Origin: Bugula neritina
Lineage: Eukaryota; Animalia; Bryozoa
Reading direction: 5' to 3'
Length of the DNA stretch: 64,000 bases
Assembly (NCBI GenBank): GCA_964035545.1
Contig: OZ037765.1
Location: forward strand, 2,604,001-2,668,000
The translations under genes were made by a program, and so were the position numbers. Position 1 is the first letter of the stretch, and the number at the start of each line of letters is the position of its first letter. The notes beneath the pieces were generated by a model, which ran no database searches, had not been told where the DNA came from, and saw only the letters and a list, made by a program, of their open reading frames with translations. Positions 1 through 64,000 of the stretch are shown piece after piece.

Positions 1-177
1 TATGTCAACAGGCAAACTAACAATCTATTGTAAGCGTTAGCTTTTTACCTAATGGCTGAAAATTATGAGAGCAATTTATCATTAAAATATATTATTAAAA
101 TATCTAAAGTTGTAATCATAATTAAACATTTAGTCATGTAAATAACAAGTAACTTTATAATCGTTAGCGAAACATAC

Positions 178-3100
178 TTGAGAAAATCATCATCATCAAA
201 GTCAAGTTTTTTGCTAGCGGGAACATATGGAGCCATCTTGTTGGATTTGGAGACACCTGTGCTCTTGTTGAGATCATCTAATCCAAACTCATCCCAGTCA
301 TCCCAACTATCCTGTGCCCCCCACCTCTTGCGGTTTCCAGCAGCTGGTTGATTGGACGGTTTTGCTGGTTGCTAAGCAACACGAAAACACAGTATGTTGA
401 AATAAAACAAAATAGATGATCATCAGCATTGCTGGTTTAGAATTGAACAACAACAAAACTTTTTGATTTCTCACAACCACTTGAAATGAGAAAAATATAA
501 AGTGCAAAACAAATAAATCAGTTGGAAGCGAGCCAAGAGCTGGGATCACTGTAACATGCCAACATATAACTCAACAGTTTCAACAGAACTCGTGGGGACA
601 GTCACTCTGTGAGGCAGCGAGTTACCTTCAGGTTACCAACTTTAACGGCAGCGTTAGTTGTTGCGGCAGCAGGTTTACTGGCTGCCATGACACCTTTTAC
701 AGTGACTGACGAGGTATTAGCTACAGACGTAGACTGTTTATCCTTAGACTGCCCTGCAGCCTTAGCACCAGGGGCCTGATACTATAAACACGAGACTCAA
801 TGCTAACTATTCTATGTTTGGCAAATAAAACATTAAACACTAGAACAGAGGCTACTAGTTAGTAAGTATTGAATCTACACTAAACAAAATATATAAAAAT
901 CAATAGATTAGAAACAAAATTTAAAAATAAATAAATGCAAAGTGTCAATTAAAATAATTAAAATATTACTTTTTTGACTATAAAGAGAAAAGCCAACAGT
1001 TGAGTTATAAGTCTGTCTGTTATTTGCTGAGAAACTAGGCCTTGCCAATTGACAAGGAGTTATGCCCCCTACAAGTATAAATTAGTGAGCTGTAACTGCG
1101 GCCTACTTACCTTGTACGTTTCGTACTCAATGTGAGGTTTCTTCTCTGATAAAGAAGGGAACTCGGATTTGTTTAGATTTTTAGTTGAGTCAGCAAAGGG
1201 CTGTTTAGCCGGCTGCTGGGTGACAGCGGGCTGTGTTGACCTTGTGTTGTTGGCAAACGTACTGCTATTATTAGACTTAGCACCTAAATTCTGACCAACT
1301 GTGAAATATGGGCTTTTCAGTATCTGAAAAAAAACAATAAAACATTGGAATCAGAACATGTACTGTAAAACACAGTTTAAAAGCCTGCCTTACTAATATC
1401 TCACAGTAGATATGTTGGGAATATACAGTAGTCTGAAAATGCATGATGGGAATTCATCAAATTAGACATTTAATATATAAACTCAATAGTTGAGGGTCCA
1501 TCAGAATTTTACCTGAGCTGCTGTGGGGCGTCTCTTAGGGTCCCACATTAATGTGTCTTTCATGAGCTGTATGGCCTCAGGTGATGCACTGGGTACGAGT
1601 GTCCTGAGAGGAGTCTCCGTGCACTGGGGCCATCGGAAGTTCATAGCCGCTGCCAGCTGATGACCTTCTGGCCATGCTTGCTACAATAAGAGAATATAAC
1701 TCCCAATACACCAGAATACAAGATAGCATAACTCTAAATATACACCAAAAAAGAAGATAGCATAACTCCAAATATAATAAAATACAAGATAAATATAATG
1801 TAACTCTAAATATAATATGAATTAATTATAGTAAAATAATATAATTCTAAACTATATACAAGAACATGAAATAATACATAATAAATACTATTTTACACAT
1901 TCTTAAACATTAATTTTCATGGTTATAAATAAAGACATCATATAATAATCAAATAATAACAAATGATTGCATAAAGCTATAAGCCAGCAGCTGGGAAATA
2001 GTAGGAATTGGTAATAAAAGACTTCATTTCATTATACTAAATAATACTCATTGCAAATTTATTGTACCGGCAAAATTGTTCACAACCAAAACATTTAAAA
2101 AATTACAAATGAATGATATCACAAGTTCATTCAATTTCCATCATTTGTTATGTCACACTGAAGTTGTAGTTATAAACAAAAGAAATAATACACAAATAAA
2201 TCAATCAGGTAATCAATTCATCAAATGTAGATGAATGGATGAAGCACAAAAGACTTAAAGTTGCAAGAGTTCATTCAACTGCATAGGAATACAGTTACAG
2301 GTCAATATATTTTCTACTAGAGTTTACCACTTCATCATACACTACATACAGCACAGTAACACAATGTATAACAGCACAGCTCTGTATACTACATACATTA
2401 CAACAATAATTACTATAGAAAGTGTGAACACAGCTATCTTTACTACAAATTTTTCAAACAGCGTTTTTTGCATAGATATGCATACAATTGTAACAAAACA
2501 GTGATACAGCATGAAGTACCTATGCAGTAACATGTCTATTACACAGTGTACCATGGTAACAGCTCACCTTTGAAGGGGTTCCTAGAACTGTACAAATCTT
2601 GAATATTTGATCAATTTCACTGGAACCCGGGAACAAGGGTCTGAGAGTGTAGAGTTCGGCCATGATGGTGCCGACCGCCCAAATGTCTATTGGTGAGTTG
2701 TAATTGGTCGATCTCAACAAGATTTCCGGGGCTCTGTACCTGCACACGGATTACGTAAACACACTGACTAAATGTTTTATTGTAATACAAGGATTCTTTA
2801 TTCCAATCTTTGAAGCAGCAAGGAAAACTAGAAATGGTCATTATAAAAATAATTCAAGTTTAAAACTCTAAATTTCACATCCTGAAATTTACTCTGAAAA
2901 ATAATGGCTGAAACTTGGCGACAGTATTCATTTTTACAAATAAAACATTCTGTTATTATTGCTATGTCTCACTATATAGCTATTTAAATAATTCACTTAT
3001 GGAAAATAGAATTCATTCATAGTTGAGTTAGTTGTGTGTTGAGTTAGAACAGGCAAGGGTTAACCAGCTACGGCTAGCAACTATACATCTACATGCTTTA

Positions 3101-5666
3101 CCAAAGGTGACACAAGCATTAGTATGGGTTAGTAGGAGTTAGTAATGGCAAACACATATATTATGGCTTAGGTATCATAGGACCCCAGGCTAAATGGAAC
3201 TATACAATATACAAACCATCTGGTGGACACGTAATCTGTGAACGGTGGTTTAGATCGAATTTCACGGGCTAGACCAAAATCTGCCAATTTAACATTATCT
3301 GGGCCTCCGCAGAGTAGGTTCTCGGGCTTGAGGTCACGGTGAAAGTAGCCTAACAGGAAGTAGTTAGCAAAGCACAGAATTAGCAAAGACACGCCCACAC
3401 CATACAGCAACCACAGCAGACTATCATTGAATGAATCAGTTTAAGAAAGTAAATTCTTTTTTAAAACTACTTGGCACAATTTTCTTTCAGAGAGGCAATG
3501 AACTGAATTAATTCTAAGAGTAGTTGATTGAAGAAAGATGATTTGATGTCAAGGCATTCAATGAGATTAGTCTATTGTAGTAGCAGCTAACAGTTGTTAG
3601 ATACAAGGGCTGGTTAGCATAAGGGCAATACTTCTGCCCCACTACAAGGCTACACTCAGCGGCAGCACAGCAGCGTGACTAACCATCTAGTGGACACATA
3701 ATCAGTAAAAGGTGGCCGAGAGCGAATTTCTCGCGCCAACCCAAAGTCAGCGAGTTTCACATGCTCGGGCCCATCACACAGCAAGTTTTCAGGTTTTAAA
3801 TCTCGGTGAAAAAATCCTGAAAAATTCCCAAAAGTATAAAATATTAGCCAATTTTGATTATCCAACACATAAGTTTATTTGTTTCCCTCAACAAAAATGA
3901 AACTCGTAATAATTATACAAACAAAAAAGCAAATCTAAAAGATATTTCCATTGTTAATTATTTTCATTTCCAAGTTACTAGGACATAATAGATATCCGGA
4001 GCTAAAGAAGTGTTTGCAGGATTAATTAGCTTTGAATTATATACATTGCATATGACCTTACAAATAGAGAGCATTGCCAGGTGAAAAAACTCAATTGCTC
4101 CATCAATTCAATACAAACTCAAACATCTCTCAGTACAATTTCAATAGCAGCAATTCTTATCTTCAAAAGGTAAATACTAAATATAATCTTTATACGATAA
4201 AGGTTGCATAAAGTCAGCCATTTTATACGATAGCAGAGTAACACTTACCATTTTTATGCATGAAAGCTAGCCCCTGCATAACTTGGTAAATGACGTTGCG
4301 TACCGAGGGTTCAGGGAATAGCTTATCTCTGTAAAGTATAGCATGACCACCGATATAAATACACTCCAGGTTTGTTCTGGTAATGCTTTAGAGAAATATC
4401 TTTACTGCCTTTTAGTTAATAAATATCTATGAACTTACTAGTTCAAACATAAAGCTAATTTTGTAAATGTAAAATTTTTCCTATTAAACCAAAAAGTAAT
4501 CAAATGTATTATAAAATGATGGTCACAGAGTTTTTTATTTAATGAATATCATTAGTTAATTACAACAAAAGCTCATTTGGTAATTTGGTAAAACATTTCC
4601 TAATACAACGGAAATTAACCAGAAGTTATAAAATGGTGGTCACACAAACCTGTCTTTCATCATCTGATACAGGTTCTCTTTCATGAACTCAAAGACGAAA
4701 TATAGATTGTCATTCTCCCGAATAACTTCTTTCAGTTTGACAATATTAGCATGAGTAAGTTTTCTCAAAGACTAAAACATTTAATTAAAACTCACATTAC
4801 TATTTTATTAAAATGCTGGCATAAATGTTTAAATTCTCACTAGCCCATCAAAAATGTTCAAAATTAAAATTAGATTACATAAAGGCATTGCATTGTCTAT
4901 ACATGTTAAAGAAAGTTTAGTAAATGAAGGTTAGGCAATTGATAGAGTTACCTTGACTTCCCGAAGATTTAGACATTCATCCCAGGAATAATATTTCTTT
5001 TTCATTCTGCAATGACACAAAACGTATCTCATGATGTAGCCCTAATAAGTTATATAATATATCATTCTTGCACCTTAAAATCTATAAATAATAAATCATG
5101 AATTTAGACTACCAAGACACAAAGACAGAGAGTAAAGATAATATATGCTTTGCATTATATGATTGAAGAGAATTTGAGTCAGTCTACATTTTATAGCTGG
5201 CTCACATTAAGTTTCACTACAGCATCATCTTTAAAGATTGCTTACGACATATTTGCCATCATTTATTAAAGTTATTCATTTTTCTAAATTATTTTTATTT
5301 CAACACTTTATTTCATAATAATTTTCTATTCATTTGCTTATTTTTTGCTCTTAGAAATATCTATCATCTTTTTGTCTTGTATATTGATTTTGAAAACTAT
5401 AAAACAAGTGCTGCTAAAAAGCATTCTTGCAAAACCATCAACATTGAGCATAACTTAACATCAGTAGGATGGCCTTACCTAAAATAATACTTACCCTCAT
5501 TACCTCAATATTCAACGAGACTTTACCTCCCTTTAATAAAATAATACTTATTAAGTAAAACTTACCTTTTAATAGCAACTTTTTCATTTGAGTCGAGATT
5601 GACAGCGAGGAGCACACTGCCGTAAGTGCCATCTCCGAGCTGCTTGGAGACATTGTATCTATTCAT
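178..5666 (-). CDS. MAK: MAK/CILK1(ICK)/DYF-5 family ciliary Ser/Thr kinase; 3' part continues beyond the window start
   Basis: Exons (GT-AG): 5566-5666 ([18 protein letters not shown]), 4952-5006, 4650-4771, 4249-4328, [3684-3816 OR 3217-3349], 2568-2739, 1513-1680, 1111-1323, 626-781, 178-371. Motifs [43 protein letters not shown] and C-terminal RKRWG..DSWDD are typical of MAK/ICK. A single invertebrate gene is likely co-orthologous to MAK and CILK1. Confidence 0.93.
3217..3349 (-). CDS. MAK alternative catalytic exon, copy B (133 bp)
   Basis: gttag|GC TAC TTT CAC...AGA TG|gtttgt; encodes [45 protein letters not shown]; same length and phases as copy A. Confidence 0.88.
3684..3816 (-). CDS. 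MAK alternative catalytic exon, copy A (133 bp)
   Basis: ttcag|GA TTT TTT CAC...AGA TG|gttagt; encodes [45 protein letters not shown]. Confidence 0.88.
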
Positions 5667-5779
5667 TGTAAGAAGCTCTCAGTTTTACTCCATGAGGACA
5701 ATAGTATACCCACCAGATTGGTTTTATAAGTTCCTGAAAAATCAGAATTTTCTAATTGAAGTATAAAGTTATAAACTAA

Positions 5780-5850
5780 GGAGGCAGTAATGGTTAGAGC
5801 ACTGGCTTAGTATAGACAAGGTCATGGGTTTGAATCCCAGTAAAAGTCGA
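5780..5850 (+). mobile_element. Degenerate tRNA-derived repeat (probably a different family)
   Basis: GTAATGGTTAGAGCACTGG...AAGGTCATGGGTTTGAATCCC resembles pol III A/B boxes; no intact cloverleaf. Confidence 0.45.
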
Positions 5851-8826
5851 TTATGAAGTCAGGAATGGCATTTGACCATAATTAGTTTTGTACCGCAGCC
5901 TGCTTAAAACACCCTTTATAAGGAAGAAAACTTAAAACAAACATATTTTGTATGAATCTATCAAATACTTGTGTACCATTATCTCATAAAAAAACAGATA
6001 TTAAAAAAAGAAATATGCAAAATAGACTCCATAAGTCTTACAGCCTATCAAGTTGTTTTCGTTCAAAAACTGTAGTATTTAGCATTTTGAAAGTGTTAAT
6101 GTCAATATTACAAAAATCAGCTAGTTAACTTTCGAGGTAAAAATGAATTTCAACATATTTACATGATAATTTTATTTAAAGTTAGGTGTGGTAGCTTATT
6201 TATCAATTTGTAATATAATTTTAAATAATGAATGGCTTACTCTGATGGCTTGATGCTTTTATTGTTAATAGTTACAAAATACTAATAGTAATACACTTAC
6301 AGTAATAGTATTACTATAACTACAGCATACAATAATAGTTATGATCTATCAGCAATTGCGTCAGTATCAGTTTCACTGGCATCAACTCACAACTGTATGA
6401 GTATCCACAAAAAACAATATGAATATGTATATCAAGAGTAAATTAAAACTTGCCGGTCATAGTAATAGCCATATTGATATTCATAGTGAGTATATCAGTA
6501 TGAGTATCAATATCAGTACGAGTATCAACATTACCTTAATGATTAACTAAACCAAAATGAGAATGTCTACAACTATCACTATAAGTATTAGTGCAACTAT
6601 TACTAATACTACATGAATATCACTATCAGTTTGAGTATGACTGTGAGTATCAGTATATCAATGACAATTATCATTATCAATATGAATAATGAATGTGAGC
6701 AGTAACTGTAAGTCAGCGACTGTGAGAGAATGTGTAACTAATAAGCAATAACATTTAAAAATAAGTGCAAGTACTAATAAATAGTAACTTACAGTTAGTG
6801 TAACTAACTTAGAGTAACTGTTACTGAACAATAGTGTCAATAGTTAACCTTAAACTTAAAGTTAAAGGTAGAAATGAAAATAAAAATCAGACTTCTCGTT
6901 GACAATTCAGACGCTCGCGCTATGAGAATTCCTTTAATGAAAGTTCAAACCCAAAAATAATAAGAAGAGAAACCTAAAAGTTTCGCATTTAAAACTTTTC
7001 CTTAAATAAACTCAAATCGATATTACAAGATCAGCGACATCATCAGTTACAGGAAAATAGTACAACATGGTATTTTACTGGTTTTATTATTGTGGCAACC
7101 ATTCTCGTTTATTGCGATAGACTTTATAGCGCAATAATTACGGACTGTGTGAACTTGGTAAAGTAGACAACTCTTAATAATATCAACTAGATATTTGTGA
7201 ATTATTATTTTGGGCTTCCTATTCTTCCATTATTCGGTCTGCGTGAATTTTGTGCTTTTAACTTATGCAAAATAATAAGTCTATAACAGCAGTAAAAAGT
7301 CATGAATTATATATCTCAATTGTGATTACTGAATTTATATTCAATAATTTAATTTACATAGATATGAGTTTTATTTTTTATACATCATATAGACTATAGA
7401 GTTATCTTGCCATGGTTTGTTGAGAATAACCCAATTTATATTATAATAATACATATATAAAAAGAAAAAGCCTTTTATATTATGTGTTAGTCTGCTAACT
7501 ATATACCTAAGGACAAAACAAATTCCCTCTAAGGAAATAAATTTTTAAGAATTCTTCATATGGTATAAGTTACCGCAGATATAATGGTATTATATGATAA
7601 TTGATCCAGTTTTAATATAAATATTATTGTATAATCACGATTACAATTTTAGCTATAGCTAAATCTATCCTGGCCTTGGGAATAAGTATATGTTATTTTT
7701 TGTTTTTAGTAGAAAAAATTGCTGATCATAAAGTTAGGTCAGTTGCACTGCAGATTGGAACTTGTTGAACTCAAGGAACTGAATATCTCAGTGCACTGTA
7801 TTTGTTCATGATGGGATCATTTCTACATTGTTATTAATATTGAAATAGAGCTTTGAAAGTCATTGCTATAATGTAACACTTATGTCAATGTAATAAATCA
7901 ATATTACAGTCATACAATATATATGATGAGGTTTACATAACTTTATTTTTCATATCTAATTATAGAAATACTAGTTATAGATATAAAATGTAGACATAAT
8001 GCATCACAGCACTGCACTTGGTAACAAATTCACATTGGTCATGCATATGTTATACACTTGTATAGAAATCATAATGAATTGACTAGATTACTACTAATAC
8101 AATCACTACACTATAAAAATATTAATATTTAAAATATTATTGAGTACTATAGAAGCTATGTTATAGATATCATACATAGACATTATTAAACTGTATAGTG
8201 CTATAAAAACTATCAATTTTTCTCATTAGTTTAGGTGTTGAAAAGTTACTAAAGAAAAATATTTTTAAAGCTGCAAGTTCTATAAATAAACGAATCCAAG
8301 TTCAACCAAACAAGCAAAAAATTAGCAAAAAGTTTGTATCTACATTGTAAGCTTCTAGAAATTTAACACTTAATCTAGTGCAAAGAATCACATAGAAATA
8401 ACATATACAAAAATACGATATAATATTACAAAATTTGTAATATTTTTGCACAAAAATTGTACCATGTCTTCAGTGTTTTGCTGAAACAATAAAAGAAAAC
8501 TATTTTATCAAACTATTAATTATTTCTTGACAAATGCGCTATGAAAATAAATCATGCAAAAATAAATAATATTTTTGCAGAATTTTGGGTGTATGTTAGG
8601 ACACGTTTAAAATTTTTTTACAGATTCAACAATTCGTCATACAAACACTACGGTGTATTTAGAGACTTGACTGAGGTATTGAGGCATACAAACACGAGTG
8701 TAACAACAAAACTAATTGCTCAATTCTTACACTTTTATGACATCCTAAAAAACCATCCTAGTTTTTTCTACAATTTAAAATCGCCAAACCAAAATGGAAG
8801 TAGAGATGAATAAACGAAAGATAGAC

Positions 8827-11800
8827 TCAGAGTTTAGTCAGAGAAGTGTTATGGTTGGAGTTGGCGAATATACGACCCCTGTGTTCCTTCCATTCCGCGT
8901 AGTTTGCTTTGCCCTGGGCTATGATCACTTCTCTGTATTTCTCCTGATATTGAGGGAACAAATCCGGAAGCTCCTTGGACCCACCCGCAGTGATGATCCA
9001 GGGGTGACATAGAACCTCCACTGCTGTATAGCGACTTCTCTTGTCCACAACTAGCAGGTGCCTTATTAGTTCTATGGCTTCTACAAAACAAACAACAGCA
9101 AGGGTTACTATGGTTACTGGGAATTCCCCACTATCACAACACAATATTATTCAGCTCCAGCAGCCATCTTTGATTAATGTAGATGTAAAATCATTTTTTT
9201 GCAAATTTCACTAAATTTTAGAGTTAGATAAAACAATTTTGCAACTCTATAAAACCATAATAATACCAAAAAAATACACAAAACAAAATATATAGACTAT
9301 CAACTATTATTAATTAAATTAATTATTTATTATAATTAATCACTATTAACTACTATTAATATTAACATGTTTGTGCTATGGGCTTTTTATAACATAGACT
9401 AAATTCCACATTACTAGTTAAAGAGCATATTTAGGGGGTGTGCACTAACCTGCCGAAACAGCATCCCAGTAAGGACTAAGGAACTCATACTCTCCAGCTT
9501 TGATATACTCGAACAGCTCCGTCTGCTTGTTATCCGTGGCTCTGAACGGAGGGAAGCCGCAGAGTAAGATGTAAGTTATGATACCAACTGCCCACATGTC
9601 TACCTCCAATCCATAGCCTGTAGACCAACAGAGTGAGAAAAATAAACTAATAGCCTTAGTGTAATATATGGCTACTTTCACAATAGTAATAATAGTTGTA
9701 GTGTAGTACTTTCACTAACCAATGCTATACAATAGGTTATGGTAATGAGTGGTAATAAGGTTTTTATAATGGAGAAGAAAAGACATTTTATCAAACTTTG
9801 CTGTCATATTGTATCATAAAAGTCAGTCTCAATTTTTGTTGTGGTTAAAATTAAACAAATTATTGAATTTTCTATAAAAATTCAACAATTTCTCTTTCAT
9901 TTTATTTTAAAAAAGTAAGTAAATAATAAATCTGGAAAAGAAGTTTAAAGATATAAATTACAACCAAAATTATGGTATAGTTTTATGTTTACATAATGGA
10001 GTCAATTTTCAAAGAGCCAGCAAATAAACACATTTCTGTGATACAAGATACAATGCTATTATATGTATCAAATTATCTTTATTTCAAAAGCAGAAGTTAG
10101 TCAAATGAAAGTCAGAAGCCCTTCTCACGCAGAAACAACATGATGTATATCTTTCTGTGAGATACTTGAATAGTAAACTTAAAGATTATATTAAATATTT
10201 TCCAACAATATTCAGTTACATCCATTTTAATAGCCTTCAAAAGCTGCATGTATCCTGAATATTATTAGCATGCTGTTGACCCAGCTGAAAGCATAAGTTC
10301 ATGACAGCTCTTTGTAACAGTATATACTCTCTGGCAGGCACAGCAGGTGTTACATAAAGCACTCTTCAACAGGTGCTCTAAGAGCAAGGTGTCACAAGAG
10401 TGTCAATTGTCCAATTAATTGGGTTAGTTTGTTTATGATCAACATGTAGAAGCATGATAACATTATATTATTATCAGAAATTTAAAAACAACACAAATGT
10501 TTTCAGTCACTTATGAAAGTGAACAATGTATATTGCATATAATGCAAGTTAACTAAAAACAGTTCAAAAAATGAATACAGGTTTAAAAATTTCAAAAGAT
10601 TCAAACTGAAATCCTTTATCTGCATGCGTTAACTTGGAAACACCTACGTATGCACCCCAGTTACAAGCACCTGACATGTACTGTCTGCAGGTTGTCATAT
10701 CCGCAAGCACTTGCCGTGTACTGTCTGCGCTTTGTCAAACTCACCTATTTCTGATAGTATTTCAGGAGCCACATAAGTAGGCGTGCCGCAGATTGTAAAT
10801 ATGGGTGCCTTGACTTCTACCGCCAAACCAAAGTCTCCGAGTTTTAATGTCATAGAATTGTCTTTATTTCTCATCACCTAAAGTTGTCAGATTAGGCAAT
10901 TGAACAGAGCACAATAGAATACAGTCTTACAACTTTAATAATGATTCATTTCATCACATACAGCCTGAAGATATTCGTATATAGTAAATTATAATTCAGG
11001 GATGACAACAAAAGTTTTTGTGTCCCTTGACATAAATATTTTTGTAGCATTGTTATAAATTTGACAACTTTGCATCTTATATAAAATAATTTAGATTACT
11101 TCAGTAATTGACAAACAAATGTCAGAAAAAATTGCAAGATTTGTTGGTTAAGTAAACTATTTTATCAGTTTGACTATATATAGCTGTACTTATCTCAGCA
11201 TGCAAATTTCATAATTAGGTTTATTATTTATAATAACTCATAACATATTAATCATATCAACAGGCATCCCAAAATAAAGAAAAAACGCTGACTATGACCT
11301 CACCATCAAGTTTTCTGGTTTGACGTCGCGATGCACGATGCCTCTGCTGTGAAGATAGAAGAGAGCATTTGTCATGTCTGCTGACATTTTGGAGGCGACG
11401 GGTTCAGTAAATCGGACGCTGTTTTTAATGGCATCGAAAAGATCACCACCCTGTGAGGGAATGTCAGACACGTGTACTTTATCATACCAGCCAATCAGAG
11501 AAATACTAACACCTATTAATATTTGCGTCCAGGTCTACTTACTGATACGGTATATTGAACATGTAGGTGTAGAGATACACTGAATAGCATATACTGTTTT
11601 AGTTAGCCAAAGTTAAAAATAGCATTAGGCATCAAGCAAGTCTGTAAGGTTGAATAGCGCGACAGCATCTTTTGCTGATCTCAACCAACCTTGACCTTGT
11701 AAGGTTAAATACAAACCTTGACATATTCCATGACTAAATATATTTCTTCTCTCGTCTCGAATTCTTCGTAAAGCTTGACAAGGTTTTCTTGGTGGCACGC

Positions 11801-14800
11801 CTTCATTATGGCGATCTCGTTGTCTATCATATGCTCTTTACCTCGTAGCTTCGACTTGTCGATAATCTTCATGGCGTACTCGTGCCCGGTGTCTCTATGC
11901 TGACACGCGTTCACGACAGCAAAGTTACCATCTCCTAGTACTCTGCCGATGTCAAACTGAGTCTTTATTTCGTCCAGCTATGAAAAAAAGAATTTGAACA
12001 TATGAAGCGTATAACTTAAAGATAACACACAACCCTGGTGTGTGTATACATCTTGCTATCTAGCATTATATTACTGAATAATGTAAAAACATAACTTTTT
12101 ATCAAGAGTCTATATAAAAAATGTTGCCACATTGCTGATATTATTTATTATTTCCAATCAACTTAAATAACAAATTGAAAAGCAACTTATTTTAATGATG
12201 AGTTGAATCAACAATCAAATTTAAATGCTCGTGGTGTTATTACATATTACTATATACACACATATTACGGTATGCATATACACATATATTACTATATACA
12301 TATATTACTGTATACATATATTACTGTATACATATATTACTGTATACACACATATTACTATATGCACACATATTACTATATACACATATATTACCATGTA
12401 CACATATACTACTGTATACACATATTTTACTGTATACACATACTACTGTATACATATACTACTGTATACACTATACATATACTACTGTATACACATATAC
12501 TACTGTATACATATATTACTGTATACATGCATTACTGCATATGTGAATCAACATTATATAATAGCCTAGAGGTCAACAAAGACTCTGTATTTCTCACTTA
12601 CATCAACTAATCTTTCTTCTTTACTTTTTGCTAGTTTTATTTTTAGCTTCTCTTCTTCTTTAGGCTTTTCCTCCGTTTTTGGTTCAGCCTTTTCAATTGG
12701 CTCTTTCTCCTTTTCATCTTTTTCAATTGGCTCTTTCTCCTTTTCCTCGTTACTGTCTTTTTCAGCTGCTTCTTCAATGACTTTCTGATTAATGTTTCTG
12801 CATAAATATTACAGGGTCTTAAAACACCATTGATTATTGCAGTTTAAAAGACTTTTTAGTAAATCATCACATAAAAAAATAGCCAAGGTGAACTGCATGA
12901 TAAATACTTTCAAGTACGAGTATACTGACAAACACATGTACTATTTAGTAGTGAAAATGTTGAGTTCACCCAGTAGTCGCTGTGGTGTAATGGTTAGTGT
13001 GCCTGCTTGCAAGCCGGAGGTCTCGGGTTCGAATCCCAGCGAGGGCAAAAGTTTTGTAGCAACGAAAGGCGAATTCACATGTATAAAACTATGGATTAGC
13101 ATATCCTAAAACAGAGCTCTGAATAGACTGAGTTCTGACCTGTAAAGTTCGGCCTTGGCCTTAGCTTCGGCATCCCGTTTCTCCTGCAGAAGACGCTCCT
13201 GCTCTTTCTGTCTCTCCTCTTTCAGCTGTCGCTTAGAATTAGCTTGAGCTTGCACTTTCTTAGTTTTATCCTTGACCTGCTCTATGGGCGTATCTACTTC
13301 CTGTTCAGCAGTTGCCTTCTCTTCTTTCTCCTGAAATAATTAACACAGTTGAAGATAATATGAAAGACATGATTATTATAGGGATTTGGGGTTAACCTAT
13401 GATTGTGGTTTTATTCCAGTGACATTGTCCACATTGAATAAAAAACCCATTCGTATAATGTGAAGTATATGGACTTTTAAACTTGGTATAGAAATCATAA
13501 TTATATCAAGTTGACTTACTTTTTCATAACATTTTGACAGCGCTGTGTCTTTCTATGCATGTGGTTGCAGTTTTCAATTAAATATTTTCTTTAATTTCAA
13601 TATTAAAAAGATCATTCAACTCAGAAAACAGTTGACTATTATTTACCTTCAGAATAAGAAGAATAAGGCTGCTTCAAATAGCACACAAGGCTATGAACTT
13701 TACACAAATGGAAACAAAGTTTACATTGCTAGTCAGCAAACAAAAAGCTCTCATTGAGTTTAAACAAAAGTGTTATTCTTAGATGCTGCTTTTACACTTT
13801 GTTATTGATACAAGGTATTTGTTAGTCAAATGGCCAGGCATTATCGATATACTGTACATTAAGTAAACACAAACCCATTTACGTATTGCTATATAATTCA
13901 GCTTGCTCAACAGCAGTGAATTTGAAATTCTCATGCTGGTTGGCCATATACTAGATATATGAGGTAGGTGCAGTAATGGAAAAATTCAGAAAAGCCTGTG
14001 TTTTAGATGAGAAATGTAGCAAAAGAAGTTATGTTCTAGCAAGAATTTTAACCCACGTCCCAAACCAAAATTTAATAATAAAATTATAAAACTTAGGCTA
14101 TCCCAATTTCTCCACTACTGCTCCTATATGTCATATATAAGCCTTTTTAGTATTGGGTAACAACATTTAAAGCTAGTTTCAATAAAAATATTTCCTCTTT
14201 TTGCAGAGTAAATATTCTTTGAAATCATGATTGTAAATTAAAAAATAACTTTTCAATGGAACAAATGAGGTAAATGTTTGTACTCACAGGCTGAGAATTT
14301 TCTGTAGGCTTTGGCTGTAAAACTTTCTTTGCTATTTTCTTTTTTGGTCTGGGTTTTTCTATGTCTTCTGTAGCATCTGGTTGCTCTTTTTCTAAACAAA
14401 TGTAGACTTATTTGTAAATAATATTTTTCATGTTTTAATAAATCGCATCTTGCTTTACTCAGCATAAAATAAATAAAGATTTGAATTACTATTGAATTAT
14501 TTTTAAATATGATAGTGTAAAGACTTAGGTTTCCAGTGCGAAAATAAGAAACTATGCTGTAGTGTAATACTCAGACTGAGTATTTGTTACAAATATGGAA
14601 CAAGATCTGAAGCTATTAGAGACTTTGTAACACCAAAAATAAACATTTATACAGTATTACTCTCAAAGAGTTACCCACAAGGACTCAACCAGATACGATG
14701 AGAAATGATGAAAAGTGATGAGAAACTCTCAAAGAGTTAACAAATCTCACCGGATTGTTTCGGCTTCTCTTCATTTTCTTCCTCCCGAGGTGAATCAGCA

Positions 14801-17800
14801 GCCGGTCTTTTTCCAGGTTTTGACGGAAGAGTTTTTTTCTGGTTGCCCTCAGTCTCTGCTGCATCTTCTGCAGACGTCTCCTCTACAGGCAGACGTTTGA
14901 CAACCTTCTTACTGGGTGCAGGCGGGGGCGGCTTTTCGCTGCCCTGCTTCTCAAGTAACTCTTGATTGTCATTGGCTAAAGACTGAAGCATCTGCTGCTT
15001 GGCTTTCCGCTTTTGCTTCTCTATGTTTCTGAGCAGAGTCTTAGCATACGTACTATCTGGGTACAGAGTTTCAATAATATCCTGAACATCGGTAAACGAG
15101 ATCTTCTCGTTTCCAACCGCCACGAAAATGGAATCACCACGAAAGAAGTCAGATATGCTGAGAATTTCCCGCCCAGTCAGTGTGTAAAGGGACCGGACCT
15201 TGTTGTTCTTCCACTTGGGCCCAAAAGATTCGGAAATGTCGTTTAGCAGACGTTCATATGACTGAACTGATCGCCTGTTCAATAATATCTTGATGTTTGG
15301 ATACGGCTTGCGTCCTGCTCTGACCACGGTGATGACTTTGGGTTTGGTGATGGCACCATATCGTCTGTCATCTTCTCGCAAGCTGTAGGGATCATTCAGA
15401 GGCCGAAGTGGTTTGCGCTGTGGGTAAGCCTCAAAGTGGTGTCTAGGAGTTATACCTTGGTTGATGGAGGACGGGTGGGGAAGAGCGGAGACACCTTTGA
15501 GATCAATTGTAGACGGATTGTCAGTATGCCGGTGTGGTCGACCTAGAATAGACAGGTTCTTATGTAAGCTGTACTGGCGATGACTATATGCAGCATTGTC
15601 AACTCATGAAACACTAATAACTAGTAGACACAATATTTATATGTAGTATTAGAGCAGATTTATTTGCCATAAAGTTTAGTTTATGGTTGGCTGTTCGAAT
15701 CCTCTTAAGAACTGAACTTATTTTACAACGTTTTCCATCTAGAACACAGGCTTTTTCTAATTTCTCCATTACTGCACCTACCTTTGGTATAAAAAGAAAC
15801 TTTTTGTTGATATAATATAATGCAACAGCCACATAACCTGCTCATCCAATACTAACAAATAGTTAGGTATGATATTATAAAATATCCAATTACGTTGTAA
15901 TATATTATAATATAATATACTACAATGTAATTGAATATATTATAATATAATATATTGTAATGCAATTGGACATAACATAATATAAGGATATTCCAACAAC
16001 AGCAAAACAATTATACTTTGTTGTATAGGCAAGGAGAGATGCTAGTTACAGCTGTTTAATGCTCTAAAGTCTATTAAAAAAGTCATTGTGTGTAATTTTA
16101 ACCTGACGTTGCAAAATTTCCTTTCCTAGCATGGTTAGATAACATAAATTTGTAAAATTGCATACAGAAATAGCAACATGGTTTTAGAATTTTAGCCAAT
16201 CAATTACTTTAACTTGCTATAATCTAATTTGTGAAGAATAAATTTTCGTAAACTCTTATTCTCAGAATTATAATACATTGTCCTACTTGCCGAGCATAGA
16301 ACTTACTGTTGTCTCGCTACATGCATGCAAAGTATTGGTTATGAGAAGAACAAATTATCCAAATGCTTAACACTAACTTAAAATCAAAGGTAGACACTAG
16401 ATGCTTTTATACTTTCCTTACTAAATTGCTCAGTTATTTTTACTGGAAGTCTACATTATAGTAGAAAAGAAAACAACCCTATCAACTTTATAATACAAAG
16501 ATAGTTTCATGTTTTTTTAACGAATAAATATTTTACTATCTTTAAAATCATAATATAACTCAATGAATTTTTTGAAGCTCAAGATATAAATCTCACATTC
16601 ACGCCCCCAAATATATTTTCTAACAAGCAGAGGTGGTCCTTCTCCAATACTAATCTTTCTAATTATGTCCTCCAAATTTTTAGCATATTTTGACTCAACG
16701 TCTTTTTTTCTCTTGAGATGACGATAATAGTCCTGACGATGTAAGTAATAGTAGTAGTTGGTCATACTCGATTTTAAATATCAAAGTAAGTCACCCAGCT
16801 TTGTAAAAATTTTGTTTGACTTTACTGAACAAGTTGCATAAGCGAAATTTTGCCTCTTTCAAACTTCAAAGCATTAATGTATAATGAATATATCTACTTA
16901 ATTTCATCTAAAGCAATGTTTCATACTGCAAGAACACCGAAGAGGTGATACCATGACCTTACATGCATCATTATTATTTTCCCAAGCATTTTTCATCAAA
17001 GTACTGAATTAAAATAATTTTCATGAAGCAACGTGTCAAGTGTAATGAATATAATAGAAAAGCAATCGAGTCTCTTTCATGACCAAATAATCAAAATTAA
17101 ATGTTTACTTTAGATTTTAATTTTAGAAATAAAGTGGCCTAGCTGCTTCAAATGTCAATTTCCACTCAGTCTTTGATACAATGTTTAACTAACCTCTTTG
17201 ACACATGACCAGCCTAAGCACCATTGATACTGAGATTTGTTCATGAAAAATATAATTGCATTAGGTTGATAAGATTGGTGAGTTTAAATATGTTTAATAA
17301 AATTTAATTCAAACAGTCACACTCAACAAACAGTTGGTGTTGAGAAAATGCTGCCCATATGCTGCCTTTTAGCCTACTTTTTATCGGCACTCAAATAAAT
17401 GAGATTAATCAAACAACTTTTGCTTATGAAAAGAATCAAATATTTTTATTATATTTAGTCATCGGTATTTTAAATTGAATGATCATGTTTAAAAACAAAA
17501 AAAATGTTTAGATCATGTTCAATTACAATGAAACAAAAGGTATTAAAATTTGATTGAACGTTCTGTATCCATTATCATGTGTTTATTAATTAGTTTACAG
17601 TTTACTTGCTTTTCTGAATTTCAAAATTCAAGTAATTTTTCTTTTCTTCTTTAAAATAAAACCACAGCATAATGTTTTTAAAGTTCACTGAGTAAACTGT
17701 TCCGGTTCAGTATCACAATGACTCATCAATATTCAAATTGATATTTATGACTCTGTGATGACTCATTATTGCTTAGAAAGGCAGTTGATGCATCAACTTG

Positions 17801-18404
17801 GAACTTATCTCCTTACTTTTTAAATCTCTGCCACCACAAAAGATGACAGGCTTTCATCATAATATTATTATCAAACAAGTAAATAAATGATCAACATATT
17901 AAAATTATCCCAATATTGGTAGAATTTTTTCAATATGTAGACTTAGTTTTCAAAGTTATTGTTTAAAACTATGCTTTATAGTATACATGCGCACAGCCTA
18001 CCTGTCGACCAAGGATCTAAGGCTTGAGTGCCATAATTCATAGCTTTGAAGGACTCGAAACCAGCACATACATACTCTTGACCATCCTGGAGGTGCTCTA
18101 TATCTCTGATCCTCCTCCCTCCTCTCGGCGTGTATATCTGGCGCACACCGTACGGTAAAGAGGAAGTAGAAGGCAGTTTGTTTGTTAAATCACCTAGGAG
18201 ATCTTGGAAGGATAAGTATCGGTGTGGGGTAATGAATAACTTTTTTCCTTTGCTAAATTTATCTCCATTGTTAAAAAACGTGACCTTTTTAGGTCGTCTC
18301 ATGTCTCGATACTTGTCATTGGTCAAATCTTTGTGAGTCTGTGAGACGTCTGCACGGTACAGTCTTTTGGTTCGAAGTTGGGGCATTGCATCAGCATGCA
18401 GCAT
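8827..18404 (-). CDS. DCLK3: Doublecortin-like kinase (DCLK3-like): two DCX domains, Lys/Glu-rich linker, CaMK-type kinase
   Basis: Exons 18002-18404 (DCX1: [10 protein letters not shown]...[11 protein letters not shown]...[10 protein letters not shown]), 14751-15542 (DCX2: [11 protein letters not shown]...[13 protein letters not shown]), 14288-14391, 13140-13330, 12602-12797, 11717-11977 ([16 protein letters not shown]), 11304-11450 (HRDVKPEN), 10745-10877 ([15 protein letters not shown]), 9450-9617 ([12 protein letters not shown]), 8827-9080. Frames join; GYGLEVDMW favours the DCLK3 subfamily. Confidence 0.88.
12240..12540. repeat. Intronic minisatellite, ~16-18-bp unit (TATACACATATTACTG-like)
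   Basis: Visible tandem array; it generates the spurious Y/I/H/T-rich ORFs 12203-12610 and 12225-12569. Confidence 0.9.
12958..13057 (+). mobile_element. tRNA-derived SINE-like repeat (tRNA-Ala/TGC-like head)
   Basis: A-box-like TGGTGTAATGGTTAG, CTTGCAA loop, B-box GGTTCGAATCC, tail GGGCAAAAGTTTT; acceptor and T stems degenerate; related copies elsewhere in the window. Confidence 0.7.
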
Positions 18405-19684
18405 CTTGTCTTAGTTTCTTCTACTTATTCTATGTTTTTCTGAGAAACAAATTTCATAACATTTACAAGATATAAACATTAAAATACATCATAGAATTTT
18501 ATCAAATATTTTACTAAATAAGAATAAAACTGCAGGCATATTATATCACACCATAGTGTATCATAGTATAATAAAAATGAAAAAGAAATAGAGACTCCAT
18601 CGGTTTGTTTCATTGTGGTAGTTTGAGTTGAAAAAAAATTGCATAAAATTTCTTATTATTAAAAAAGCATCACTTGCTATGAGTCCTGCTACTAGTTACA
18701 ACTAGTACTAATAAGCACTATGAGCAACTATAGTACTAATACTAATACTAATAGCCACTAGTATTAGTACCAGTAGCTATTAGTACTAGTACTTGCACTT
18801 GCAGTCATCAGTAATAGTATTAATAGCAATAGTGCTAGTACTAGAACTAGCACCTACTAGTAATAGTAATTGCAGTACAAAATATCAAAGCATTTTAATT
18901 CAAAAGTAGATGCCATACATAATGATAATCATCTAGTTATTTAAAAGTTAATCAAAACCTCATTATTGTTATAGAATTTAGACACCACACTGTTGTCACC
19001 AAGTAACATAAAAATAGCTATCTGCCACTATTACTAGTATTACTAGTATTACTATTACCATTAGTATAGTAGCTTCTTATAGTAACTTACTTACTTCAAA
19101 CTTGTATACTTGAGTTTAGGTTTTCAATGCTAATCCAAGCACCAGCTGTATCTTTCACTCGAACAAGTTGTAATACTAATAGCAATGCAGTGTAGGTCCA
19201 GTTATTTGTTCGATCTACATTTCTAAGTAAAGAGTAAGAGATACATAAATTAAAACTTTGTCTTCTCGACTTTAAGTTTGAGATGAGTGAGTCTAGAATA
19301 GCCAACTACTGTGTGATATCCATATAAGAGTCCCCAATGCATTAGGTCGGCATTGTGATCAACCCTTCCTTATTACTGAGTTTGAAACACAAAGGTTATA
19401 AGATCAGCTACTAACTAGTTCGACTATAATATTATTCTTGAATTCTATAGCTGCTAACTTCAAAACCAATATTGACCATGCTGAATGCAATGCTATTGAC
19501 ACATAGTTAGTAACTATCGATCACGCAATTTCAATAATTGAATATAATAAAATTTATAAATTTAAAATACAGCAAGCAAAATTTAAATCTATTTTATTAA
19601 TAATGGTATTGTCAATTATTAATAATGGTATTGAAGAAAAACTTTTACTGCCTTATCAATCTGTAGATCGATAGTAATCAATTA

Positions 19685-19697
19685 GTTGCTTAGCAAC
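19685..19697. promoter_or_regulatory. Candidate RFX X-box upstream of the DCLK3-like gene
   Basis: GTTGCTTAGCAAC fits the palindromic X-box consensus and lies about 1.3 kb upstream of the DCLK ATG; function not shown. Confidence 0.45.
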
Positions 19698-21337
19698 ACC
19701 AAAACAAATGTTTGACTAACTTGCGGATACTATTCTATACAGCCTAATGGATAACTGCAATTTTGTTGTATTGATGGCGACCTTGAGCCGTTTAACAATC
19801 TAGATGTAATAAAGCAACCAATCTAAACTCTACTTGAAGTTCATAAAAAATAATACCCAGCCTGTAAATATTTGTTAACATCTTTACTTACTTCACTTCA
19901 CACCTGAGCTACATCTTTGGGCTGTATTTGGCTAACATACAAACTCAATTAGAGGTTGACTAATTTAGACTAGAGACTAACTCTGCAGACTTAAAGCCCT
20001 AGAATAAAGTCTCCAATACTGTGCAATAGAAATTTAGTTAAAATCAACACTTGTTAGCAAACTACAGAGGTATTACCATGCTGAAAAGAACTATATATGC
20101 CCGTTATACTCAAATAAAACATTGACAAGTATATGCAATTGTTGTAATATTGTATGTAATAAGAATAACTAGAGTGATGGCTGAAAAAGGTGTGAATATG
20201 TATAATATAATATATGTATATATAATATATCATGATGTTACAAGTTGTTAATAACATAATCTGCATGTTTTCTTATTTTCTACTATATAAATGCAAAGTG
20301 AATATAAAAACATATGTAAATGCACATTATATTAGAACTAATAAAGAACTTTTCCACCCAATTTCTTATACTTATAATCGCTCCCTATTTCTTTCTTTTT
20401 ATGGCAATCAAGTCAAATTATATTCACTAATGAGCGCTTAGTATCAGCTAGGCTATTTAATTTACTCACTAGAGTATAAATGAACTCTCATCAGCATATT
20501 TTGATTTTGATGTTCAAATCTGCAATGTCTGTGACCGGCCATCAAGCACCTACATTAGCTACTGCTATGTATTATTCTAATTCCATACATTTACCTATAT
20601 ATTTTATTTCATTGTATGCATTATAATAATGACACTTTACTGACTTGTAAAATGTGTTCACCCTGTATATTTTACTTATAAAGTGTTTTGAAACTAATCA
20701 TCCAGTTAGTAGGAATGCTTTTTCCAACAGTACATGTAGTAACTTGTGGTGAATATTTGGTCCTGGATGACGCATGTCTGTTTGGTTACTATATTTCATA
20801 TGATAATAAACTAAGTTTGGTTTGTTGAAATAGGCATTTTATATTTTATAACAATATCTGAATTTATACCATGATTTTTTTTATAATTAGGAGTTGTACT
20901 CTCCTTTAGATGTTGCAAGTAAAAAAATCATATAGAAGTAGATCAATAAAATCTTAGAACTTAAATGCTAAATGAAATACTAATTGTGCAATAAATTTAC
21001 TGTGGTAGAAGCAATTTGTTTTGATAGTAGCACGCATATCTGTAGTTTAATAATGTTTTTAAAAATATAATCTTCATTGTCAAGTTTGGAAAAAAAGAAT
21101 TATCACTTGCTTATTGAGTAATGGTGGGTAGCAGCTAGGGTATAATCACATAAATCATATATGCTGCTTGTCACTTTACTACTCTGGTTAGCTGGCCAAT
21201 CACACAATAGCCTAGTCTCGATAGCTGGTAGTCAAGTTGTTAAAGCATATGGCTGATAGTCATGTAATGTTGTGTGAATTGGCTTGGTTGTTCGAGTTAT
21301 TCAATGGGAAGCACCATTACAATAACCGTATTGACTA

Positions 21338-24300
21338 TTAGTTATCAAAGATGTTTGGAACTTCTAGACCAAAGTTCTTCTTCATGTCTAGCTGAGCTTC
21401 AACAGAGCTAACCATCATCATAGCACTTTTGACATCGGGAGCATTTCTGCTGTATGCGAGAAGTTTCTGGTAGCTCTCCAGAGCTTCTTCTATCTTGCCT
21501 CTACAAGTCACAATGTATATAACAAATATTTGACAATTACCATAATTGTTAAACTAGAAAAATAATCGACTAAACTTTCTTATGGCCTGCAAGTTGTGTG
21601 CATAACTGAACTCTCTCTATAATGTTTTAACATAGATAGACAAACATAGCATATGCAAGTGTATAGTATGTAGAAGTTGCGTTTCTAGTAAATAATTTAG
21701 CTCTGAACAATGAGGTATGACAAATTAAAGCAACGTAGAATTTTTCAATTAAAAACCTACTGTAGATGCTAAATGTTAGCTCAAACTTCCGAGAAACTGT
21801 TTGGTATGAAAAAATGCTCACAGTTTGAGATAGACATGACCAAGGTGAGTATATGTGTTTTCATAGTACGGGTCCAACTCTTTAGCCTTGTTGAGATAGG
21901 AGAGGGCTTTCTCCAAACCCTTATCCAATGGGATCAGCAGTTGACTACAAATTTACCAATTACATTCAAGCTTATATTTCTATACATAAGTTGTCTGCCA
22001 CTAAAAACAGCATTGAAAAAGCAGTTCCATCCACTTAAATTCTAAAGGGTATACTCACACTGCCTGAATGTAGATAGTCGGGCGGTTGGGGCAGCAAGCA
22101 ATAGCCTGGTCATAAATAGCTTGAGCTTTCTCAAGCTTGCCCAATGAGACAAACGCTTGAGCATAGAGGCCCCAGATTTGGGGTTCAGTGGAGTATTTCT
22201 CCACCATAGTTTGCAGCTCTGACAAGAGATTGCTGAGATCCCCCTCTCTCTTCCCATATATTGCCATTTGCAACTCTGTGACGATTAACATCAATTTACT
22301 GTGGCCCTAGCTTAGCTAAGAATGCTAAATACAGTTTGATTATAGTTTTAAGAATGAGCCAATTCACAATCAAGATACACAAGAACAAGAGACTCTAGTA
22401 CCATTTGAGTTTAGAAAACTCTTATTTTATCAGTATGACTTAGACTCTAGGCGAGGAATATTCTAGACAAAGATGACTGATTAGGATGACTCACCACACA
22501 TTTTCTGCTGGACGACAAGGGCTGGCACCTCCATATTATGGCACTCGATGGCTTTTTCAGTATCATCCATGCAACTTGTAATGTTACCCATCAGCAGGTT
22601 AATCTGCAAAGACAAAAATATACAGACTATACAGAAAACAAAACCACCTCATTACTAACTAAACTAGGTTTAGTATTACTTTATGCAAATTATAGAGTAC
22701 AAAATGTTTTCACATCTGTTAATTCAAAAGAGATGATTCTAGAAAAAGTAATGCTACCTTCCTCACTGCTAAGGAAGTTTTCAAGTTTTACTGTTTTAGA
22801 GGATTCTGGCCTTGGATAATGTTGACTATTGAAAAGCATACCCAGACGTGCTTGTCTAGCACACATATACAAACACTTGGGTTCTGCATCTCAATTAACT
22901 ATAATATTCTATCATGTACATGCACTCATGTCGCATCTACCTATTTTATAAAATTGCAGCCAGAATTAAAAATTGTTGCTAGGTACACCAATATTTTCTA
23001 AGACATGCCTATGGTATGGTAAGTTATATTATAGTTCTATAGTTATATAGTTCTATAGTTATATAGTTATATGGTTATATAGTTCTTTAGTTATATAGTT
23101 ATATAGTTCTATATAGCTATTATATTATAGTTATAGTTCAATGTGTACATATACATGCAAGGATCACATGGAACACAGTATAAAATACTGCACAATGACA
23201 ATAAACTTGCTCTGACGGTACCTTGCCTCGATGATAATATATATCACCATTCTTGGGATCGCATGCGATGGCATCAGCCATGATCCGGAAGGCATCATGT
23301 GTGTTCATTTTAGCTATTGCCAGAAGAGCTTCACGGAGGAGCGCAGTAGACATGTACTAAAAGCAACAAATCACAACATATCTCTATAAGTCAAAAGGAA
23401 ATAACCATTTCATATTATGAATTTCCAAATGAACTACAAACACTGCTAGTTACACCTACCCTAGGTGGTAGATCCTTAACCCCCATGAGCTTGGCAATGT
23501 CTGCCTCAGCTTCATCAGGCAAACCAGCGAAAACCCTGAAGGTAGCTCTGAGTAGCAAGGTCTCCTTCAGGTAGACGTTGCCATCACCCAACGCCATTTG
23601 TTCATTGAGACAGGGCAGCACTGCATTGTACTGCTTGACCTCAAAATGATAGCATGCAACTTGGAAGGGGGCCCTAAAAAATATATTTGCATAGAGCAAG
23701 TTTTAAGCCTATTTTATAACCTTACAAAAGCCTACAACATTGTAATACATTGATACAATGCATTTAATAGGCGTTGAGTACACATGAATAGAAGAAGAGA
23801 AGCTCATAAAAATTAAAATTTGAAAAAGCAAGTTTTGAATTTTCTTTAGAAATAAAATTATATTTTAATTTTCTTCAGAAAAGAAAACTATATTTTAATC
23901 TTTTTGACCAAGCAGTAACAATAACACTCTGACCTTTTCCCATCAACTGGTGCAGAAAACTTGGCAAAGCAAGTGGTCACTGGATCAAACCGAAAGTTTG
24001 CCATATACAATCTCACGGTTTCAGCACTGATTGGTACGGGCTGGCGTGTCTAAAAATGCAAATTAGAAATAAACAAGAGATAATTTTTGTTGCTTCTAGT
24101 AAAAAAACATAAGCGATATAACATGCTACAAAATATAAGCGAGCGCAAAAAAGTTTTGATTATTTTATTGTAAGCCCACCTTCATGTGGCCAACAAGCGC
24201 TACTTCAGCGTCCTTGTCTATGGCAAGGATGACGGATTGTTTAGCAGACTTGTTAGGAGGTTTCTGTAGGTAATAACCAACTGCCAGATCTGAAACAGCC

Positions 24301-26988
24301 AGCCTCATACATGCTTTAAAAGCTCATAAAATACATGCATTGCTGTCGGAACTGAAAAATAGCTGCTGGGTTTGGCAAATCTTTCTACATGTATGGTATC
24401 CTTGCAAAAGTCACATGGAGCATGTTGTGAAATGCTGCAACAATGCAAGACGACTCTATTTCAAACCTAGGATAAAAAATGTTACCTTTCTTGGCTTCTG
24501 CATATTTTCTTATTTCCATGTGTGCTTTCCCTCTCCTCCTATAGGCCTTCAGATAGGTAGGGTCACACATTATAGCTTTGGTGCAATCTACCACCACAGT
24601 TTTCCAATCTTTCTGTTAAGAATTATACAAAATATTTCTATTACTCTGTATTGATGAAAGATACACAATAATACAATTTACTCTATGTTCAATTCATATA
24701 GAACGCATACAGAGTGGTCTTAGTGTAGGATTATTGACTCAATCAGAAGATGAGCTAAAAGATTTACCTTGCATTCGTTGGCGGCTGCACGGTTATGGTA
24801 GAGGATGGCCAGGAGTTTCACTTCCTCCTTTGGACAAAGCTCTATGGCCTTGTCGTAGGAGCTTAGGGCCTGAGCATAGCATTTCTTTTTGAAAAACTCA
24901 TTTCCTTGTTCCTTAGCCTTGATGGCCTGAGAGGCTGCGTTGGAGGTCTACAAAATAGACTAAGATCTCAACATAATTGAGACAAAAATTGCATTAAGTA
25001 AACTTCTACAACATTGATAAGCCTTTTGCCATAAATATATTTGCTAAATTTTCTCTACTAAACATCTGAACATTGAGTCCGGGCCAGTTGAAAACTTATT
25101 CTATAACTTAGTAGAGCACCAAGATTATACTTATACTATCTCTTGCTCAAGAGATCACACTGTTTATATATCACCATGACAACTTATGTACCATAAAGCA
25201 GATTAACAGTGCTTCACTTGGCAGAATAATTCCTCTAGCAAACGAACTGTTTCAAGAGTTTGAATGCAAAACATATTATAAATATTTTCTTTTATTTTAG
25301 GCAAACATGGTAATATTACATTTTGAAAGTCTTCTATACAAATTGGAACTCATCAACATCAACAGATATTGGTAATTATCATTTCATATTAGATTTGAAC
25401 AATTACATTATAAATGTCTGTTAGGTATAAATGTAAAAACTACCATTGAAGTGACATTAAAACTATACGCCTGCAAACTATAAACTGCAAACATATAAAA
25501 GTGCATTGGCTGCAGCAGTAAGCCCCATATTAAGCACATAATCCTGTATATATCCAAAAGCAGTAAAAGTGTAAAAAACAATCGTAATTTGTTATATTAT
25601 TTGGCAACCATTTTGCGAAAGTATAGCTATTTTAAATTTCCAATTGATTTTACTACATGCTGAAAACGAATGGCTCTTTTTATTGAATTATTATTAGCAC
25701 CTGGTAAAAGTTCCTTTTTACGACTACTACAAAATACCTTTTGTTATCAATATATTATGCAATTTAAATACACGTTGAATGAACTTCATGCTTACTGCAG
25801 TACTTTCTCCATTAGCCTGAGAAGTCAAACCTGCATCTGTACTTCTTTGAGCATTGTCATTGTCCCTACTTTTATCTGAGATGGGACAACTTCTTTTCCC
25901 CAGCCACCTGTAGATCTTGTAAGAGGCAAACGATGCACACGCCACACCAGCCATGCCAAATATGGCCATCTTGGTGACGTCCCTGGTGCCATTTTCATTC
26001 GTTACTACAATAGAAACACTCAACTCTTTTATTAAAATTATTGTTAGTTCTGTATAACTTTTATTTTCACAGCCATTTGAAAACCAGATGTGAAAATCAG
26101 CTTTACATGAAGTAAACTAAGCCTAAACTTGAGATATACCATTCTTTATAATATATTGACATCACAGCAAGTATAAATCTACCCCTGAAGGTTTTATATG
26201 CTGCACATGCAAACCAGTTTGTAAGAAATGTAGTAATAAGGAAACTGTTTTGTAAAACTGTTCCCATTGTAAGAATGAAGCCAATTTAACAACATGATGG
26301 AAGTTGTTTCACATTTTGGGCATAGAAAGAATTATGTAATAGAAAGTCAGTCTGGAACTGAGTAACAAACTGTTTGAGCATGTATTTTGTTTCTTCCATA
26401 TAATGTAATTTAATGAACATTAAACTAACCAAATACATAATTATTATGAACCGTATATATTGCAACTTTTGCTAGAGAAAAGTAGTAAAGACCACAATAG
26501 CTTTTTACTGATTGCCATAACCTGCAAGGCAGGCATTGCTTCCACTGCAAATTCTTATATTGACCACATTGATAAACTAATGTTGTTTGTTTTGCTATCA
26601 AAGTATAAGAAACAAATAAAGCTATAAAGCCCTTCAATTTTAAAAGAGAATATTTAAGTAGAAAAAAATAGTATTCAGAGTAGAGATCTCTTCTGAAAAG
26701 TTATATGTAATATAAATAAATGATAGGTGATTTACAACAATAATCACATCACCAGGTCTAAAATCAACAGTCGCATTAATGTTAAACCGTAAGTACAACA
26801 CCTAGCAATAGCAACAACTAACAAGCCTACAATTAGATGACAACAGTAACCATTATTAGTATGAGTATCAATATTAGTGTGCCACAGTCTATAACACTCT
26901 ACAGGCTGTCTGTAAAAGGAAGAGCTTATAAATAAATGTTTTACTTACCTCTGAATAAGCCTGTTGCATTGGATAACCAAAGTTTCAT
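21338..26988 (-). CDS. TOMM70: TOM70-like mitochondrial import receptor (TPR protein), divergent
   Basis: About 12 exons: 26949-26988, 25796-26004 (N-terminal anchor AIFGMAGVACASFASYKIY), ~24768-24947 (TPR clamp AKEQGNEFFKKKCYAQAL...LYHNRAAA), ~24486-24611 (VVDCTKAIMCDPTYLKAYRRRGKA), further TPR exons (LLLRATF, DIYYHRGK), 21822-21944, last exon 21338-21500 (...KKNFGLEVPNIFDN*). Roughly 590 aa; some internal boundaries are approximate. Confidence 0.82.
23025..23137. repeat. 8-bp tandem repeat (TTATATAG/TTCTATAG)
   Basis: Visible tandem array in a TOM70 intron. Confidence 0.85.
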
Positions 26989-29802
26989 CTTGATAGTCCA
27001 AAATGACCAAATTAAGCAAACTGAAAGCGTGAACTAGTCACTAGAACTCACGAAGAGTTGGATTAGGACTGAGAGTGAATGAGTGAATGAGGGAAAATAC
27101 AGTACACAGTATTCGCAAAAATAGTAAAGCACAAATCACAAAACCAATTTGATAGCAAAATCAAGAATATATCAGCACTAGAAATTAGCAAACGAGCTAA
27201 CTCTTGCAAAATGATTCAAATAACGGCTTCTTAGCTCATAATGACATTCCATCTTCCAACAACAATGGGTCTTGAAAATAATAGATTGTTGGATTTCAAT
27301 TGTTTACATAAAATTAATAATTTTTTGAGAATTGTTGAAAATATTAGACAGAGCCTTAAAAATATTTTATTGTTGTGCTAGATTGCAAGATTTTACTGAA
27401 TTACATAATATACCAGCAAATATCTGACATGCCACCAGTCATACTTATTAAGTTGAAACTTACCATATTAGCACAAGTTAAATAACTAAACTGGTAAATT
27501 TTGACATGCATAAAGTACATGCTACTGCTAGCTATGACTAAGCTGGTGAGCGTGGCTAGGTTATACTTCAATAGGTGTAAACCAATAAAATAGTGTTTAA
27601 ATATCATGGACTGCTTTTCAAACAAATAATTTAAGCATCTAATTGTGCATTATAGCTTACACAATGTAATATTGTCAAAGTTCATCATATTGCAGTTGTA
27701 ATGTTAGAATATTGTTGTCCTGCAGCTAGTTCAGTAGAAAACATGAAAGAAATGCCACAATTTTAATATTCAATATAAAGTTTGCTATAGAAGTAAACTT
27801 TACACGCAGCTGAAATAAAAGTCGCATTTCATAGTTCTAAAGATTTTATATAATAAAAGCAGTGCATGATAAGCAATGCAATGGATCTCTTTACTAGAAC
27901 AACACCAAATTTATCGGGGGAAAAATTGCAACCAATTTTACCAAGTCTGAGGATTGTCTATTCTGCTAGAAATGAAACTTTCAAGTGCCATTTTCAGGAT
28001 AAACTCAGGATAAACTCAATACTATTCAAGATCTGAACAAGGTTTAAGTTTTAAAATATTTACATAATATTCGTTTAATTGCATACAGACCTATATAGTG
28101 AAAATAAAATAAAGATCTATAAGAAGGAATTTCGAATATACCTAAAATAAAGATAAGTTTCAACTGCAACTCTCTTTTAAAGACTATAAATTTGTCAACA
28201 TATGTATTGAATTGACGGTCTATAATATACCTAAAAAACAAATCACCGATTTCAAAAAAGTTAAGCAGCATCTGATCATTGAAGCTTTATACGTTATAAC
28301 CTTTTGAATATTGAGTGTTATTACCATATAAAAATAGCTTTAAAATATGCATATATTTCTAAATAATTAATTATACGACATATATACAAGTAATTACAAT
28401 ATAGGCTACTGTAGATCATATAAATGTAGATTATATAAATTATATAAACGTCAAGTGCTTACAATATTTTCTAAAACTAGCATAGTAAGGTCAATTAATC
28501 AGCTGGCTATGTTACTTAAAACTTCTCATTAGATACTTTTCTTCAATAATCTTCATATTTATATATTATGAACAATGTTTGATCAAATATCACAGCTTAG
28601 CCTACATCAAATAACTATCTTTTGCGATTGTTTGTCTTGTTTTAAATACCAAATCAATCATCCAGAAAATAAGTATTCTACCGGCCGTTAGCTTTTTATG
28701 GGCACACATGTGATGACCTTACAAAGGAAGGTGCAACCTTTGGAAGCAAATCAAACAAAGGTGGTGGTCATTCTTGGTTGCTATGCTTTCCTTGGCTGCT
28801 GCACAAGAAATTGAACTAAAGAAAAGCAGCAAATATATTTATAATTGGTAATTATAAAGTAAAAAGCCTACCATTATAGCAGTATTGACACCAATAAAGC
28901 ATATTATTATTAAGACGATTTTGACTGGATAAGTGGAGTTATGTAGAGTTGTGCTCTCTTATTAGCAGCACGTTTTGACATGACAACTCCTTCGGAAACT
29001 GGAGCTGTCGAGTGTCCAAGACGTGAATTGACTCTCCCAGTGTTTGCTGCGTTATAAAGGCTGTGGGTTAAGTATATGCAGTTACACACTGTTTCCTGTT
29101 GCCAATAATTTCATCATAGTATTTGTTGACATCTACTAGGGTTCCCCAAAATTCAGCACCAAAAAAACTTTCTATTTGGCCAGTGTGGATGATTTCCCAT
29201 CGCCATTAGACTGTGCTCATGAAAATAACTGTTATGGGAGCACCATGAATGACTCTCCACCCCTTCCGTATTGTATTAGGCTGGGGACAATAAATGATGT
29301 TAGGCTTTTATGGCCCACAATTTTATCCTGGTCCATGAATATAATTTGCTAGTTTTATATTGGAAAGTAAACATTGCCCTGTCTTCGATACTGTTTTCAC
29401 AAACAAGCAACTTGAATGTATAACAGTTGGAATAATTTTGCTGTGTAAGTACATAGTTTTTATTATTTAATATGTTATATATTACAATATAATAAATGAA
29501 AAATTACATCTAGAGTTTTACTACCCTTTCCACTCTTCGTGAATCAGTTATAATAAGTTATATAATATAGTACGGGTGGAAATAGATGGTTATAAGAAAT
29601 AGCCTACTAATCCGTAAAAACTGGCATTTAAAGACCAACAGCTTATAGATTTCCGCCAGTAGAGAAACTGGAACCTTAATAATTTGCATGTGGAGTAGTT
29701 GCAAGAGCCAATGAGTTGTTTCTGATGTGATTCATACAAAGTGCCATAGCGAGCAGATATAAAACAGTTAAACTTTGTAGTAAAGAACGTTCTAGATCAC
29801 AA

Positions 29803-32800
29803 TCACACGATTTCATACTTTTCAGGGAACATGAGGGTTTCTGAGGAAAACTTGACATTTTTACCGTCGGGAGTCTTTATGCCTACAGCCTGTAAGTAAA
29901 CAAGGTGATACAGTAAATCAAGGCTATGTCTGCATACATTAGAGAATGGAAAACTTCAAAACAAAAATTAAAACACTAAAAAAAAGAAGTTGGAGTTACA
30001 GTAAATACACTGCGAAGAAATTAGAATTTTCCATGTAAATCTCAAAACATAAACACTTGAAATCAAAACTGAAGCTGATTCACAACTTACAGCAATTCCA
30101 AAGAAGGACTTTTTAGAAACAAATGAGACAGAGATAGGGAAGAAGTCATCCTCATGCCCGGATATACTAAACTCTATGGTGCCACTAGAGTTTGACTGAT
30201 CTATGACGGGCATTGTCCAATCTAGAATGTTCTTTCTACTGTCATGGCTGTAGTCACCATCGCACTGCGTGACTCTGGGTGCTCCAACCCCACCCCTGCA
30301 TAATTCACAAAAACAAGACTTGAAAAAAAACAAAAATGAAATGTATACAAAAAATACCACTAATTTCATAAAGGGTAAGCAACTCTAAATAATTTAACCA
30401 AAAACAAAAAAGATTAGATATTTATGTATTATATATTGTATAAATATAATATTATACAATAATATTGATTACATATTATATTATAATAATATGTTATAAT
30501 AATATCAATTACATGTTAATATATATCAATCACTTATTAATATTATTATAATATAAATATTATATTTATATAAAAACCCATATAATTCTTAAATTATTAA
30601 ACATTCCAACAAGTTGGCATATTTTTACGGGCCATTATGAAAATATGATTAGTAATTCTCTATCTTCATCACCCTAAACCGTCAAAAATTAGCTGAGAAA
30701 ATAGAGGGAAATACTCATCACCCAACACACATTACATCTCTGGAACTCTGGTAGCTCTAACTATACTGCAGGAAACAGTGTTAGCAGGATACTTACGGCA
30801 AGGGTACAGATATTACAACATCATCTAACTCCAACTCATTGGCTTGTAGTTCGTATTCGATGTTTACATCACACCCACTACTTGTAACATTAGGCCAGCA
30901 GTTAACTAAAAATAGTATAACACTTTTTAGATCTAGTGTTGGCGCAAATCACAAATAATATAACAATAAAGTACTTTGCAAATACAAGCTATTTCCAGAA
31001 AACAAGTCACATCTAGAAACAGGGTCGATAAAAAGGCAAACTTTCACTGATTACACATAAACTGAATTATCAATTTTGTTCCAAAGAATATTACACCGAA
31101 AGGATATTCTAATGCAGGTACACAGAATTGTGTGTCTGTTTCAGTAGTTGACACGAGTGCCACATAACATTATGTTTCCTAGGAGACCATTCTAAGTGAC
31201 TTATACTACGTGATGTATATTACACAACGCGATGATATGCAAAATGACTGACTGGTTAGCGGAATGAGAGAGGCATCAGATGATACTAGCCGCCATCTTA
31301 GAACTCCGACTTCCTGTTTTAGCGGGAATGTTTTACTCTTGTCTTTCAGGGCAATAATGGACTGGGCCTGATACATTCTCTTGTCAATGCTAGGGTGTGT
31401 CTACAAAGTAGCAACGAGCTTTACACCGATACTATTCACCAGATCATTAAAACACATGAACCACAGTCTGGTGTTTAAACACAGCCAATATTCCAACAAA
31501 CAAATTAGCAACTGTACACTGTACTTACACCATACACTGTACTTACACTACACACGGTACTTACACCACCTAAAACGCTATGCCACATGCAATATACTTA
31601 CGTTGGTTTGTGCCTTCTTGTTATCAGCTATCTTAATGCCGATGCCTTCATAAGCATTGTCAGAGATGAACAGGTGTAGAGTGCCACTGAAGTCTAGCGT
31701 CTCCAAAGTTCCGTCTCGCGACGCCACACACACCACCTTCTCCTCAACTCGGATGTGAACACTGGCAACAGACGGCAGTCAGCATATAGATACAGGCAGC
31801 GGAATACATTAACATAGGGTATCAAATAGTAGTTCATAGATAACATGCCTTCACTACACATACACAGATACTAGAACTAGCCTCACACTAGCTGGAGTGA
31901 CTACAATATTATAACTAGCATATAATAAGTAATGAGCACATTCATAGTCGATATGAGTTTGTATTGTCAGAGGTTTATTGTTCAATAGAGTATCATAAAC
32001 CAATAAGACTCTATCAACAACAAGTAACACAGGTTGAGATCATTGAGTTATATAATAAATTCTATGAATAGTCATTTCACAGGGGTTTGAAATGCTTTGA
32101 AAGAAGGTTACACAAGTAAACAAACATATTCATATCATAAGTAATATACTCTCAACCACTAACCTCTCCTTGTCAACCTCTGGTACGGCAGACACTTTTG
32201 CTGCTCCCGTCTTTCTACTGGCAGCAGTAGGAATCTCCTCCACGGTCACACCCTCAGATGCCAACTTGTCTACAAACTGGTTCAAATCCTTCTTCTTCGA
32301 GCCAAGTTTCATGCCACTTCCTGTGGGCCGTTTAGGAGCCGAGTAGGAGGTAGCGGGTTCAACTGGCGTGCTGTTGGTTATTAGAGATGAGCTACTGGAG
32401 ATGCTGCTGCTAGAAGACATGCCGCCCTCATACCCATTGCTATAATATTCAAGTAATGGCTGGTAACATCACCACCTTGATGCACTGTATTGGTCAAACA
32501 GGTTTTACAGACTTCCATATAACATTTTCCAATTCCTTCAGCCCAACGGTGTGAGCAAATACCTCATTCAGGTCTAGCAGTAGTAGTGAAGGTGGAGCCA
32601 TATTGGCTACGTATTTTCTGACTAATGACTCTCAAGATGAAAAATTTATTTTTCACATTTATATAACAGATCCAGTGAATAATACTCAGTAATGGTAGAA
32701 AGAAAGCAACTGCCACTAAACCGGTTGAAAAGGAGCATGAGCAGAACTTAGAGCACCTGCTGTGACATGTTAGGGTATGTTAGAAAAGGAGCATGTGCAG

Positions 32801-34127
32801 AACTTAGAGCACCTGCCGTAACATGTTAGGGTATACACAGCTACCTGTATGGATTTCCACCATGACGCTGCATGTCTTTGCGTTTCCTGTCCAGCTCTCT
32901 CTGTTTAGTTTTCATTGCCTCCTTCGCTTCCCGCTCTTGGCTCTACGAGATATACAATTTGATTGTTTGACCTTGACCTTCCCTTATATAACAGCCTTTA
33001 CTTTCTCATATACGACAGCAAGAGTGTCATTATGCTGCGTACCAACTGCTGTCATCGTTCAACAAGGCATAGAGCCAGCTGACTCAATAGAATATCGACA
33101 GCGACATGAGAAAGGCAAGTGCTGACAAACACGAGCCATGGGTATGGAAATATTACTAAAGAATGAGCATTATATACAGATAGTCATCTTTTATCCAATG
33201 CTCAAAAATTTAACAGTAATTTGAAACAGAGACTCCTCTACCCATATAGGGAGGTAACTAGTAAACCTTTTGAAACAACAAAAATGGATGTTGCTAGCTG
33301 ATGACAGTGAGGGAGACACCCACCTCGATGAGAGCTCGTGCAACTTTCTCCTCGTGAGAATCCATCTGTAGAAGAGTGTTGATCTGCGCCAAATTGACAT
33401 TTTCTCTATAGCCTAGGGCCACGATTTCGTCAAAGGCGAATATAATTTGAAAGGAGTTCTCTAAGATCACGCTTTCTTCCAGAGACCTGCCATATTCCGG
33501 CACCTGAAGCCAAACATCAACCATTAAATAACTTTGAACAGCAGCACCATTCTAATACAAAACATAGAATATACTTGTCACCGTGAATATAGATCAGTCT
33601 ACTTACGACTTTAGCAAATAGCCTGAGTGTATCCAGATCTTCCAAAATGTTGCTGGCTTTAGTAGTGATAAGTACAACAAACAGCTGCTCTAAGGCTTGG
33701 TAGACATATCTCACGCTGTCGGTCTCTACAAACGTGTGCTGCTTTCCTGTGTTCATCAACTTAGGGAAAGCTGCCAACAATCCCTCAATCCTGGCCCGCG
33801 ACATCTCCACAAACTGTCTTGACACAAGCACTGCAAAATACATTGAAATCACAATTACAATCAACTTAATTTGAAAATAGTTTGCTATATTCAATGTAAT
33901 CAAAATCATTATAATTACAAGTTCAATATCATACCTTTGCCAGATTTATTGCACACAGCTGCTGCTAAGAGAACCTGTAAAATTCAATTTTAAATTATCA
34001 TCACAATAGAAAGATTTAAAATCACATTAAAAATGCGGTATGATATGATTCAATTGTAACTAGAATGTGCAGAAACTGACCGTGTTACTAGACAAGCAGT
34101 GACTATGCTTTACAAATTTCTTACCAT
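29803..34127 (-). CDS. ARCN1: Coatomer subunit delta (delta-COP, archain)
   Basis: ATG|gtaag at 34125-34127, then [13 protein letters not shown] (33935-33974), [26 protein letters not shown]...[15 protein letters not shown] (33607-33830), [19 protein letters not shown] (33324-33503), and mu-homology exons ending EKYEIV* (29803-29889). Probable non-coding first exon near 34981-35100. Confidence 0.96.
32725..32835. repeat. Direct tandem duplication of ~56 bp in an ARCN1 intron
   Basis: GAAAAGGAGCATG.GCAGAACTTAGAGCACCTGC.GT.ACATGTTAGGGTAT occurs twice. Confidence 0.8.
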
Positions 34128-36353
34128 TATGTTTGTTGACCGAATTTGATCTTTACTGCTGGAAACAATAAGCTACACCGAGATGGAGCAGCAAGAAGTG
34201 ATACAAAATGATCTCCCACAATGAAGACTAGAAAATGTTTTTAATAGCTTTCTTCAACTGCAATATCCAGTCAACAGTACAATAGCTTGATGCTGTGGCT
34301 AGTTGAAAGAAAAAAGTTTCAATATAGAACTAGAATAGAAATAAAATTAAATACAGACAAAGCAAAAGTTGACATTAAAATAAATATTGTTTAAAACTAA
34401 AAATATAATTATAATACTGTAATAAATAGTCATTACAGTTGCACTAAAAGTAATTTAGAAATCAAAGTGTTAAACTGAACATGTAACTTATCTGTTATCA
34501 CTGTGCTAGGAAAGTGCAAATTAGGCAATCCCAATGTGAAACTGAATATAAATAACACTACGTTACTGCAAGTGTTGACTATTAGCCATTAGGTTTACTA
34601 CTAATTCTAACTCTAATTACTAAGATCTATATTCTCAATTAATCATTAGGACTTAAATCTTCAGATTTGACTTTAAATCTTGTTTTTATTAGCTTATACT
34701 TATAGTTAAACTCAACTTATAGTTAAAGTTATGGCCTACTTTAAGTCTTAGTCTCACTAATAGTGTTACTATTAGTGTAGCTTACAGTTTAGCTACAGTT
34801 AAAGCTCAAGTAGCAGTTCATATCCATCACTATAACATTAACTATGAGTATGACTGTAAGTGTATGAGTGTATGAGTGTATCAAGGTGACGGTGACATCT
34901 GACAGTGACCGTCACTTAACTCAAGTCACTTCTAATTCCAGGTTAAAAAGCAAATATGAATAGAAACTTAAACACCTACCTACTCAATAGTGCGTAATTA
35001 GGATTGGTTAATTTTATGATTCTCGTGAGAGGTATGTTGAAGTGAGCACAAACTGACACTCACTCAGACTCTCACGCCGAACAAAACTAAATGTCCGATA
35101 GCTGCTCCTTTTCAGCAGTCTTTTAAATTCATCTGATGAACGAGAATCGTGTTACCAGAAACCATCAACATGAGCTTCTGCTTTAAAAGATAATTTTATT
35201 CACGGTTACTCATATTTAAGAAATGCATATAAAATTCAAAAATGCTCCAAGTGTCGGATTTTGCGTTTTCTTCTTTCACTGCGTCCAACTCATCGAAAAA
35301 ATGCAACATCCAATAGAATCGCGTAAATGCATAACATGGCTGTCATTTCCGTTTTAGCCTGCAACTTCAACCGGAGGAATTACAAATTATAGAAAAAATT
35401 GCTCGGGGCGCGTGTAAAGACTACCTACAAGAAGAAGACAACTTTGAAATTTCTCAATAAACTATCCAAAGCGCATCAGAGTGCTCTGTCAACAGTCCTG
35501 TCTTTGTCATTCGGAATTGTCTGCCCACATGGCAGCTTTCCCTCTTGAAGTCAAAACTTTACATGCTAAATAAATTACACACAATCCCCTAAAATATTGT
35601 TAACGTTTTTCTTAAAAAGCGTTGCTTGTTTTACATTAAATGTTGTCAAACGAATAGATAAGGGGTTGAATACTGTAAACAAAGTAATTGGAGTGGTAGT
35701 TATTCCACAAGCATCTTATATGAGAAGCATGCAACACATTATTGGAGTAGTTATAACAGTTACCTATTTTAGTTTGTTCTAGCATTTTCTAATAATATAT
35801 GCTAGTTTATTATAGTTTATTTTAGTATATTATATACCTTGAATTCTAGTACATTCTATTTATGCTAGTTGGTTATTTCTTATTTTAGTTTATTATTATT
35901 GGTCTTTTATAGTTGAACTGATTACGCAAGGTAAATAGCTCTAAGCTTTTTAATTTATTTGAAAAGTAATGTTTACTGCTCAAAATATGAATTAATTTTT
36001 CGTGCAAATAAGCCTAACCTTACAAAGAAACGCTTAAAATAAATAGAAAAAATTATGAATTGTCATAACTCATCAAAACATTAGTACATCAATTGCTGTA
36101 TATTTAATACCATAAAGAGAGCTATTTACAACTATCACAATGAAATCTCTGCAAATGCTCATTGGTTGCAATGATGCCTACAAAACACAAAATTCCTGCA
36201 AGCAAATATTATAAACAACATAAAAATCCTCAATTATATTCAGTATATAATTAAGTTTTGCATTGCACATGCTAGTGTTGTTTTATCTGTTATAAAAATG
36301 TTGACAGAATTGATAACAAAATAGTTAGATCAACTTCGTTAGCTTTAATTAAA

Positions 36354-39300
36354 CTAATGCAAGCTTGTAGCTGGATGCATTCTAAGATTTTCATTTATGG
36401 GAGGTGTGGTGGCGCTTTGCTGTGCGGTGTTGCTATGACGATGGTTTGATACATCCTGGTTTAGAGGCTGCGGTCTATTTGATGGGTCATCAATGTCAGA
36501 ATAATGATGATTCACAGCAAAGTTTGACCTTTGGTTGACCTCACATCTTCCAGACTCTCCATGGACAAACTCTGTAAACAGTAAGCGATAACTAATCAAC
36601 AGTCACAAAGTTACAAAGACAATAAAATAAGCAAATTTCAAATTGCTCTGTAGTATTATATTGTACAGGATTGAATAATTTACAGTTCAATTTCTTAGGA
36701 ATATACAGCTTGTTATGCAAAAATAATTTATGAATCTGATGTAAACATTAAGAAAAAATTTTATCGCGAGGCAACAAAAAGTTACAATTAAATAATAACT
36801 GTTGCTTCAGCTTGTGTTCTAGCAGTTAAAGCTTTGGTCCAGTACAACACGAGTCAGACTGCAGTCATCATAAAGCAATTGTGAAATTTGAAGTTGGTTT
36901 AAAATATATTCTAAGTATTCCTAATGGTTTATAATGAGACCAGTAATTTTGCTTAATGCTGCTGTGATATAATTTACAAATTTAATAGAACACGCCCAGT
37001 TATACAGCACAAAAAGTAGACATAATAAAACTGTATTATACTAGAATCAATTGTCATGTTGATGTGATATATTACTATCATCACTTATATTCTCACCAGG
37101 ATGTGGATTAGGGGGAGGGAGGGGTGGAGAGGGAGAGAGAGAATCACGTCCCTTCAACACTCCATTAACCTCTGGTCAAAGATAAACAAAAGTTTTTGAA
37201 AGAAGAAAATTGCTCATCATAAATGCGACACATATTGAAAAACCTGCAGCTAAAAAAATAAATACACAACATCAAAATAAAATTTTCAGCTACGAAATTA
37301 ATAAACATAATTATATTATTATTAAATATTTTTAAGTGGTTTAGATGGTTATAGCTGTTTTATATTCAAGGTTAACACAGTTCGAAAGTTTAAATATTTA
37401 GTTTCATTACTCGTTTATGCAAACTGTACATGAAATAGGAAACAAATGCATATCTGTATTATTCTGCAAATTGTGCTGGGTTGAAGTAACACTATTCACT
37501 ATCCAATAACTGGACCTGTCTTGAATATAATTCACTTTATTTAAAAAAGGTAATAATACTATAAATGTACCTGCTAGTTCAACATGATTAGCTTTGAAGT
37601 TGATGTCTTTATGTTTAATGGTTCTGAAAGTGTATCCAGTATAGGCAATTGCAACAGCGAGCAATACTGTTAAACTGGTAAGCATAAAAATGACAATAGG
37701 CAACACCCAATTTGATGACTCATCCCTGTCTAGTTTGTCTGTTTCACCATCACCTGATCGATTAGATACTTGATTGAGAAATGTACAAGAACATTGTGAT
37801 GAGGGACAACTGGCCGTAACATTGTTTGGATCAATTTCTCCTCCAATGTAATACACAGTTTTGGCTTCTTGCTCAAGTTCCCCATTGGTAACAGAATATA
37901 CATGCTTATATACAGCCTGGTTTCCAGATTTAACAATGTTATAAATTTTATAGTTCACTTTGCCATCACCTGTTGAAAGAAATGGTAAATAAACTTGTGC
38001 ATGGCTGTTTACAAATGTTGGGATCTTTGTTTTATGCAACAGTTCAAGGAAATGCTTTTTTCCAGTAGCATCTCCAAAAAGCCTGGTACAATTTATTGAA
38101 TTAAATTCTTGATAACAATAAGATTCTTTAGTAGCATTTTTAATAGCATATGCTACCACAAGTCCGTTCATGACATTATGTTTACCAACAACATTCTCAA
38201 AATCTAGGTATTCACCATTAAAACCTGGTTGAGACAGGAACTGTGAGTTTAAATCACAGGGCGCATCCTTAGCTACGGCAGGGTGATAACTATTTGGAAG
38301 AAAGCAATTGAAGAATTGCTGCCAAAAATGTATAAAAACTGAGTTGTCCTTATTGTTAGTAGGTTTTTGATTATGCAAAAACTCTTTAAAATAGTTTTTT
38401 CCTTTTCTCGTCCATGTGTACAAATTATCTTTCAACGAAAAAGTTAGCGACCCATAAACAAAATCTTGAAATCCATCAATGACATCAAGACGATTGCCCC
38501 AAGTTTCACCTCCAATTAAAATGATTCCTCTGGCTTTCCAGTCCGGAACGTGTTTTGAAATTTTTTTTATCAAGTTCCTAATAAATATGTTTTCTGCAAA
38601 AATAATAATGGGCCGAAGCAGCTTGTTGGTTCTAGCTAATCTGTTTATATTGAGAGCCATCGCTTGTAATTCGTCGTTTGAATTCTGAGCTGCCATTCGA
38701 AATGAAATACAAACTCTATTTGCTTTAGCATGCTTTTCTATCATTTGAGCACCGGTTTTACCATAGACAGTTTTGTCATGAATCAAACCAGTGTTGTTCC
38801 AACCATTCTCTAAAATGAGCTTAATGATAAACTTTGCCTGTTCTTCGTCATTAGGCACATTTCGGAGAAAAGTTGGGTGCCAAAGACGGTCACTCAACCA
38901 TGTGCTCGTGCTTTGGGAAGAAATTTGAGGAATGTTGTACAGACTTAAATAAGCTTGGAGAACAATAGAGACCCCACTTGATGTGTCTCCTAGAAAGACC
39001 ACAAAGTCATTGGGGTCAACATGGTGTTCGTTACCCTGAGGGTCACTGAGAACTGCGGAACTCCCAGACTTAAAAATGCTGTTTAGGATTTTATGAGAAC
39101 CAAGGATACCGTCGCAGGTATCAATAAATAATGTACTAAAGTCAATGTCAGTTATGTTTTTTATCTGTTGCACAGCGTAATAGAATGACTGCATAGTAAC
39201 AAAACCATTGATTGACACATCGGGGCCACAACTGTGCATGCCTTCTTTTACACTTACTCGGGATGTGTAGCCAATGATGTATTTAGACTTGCCTCGAATA

Positions 39301-42300
39301 TAAATGTAGGGATCTCTGTCCTTTGTGCAATGGGCACAATTTGTCTTGCATCTAAAACCGCTGTTCTCTGGCAGAAGACTTATTGGATGCTCATAATACT
39401 GCCACGTACGATTATAAAAATAAGTTCCCAAAACTTCATAATTCCAGTTAGTTGCTAATGCAAGTTGAAATGCCGGTTCATGGTTGTTGTTGACAATATC
39501 TCCATTGCTCTTGAATCTGGCTTCTACTGTTTGATTTGCTACTTTAGTTTTTATGTCCAAATGCTGAATTTGATCAAATATTTCTGAGTAAAACAAATCA
39601 GTATTACTCAAAATCTCACACGCTCCCGATACATTGCCACAATGCTTACTGTGCGTGTATTTAAAGGCTGCTAGGAAACTTACAACTGCTTCTATCATCT
39701 GCTGACCAAAGTCTGTTTCATTTTCAAAATCACAAGTGCCTGCTGGAGCACACTGCTTCTGAAAGTCAGCTATCATTTTATCAATACTTTGTAAACCACT
39801 TTGACTACCTTGGCGGCGGTGCCTAACATACTCCTTCAGCTGATGATTGGGTTTACTGTGTGGAACAATAGTCAGAAGAGTTGGTTTGTTTATTTTGTTG
39901 TTACGAGACAATCTAGACAATACTTCTGTTGAGCTACCAATTTCATCAGATACCAGAAACACCTTCTGGGCAGCAGCAAGCGTTAGGTCTTCCAAGTATG
40001 AGTCAAGGATTTCCAAGGCTACAATTCGAGTTGAGTCAAATCATTTTCACTCATTACAAAGTAAAAAGAAAAAATATTTTAGCTTTTAGCAAAATCAAAT
40101 TAAATTGAAAAATCATTGGTGGACACAGGCACACACCTCATGTGCACATGCTAATTTTAAAGACAAAAACTTGAATATGTCTCTATTAGAAACAGAATTA
40201 CATTGCACCATACAAACTTACCTCAAAACTTATGTGCACACAGCATCTTAACTAATCTAGTATGTAACTCAGTGTACTTTTATTCAATTACTTACAAAAT
40301 TAAATCAATAGTTTAAGCTTATATTAAGGCAACTTACCTGTATACTTTTGCCCAAAGTAAATAATGCCTTCTGCATTGTTGTAAGTAATTTCTCTGGCAA
40401 TACCCTGGTAGTAAGATTTCCTGTCCGGAGGGCTCACATCTACTTGAACTTTCCCCGAGAAGCAAATACCCTTGGACTCGCCGTATGCCTGTATAGCTGC
40501 AGCGCTACTCCTACCATACTCATTATCAGTAAACACCAGCAAAAAGTAGGACCAAGCCATGTCTATTGCTGCATCTACTATAGCCTAAAATAAAAATAAT
40601 AAAAATATCAAAATCAGTTGCGTTTGATAAATATAAACAGACAAACGCTTTTAAGCGAGTGCAAAAGTCACATAACTAAGTAAAAAAAAGTAACTGAGTA
40701 AAGATAGTAACAAAGCCAATAACTATTAGAAAAAGATCATCACTTAAAAACTCTCTACTGCATTATAAAGTACTTTATATAGTTCTCAAGAATATGGGTG
40801 TACCCAAAACCTACCCTGCATTGAAGATCATCTGTGGTGGAGGTACGAAAGAGAGTGTGATATCTACTCTTATCATTTAGCTCAGCAAGGGTTGCAGAAG
40901 GGGTTATCAGTGGCACCCTCGTATCGTTAAGAAACTGAGCTACATGCATTGCATTAGAACTTAGACTAGGTCCCAAGAACCCTGAAATATAAACTCGAGT
41001 GTGAGCAATATCTGTATAGCTTTAAAGAATTCTCTACATGGATAATGTATTACTATGAGGCTAACCTTGATATAAAGGATTAGAAAGTGGGTCTTCCTAA
41101 AAATAAATTCAATTTATAGTACAAAGATTTACTACGAGTAGTATAACAATCATATGTTAAAACCTAGTCTAAACTTGTGAGGAAATTGTATAATTCTCTT
41201 TCAAGATATAGAAATTTCATACACAGTGCCAAGGAAAAATAACTAATTGAAATAAAATGCTTCATTCAACAATAGATAATACAATAGAGTACGCATGATA
41301 TATTATAGGCCTACTAAAGTTGAATGATCAAGTAACAATTGCTGTTGCAACCAACAATGCACGTGAGCCAATCAGAAATGCTTTTTTACTACTTGTATGC
41401 TGTGATGTCTAAACCATAGTAGTACATTAGATTCTGTATAGTTTATGAAGATTTACAACAAACTAATTTAATTTCAATTTATTCTTACATAATACTTGCT
41501 GCTTTCAGCATAAATTTTAGTATTACACAAACTATGTTTAGAAACCTTTGAGTAAAATAGACTGCTATCCACAAAAGTTTACCGTTTTGCTATCTTTCAA
41601 ATCTACAAACCAAAGCTAATTGTACTTTCTATTTTCTCAAATTGATACTAGAAGAGACAATCCATATTACTAAAGCTGTTGATGGCTTTGTTCTATGGTC
41701 TATGCTTTAGAGTTTAGTATATATAAGTAAAAAATCAGCTGCCAACTTTAAGCTTTGCTGGATAATAATAATAATGTGGTATTTTATAGAGTTATCTTCT
41801 CAATACCCATTCTTATAATTATTCACATTAAATAGGGATTCTACGCCCCCTTAATTTTGGTTCACTTTTGCTTACTCATTGCAAATTGGTCTGAACTAAC
41901 TGACATTTCCGAATTTCGGCCGATTGTTCTAGACTCCCTTTGTTTGACCAGTATAAAAGAAGGCCCATTTTAAGCTTCCATTTAGTTGAAGATTGGAGCT
42001 CACACTGGAAGGAACTCTACTACATAATAAATCTCACCACACAAGACTCTCTTATCTCTTATCACTTGCAAGGAGTTATGTTCTCTGCCTGATTATATTC
42101 AATAACCCACAGGTTACTACAATAATTATTCATAGCACAGCCCTCAGTTATTCGCCTCTATTATCAGCAAATGAAATAAAAAACTGACATTTCACTTTTC
42201 AGCACACACAATACAATGCCACGCATGGTTGAAAGCATAAGCCATGCTTACGAAGACATCTATATTTGCTTTACTAATTCATGCAGTATTCTATTACGAA

Positions 42301-45300
42301 GCTACTGAAAATATTCAAGTTTGACTGTAATAGTTTTTTAATTACCAAGCAACAGAGAGTTTTCATTCTCAGGAGTGGATAAGCTATGAGGGGTAGATAA
42401 GCTGTCAGGGGTGGATAAGCTGTCAGGGGTGGATAAGCTGTCAGGGGTAGATAAGCTGTCAGAAGCGCTGCTCAAACAAATCTGCTTGTTTGTCCACAAG
42501 GAAATGGGAATATTCAGTGCTGACTGTCTCACTGCCAGAGTTTTGTTCTTGCATATGTTCTCTATCACCAGGTCTAAACATATATGTCACTGTGTAACAT
42601 AGATGTATATACTGTCACTGTGTAATATAGACATATATATGTCACTGTGTAATATAGACATATACTGTCCCTGTATAATATAAACATGTATACTGTCACT
42701 CTTTAATATAAACATATATACCAACACTGTGTAATATAGACATGTATACTGTCACTGTGTAATATAAACATATATACTGTCACTGTATAATATAGACATA
42801 TATACTGTCACTGTATAATATAGACATGTATACTGTCACTGTATAATATAAACATATAAACTGTATGCTAAATAATATAGAAATAAATGTATACTATCAC
42901 TATGTAACATATAAGACATATAAACTATCACTGCAGTGATATAGTGGCAGTTTATATGTCTATATTAGACACGTCTAATATAGACATATAAACTGCCACT
43001 ATATAATAAAGACATATATGCTATCATTGTATAATATAGACATATACTGAAAACTGTCACTGTATAATATAGATATATAACCAACACAGTTATAATAGGT
43101 TGTAATTTACAACAAATGTGTAATTTACAATAGAAAGGTAGGTGATAAACTATAGACAGTAGCAGCACTGCAAATTACTCTTAAATCTTGAAAAGAAGCA
43201 TCAGTAGGTGGAGGTAATCTTCAAAGGAAGCTGTACAAGGAAATTTATATTTCCAAAGATTACAGTAATGATTAATTGACAGAACTTATTCCTAGACATG
43301 CAAAGAACTAACATCTATGCTGATCAACGAAAGTAGGATAATAGTTAGCTTGTACTACAACAGGGAGACAGGTTTTGATGACTGAACTTTAAGTTTACAG
43401 TTATTGCCTGTTCTAAGAACCAGCTGCTGTAAACATAGTAAACAGTGATGCTTGTTAGAAAGAAAATAATGAAATTGTTAGAAAGATCAAAAATTTTTAT
43501 AAAATCATATTATCTAGAAATTATTGTAAAAAACTACAAAATAAAATATTAGGAAGTTGTCTTTGAATCATCGTATTATCTTAACATATGTAAGGCTATA
43601 GGATGTGTTACCATTGTACTGTAAAAGTATGGAAATTGCCTGGTAACAATAGTTTGCAGTAGCTGGTGAATTCCCTTAGCTTGCTCAAGGATCACAGATT
43701 ACCATTTTAATATTAAGCAAATGTAAGTCACACCCTTTGATATACAATGAAACAATTGGAATTGCTTAGGAAAGTTTACCTATCCCATATCTTTTACCAT
43801 TTGTCAACAAACAGTTTCTTTATTTAAATAAATATCATGTAATCCTAAGCTTGCTTTAATACTTCCTTGTTAAACATTGCAAGCGTTTTCAGTCAGAAAT
43901 GGAATACAATTTTGTAAAACACAATTTTCCAAATCAGCATCCTTGATATTCTCTATAAGTAAGGCAATATAACTGCCTTTATTTTTAAACTAATGATCCA
44001 TCGAAGGCAATACATAACCATTGAAGCAATAACTTGAAAGAATTCAAGACTATTACAATATTGCTATAATTACTAGTAGTTGCATTATGTTGTATATTAG
44101 GTACTTGAATAAAGCTACTTAATACAGATGTACACATGTTACAACCTTTCTTTTATTTGAAACCATTACCATCTGATCATTATTTTTATACTTATTTCAG
44201 TTATTAAATCGAAAGAGGTTCAGCTCATAATGAAATAGAAAGCTAGAATATTTTCAAAATATATTCAATGAGTGAAATAAAAATTTTTACTAGTGGGAGC
44301 TTCAATTGGAATATAATTTGCATATATTTGTGAATATTTGTCAACGAAATATTTACCAAATGTTGTATAATAACCTATTGTGAAGAAATCCCCTTCAAGA
44401 TGTATGCTAAAACACCGAGACTGTTCATATTAATAAGTAAAGTCAAAGTCTTCATAGTTTTTCTTCATAATATACAGCTGCCAGGAGTAAGAAGGTTATT
44501 TGATTTGGTTAGTAATCTCTAGAAAATGTTATTGATCATACTGCAATCATGTTATTCTACTTCTCAGTGCAAAGTTGCTGACTGCACTTTATTTTTTATC
44601 CAATTTTTTAATGCCTGAGAGATTATGACTCGTGTCTAGTTTTTCTCTAAAGAGTGAAGAGCAATCTTTTATATACAGTAGAAGCTGAAATCTCTCTAAG
44701 TTAAATATTTCTGTATACATGTAACAAAATATGTGAAAGAGTAGCAGTTTTAGAACCTAAAGTATTACACATAGGTAAGACAAAAAGAATTATGTAATTT
44801 CTTTGTTGTGCATAGACTGCTATCAGTTCTGTAAAGATATCTAGAAATGCCCACCCTGGTTGATGATAACAAAGGAAACTCTGTAGTCTATGATATATAG
44901 TCCTCACTGTTAACAGTTGGTAAGGCAGTTGTATATGGAATGGACTGTTATAATGAAAGAACTACATAATATTATGGTGTGCTATAAATGATACACATTT
45001 ATGCTAGGCTGTAGTTTATGTCAAGTTACAATCACTGCAGAAGATGATCCAATGACGTCTGCTACTGCAGAAGATGATCCAATGACGTTTGCTACTGCAG
45101 AAGATGATGCAATGACGTCTGTTACTGCAGAAGATGAGTTCTGATGAAGTGACGTCTGCTAATGTATCATGACTCACCGTAAGTGATGCCAGGCACTGCC
45201 AGCTCTGTCTGGTTACTATTGACTAAACTCAAGACATACTCTGCTGCCAGAGCTAGAGACAGCGCTGAGGGATTTACGTCAGCTGATGGTGCACAGGTTG

Positions 45301-46100
45301 CTGTTGGGTTTAACTCTAGTAAAGCTACTAAATGAACTCTATCAGTTTGAGAATCTGAAACAGGAAAAAAAGTAAATTATAGAAAATATGTCACGCCATT
45401 TATTGTGGCAGTAATCAGTTATTGGAAGCTTGTTAAACAGTCAAATTTTCTTATAACCACAAAATGCATACTTTTCTTTACACCAGCAAGAGTTCCACAT
45501 GGCTTGGAGCGGTGCCTGATTACGTAAAAGTGTAGACTAGACCAAAACTTCTATCTACTGAGCTATGCTCATCATTTCGATAACCCGATCTTTTAAAGAT
45601 GTAATCTTTTCAAAAAAGCACTTTTCACAAATGTATAAACGCTTTATCTACCAAACTATACTGGCTCTGGTTTAAATTTTTAAATCGCAAGAGATTGTTC
45701 ATGGCTGATGATGCCACATTAAAGTGGAGCATTAAACTATAGTTTTTAATAATTTTATATTTATAATATCTAAAATTAAACAATTACAGTTTTACTGAAG
45801 AGATAATTATATTTATCAATGTGAATGCATTTTGTCAATTAGTTACTGTTTATTTAAAAAAGCATAAAAATAGCTTAGATGTAAAATAATATTTTGTGTC
45901 ATTTCCTAGTAATAAGCATTCCTTATCAAAATGTGGTAAATAAACATCAATATCTGGTCAGATTAATATTACCAGTAGAATAGTAAAGACATAAATTACA
46001 AACCTTTACAGATCGCAGCTTCAGTGCCTTCAACAGTTGAGACTACGATGATTACTAGTATGTGGATACTAATAGAAAGAGTGTTACAAGTTTGCAGCAT
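36354..46100 (-). CDS. Class C GPCR-related single-pass receptor, paralog A (signal peptide, 2x Venus flytrap/ANF-receptor domain, 1 TM, short tail), about 1193 aa
   Basis: Seven in-frame exons: 46004-46100 (signal peptide; alternative in-frame ATG at 46118), 45178-45354, 42346-42573, 40815-40981, 40338-40584, 37571-40018, 36354-36571. mGluR-like motifs occur twice (GPSLSS..PLITPSAT..LFRT..D and GDTSSGVS..IPQISSQSTS..FLRNVPND; FWQQFFNC). One hydrophobic helix, WVLPIVIFMLTSLTVLLAVAIAY. Confidence 0.85.
42372..42461 (-). repeat. Coding 18-bp tandem repeat (about 5 units, SLSTPD) in exon 3 of receptor paralog A
   Basis: GGGGT(G/A)GATAAGCTGTCA repeated on the + strand, inside the 228-bp exon 42346-42573. 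Confidence 0.85.
42585..43080. repeat. Intronic minisatellite, ~28-30-bp unit (TATACTGTCACTGTATAATATAGACATA)
   Basis: Visible tandem array beginning about 10 nt from the exon-3 acceptor of paralog A; contains one inverted unit. Confidence 0.9.
45034..45160. repeat. 30-bp minisatellite (GATGATGCAATGACGTCTGCTACTGCAGAA), paralog A intron 2
   Basis: About 4 units next to the exon-2 donor; the same unit occurs at 54744-54890. Confidence 0.9.
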
Positions 46101-46794
46101 TTTCTCAGCTATTAGCATAGCTACCCAACTATGTTACTTACGTGTAACAAAGTGTCTATAAGCAGTGTGATCATCAAATGGTTAGCAATTCACAGAGGGA
46201 ATTATATGGCTCATGCATGATTGGTTAAATATAAATATAAACATACTTTACATATTTTTTCACTTCATACAAAGACAGGCCCCTAAAAAGCTTTACAGCA
46301 ACTTTGTGTCTCAAATTAAACTCTTTTTTTGTGAAAGCAACCCAGCTGCTTTAAAACTATTAATTTGTGAAAAATAGTAAATAGAAGAAATAAATTAAAT
46401 CATTTTGTTTATATCAAGATTTTAACTACCCAGGGATTTTGTGATGATAGGTTAATACAACCTAGACATAGCTTTAATAACAGCATCAAAGGATGGCATA
46501 TAATTGTTTGTAAAACCTCAAAGTTACCAGATGCCTTGTTGAAGTTCTCTTTATTGTAAACTTTCACTTAATTAAGTAAGTAATTTATGCTAAGTTTAAA
46601 TAGTATGGATTAGTGAAGTTCATAAGTTTAGACTGAGAGTTTAAAGCTATCAGCACCGATCTTGTGTCACCCCATTTCACCATCCTGTAAAATCATGCCT
46701 CTAGCTCCTAATTAATACTAAATATTGATGCTTGTGCTTCTTTTTAATTAATTCTGTTCGCTTGCCTAATGCAACAATCTTTGCATAATACTGT

Positions 46795-46880
46795 TATAAA
46801 ACTTTTGCCCCCCACTTGAATCCGAACTCAAGACCTCAGGCTTGCAAGCAGGCGTGCTAACAATTACACCACAGGGACCT
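46795..46880 (-). mobile_element. tRNA-derived SINE-like repeat, same family
   Basis: Reverse complement reads GTGGTGTAATTGTTAGCACGCCTGCTTGCAAGCCTGAGGTCTTGAGTTCGGATTC...GGGCAAAAGTTTT. Confidence 0.7.
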
Positions 46881-48359
46881 CTGGCTAACCTTAATCAAGA
46901 AGTTGAGATCATAAGACGTTGAGTAAGTGGCTGTTCAAGTCAGATATAAAAACTTATTAATTATTATTTATTATAGCAGATTAAAAGTCGAACAATTAAT
47001 TTTAGTAAAATGTCTAAATGCTAATTTGTGGAGTATAAAAGTTAAAGCAAGTATACTGCATATAAAACAGTACACACCAAAGGTAACAATGTTACTTATT
47101 GTATCTAAATGTGCTGTGTTCATCATGGAATCCTGATTGATGTTAGTATTCACTTGTCAATACAGAATTTATGCTGCATGGCAAAAGATGGTGCAAGTGT
47201 TGAAATAAGCAGAAGAGTGAAAGTTATTAGACCGTAAAAAACAAGTGCTAATATGTATCTAACGCCTACCTTTGTAATGAATCAACTTTTCTACCCTGAG
47301 GTAATATTTTAACAAGGAAATAAACTTTAGATGCAATTAAACATTAAATGAAAGCACAATAAATCTTAAAGGAGATCATTGCATCACATCAGGCAAACTT
47401 TTAAAACTTATTTTGCTAAATCCAAGGCTTTAATGAGAAACTTAAAACAAGAAATACTTTTATACATTGTATTTTAATATATCACATTTGCACCTTGTTT
47501 GGTATAAGTACATTTTTTAGTTTTAGCTAAACAATACGTTTAAAGCTAATTCCTTACTAAACAGAATTATTGCAACCTAAATTTACCAGTAAAGTGAAAA
47601 AGGACATGTAAAGCCAATTTCCAATTGAAAATTCTATATTATTGGCATTTTGTAAACCTTTTTTCATGAGTTGAATGTGTGGATGCATGGAAAAAGTTGA
47701 AAACTTTTGGCTAAGATGAAGAATGTGACAAAAAGTTATGTTTTAGTCTACACTTCAAACCAAATGCAAAGAACATTTAATAAACTTAGACTGTTGAGAT
47801 TTTTCAATTATTGCACTTGAGTGTAATTTAGTTTTATATTAAGCCTTTTCAAGGATTAAATTGCCTAAAACATAATATTATAATGAGAAATTTGATAGCT
47901 AAAAATTAGAATTTGTTTTTAAATGTGTTATGCTTATTTTACATGTACTTCTAGGTATTCAAAAATTTTTAAAGTTTTAATAATTTTTTATTATTTTAGA
48001 ACCAAATACCATCAAAAATTAAATTGAAAGAAACTAGCCTAAATTAAATTAGAGTAAATGACACTAGTAATTGAAATAATATACCCTAACATAGTTGAAT
48101 TTTTTTTTAAATCATTTGAAGCATTGTAGTGTAAAAAAAAATACCGAGATTTTACATGCGTGAAGAAGCTGCTACAAAATATTTTATATTCATAAAAAAT
48201 ACTATTACATTAAAATCTGATTGAAGCTTTGTAAATCACCATCTTTAGGTATGTAGATGATTTGTACACATAATTATTTTTAAAACAAGAAAAAACTCAA
48301 ACCAAAAAAACTTGCAAAAACTGTAACTGCTATTACTACTCCTAATCTATTGTCTGTAG

Positions 48360-51300
48360 CTACATCCCTTTGTCCCAGATTTTACTCTCAGACTCTTCCG
48401 TTAATGGAAGCGGTTTGCTTACTGCTGAAATGTTTTCACCACATGGTCTAGAGATATTTAGACTCAGACTATTCTCATCAAAACTCTGCTGCCTTTCGGG
48501 CTCTTCTGGCAGCAAATTAGCATTATTCCCGGCAGAACTCTGCTGCCTTTCGGGCTTTTCTGGCGCCGGGCTTGTCATGCTCGTTTCCTCTATCATCACT
48601 GAATCAAAAATTCCATCAATAATATCTGGTTGGTTTGCAGCATTTGAACATATGTGCTGAGCTGAGTTAGATTGAAGCATGTTTCCTAAAAGGAAGAAAA
48701 TTCAACATCATGATGATAAAAAATCGCACAGTTTTATGAAATAGTAGTGTACCTGTTGTAATAATACATTGCAAAATAATGATATTTATTTTATGTTGCC
48801 TAATTTACAGCAGCTAGATTTAGTATAGTGTTAAACTAATCTGATGAAATCAACTTTTTAAATATTTAGTCAAAAATAAAAGTATATTCTTTTAAACTAA
48901 TTGATTCATGAATCATTAAGCAAAAATTTTGCACATTTAAATGGCGCTTGCATTGTTAAACTAGATTTACCTTTGTGAGAACTAGTCTTCTCGCCCTTAT
49001 TCTTGAGATGAAATGCTTTGTACATAATAACTCCTGCTAATACTAACAAAACAATGACGAGCAAAAAGCAAAATATGAGAAGCTTTGGTATAGCAGCGTC
49101 TCCATTATTTCTCTGATTGCTTTGCAAAGAATTTTCTTTCAAATCTCTACAAACTGCTAAAGAGCAGTCACTGGGAGAACAGAAAGACCGCTGTAAGGCG
49201 CCATTTTTGTAATACGACGGAGATACTAGAGATTTCAAGACTCCATCGGACACCTGGTAAACTTGACGGTAAGTTACTGTTGGCGTTTCACCAGATTGTA
49301 CAAGGTTATACAACTCGTAATTTATCTGCCCTTCTCCTGAAGGAAGAAATGGCGAGTACAATTTGGCATGACTGCCTGCCTTTACTGGGACTTTTGTTTC
49401 TTTCAAAAGGCGAACGAATGTTGCTTTACCTTCATCTGTAGTAAAAAGTTTAGCACAGTCTGTCATATTCGAACAGAACTGTTCTCCGTATTTTGCCTCA
49501 CGAATAGCATATGCAGTGGAAAGTCCAGCTGTCATAATATGTTTTGCTTTCCCACCTTCAAGCTCATTACCATCAAAAACCTCTGTCAGTGAGTTGTATG
49601 GTGGAATACACGGCTCACTGCTAGGATAATTTTTCTCAATTCTACAATTGAATGTCTTTTGCCAGAAGTTAATAAAGTAGGGATCTTTTCTACGAGTGTC
49701 TGGTGACTGTCTTTCTATAAACTTTCTGAACTGATTTATGTTACTACTGTCTGTCCAATTATAAACATTCTGAGCTAACGATATGGAGATGGTGCCTTGA
49801 AACAAATTACTTGTGCGTTTGATTATTTCCTTGTTGTTACTCCACGTATCACTAGCAATAAAAATGTTCCCTCGAATGCCCCAACTTGTATCAATTGTTT
49901 GGATAGATTCTAAAATGGAATATAGCTTGGATTGTTCTGCAAATAATATCAGTGGCCTGGGGAGTGCGTTATCTGCCCCTTTTGACTTTAACTTAAAAGC
50001 TAATCTCTTAGCAAAATCTTCATAAGCAATCTCTATTTTATGCGAAAAATCTATACAAATTCCTTGTTCAGCAGCGTATAGCTCTATTCCTTCGGCGCCT
50101 GTTTTACCATAGGCGGTGTCTGTATAAATAAGGCCAATTGAAGTCCAGTTACTCTTAACAGCTAACTCTATCATAAACTTTGCTTGAGCACTATCCTCTG
50201 GCACAGTTCTTAGAAATGAAGGGTTACGGTCTTTGTCAGTTAGAAGCGTGCTTGTACTCCCATATGATATCTGCTGTATTCCAAACGGAGCTAAAAATGA
50301 TTGAATGATCATTGAGATGTCACTAGACGTGTCTCCAATGAATACAACAATATGGTCAGGTGGGTAGACATGTTTAGTACCGTCACTTTCCAACAAATGT
50401 ATTTGGTTATCAGCTTGGAAAATACTACTCATTGTACTCAAGGTTAGCAGTTTAGCATAGCATGTGTCTAAATAGAGAGTGCTAAAATCTATGCCAGTAA
50501 TAGCTCTCATTTTTTCAACTGCATAGTAAAATGCTTGCATCCGAATGAAGAATGTTGAATCGATGTCGTCACGACATTTTGCAGAGTCATTTGTGCTTCC
50601 ATGAAGCGGTCCGGATCCAGCGATAATAAAGGTTGATGAATGTTTGATAAAAACATAAGGAGACCGCTTCACAATATGCTGACTTGGATATTGAACGCAC
50701 CGCGAGTTAATGTTTGGTAAAATGTTTTGAGAAGTCATGTTCCAGGATCGAGAATGCTCATTATCTTCGTAGGTGCCAATATGATGGTCTACATTTAAAT
50801 CATACAGTTCATATAAAGGTGAAGACACATATTCAAACTCATCGCCGGTCATTTGAAACCGCTTGAAGGAATCCTGATTATTGGTTGTAAATATTTTAGA
50901 GCTGTTGCGGATACTGTTGTGTAAGCGTGAGTAGAACAGTGCGTAGTTGCAGAGCAAGGAACACCCGGTGTCATTGCGTTGTGCTACTTCCTTAAAATTT
51001 GTGAGCAGCTCTACTACAGTTTGCATCACGTTAGTCGATTCTGCGTTGTTCCATAAACTTTCTTCCCCTTCTTGACAATACCTTTTGAATCTGTTCATCA
51101 TATTGTTGACAAACACTAAACCACTCTTTCTACCAGAGTACCGATCAGTCACATGCTTTACAAAACTTTGAGAAATTGGTGCTGTTGGAGTCAACACAGC
51201 AAGTATGTGGAGTTTAGACAACGCTTTTGGATATCTCGTCTTTCTGTCTTCGTTTATTGTCAATTTCTCAGAAGTCAAAAACAGTTTTGAAACAAATGCT

Positions 51301-54300
51301 GTATCATAGTTGATGTATTCTTGGCTCACCAATAGTTGAAAGTACATTTCAGCCATATTGGAACCTAAAAATCAAATAGAATGTAGTAAACATTTTAATG
51401 CGCATGCCCAATAACAAAGTATATTTACCTAATTGGCAAACAAAGACTTTAAAGTTAATTGACACAATCAAAATGTTTATAGACCTGCAACTTGATAGCC
51501 TCATTTCAGAGTTGCTACGGTCATGATTTCTAACTGTAAAAATCTTGATGACTGTGCTTAGATCTAATCACACAGCAAACAAAATAATTCCTTTCATTTA
51601 CTTTTTTGTATAATCCCAAATGACTATTTGTTTTATTACCACAAACACTGGAATAGGTTTGAAAACCAACTATAATGCATAATTCAAAATAGAGGAACAT
51701 ATGCTTAAAAGCAATTACTCATACAACTATAAACATTTCTAAAACGATATTTGTTTATAATAAAAATTAAAACAGCTGTTCACTAAGAAATATGAAATGA
51801 TTTTGATAAATTTAGCAATAGCCAAATTTCTGAACTGGGAGAGTAAAAAGCTGTAATCTAAAAGTGTACCAGTTTCGAGGTCTCCAAAGTAGATAGAGAC
51901 ATTTGCATGGTGTTTGGCAATATCTTTTGCCACAACTCTGTAGTACGACTGAGGGTCAGCTGGATTTGTCTGAACTTTGAACTTTTCTGCAAAGCATATG
52001 CCTCGCTCATTTCCGTATTCTTCAATCGCTGCTGCTCCTTGAACACCAACGTCGTCATCAGAGTAAAGGAGCAAGATGTAAGACCAACCTTGCTTTATGG
52101 CTGCATCAACTAGAGCCTAAAATAGCAAACATACTATATAAATACATTAAGAATCTTGAACTCAAACCTACACACCCTAGTTGAAGCTCAAGACTGAAAT
52201 AATATTAAATTTCTCCAAACAGCAAACTACTCCAAGCTGAATTTATATAATAAACCATAAATCTACCTTACATATATATAACAGTTAGGCATAAAAATTT
52301 GCAACTCTCTGCTTAAATTTAAAATAGTACAGATTTTTGTACCCTACAGATTGGTTTAAACCATGCTTTATGTTTAAGCTTGCATGCAATGTTTTTACAA
52401 CCAACAGTACCAAACACCTGCACACACCTGGCCTTTGGTGATATCAGAAGGAACTGTTCTAAACACTGTGCTGTACTTGCTCGTGTCTGTCAATCCTGCA
52501 AGTGTTGCTGTGGGTGACAAGATGGGAATTCTTGTGTTATTAAGAAATTGGCCAACTGCCACAACATTACTATTCTCAAGGGGTCCAACAAAACCTTCAA
52601 TAAATAAATAAAAGTCATTTATTTGAATTAAAGAATGAAATAGATGATATACTGCAAACTTTTAGCATTTCATTAACATAAGAGATTTGCCAATATATCA
52701 ATGTTAGGTGAGTTTAGCATTACTATTTAAGCTTTTACTAAACAAATATTACTGAAATCAAAATGGTGGTTACTATAACATTAAAGTACCAAAACTTTTT
52801 ACTATATAGGTATACATGAAATCTAGAAGTCAGCGAAGTTATGTAAAATTTATTAATAAAATTTTCAACAAATTCAAGGTTGAAATCTAAATACCAAACT
52901 TCATAAAAACTAAACTAAAAAAGTTGCTAAGAAATGATGAAAAATTAAATAGAAAGCAGGATGTTTGGAAACCACGGTGCTATATTAATTATCACATCAT
53001 TGTTTATGTAGTGTTGAGTTTACCCAGCGGCCCAGTGGTGTGATGGTTAGCACACTTGCTTGCAAGCCAGAGGTCTAGGGTTCGATTCTCAGTGGGAGTA
53101 ATTATTTTTTAGTTTAAATTGTGCAATCACAGGGTATATTGCTTCTTCTTAGAATCCTTAGCTTACTGTACAGTATTTACTTAGTCAATACCTCTAATAT
53201 AGCTACAGCTCTATAACTGTGATGAAAATCAGAAATTCGATTCCTAATTGTTGATTATTAGTAAAGTCTACCTGATTCCTACTTAAACATGATGGTAAAC
53301 ACCTTTATTTGAAGATGTAGCTGAGAACGGGGAACTTAAATTGTCCCTGTAGTGTTGACTCTACTCAGTGGTCGCAGTGATGTAATGGTTAGTGTGCCTG
53401 CTTGCAAACCAGAGGTCTGAGGTTCGAATCCTACTTGAGGCAAAAGTTTTTATAACCTCTATTACTAACTTGTGGCATTTACATCACAATTTTGCACAGA
53501 AGCTTTTCAGCCAAACCATCTATTACACCAGCTATCATGAGTAGATGTTTAGTGATTTATTAGAGCAGAAGCTCTGTATAAGGCAGCAACCAGCGCCATT
53601 TCAGTGTTGTGTATCAACATGAATGATGTTGATGCAGAAACGAGATTCATTATCGCAGTATATAGCAATGGAGTAATATTATATTTTCCACTGACACATA
53701 CCTAACTTAAATAGCTGAGATTGTAATAATGTAGAGTATATTCCTTTAGCAAGTAACAACCTGGTGTTACAGGATTGAGAGTTTGAAAGTTATAGCTTCC
53801 AGTAATGTTTCCGCTCGCTCATATAATAAACAAAATGGCAGACAATGTAATAATACAGAGTATTAGTACCTAGTAGTAGAGAGTTGTCTACTTCTACATC
53901 TGATGAATGTAAGCATTGCTCCGTCTCAGCGCTATTCCATATTGTGGCAGGCAAGTGTTGGGCGGCGGACCTTATAGCCATACTTTGGTTGTTGGTTTGA
54001 ATGCCAAAAAATTCAATACCTACAATCAACCATTCTTTTTAGGATAGAGTGAATATGAATGAGAAAATGTTTTATTCAGTGTTATTTAGAGTCTATTCAA
54101 GTCTAACTAATTTCTTTTAGTATTTATAGCCAGATAACTTGCATGCATGACTTTGATTCAGTAGTAATACTACATGTGTTATGTAGTAGTACTAGTATTA
54201 GTAGGCCTTATAGTAAGTTCCACTGCTCTTAATATACATTAACTATATAATAGTTACAATGTTAAAGTAAAAATATACATATTTGGCATATATTATATCA

Positions 54301-55458
54301 TAGAAAAAATAGGAAACTTAAAATATCACAATTTTGTTATTCAAATAAGTTTGGATCATTTTGAAAATAAAAACTTATAAAATACAGTCTCATGGCTGGT
54401 ATTCTGTAAATCTATGAAGTGTTTTCAAAAGCATCTACTAATAACATAGTAGTGATGTCATATATAATGACTGCCTTAAGATTTGGTATATGTAATATAT
54501 TATATAATATATATGTATGAATAACAGACATAAATTAAATTATATAGAGTACAGTATGAATTGCCAAACAGCATGATAGATGATGCATTGAAAGAAATTA
54601 TTGATGAATTAATTTTATAACTAGATAAAAGTTCAAGGCTAGACTGTGATCTAGGAATGGGTTTACAAAATATTAAATAAAACACATATGCAATCAACGA
54701 TTAATAACCCCAAGCCAAGTGAAAGTAGAGTTGACATGAGCTCTACTGCAATGACGTCTGCTACTGCAGAAGATGATGCAATGACGTCTGCTACTGCAGA
54801 AGATGAGTTCTGATGCAATGACGTCTGCTACTGCAGAAGATGATGCAGTGACGTCTGCTACTGCAGAAGATGATGCAGTGACGTCTGCTAATGTATCATG
54901 ACTCACCGTAAGTGATGCCAGGCACTGCCAGCTCTGTCTGGTTACTATTGACTAAACTCAAGACATACTCTGCTGCCAGAGCTAGAGCCAGCGCTGAGGG
55001 ATTCACGTCAGCTGATGGTGCGCAGGTTTCTGTTGGGTCCAACTCTAGTAAAGCTACTAAATGAACTTTCTTTGAACCAAAATCTGAAAGTTATAAACAA
55101 AATTATTACAGCGAGTACAAGCTTCTTCATTATAGGTGCATTATAAGCTCAGCTAACTTCTTGAAGTAAAAACTTTAAGGGGAAAATTAGCTCAGTTACA
55201 TTATTTCTAAAACTGAAGCCTAAGCTGGTTTATAGAGCATGATGAAAACTAATACACATGCTCTTCAAACCTCAAACCAAGTTACATTGCCTAAAAGATG
55301 GACTTTACTATAACACTTGCCATGCTTGATTTATTTGTACCGTGAAGCAAGTTTATAGCAATTATGTGTATAATCTCACCTGTACACGATCCATTCACTG
55401 CTTGCAGGGAACTGACCAAAGTGATGAGATGGATAACTGAGCAAATGAATTTCTCCAT
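48360..55458 (-). CDS. Class C GPCR-related single-pass receptor, paralog B (signal peptide, 2x Venus flytrap, 1 TM, short tail), about 1179 aa
   Basis: Seven in-frame exons with the same phases as paralog A: 55380-55458 (MEKFICSVIHLITLVSSLQAVNGSC), 54907-55083, 53870-54019, 52428-52594, 51870-52116, 48971-51364, 48360-48685. Motifs VFRTVPSD (VFT1) and QQISYGSTS..FLRTVPED..YGKTG..ASDTW..FWQKTFNC (VFT2). TM LLIFCFLLVIVLLVLAGVIMY. Confidence 0.85.
53011..53100 (+). mobile_element. tRNA-derived SINE-like repeat, same family
   Basis: GTGGTGTGATGGTTAGCACACTTGCTTGCAAGCCAGAGGTCTAGGGTTCGATTC. Confidence 0.68.
53352..53456 (+). mobile_element. tRNA-derived SINE-like repeat, same family
   Basis: GTGATGTAATGGTTAGTGTGCCTGCTTGCAAACCAGAGGTCTGAGGTTCGAATCC...GGCAAAAGTTTT. 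Confidence 0.7.
54744..54890. repeat. 30-bp minisatellite, paralog B intron 2
   Basis: About 5 units of the same unit as 45034-45160, including the shared GAGTTCTGATG variant. Confidence 0.9.
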
Positions 55459-56327
55459 ACTGAGCTACTTTCAGCTTGTAGTAGCTGCTATATTATAGTA
55501 ATGCTGGAGAAAATGTAGATGTTGAATCCAGAGTGAGCAATGAAGCAAATAATAAAGCTTGTAGTCTCATGTTAAAGAGGAAGTAAAGTAGATGAAGCAT
55601 TAACATATATAGAATTTCGAAATACCTTTGCAGCAAGCTTGCAGTCTGCAAACAAACATGTGACTACTGGTTTTTTTGGGGAACTACAATAACAATCATA
55701 TAGCCAGTTTCAGGTTTTGCATCAACAGATGTAATTTTGCATAAGATTGCATGGTGTTGGTATATTATGTATTACCAGTTTTTTTATTAATGTTTTTAGA
55801 CTATGTTCCATCAACACATGTATCATCAGTTTATATTAATATTTAAGGCTTTCGAAGAGCTGGCACAACTCTACCTATTGTGTTTGTATCATAAAAATTA
55901 GCTTAATAGAAATACTATCAGCTCAAATAATTTAATGGAGCAAAACTAAGCAAAATGCATTTCTTTCGAGAGCTTTGGCCACCATGTATTTATATTAACA
56001 TATGCTGACAAATCATAATTTACATTCAAATTTACAAAAAGCATTACATCAATTCCGTAATGAAAAGAAAAATAATTACAAAATTTAGGGCAGTGAAATT
56101 AATTGTTTAATAAATATGCCAACTTGTAATACCAGGTAAAAACATGACCAGAGGTAAAAGTAAACAAATGTTATATACACAGGAATATTCAAATGTTTGC
56201 ACATAGTGTGAGGTTAGATTATACAAAATATAACATGAATAAATAAGACAACAAAATTTGGTATCTCGTGAATTTATACATTCAATACATGCACTGGTAG
56301 ATTCTTCTCACTGGCCTAAAATACAAG

Positions 56328-63365
<7,038 letters not shown>

Positions 63366-64000
63366 TTACTATTCTTTATGTTGACTTCTTCCAGAGCTGA
63401 TGACCGATTCACTACCAGGAAATAACGTTGCTAACACTGTAACACAAAAAACACAAATGGTAACCTGGATTTACTTGAGAATAACTGAGTTACTAGCCGA
63501 GTCTTAGTATTTAATTAAGTGTTTCAGATTATCTGAAGGGGAAGCTATTACATTCAATTGTCTCAGTGTGATACGCTAAATATAATTGACAGTTGCAAGG
63601 AATATTACAATAATTCAAATAATGCACTACAGATAACTTTTCAACACTTGGTGGTTTGGCAATCTACAATTTTTCTCTGATTAGTAGAACAAGTGAAAAA
63701 TTTAATAATATAAAACTAAGAGTAATAAAATACTGATTAAACCCTAATCAGTTCATGGAGGTTATATCTAGTCATTCCCAACCCACTGGAAGTACTCAAA
63801 GAGATAACGATGATTCAGAAAAATTTTTAATGGAGTGCCCAAACTTGTAGGTAATTAGAAAAATTAATATTTGGTTACACAGTTGGTGCCACAACCAGAA
63901 TCTTTGGTCAATTTCAACTGGTCTGAGTGCTTACTGAGTTAGAATAATAATGTGGTGGTCACTGTTAATTTATGATTTGATACAAATTAATCTCATTACT

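What the first reader, a model, noticed from the sequence alone, without database searches (positions are those of the whole stretch)
36354..55458. Tandem pair of single-pass receptors with two Venus-flytrap domains and no 7TM
Seen in sequence: two complete, intact 7-exon genes with identical intron phases. Each encodes a signal peptide, VFT1, a short Cys linker (CKTNCAHC in A), VFT2, a short Cys cluster (CPSSQCSC / CSPSDCSLAVC), one TM helix and a roughly 90-125 aa low-complexity tail. No 7TM, kinase or cyclase exons follow: A is followed by the ARCN1 5' region and B by the first exon of A. Established: mGluR/CaSR/T1R have one VFT plus a nine-Cys domain plus 7TM; natriuretic-peptide receptors have one VFT plus 1 TM; iGluRs have channel helices. 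Inference: this is a non-canonical class C-derived receptor family (co-receptor, decoy/clearance receptor, or G-protein-independent amino-acid chemosensor) in which the two VFTs could form an intramolecular pseudo-dimer. I cannot tell from here whether the architecture is already described in related invertebrates.
Basis: partly seen in the sequence, partly recalled or inferred. Interest (0 to 1): 0.8.

Follow-up and report, generated by a model that had tools for sequence, protein, structure and literature searches.

The report
Double-flytrap single-pass receptor gene pair
Two neighbouring, intact genes of a bryozoan encode cell-surface proteins that carry two glutamate/taste-receptor-type ligand-binding 'flytrap' domains on one membrane anchor, with no G-protein-coupling or enzyme part; they belong to an unnamed family, shared with molluscs and brachiopods, that I found described in no paper.

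Summary
On the minus strand lie two intact 7-exon genes: A at 46100..36354 (1193 codons) and B at 55458..48360 (1179 codons). All introns are GT-AG and the intron phases are identical. Each encodes a signal-peptide-like start, VFT1, a short linker, VFT2, a small Cys cluster, one TM helix and a short tail. One exon carries the C-terminal half of VFT1, all of VFT2 and the TM, so the tandem build does not depend on splicing.

Both VFTs are class C type, with mGluR, CaSR and T1R as best solved relatives. The genome has no 7tm_3 or guanylate-cyclase exon anywhere near the window. Against a sibling species the ectodomains are under purifying selection (omega 0.18-0.28), while the tails are weakly constrained.

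The family is not unique to this locus. At least two more paralogues sit in this genome, and about 45 database clusters share the build in Watersipora, many molluscs and Lingula, all labelled uncharacterised. The VFT1/VFT2 duplication is ancient. The same VFT1-VFT2 module forms the N-terminal part of 5-VFT 7TM receptors of a nemertean and a bivalve.

VFT2, and VFT1 of A, keep the five amino-acid-binding signature residues. Function is inferred: a membrane-anchored amino-acid-type sensor that acts through partners.

The scan noted this family before on other DNA of this genome. RNA could not be checked.

The parts
36354..46100 (-). Gene A, 7 exons, 1193 codons: signal-peptide-like start, VFT1, Cys linker, VFT2, Cys cluster, TM, tail
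   Evidence: exon chain, phases, GT-AG, single stop; exon-wise tblastn with Watersipora P0004
46004..46100 (-). A exon 1: ATG, hydrophobic signal-peptide-like stretch, phase-1 donor. An in-frame ATG also lies at 46118.
45178..45354 (-). A exon 2: start of VFT1. Lies inside a 305-bp patch that is 92% identical to B.
42346..42573 (-). A exon 3 (VFT1). Holds a 5 x 18-nt in-frame repeat (DSLSTP)5 at 42371..42460, in the loop that is disordered in the model of the homologue.
40815..40981 (-). A exon 4 (VFT1): carries the Ser, Thr and Asp signature positions
40338..40584 (-). A exon 5 (VFT1): carries the Tyr signature position
37571..40018 (-). A exon 6, 815 codons in one open frame: C-terminal half of VFT1, linker CKTNCAHC (39327..39350), VFT2 (about 37809..39311), cluster CPSSQCSC (37785..37808), stalk, TM (37647..37703), juxtamembrane
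   Evidence: purifying selection
36354..36571 (-). A exon 7 (proposed): low-complexity tail and stop. Weakly supported.
   Evidence: phase and acceptor; 84.9% identity, no contrast with flanks; acceptor kept; earlier stop in the sibling species
48360..55458 (-). Gene B, 7 exons, 1179 codons, same build as A
48971..51364 (-). B exon 6, 797 codons: C-terminal half of VFT1, degenerate linker (50676..50702, one Cys left), VFT2 (about 49182..50660), cluster CSPSDCSLAVC (49149..49181), TM (49026..49082)
   Evidence: omega 0.18-0.29
48360..48685 (-). B exon 7: tail and stop
   Evidence: 92.9% identity, no indel, against 81-82% in the flanks; splice sites kept in the sibling species
54763..55067 (-). 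Patch 92% identical to A 45034..45338, covering exon 2 plus the first ~145 nt of intron 2. The rest of the two genes has almost no DNA similarity. I read this as gene conversion between old paralogues.

Best explanation
What it is (shown). A and B are old tandem paralogues, about 33% identical in exon 6. Each encodes a type I single-pass membrane protein whose ectodomain is two complete class C-type Venus-flytrap domains in series. A short Cys cluster, a short stalk, one TM helix and a 90-125 aa tail without a recognisable domain follow.

They are members of an unnamed family found in bryozoans, molluscs and a brachiopod. The VFT1/VFT2 duplication predates the split of those phyla.

How it most likely works (inferred). 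VFT2 in both genes, and VFT1 in A, keep the five residues that hold the alpha-amino-acid moiety in mGluR and CaSR. The clamshells therefore most likely close on an amino acid or a similar small ligand.

The tail is short, poorly conserved and has no catalytic domain, so the output probably does not come from the tail. I propose that the protein is a membrane-anchored accessory sensor that acts in cis with a partner, most likely a canonical class C receptor. The argument is of the gene-fusion ('Rosetta stone') kind: in a nemertean and a bivalve a VFT1-type unit followed by VFT2-type units is fused in front of a canonical VFT-7TM receptor.

My odds are about 0.9 for the identity and architecture, and about 0.35 for the partner-dependent sensor mechanism.
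For: Architecture in the window. VFT1 C-half, VFT2 and TM share one exon.

Class C type of both halves: phmmer against solved structures gives T1R3, mGluR and CaSR over the full domain. The AlphaFold model of the 40%-identical Watersipora homologue has pLDDT 82.5 and pTM 0.69. Foldseek finds mGluR5/1 VFTs with TM-score up to 0.85.

No 7tm_3 or cyclase exon near the window.

Selection against sibling-species contigs. For A, exons 4-6 are 92-97% identical with no indels, against 80-86% in the introns; omega is 0.24-0.28. For B, omega is 0.18-0.25 and the only indels are in frame.

Family. About 45 representative clusters have two VFTs, one TM and a tail. The named ones are from Watersipora, 12 mollusc genera and Lingula. 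Contigs of 4-5 kb carry one uninterrupted 1246-1317-codon ORF, as expected of spliced mRNA.

Tree of VFT units. VFT2 forms one clade (96/82) and is sister to units 2-4 of the 5-VFT 7TM receptors (96/91). VFT1 plus their unit 1 are set apart from everything else (100/99). The 5-VFT proteins carry ANF_receptor x5 plus 7tm_3.

Ligand signature S, T/S, D, Y, D/E is kept in nearly all VFT2 and most VFT1 units. mGluR-like controls align on the canonical motifs.
Against: No ligand, partner or tissue is known for any member.

The gene-fusion argument is indirect. I did not check whether this genome has a 5-VFT receptor, and nothing points to a specific partner.

VFT1 of B has lost two of the five signature residues (Asn for Ser, Val for Tyr) and two linker Cys. 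It is still under purifying selection (omega 0.18), so not every flytrap need bind an amino acid.

Many mollusc members end in PDZ-type C-termini such as ISRV. That would also fit an autonomous, scaffold-bound receptor.

The signature residues show the capacity to bind, not binding itself.
Confidence: 0.75

Rival explanations
1. Ligand sink or clearance receptor. The double flytrap binds and internalises or buffers an extracellular amino acid or peptide without relaying a signal, as the natriuretic-peptide clearance receptor NPR-C does with one flytrap, one TM and a short tail.
For: The build is the same in kind: ANF_receptor ectodomain, one TM, short tail without a domain. The tails are weakly constrained. 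The Watersipora homologue has a YxxPhi-like motif just after the TM.
Against: The flytraps are class C type, not NPR type. Nothing was tested on uptake. Mollusc tails of 260-750 aa with conserved PDZ-type ends are more than a sink would need.
Confidence: 0.2
2. Autonomous single-pass receptor. Ligand-driven re-orientation of a dimer is passed through the TM to the tail, which recruits cytoplasmic adaptors (PDZ scaffolds, kinases). This would work like the Venus kinase receptors or NPR-A, but with the enzyme supplied in trans.
For: Class I or II PDZ-type C-termini occur in many mollusc and brachiopod members, for example six clusters ending in ISRV. The TM helix is predicted with confidence and continues into the cytoplasm in the model (residues 1039-1070).
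Against: The tails of A and B do not align with each other. A's tail aligns with the Watersipora tail only over 11 residues (E 0.05). The bryozoan tails lack the PDZ-type end. Tail omega is 0.55-0.74 on few sites, and the stop has moved in the sibling species.
Confidence: 0.15
3. Artefact: either a mis-joined gene model (7TM or enzyme exons missed, or two genes read as one) or decaying pseudogenes.
For: There is no transcript evidence for A or B. Exon 7 of A has no conservation support.
Against: One 815- or 797-codon exon spans VFT1 C-half, VFT2 and TM. The nearest 7tm_3 match over the family cut-off on this chromosome is about 8 Mb away and the nearest cyclase match 2.3 Mb away. Omega is 0.18-0.28, and neither exon 6 has a frameshift or an internal stop in the sibling species. 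RefSeq and other models in 15 genera have the same build, and intron-free 4-5 kb contigs end after one TM plus tail. Even without exon 7, read-through ends in a stop within about 55 codons.
Confidence: 0.04

Closest known systems
Class C GPCRs (mGluR, CaSR, T1R)
   Same: Both flytraps are of this type by sequence and fold. The five residues that hold the amino-acid backbone are kept. A C-x3-C start, like the first cysteines of the cysteine-rich domain, follows each flytrap (my reading of the motif).
   Different: There are two flytraps in series. There is no nine-Cys domain, no 7TM domain and therefore no G-protein-coupling part.
5-VFT 7TM proteins of Tubulanus (XP_074641006) and Sinanodonta (KAL3856574), with an Octopus relative; all uncharacterised
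   Same: Their unit 1 nests among the VFT1 units. Their units 2-4 are the sister group of VFT2. The same module is therefore used.
   Different: They continue with a fifth, canonical flytrap and a 7tm_3 domain. The window's genes stop after one TM.
Venus kinase receptors (VKR) of invertebrates
   Same: A class C-like flytrap on a single TM in invertebrates; activated by amino acids according to PMC4026697 and PMC3703292.
   Different: VKR has one flytrap and an insulin-receptor-like tyrosine kinase domain. No kinase is present here.
Natriuretic-peptide clearance receptor NPR-C
   Same: ANF_receptor ectodomain, one TM and a short tail without an enzyme.
   Different: NPR-C has one flytrap of the NPR type and binds a peptide across a dimer. 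Here there are two class C-type flytraps with an amino-acid signature.
Bacterial BvgS/EvgS sensor kinases and trypanosome receptor adenylate cyclases
   Same: Tandem flytraps followed by one TM (PMC4352136, PMC6027212). This is an analogy of design.
   Different: Different periplasmic-binding-protein class or lineage, with a cytoplasmic kinase or cyclase. Not close relatives.
Ionotropic glutamate receptors
   Same: A two-layer ectodomain made of two clamshells, the upper one an ANF_receptor-type domain.
   Different: The lower clamshell is of another type and is interrupted by channel helices. There are no channel helices here.

Membership tests
Class C GPCR (Glutamate family) | Class C-type Venus-flytrap domain | tested here: met
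   Present twice. Pfam ANF_receptor; best solved relatives are mGluR, CaSR and T1R over the full domain; Foldseek TM-score up to 0.85.
Class C GPCR (Glutamate family) | Nine-cysteine domain (NCD3G, PF07562) | tested here: not met
   No PF07562 hit in A, B or seven homologues. Only a 3-Cys cluster follows each flytrap.
Class C GPCR (Glutamate family) | 7tm_3 heptahelical domain | tested here: not met
   One hydrophobic peak per gene. No PF00003 match in the window; the nearest match over the family cut-off on this chromosome is about 8 Mb away. The same crude scan found 7 helices in a CaSR-like control.
Natriuretic peptide receptors (NPR-A/B/C) | NPR-type ligand-binding domain on one TM | tested here: not met
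   The single TM is met, but every listed solved-structure match to either flytrap is a class C receptor and none is an NPR.
Natriuretic peptide receptors (NPR-A/B/C) | Kinase-homology and guanylate-cyclase domains (NPR-A/B) | tested here: not met
   No such Pfam hit in the exons or in homologues. No PF00211 exon in the window.
Venus kinase receptors | Intracellular tyrosine kinase domain | tested here: not met
   The tails are 90-125 aa with no Pfam hit. The homologue's tail is disordered in the model.
Unnamed spiralian double-VFT single-pass family (Watersipora XP_067948068, Aplysia XP_005105500, Pecten XP_033746774, Lingula XP_013389729 and others) | Order of parts: signal peptide, VFT1, CxxxCxxC linker, VFT2, Cys cluster, stalk, one TM, tail | tested here: met
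   B departs in one respect: only one linker Cys is left.
Unnamed spiralian double-VFT single-pass family (Watersipora XP_067948068, Aplysia XP_005105500, Pecten XP_033746774, Lingula XP_013389729 and others) | VFT2 falls inside the family's VFT2 clade | tested here: met
   Bryozoan VFT2 clade 100/100, inside the VFT2 clade 96/82.
Unnamed spiralian double-VFT single-pass family (Watersipora XP_067948068, Aplysia XP_005105500, Pecten XP_033746774, Lingula XP_013389729 and others) | VFT1 falls inside the family's VFT1 group | tested here: inconclusive
A groups with Watersipora VFT1 (SH-aLRT 95). B sits beside them on a very long branch (85).
Ionotropic glutamate receptors | Lig_chan pore helices and an S1-S2 ligand-binding domain | tested here: not met
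   No such Pfam hit and one TM only.

The most novel reading that the evidence does not exclude
The free-standing VFT1-VFT2-TM proteins are the split form of the giant 5-VFT class C receptors. They would dock in cis on a canonical class C GPCR and add one or two extra amino-acid-sensing layers above its own flytrap. Spiralians would then have a modular way of tuning chemoreception, with accessory flytrap subunits, that is unknown in vertebrate class C pharmacology.
Probability: 0.2. Interest if true: 0.85.

Novelty: new variant of a known kind. Interest (0 to 1): 0.6.

Why it matters
Class C receptors are the textbook case of a flytrap dimer driving a 7TM dimer. These proteins keep the sensing part, doubled and with intact amino-acid-binding signatures, and have no known output domain. 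They have been conserved across at least three spiralian phyla.

The family poses a clear and testable question: how does a flytrap signal without a 7TM, kinase or cyclase? It also links to a second unstudied group, class C GPCRs with five flytraps in series.

In bryozoans and molluscs, larval settlement and feeding respond to dissolved amino acids (general knowledge, not tested here). Such proteins are therefore candidate chemosensors. The family currently carries only 'uncharacterized' labels or wrong automatic names such as 'mGluR 6/7/8', so naming it would also improve annotation.

Tried and rejected

2. The look-up of encoding contigs for the Watersipora homologue P0004: not on record.

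3. Profile word search with the family alignment returned only the two Watersipora proteins and one GPCR. It added nothing on taxa.

4. Seven literature searches for tandem, double or multiple flytraps in animals, bryozoans, gene symbols and 'ANF_receptor without 7TM' found only bacterial BvgS/EvgS, trypanosome cyclases and VKR papers.

5. The 'V2 part' line used a wrong frame, giving omega 1.1 and a false stop. It was redone in frame.

6. The giant Polypterus 'CASR, partial' proteins with 8-10 flytraps and no TM between them look like merged tandem genes and were left out of the trees.

7. Intramolecular pseudo-dimer: not testable, because the fold tool returns no coordinates or PAE.

VFT1 of A and B was read exon by exon, by reference. 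The full-length fold used the natural homologue P0004.

9. An alternative terminal exon for A at 37050..37175 was considered. It was not adopted because it has no homology support; I did not check its splice sites or frame.
Full report
**1. The observation**

The region holds two large minus-strand open frames, 37407..40016 and 48906..51356. Pfam places an ANF_receptor domain in each (E 1e-29 and 5e-34). It also finds pieces of a second ANF_receptor (profile positions 56-108 and 124-184) in small upstream frames.

I used a 1148-aa Watersipora subatra protein found by the word search (P0004, 40% identical to A) as a guide for exon-wise tblastn. I then read the junctions directly. This gave two 7-exon models.
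- All introns are GT-AG.
- Intron phases are 1,1,1,0,1,1 in both genes.
- Exons 2, 4 and 5 have equal lengths in the two genes.
- Each gene has a single terminal stop. The CDS is 1193 codons in A and 1179 in B.

Exon 1 of each gene starts with ATG and a hydrophobic stretch. A Cys lies nine residues before the first beta-strand, as in the homologue.

Exon 6 (815 codons in A, 797 in B) is one uninterrupted frame. It runs from the middle of VFT1 through the linker, all of VFT2, a small Cys cluster and the only hydrophobic helix. The tandem flytrap, single-TM build therefore does not rest on any splice prediction.

VFT1 of A and B was examined exon by exon.

**2. Is anything missing downstream?**

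A profile search of the whole 216-Mb genome for 7tm_3 finds about six class C GPCR loci. None is in the window; the nearest match over the family cut-off on the same chromosome is about 8 Mb away. The nearest guanylate-cyclase exon is 2.3 Mb away.

A's stop at 36354 is followed by a gene with a mu-homology domain, as in coatomer delta. B's stop at 48360 is followed 2.2 kb on by exon 1 of A.

**3. Are the genes alive?**

Two genomic contigs from public runs of a closely related bryozoan (87-90% DNA identity) are collinear with A and B.

For gene A:
- Exons 4-6 are 92-97% identical with no indel over 2862 nt.
- The introns are 80-86% identical with many indels.
- Omega is 0.275 for the VFT1 part of exon 6 and 0.236 for VFT2.

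For gene B:
- Exon 6 is 92.5% identical, with two in-frame indels only.
- Omega is 0.18 for the VFT1 part and 0.25 for VFT2.
- Exon 7 is 92.9% identical without indels, against 81-82% in its flanks, and its splice sites are kept. It is a real exon.

Exon 7 of A shows no such contrast (84.9%, one 9-nt indel). The stop has moved in the sibling species in both genes. The tails are weakly constrained, and A's last exon remains provisional.

**4. What the domains are**

Each half of P0004, and VFT2 of A by reference, match solved class C flytraps (T1R3, mGluR1-8, CaSR) over the full domain, at E 1e-23 to 1e-30.

An AlphaFold model of P0004, built with a 42-row family alignment, has mean pLDDT 82.5 and pTM 0.69. 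It shows two complete alpha/beta flytraps, a roughly 20-residue Cys linker of moderate confidence, a disordered stalk, one long TM helix (1039-1070) and a disordered tail. Foldseek returns mGluR5, mGluR1 and CaSR flytraps with TM-score up to 0.85.

**5. The ligand site**

I aligned all units with mGluR-like controls and read the columns of the five residues that hold the alpha-amino-acid moiety. From established structures, as I recall them, these are mGluR1 Ser165, Thr188, Asp208, Tyr236, Asp318 and CaSR Ser147, Ser170, Asp190, Tyr218, Glu297. The controls carry the canonical motifs in these columns.

The results are as follows:
- VFT2 of A has S, T, D, Y, E.
- VFT2 of B has S, T, D, Y, D.
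- VFT1 of A has S, T, D, Y, D.
- VFT1 of B has N, T, D, V and (by eye) E.

Across the family nearly every VFT2 and most VFT1 units keep the set. A minority of VFT1 units (a second Pecten protein, Pinctada, Saccostrea and one transcript) have lost it.

**6. The family**

An exhaustive HMMER search with P0004 gave 3294 hits. Among the best 150, about 45 representative clusters have two flytraps, one strong TM at about residue 1000-1070 and a tail of 20-750 aa.

Those with names are all 'uncharacterized' or 'hypothetical'. They come from:
- Bryozoa: Watersipora.
- Bivalves: Sinanodonta, Solemya, Pecten, Pinctada, Saccostrea, Dreissena, Mactra.
- Gastropods: Bulinus, Batillaria, Haliotis, Patella, Aplysia.
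- Brachiopoda: Lingula.

Pfam finds two ANF_receptor stretches and nothing else in them. Three clusters come from 4-5 kb contigs with a single 1246-1317-codon ORF flanked by short untranslated ends, as expected of spliced mRNA.

This genome has at least two more members, on other chromosomes. One has the same exon partition.

The linker motif C-x(2-4)-C-x2-C and the post-VFT2 cluster are conserved across phyla.

Two earlier notes of this scan describe the same family on other DNA of this genome. One of them names the species Bugula neritina, which I did not verify. I reached my reading before seeing them.

**7. History of the two flytraps**

I built a maximum-likelihood tree of 67 single flytrap units (a quick version is).
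- All VFT2 units fall in one clade (96/82).
- That clade is sister to units 2-4 of the 5-flytrap 7TM proteins of a nemertean and a bivalve (96/91).
- All VFT1 units, together with unit 1 of those giants, lie on the other side of a 100/99 branch.
- The amphioxus 2- and 3-flytrap GPCRs form their own clade, so they multiplied their flytraps independently.

The VFT1/VFT2 duplication is therefore older than the bryozoan, mollusc, brachiopod and nemertean splits. The same VFT1-VFT2 module exists both free on one TM and fused in front of a canonical flytrap-7TM receptor (ANF_receptor x5 plus 7tm_3). The tree is unrooted, so it cannot tell truncation from fusion.

Within bryozoans, A groups with both Watersipora proteins (100/96) and B lies outside. 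The A/B duplication is thus older than that split.

**8. Mechanism**

Shown: two class C flytraps, at least three of the four with an intact amino-acid signature; one TM; no output domain; a constrained ectodomain and loosely constrained tails.

Inferred: the flytraps bind an amino acid or a similar small ligand, and the signal or effect passes through other proteins. I favour an accessory or co-receptor role with a class C GPCR on gene-fusion logic, at about 0.35.

The rivals are a ligand sink like NPR-C (0.2), an autonomous receptor that recruits adaptors through its tail (0.15), and an artefact (0.04). PDZ-type C-termini are common in mollusc members; six clusters end in ISRV. They are absent in bryozoans.

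**9. Novelty**

I found no paper on animal proteins with tandem class C flytraps. The library is limited to open-access text, so absence there is not proof. The genes are new members of an unnamed family that is itself a new architectural variant of flytrap receptors.

Noticed in passing
window 45034-45338 and 54763-55067: Exon 2 and the first ~145 nt of intron 2 are 92% identical between A and B. Elsewhere the genes share almost no DNA similarity (about 33% protein identity in exon 6). This looks like a recent gene-conversion tract between old paralogues. The intron part holds a short tandem repeat.
   Followed up: partly
window 42371-42460: Five in-frame copies of an 18-nt unit (DSLSTP) are inserted in exon 3 of A. 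They fall in the lobe-1 loop that is disordered in the model of the homologue. B and Watersipora lack the insert.
   Followed up: partly
P0018 (Tubulanus XP_074641006), P0024 (Sinanodonta KAL3856574), P0050 (Octopus XP_052832771): Class C GPCRs with several flytraps in series before a 7tm_3 domain: five (about 2800 aa) in Tubulanus and Sinanodonta, and at least three in the 2189-aa Octopus protein. Units are orthologous one-to-one between the nemertean and the bivalve, so the five-unit build is old and not a merged gene model. All are uncharacterised and I found no paper.
   Followed up: partly
P0150 and P0035 (Branchiostoma): Amphioxus has 2-flytrap and 3-flytrap 7TM receptors, annotated 'mGluR3-like' or uncharacterised. 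Their units cluster together, so this is an independent multiplication of the flytrap.
   Followed up: partly
tails of P0029, P0030, P0039, P0043, P0038, P0058 and others: Many mollusc members of the family end in ISRV or other PDZ-type C-termini, and Lingula ends in VFV. The bryozoan proteins do not.
   Followed up: partly
G000:C2:5803214-5808946 and G000:C3:3645942-3652649: Two further paralogues in this genome. The C2 gene has the same exon partition as A and B. The C3 gene has VFT2 plus TM in one exon and only weak VFT1 exon matches.
   Followed up: partly
L011 (SRR4020080) and L014 (SRR4020084): Genomic contigs 87-90% identical to the window and collinear over 9.5 and 4.8 kb. Most likely they come from a sibling species of the same bryozoan complex.
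   Followed up: partly
P0014, P0017 (Polypterus 'CASR protein, partial'): Proteins of 3171-3927 aa with 8-10 flytrap stretches and no TM. They look like tandem receptor genes merged by annotation.
   Followed up: no
window 1-34000 and 56000-64000: The neighbours are ordinary: a protein-kinase exon (2520-2747), doublecortin-domain exons (14737-18404), a TPR gene (about 22000-23700), a coatomer-delta-like gene (about 29900-33900) and a histone-deacetylase gene (about 58000-62000). All are on the minus strand.
   Followed up: partly
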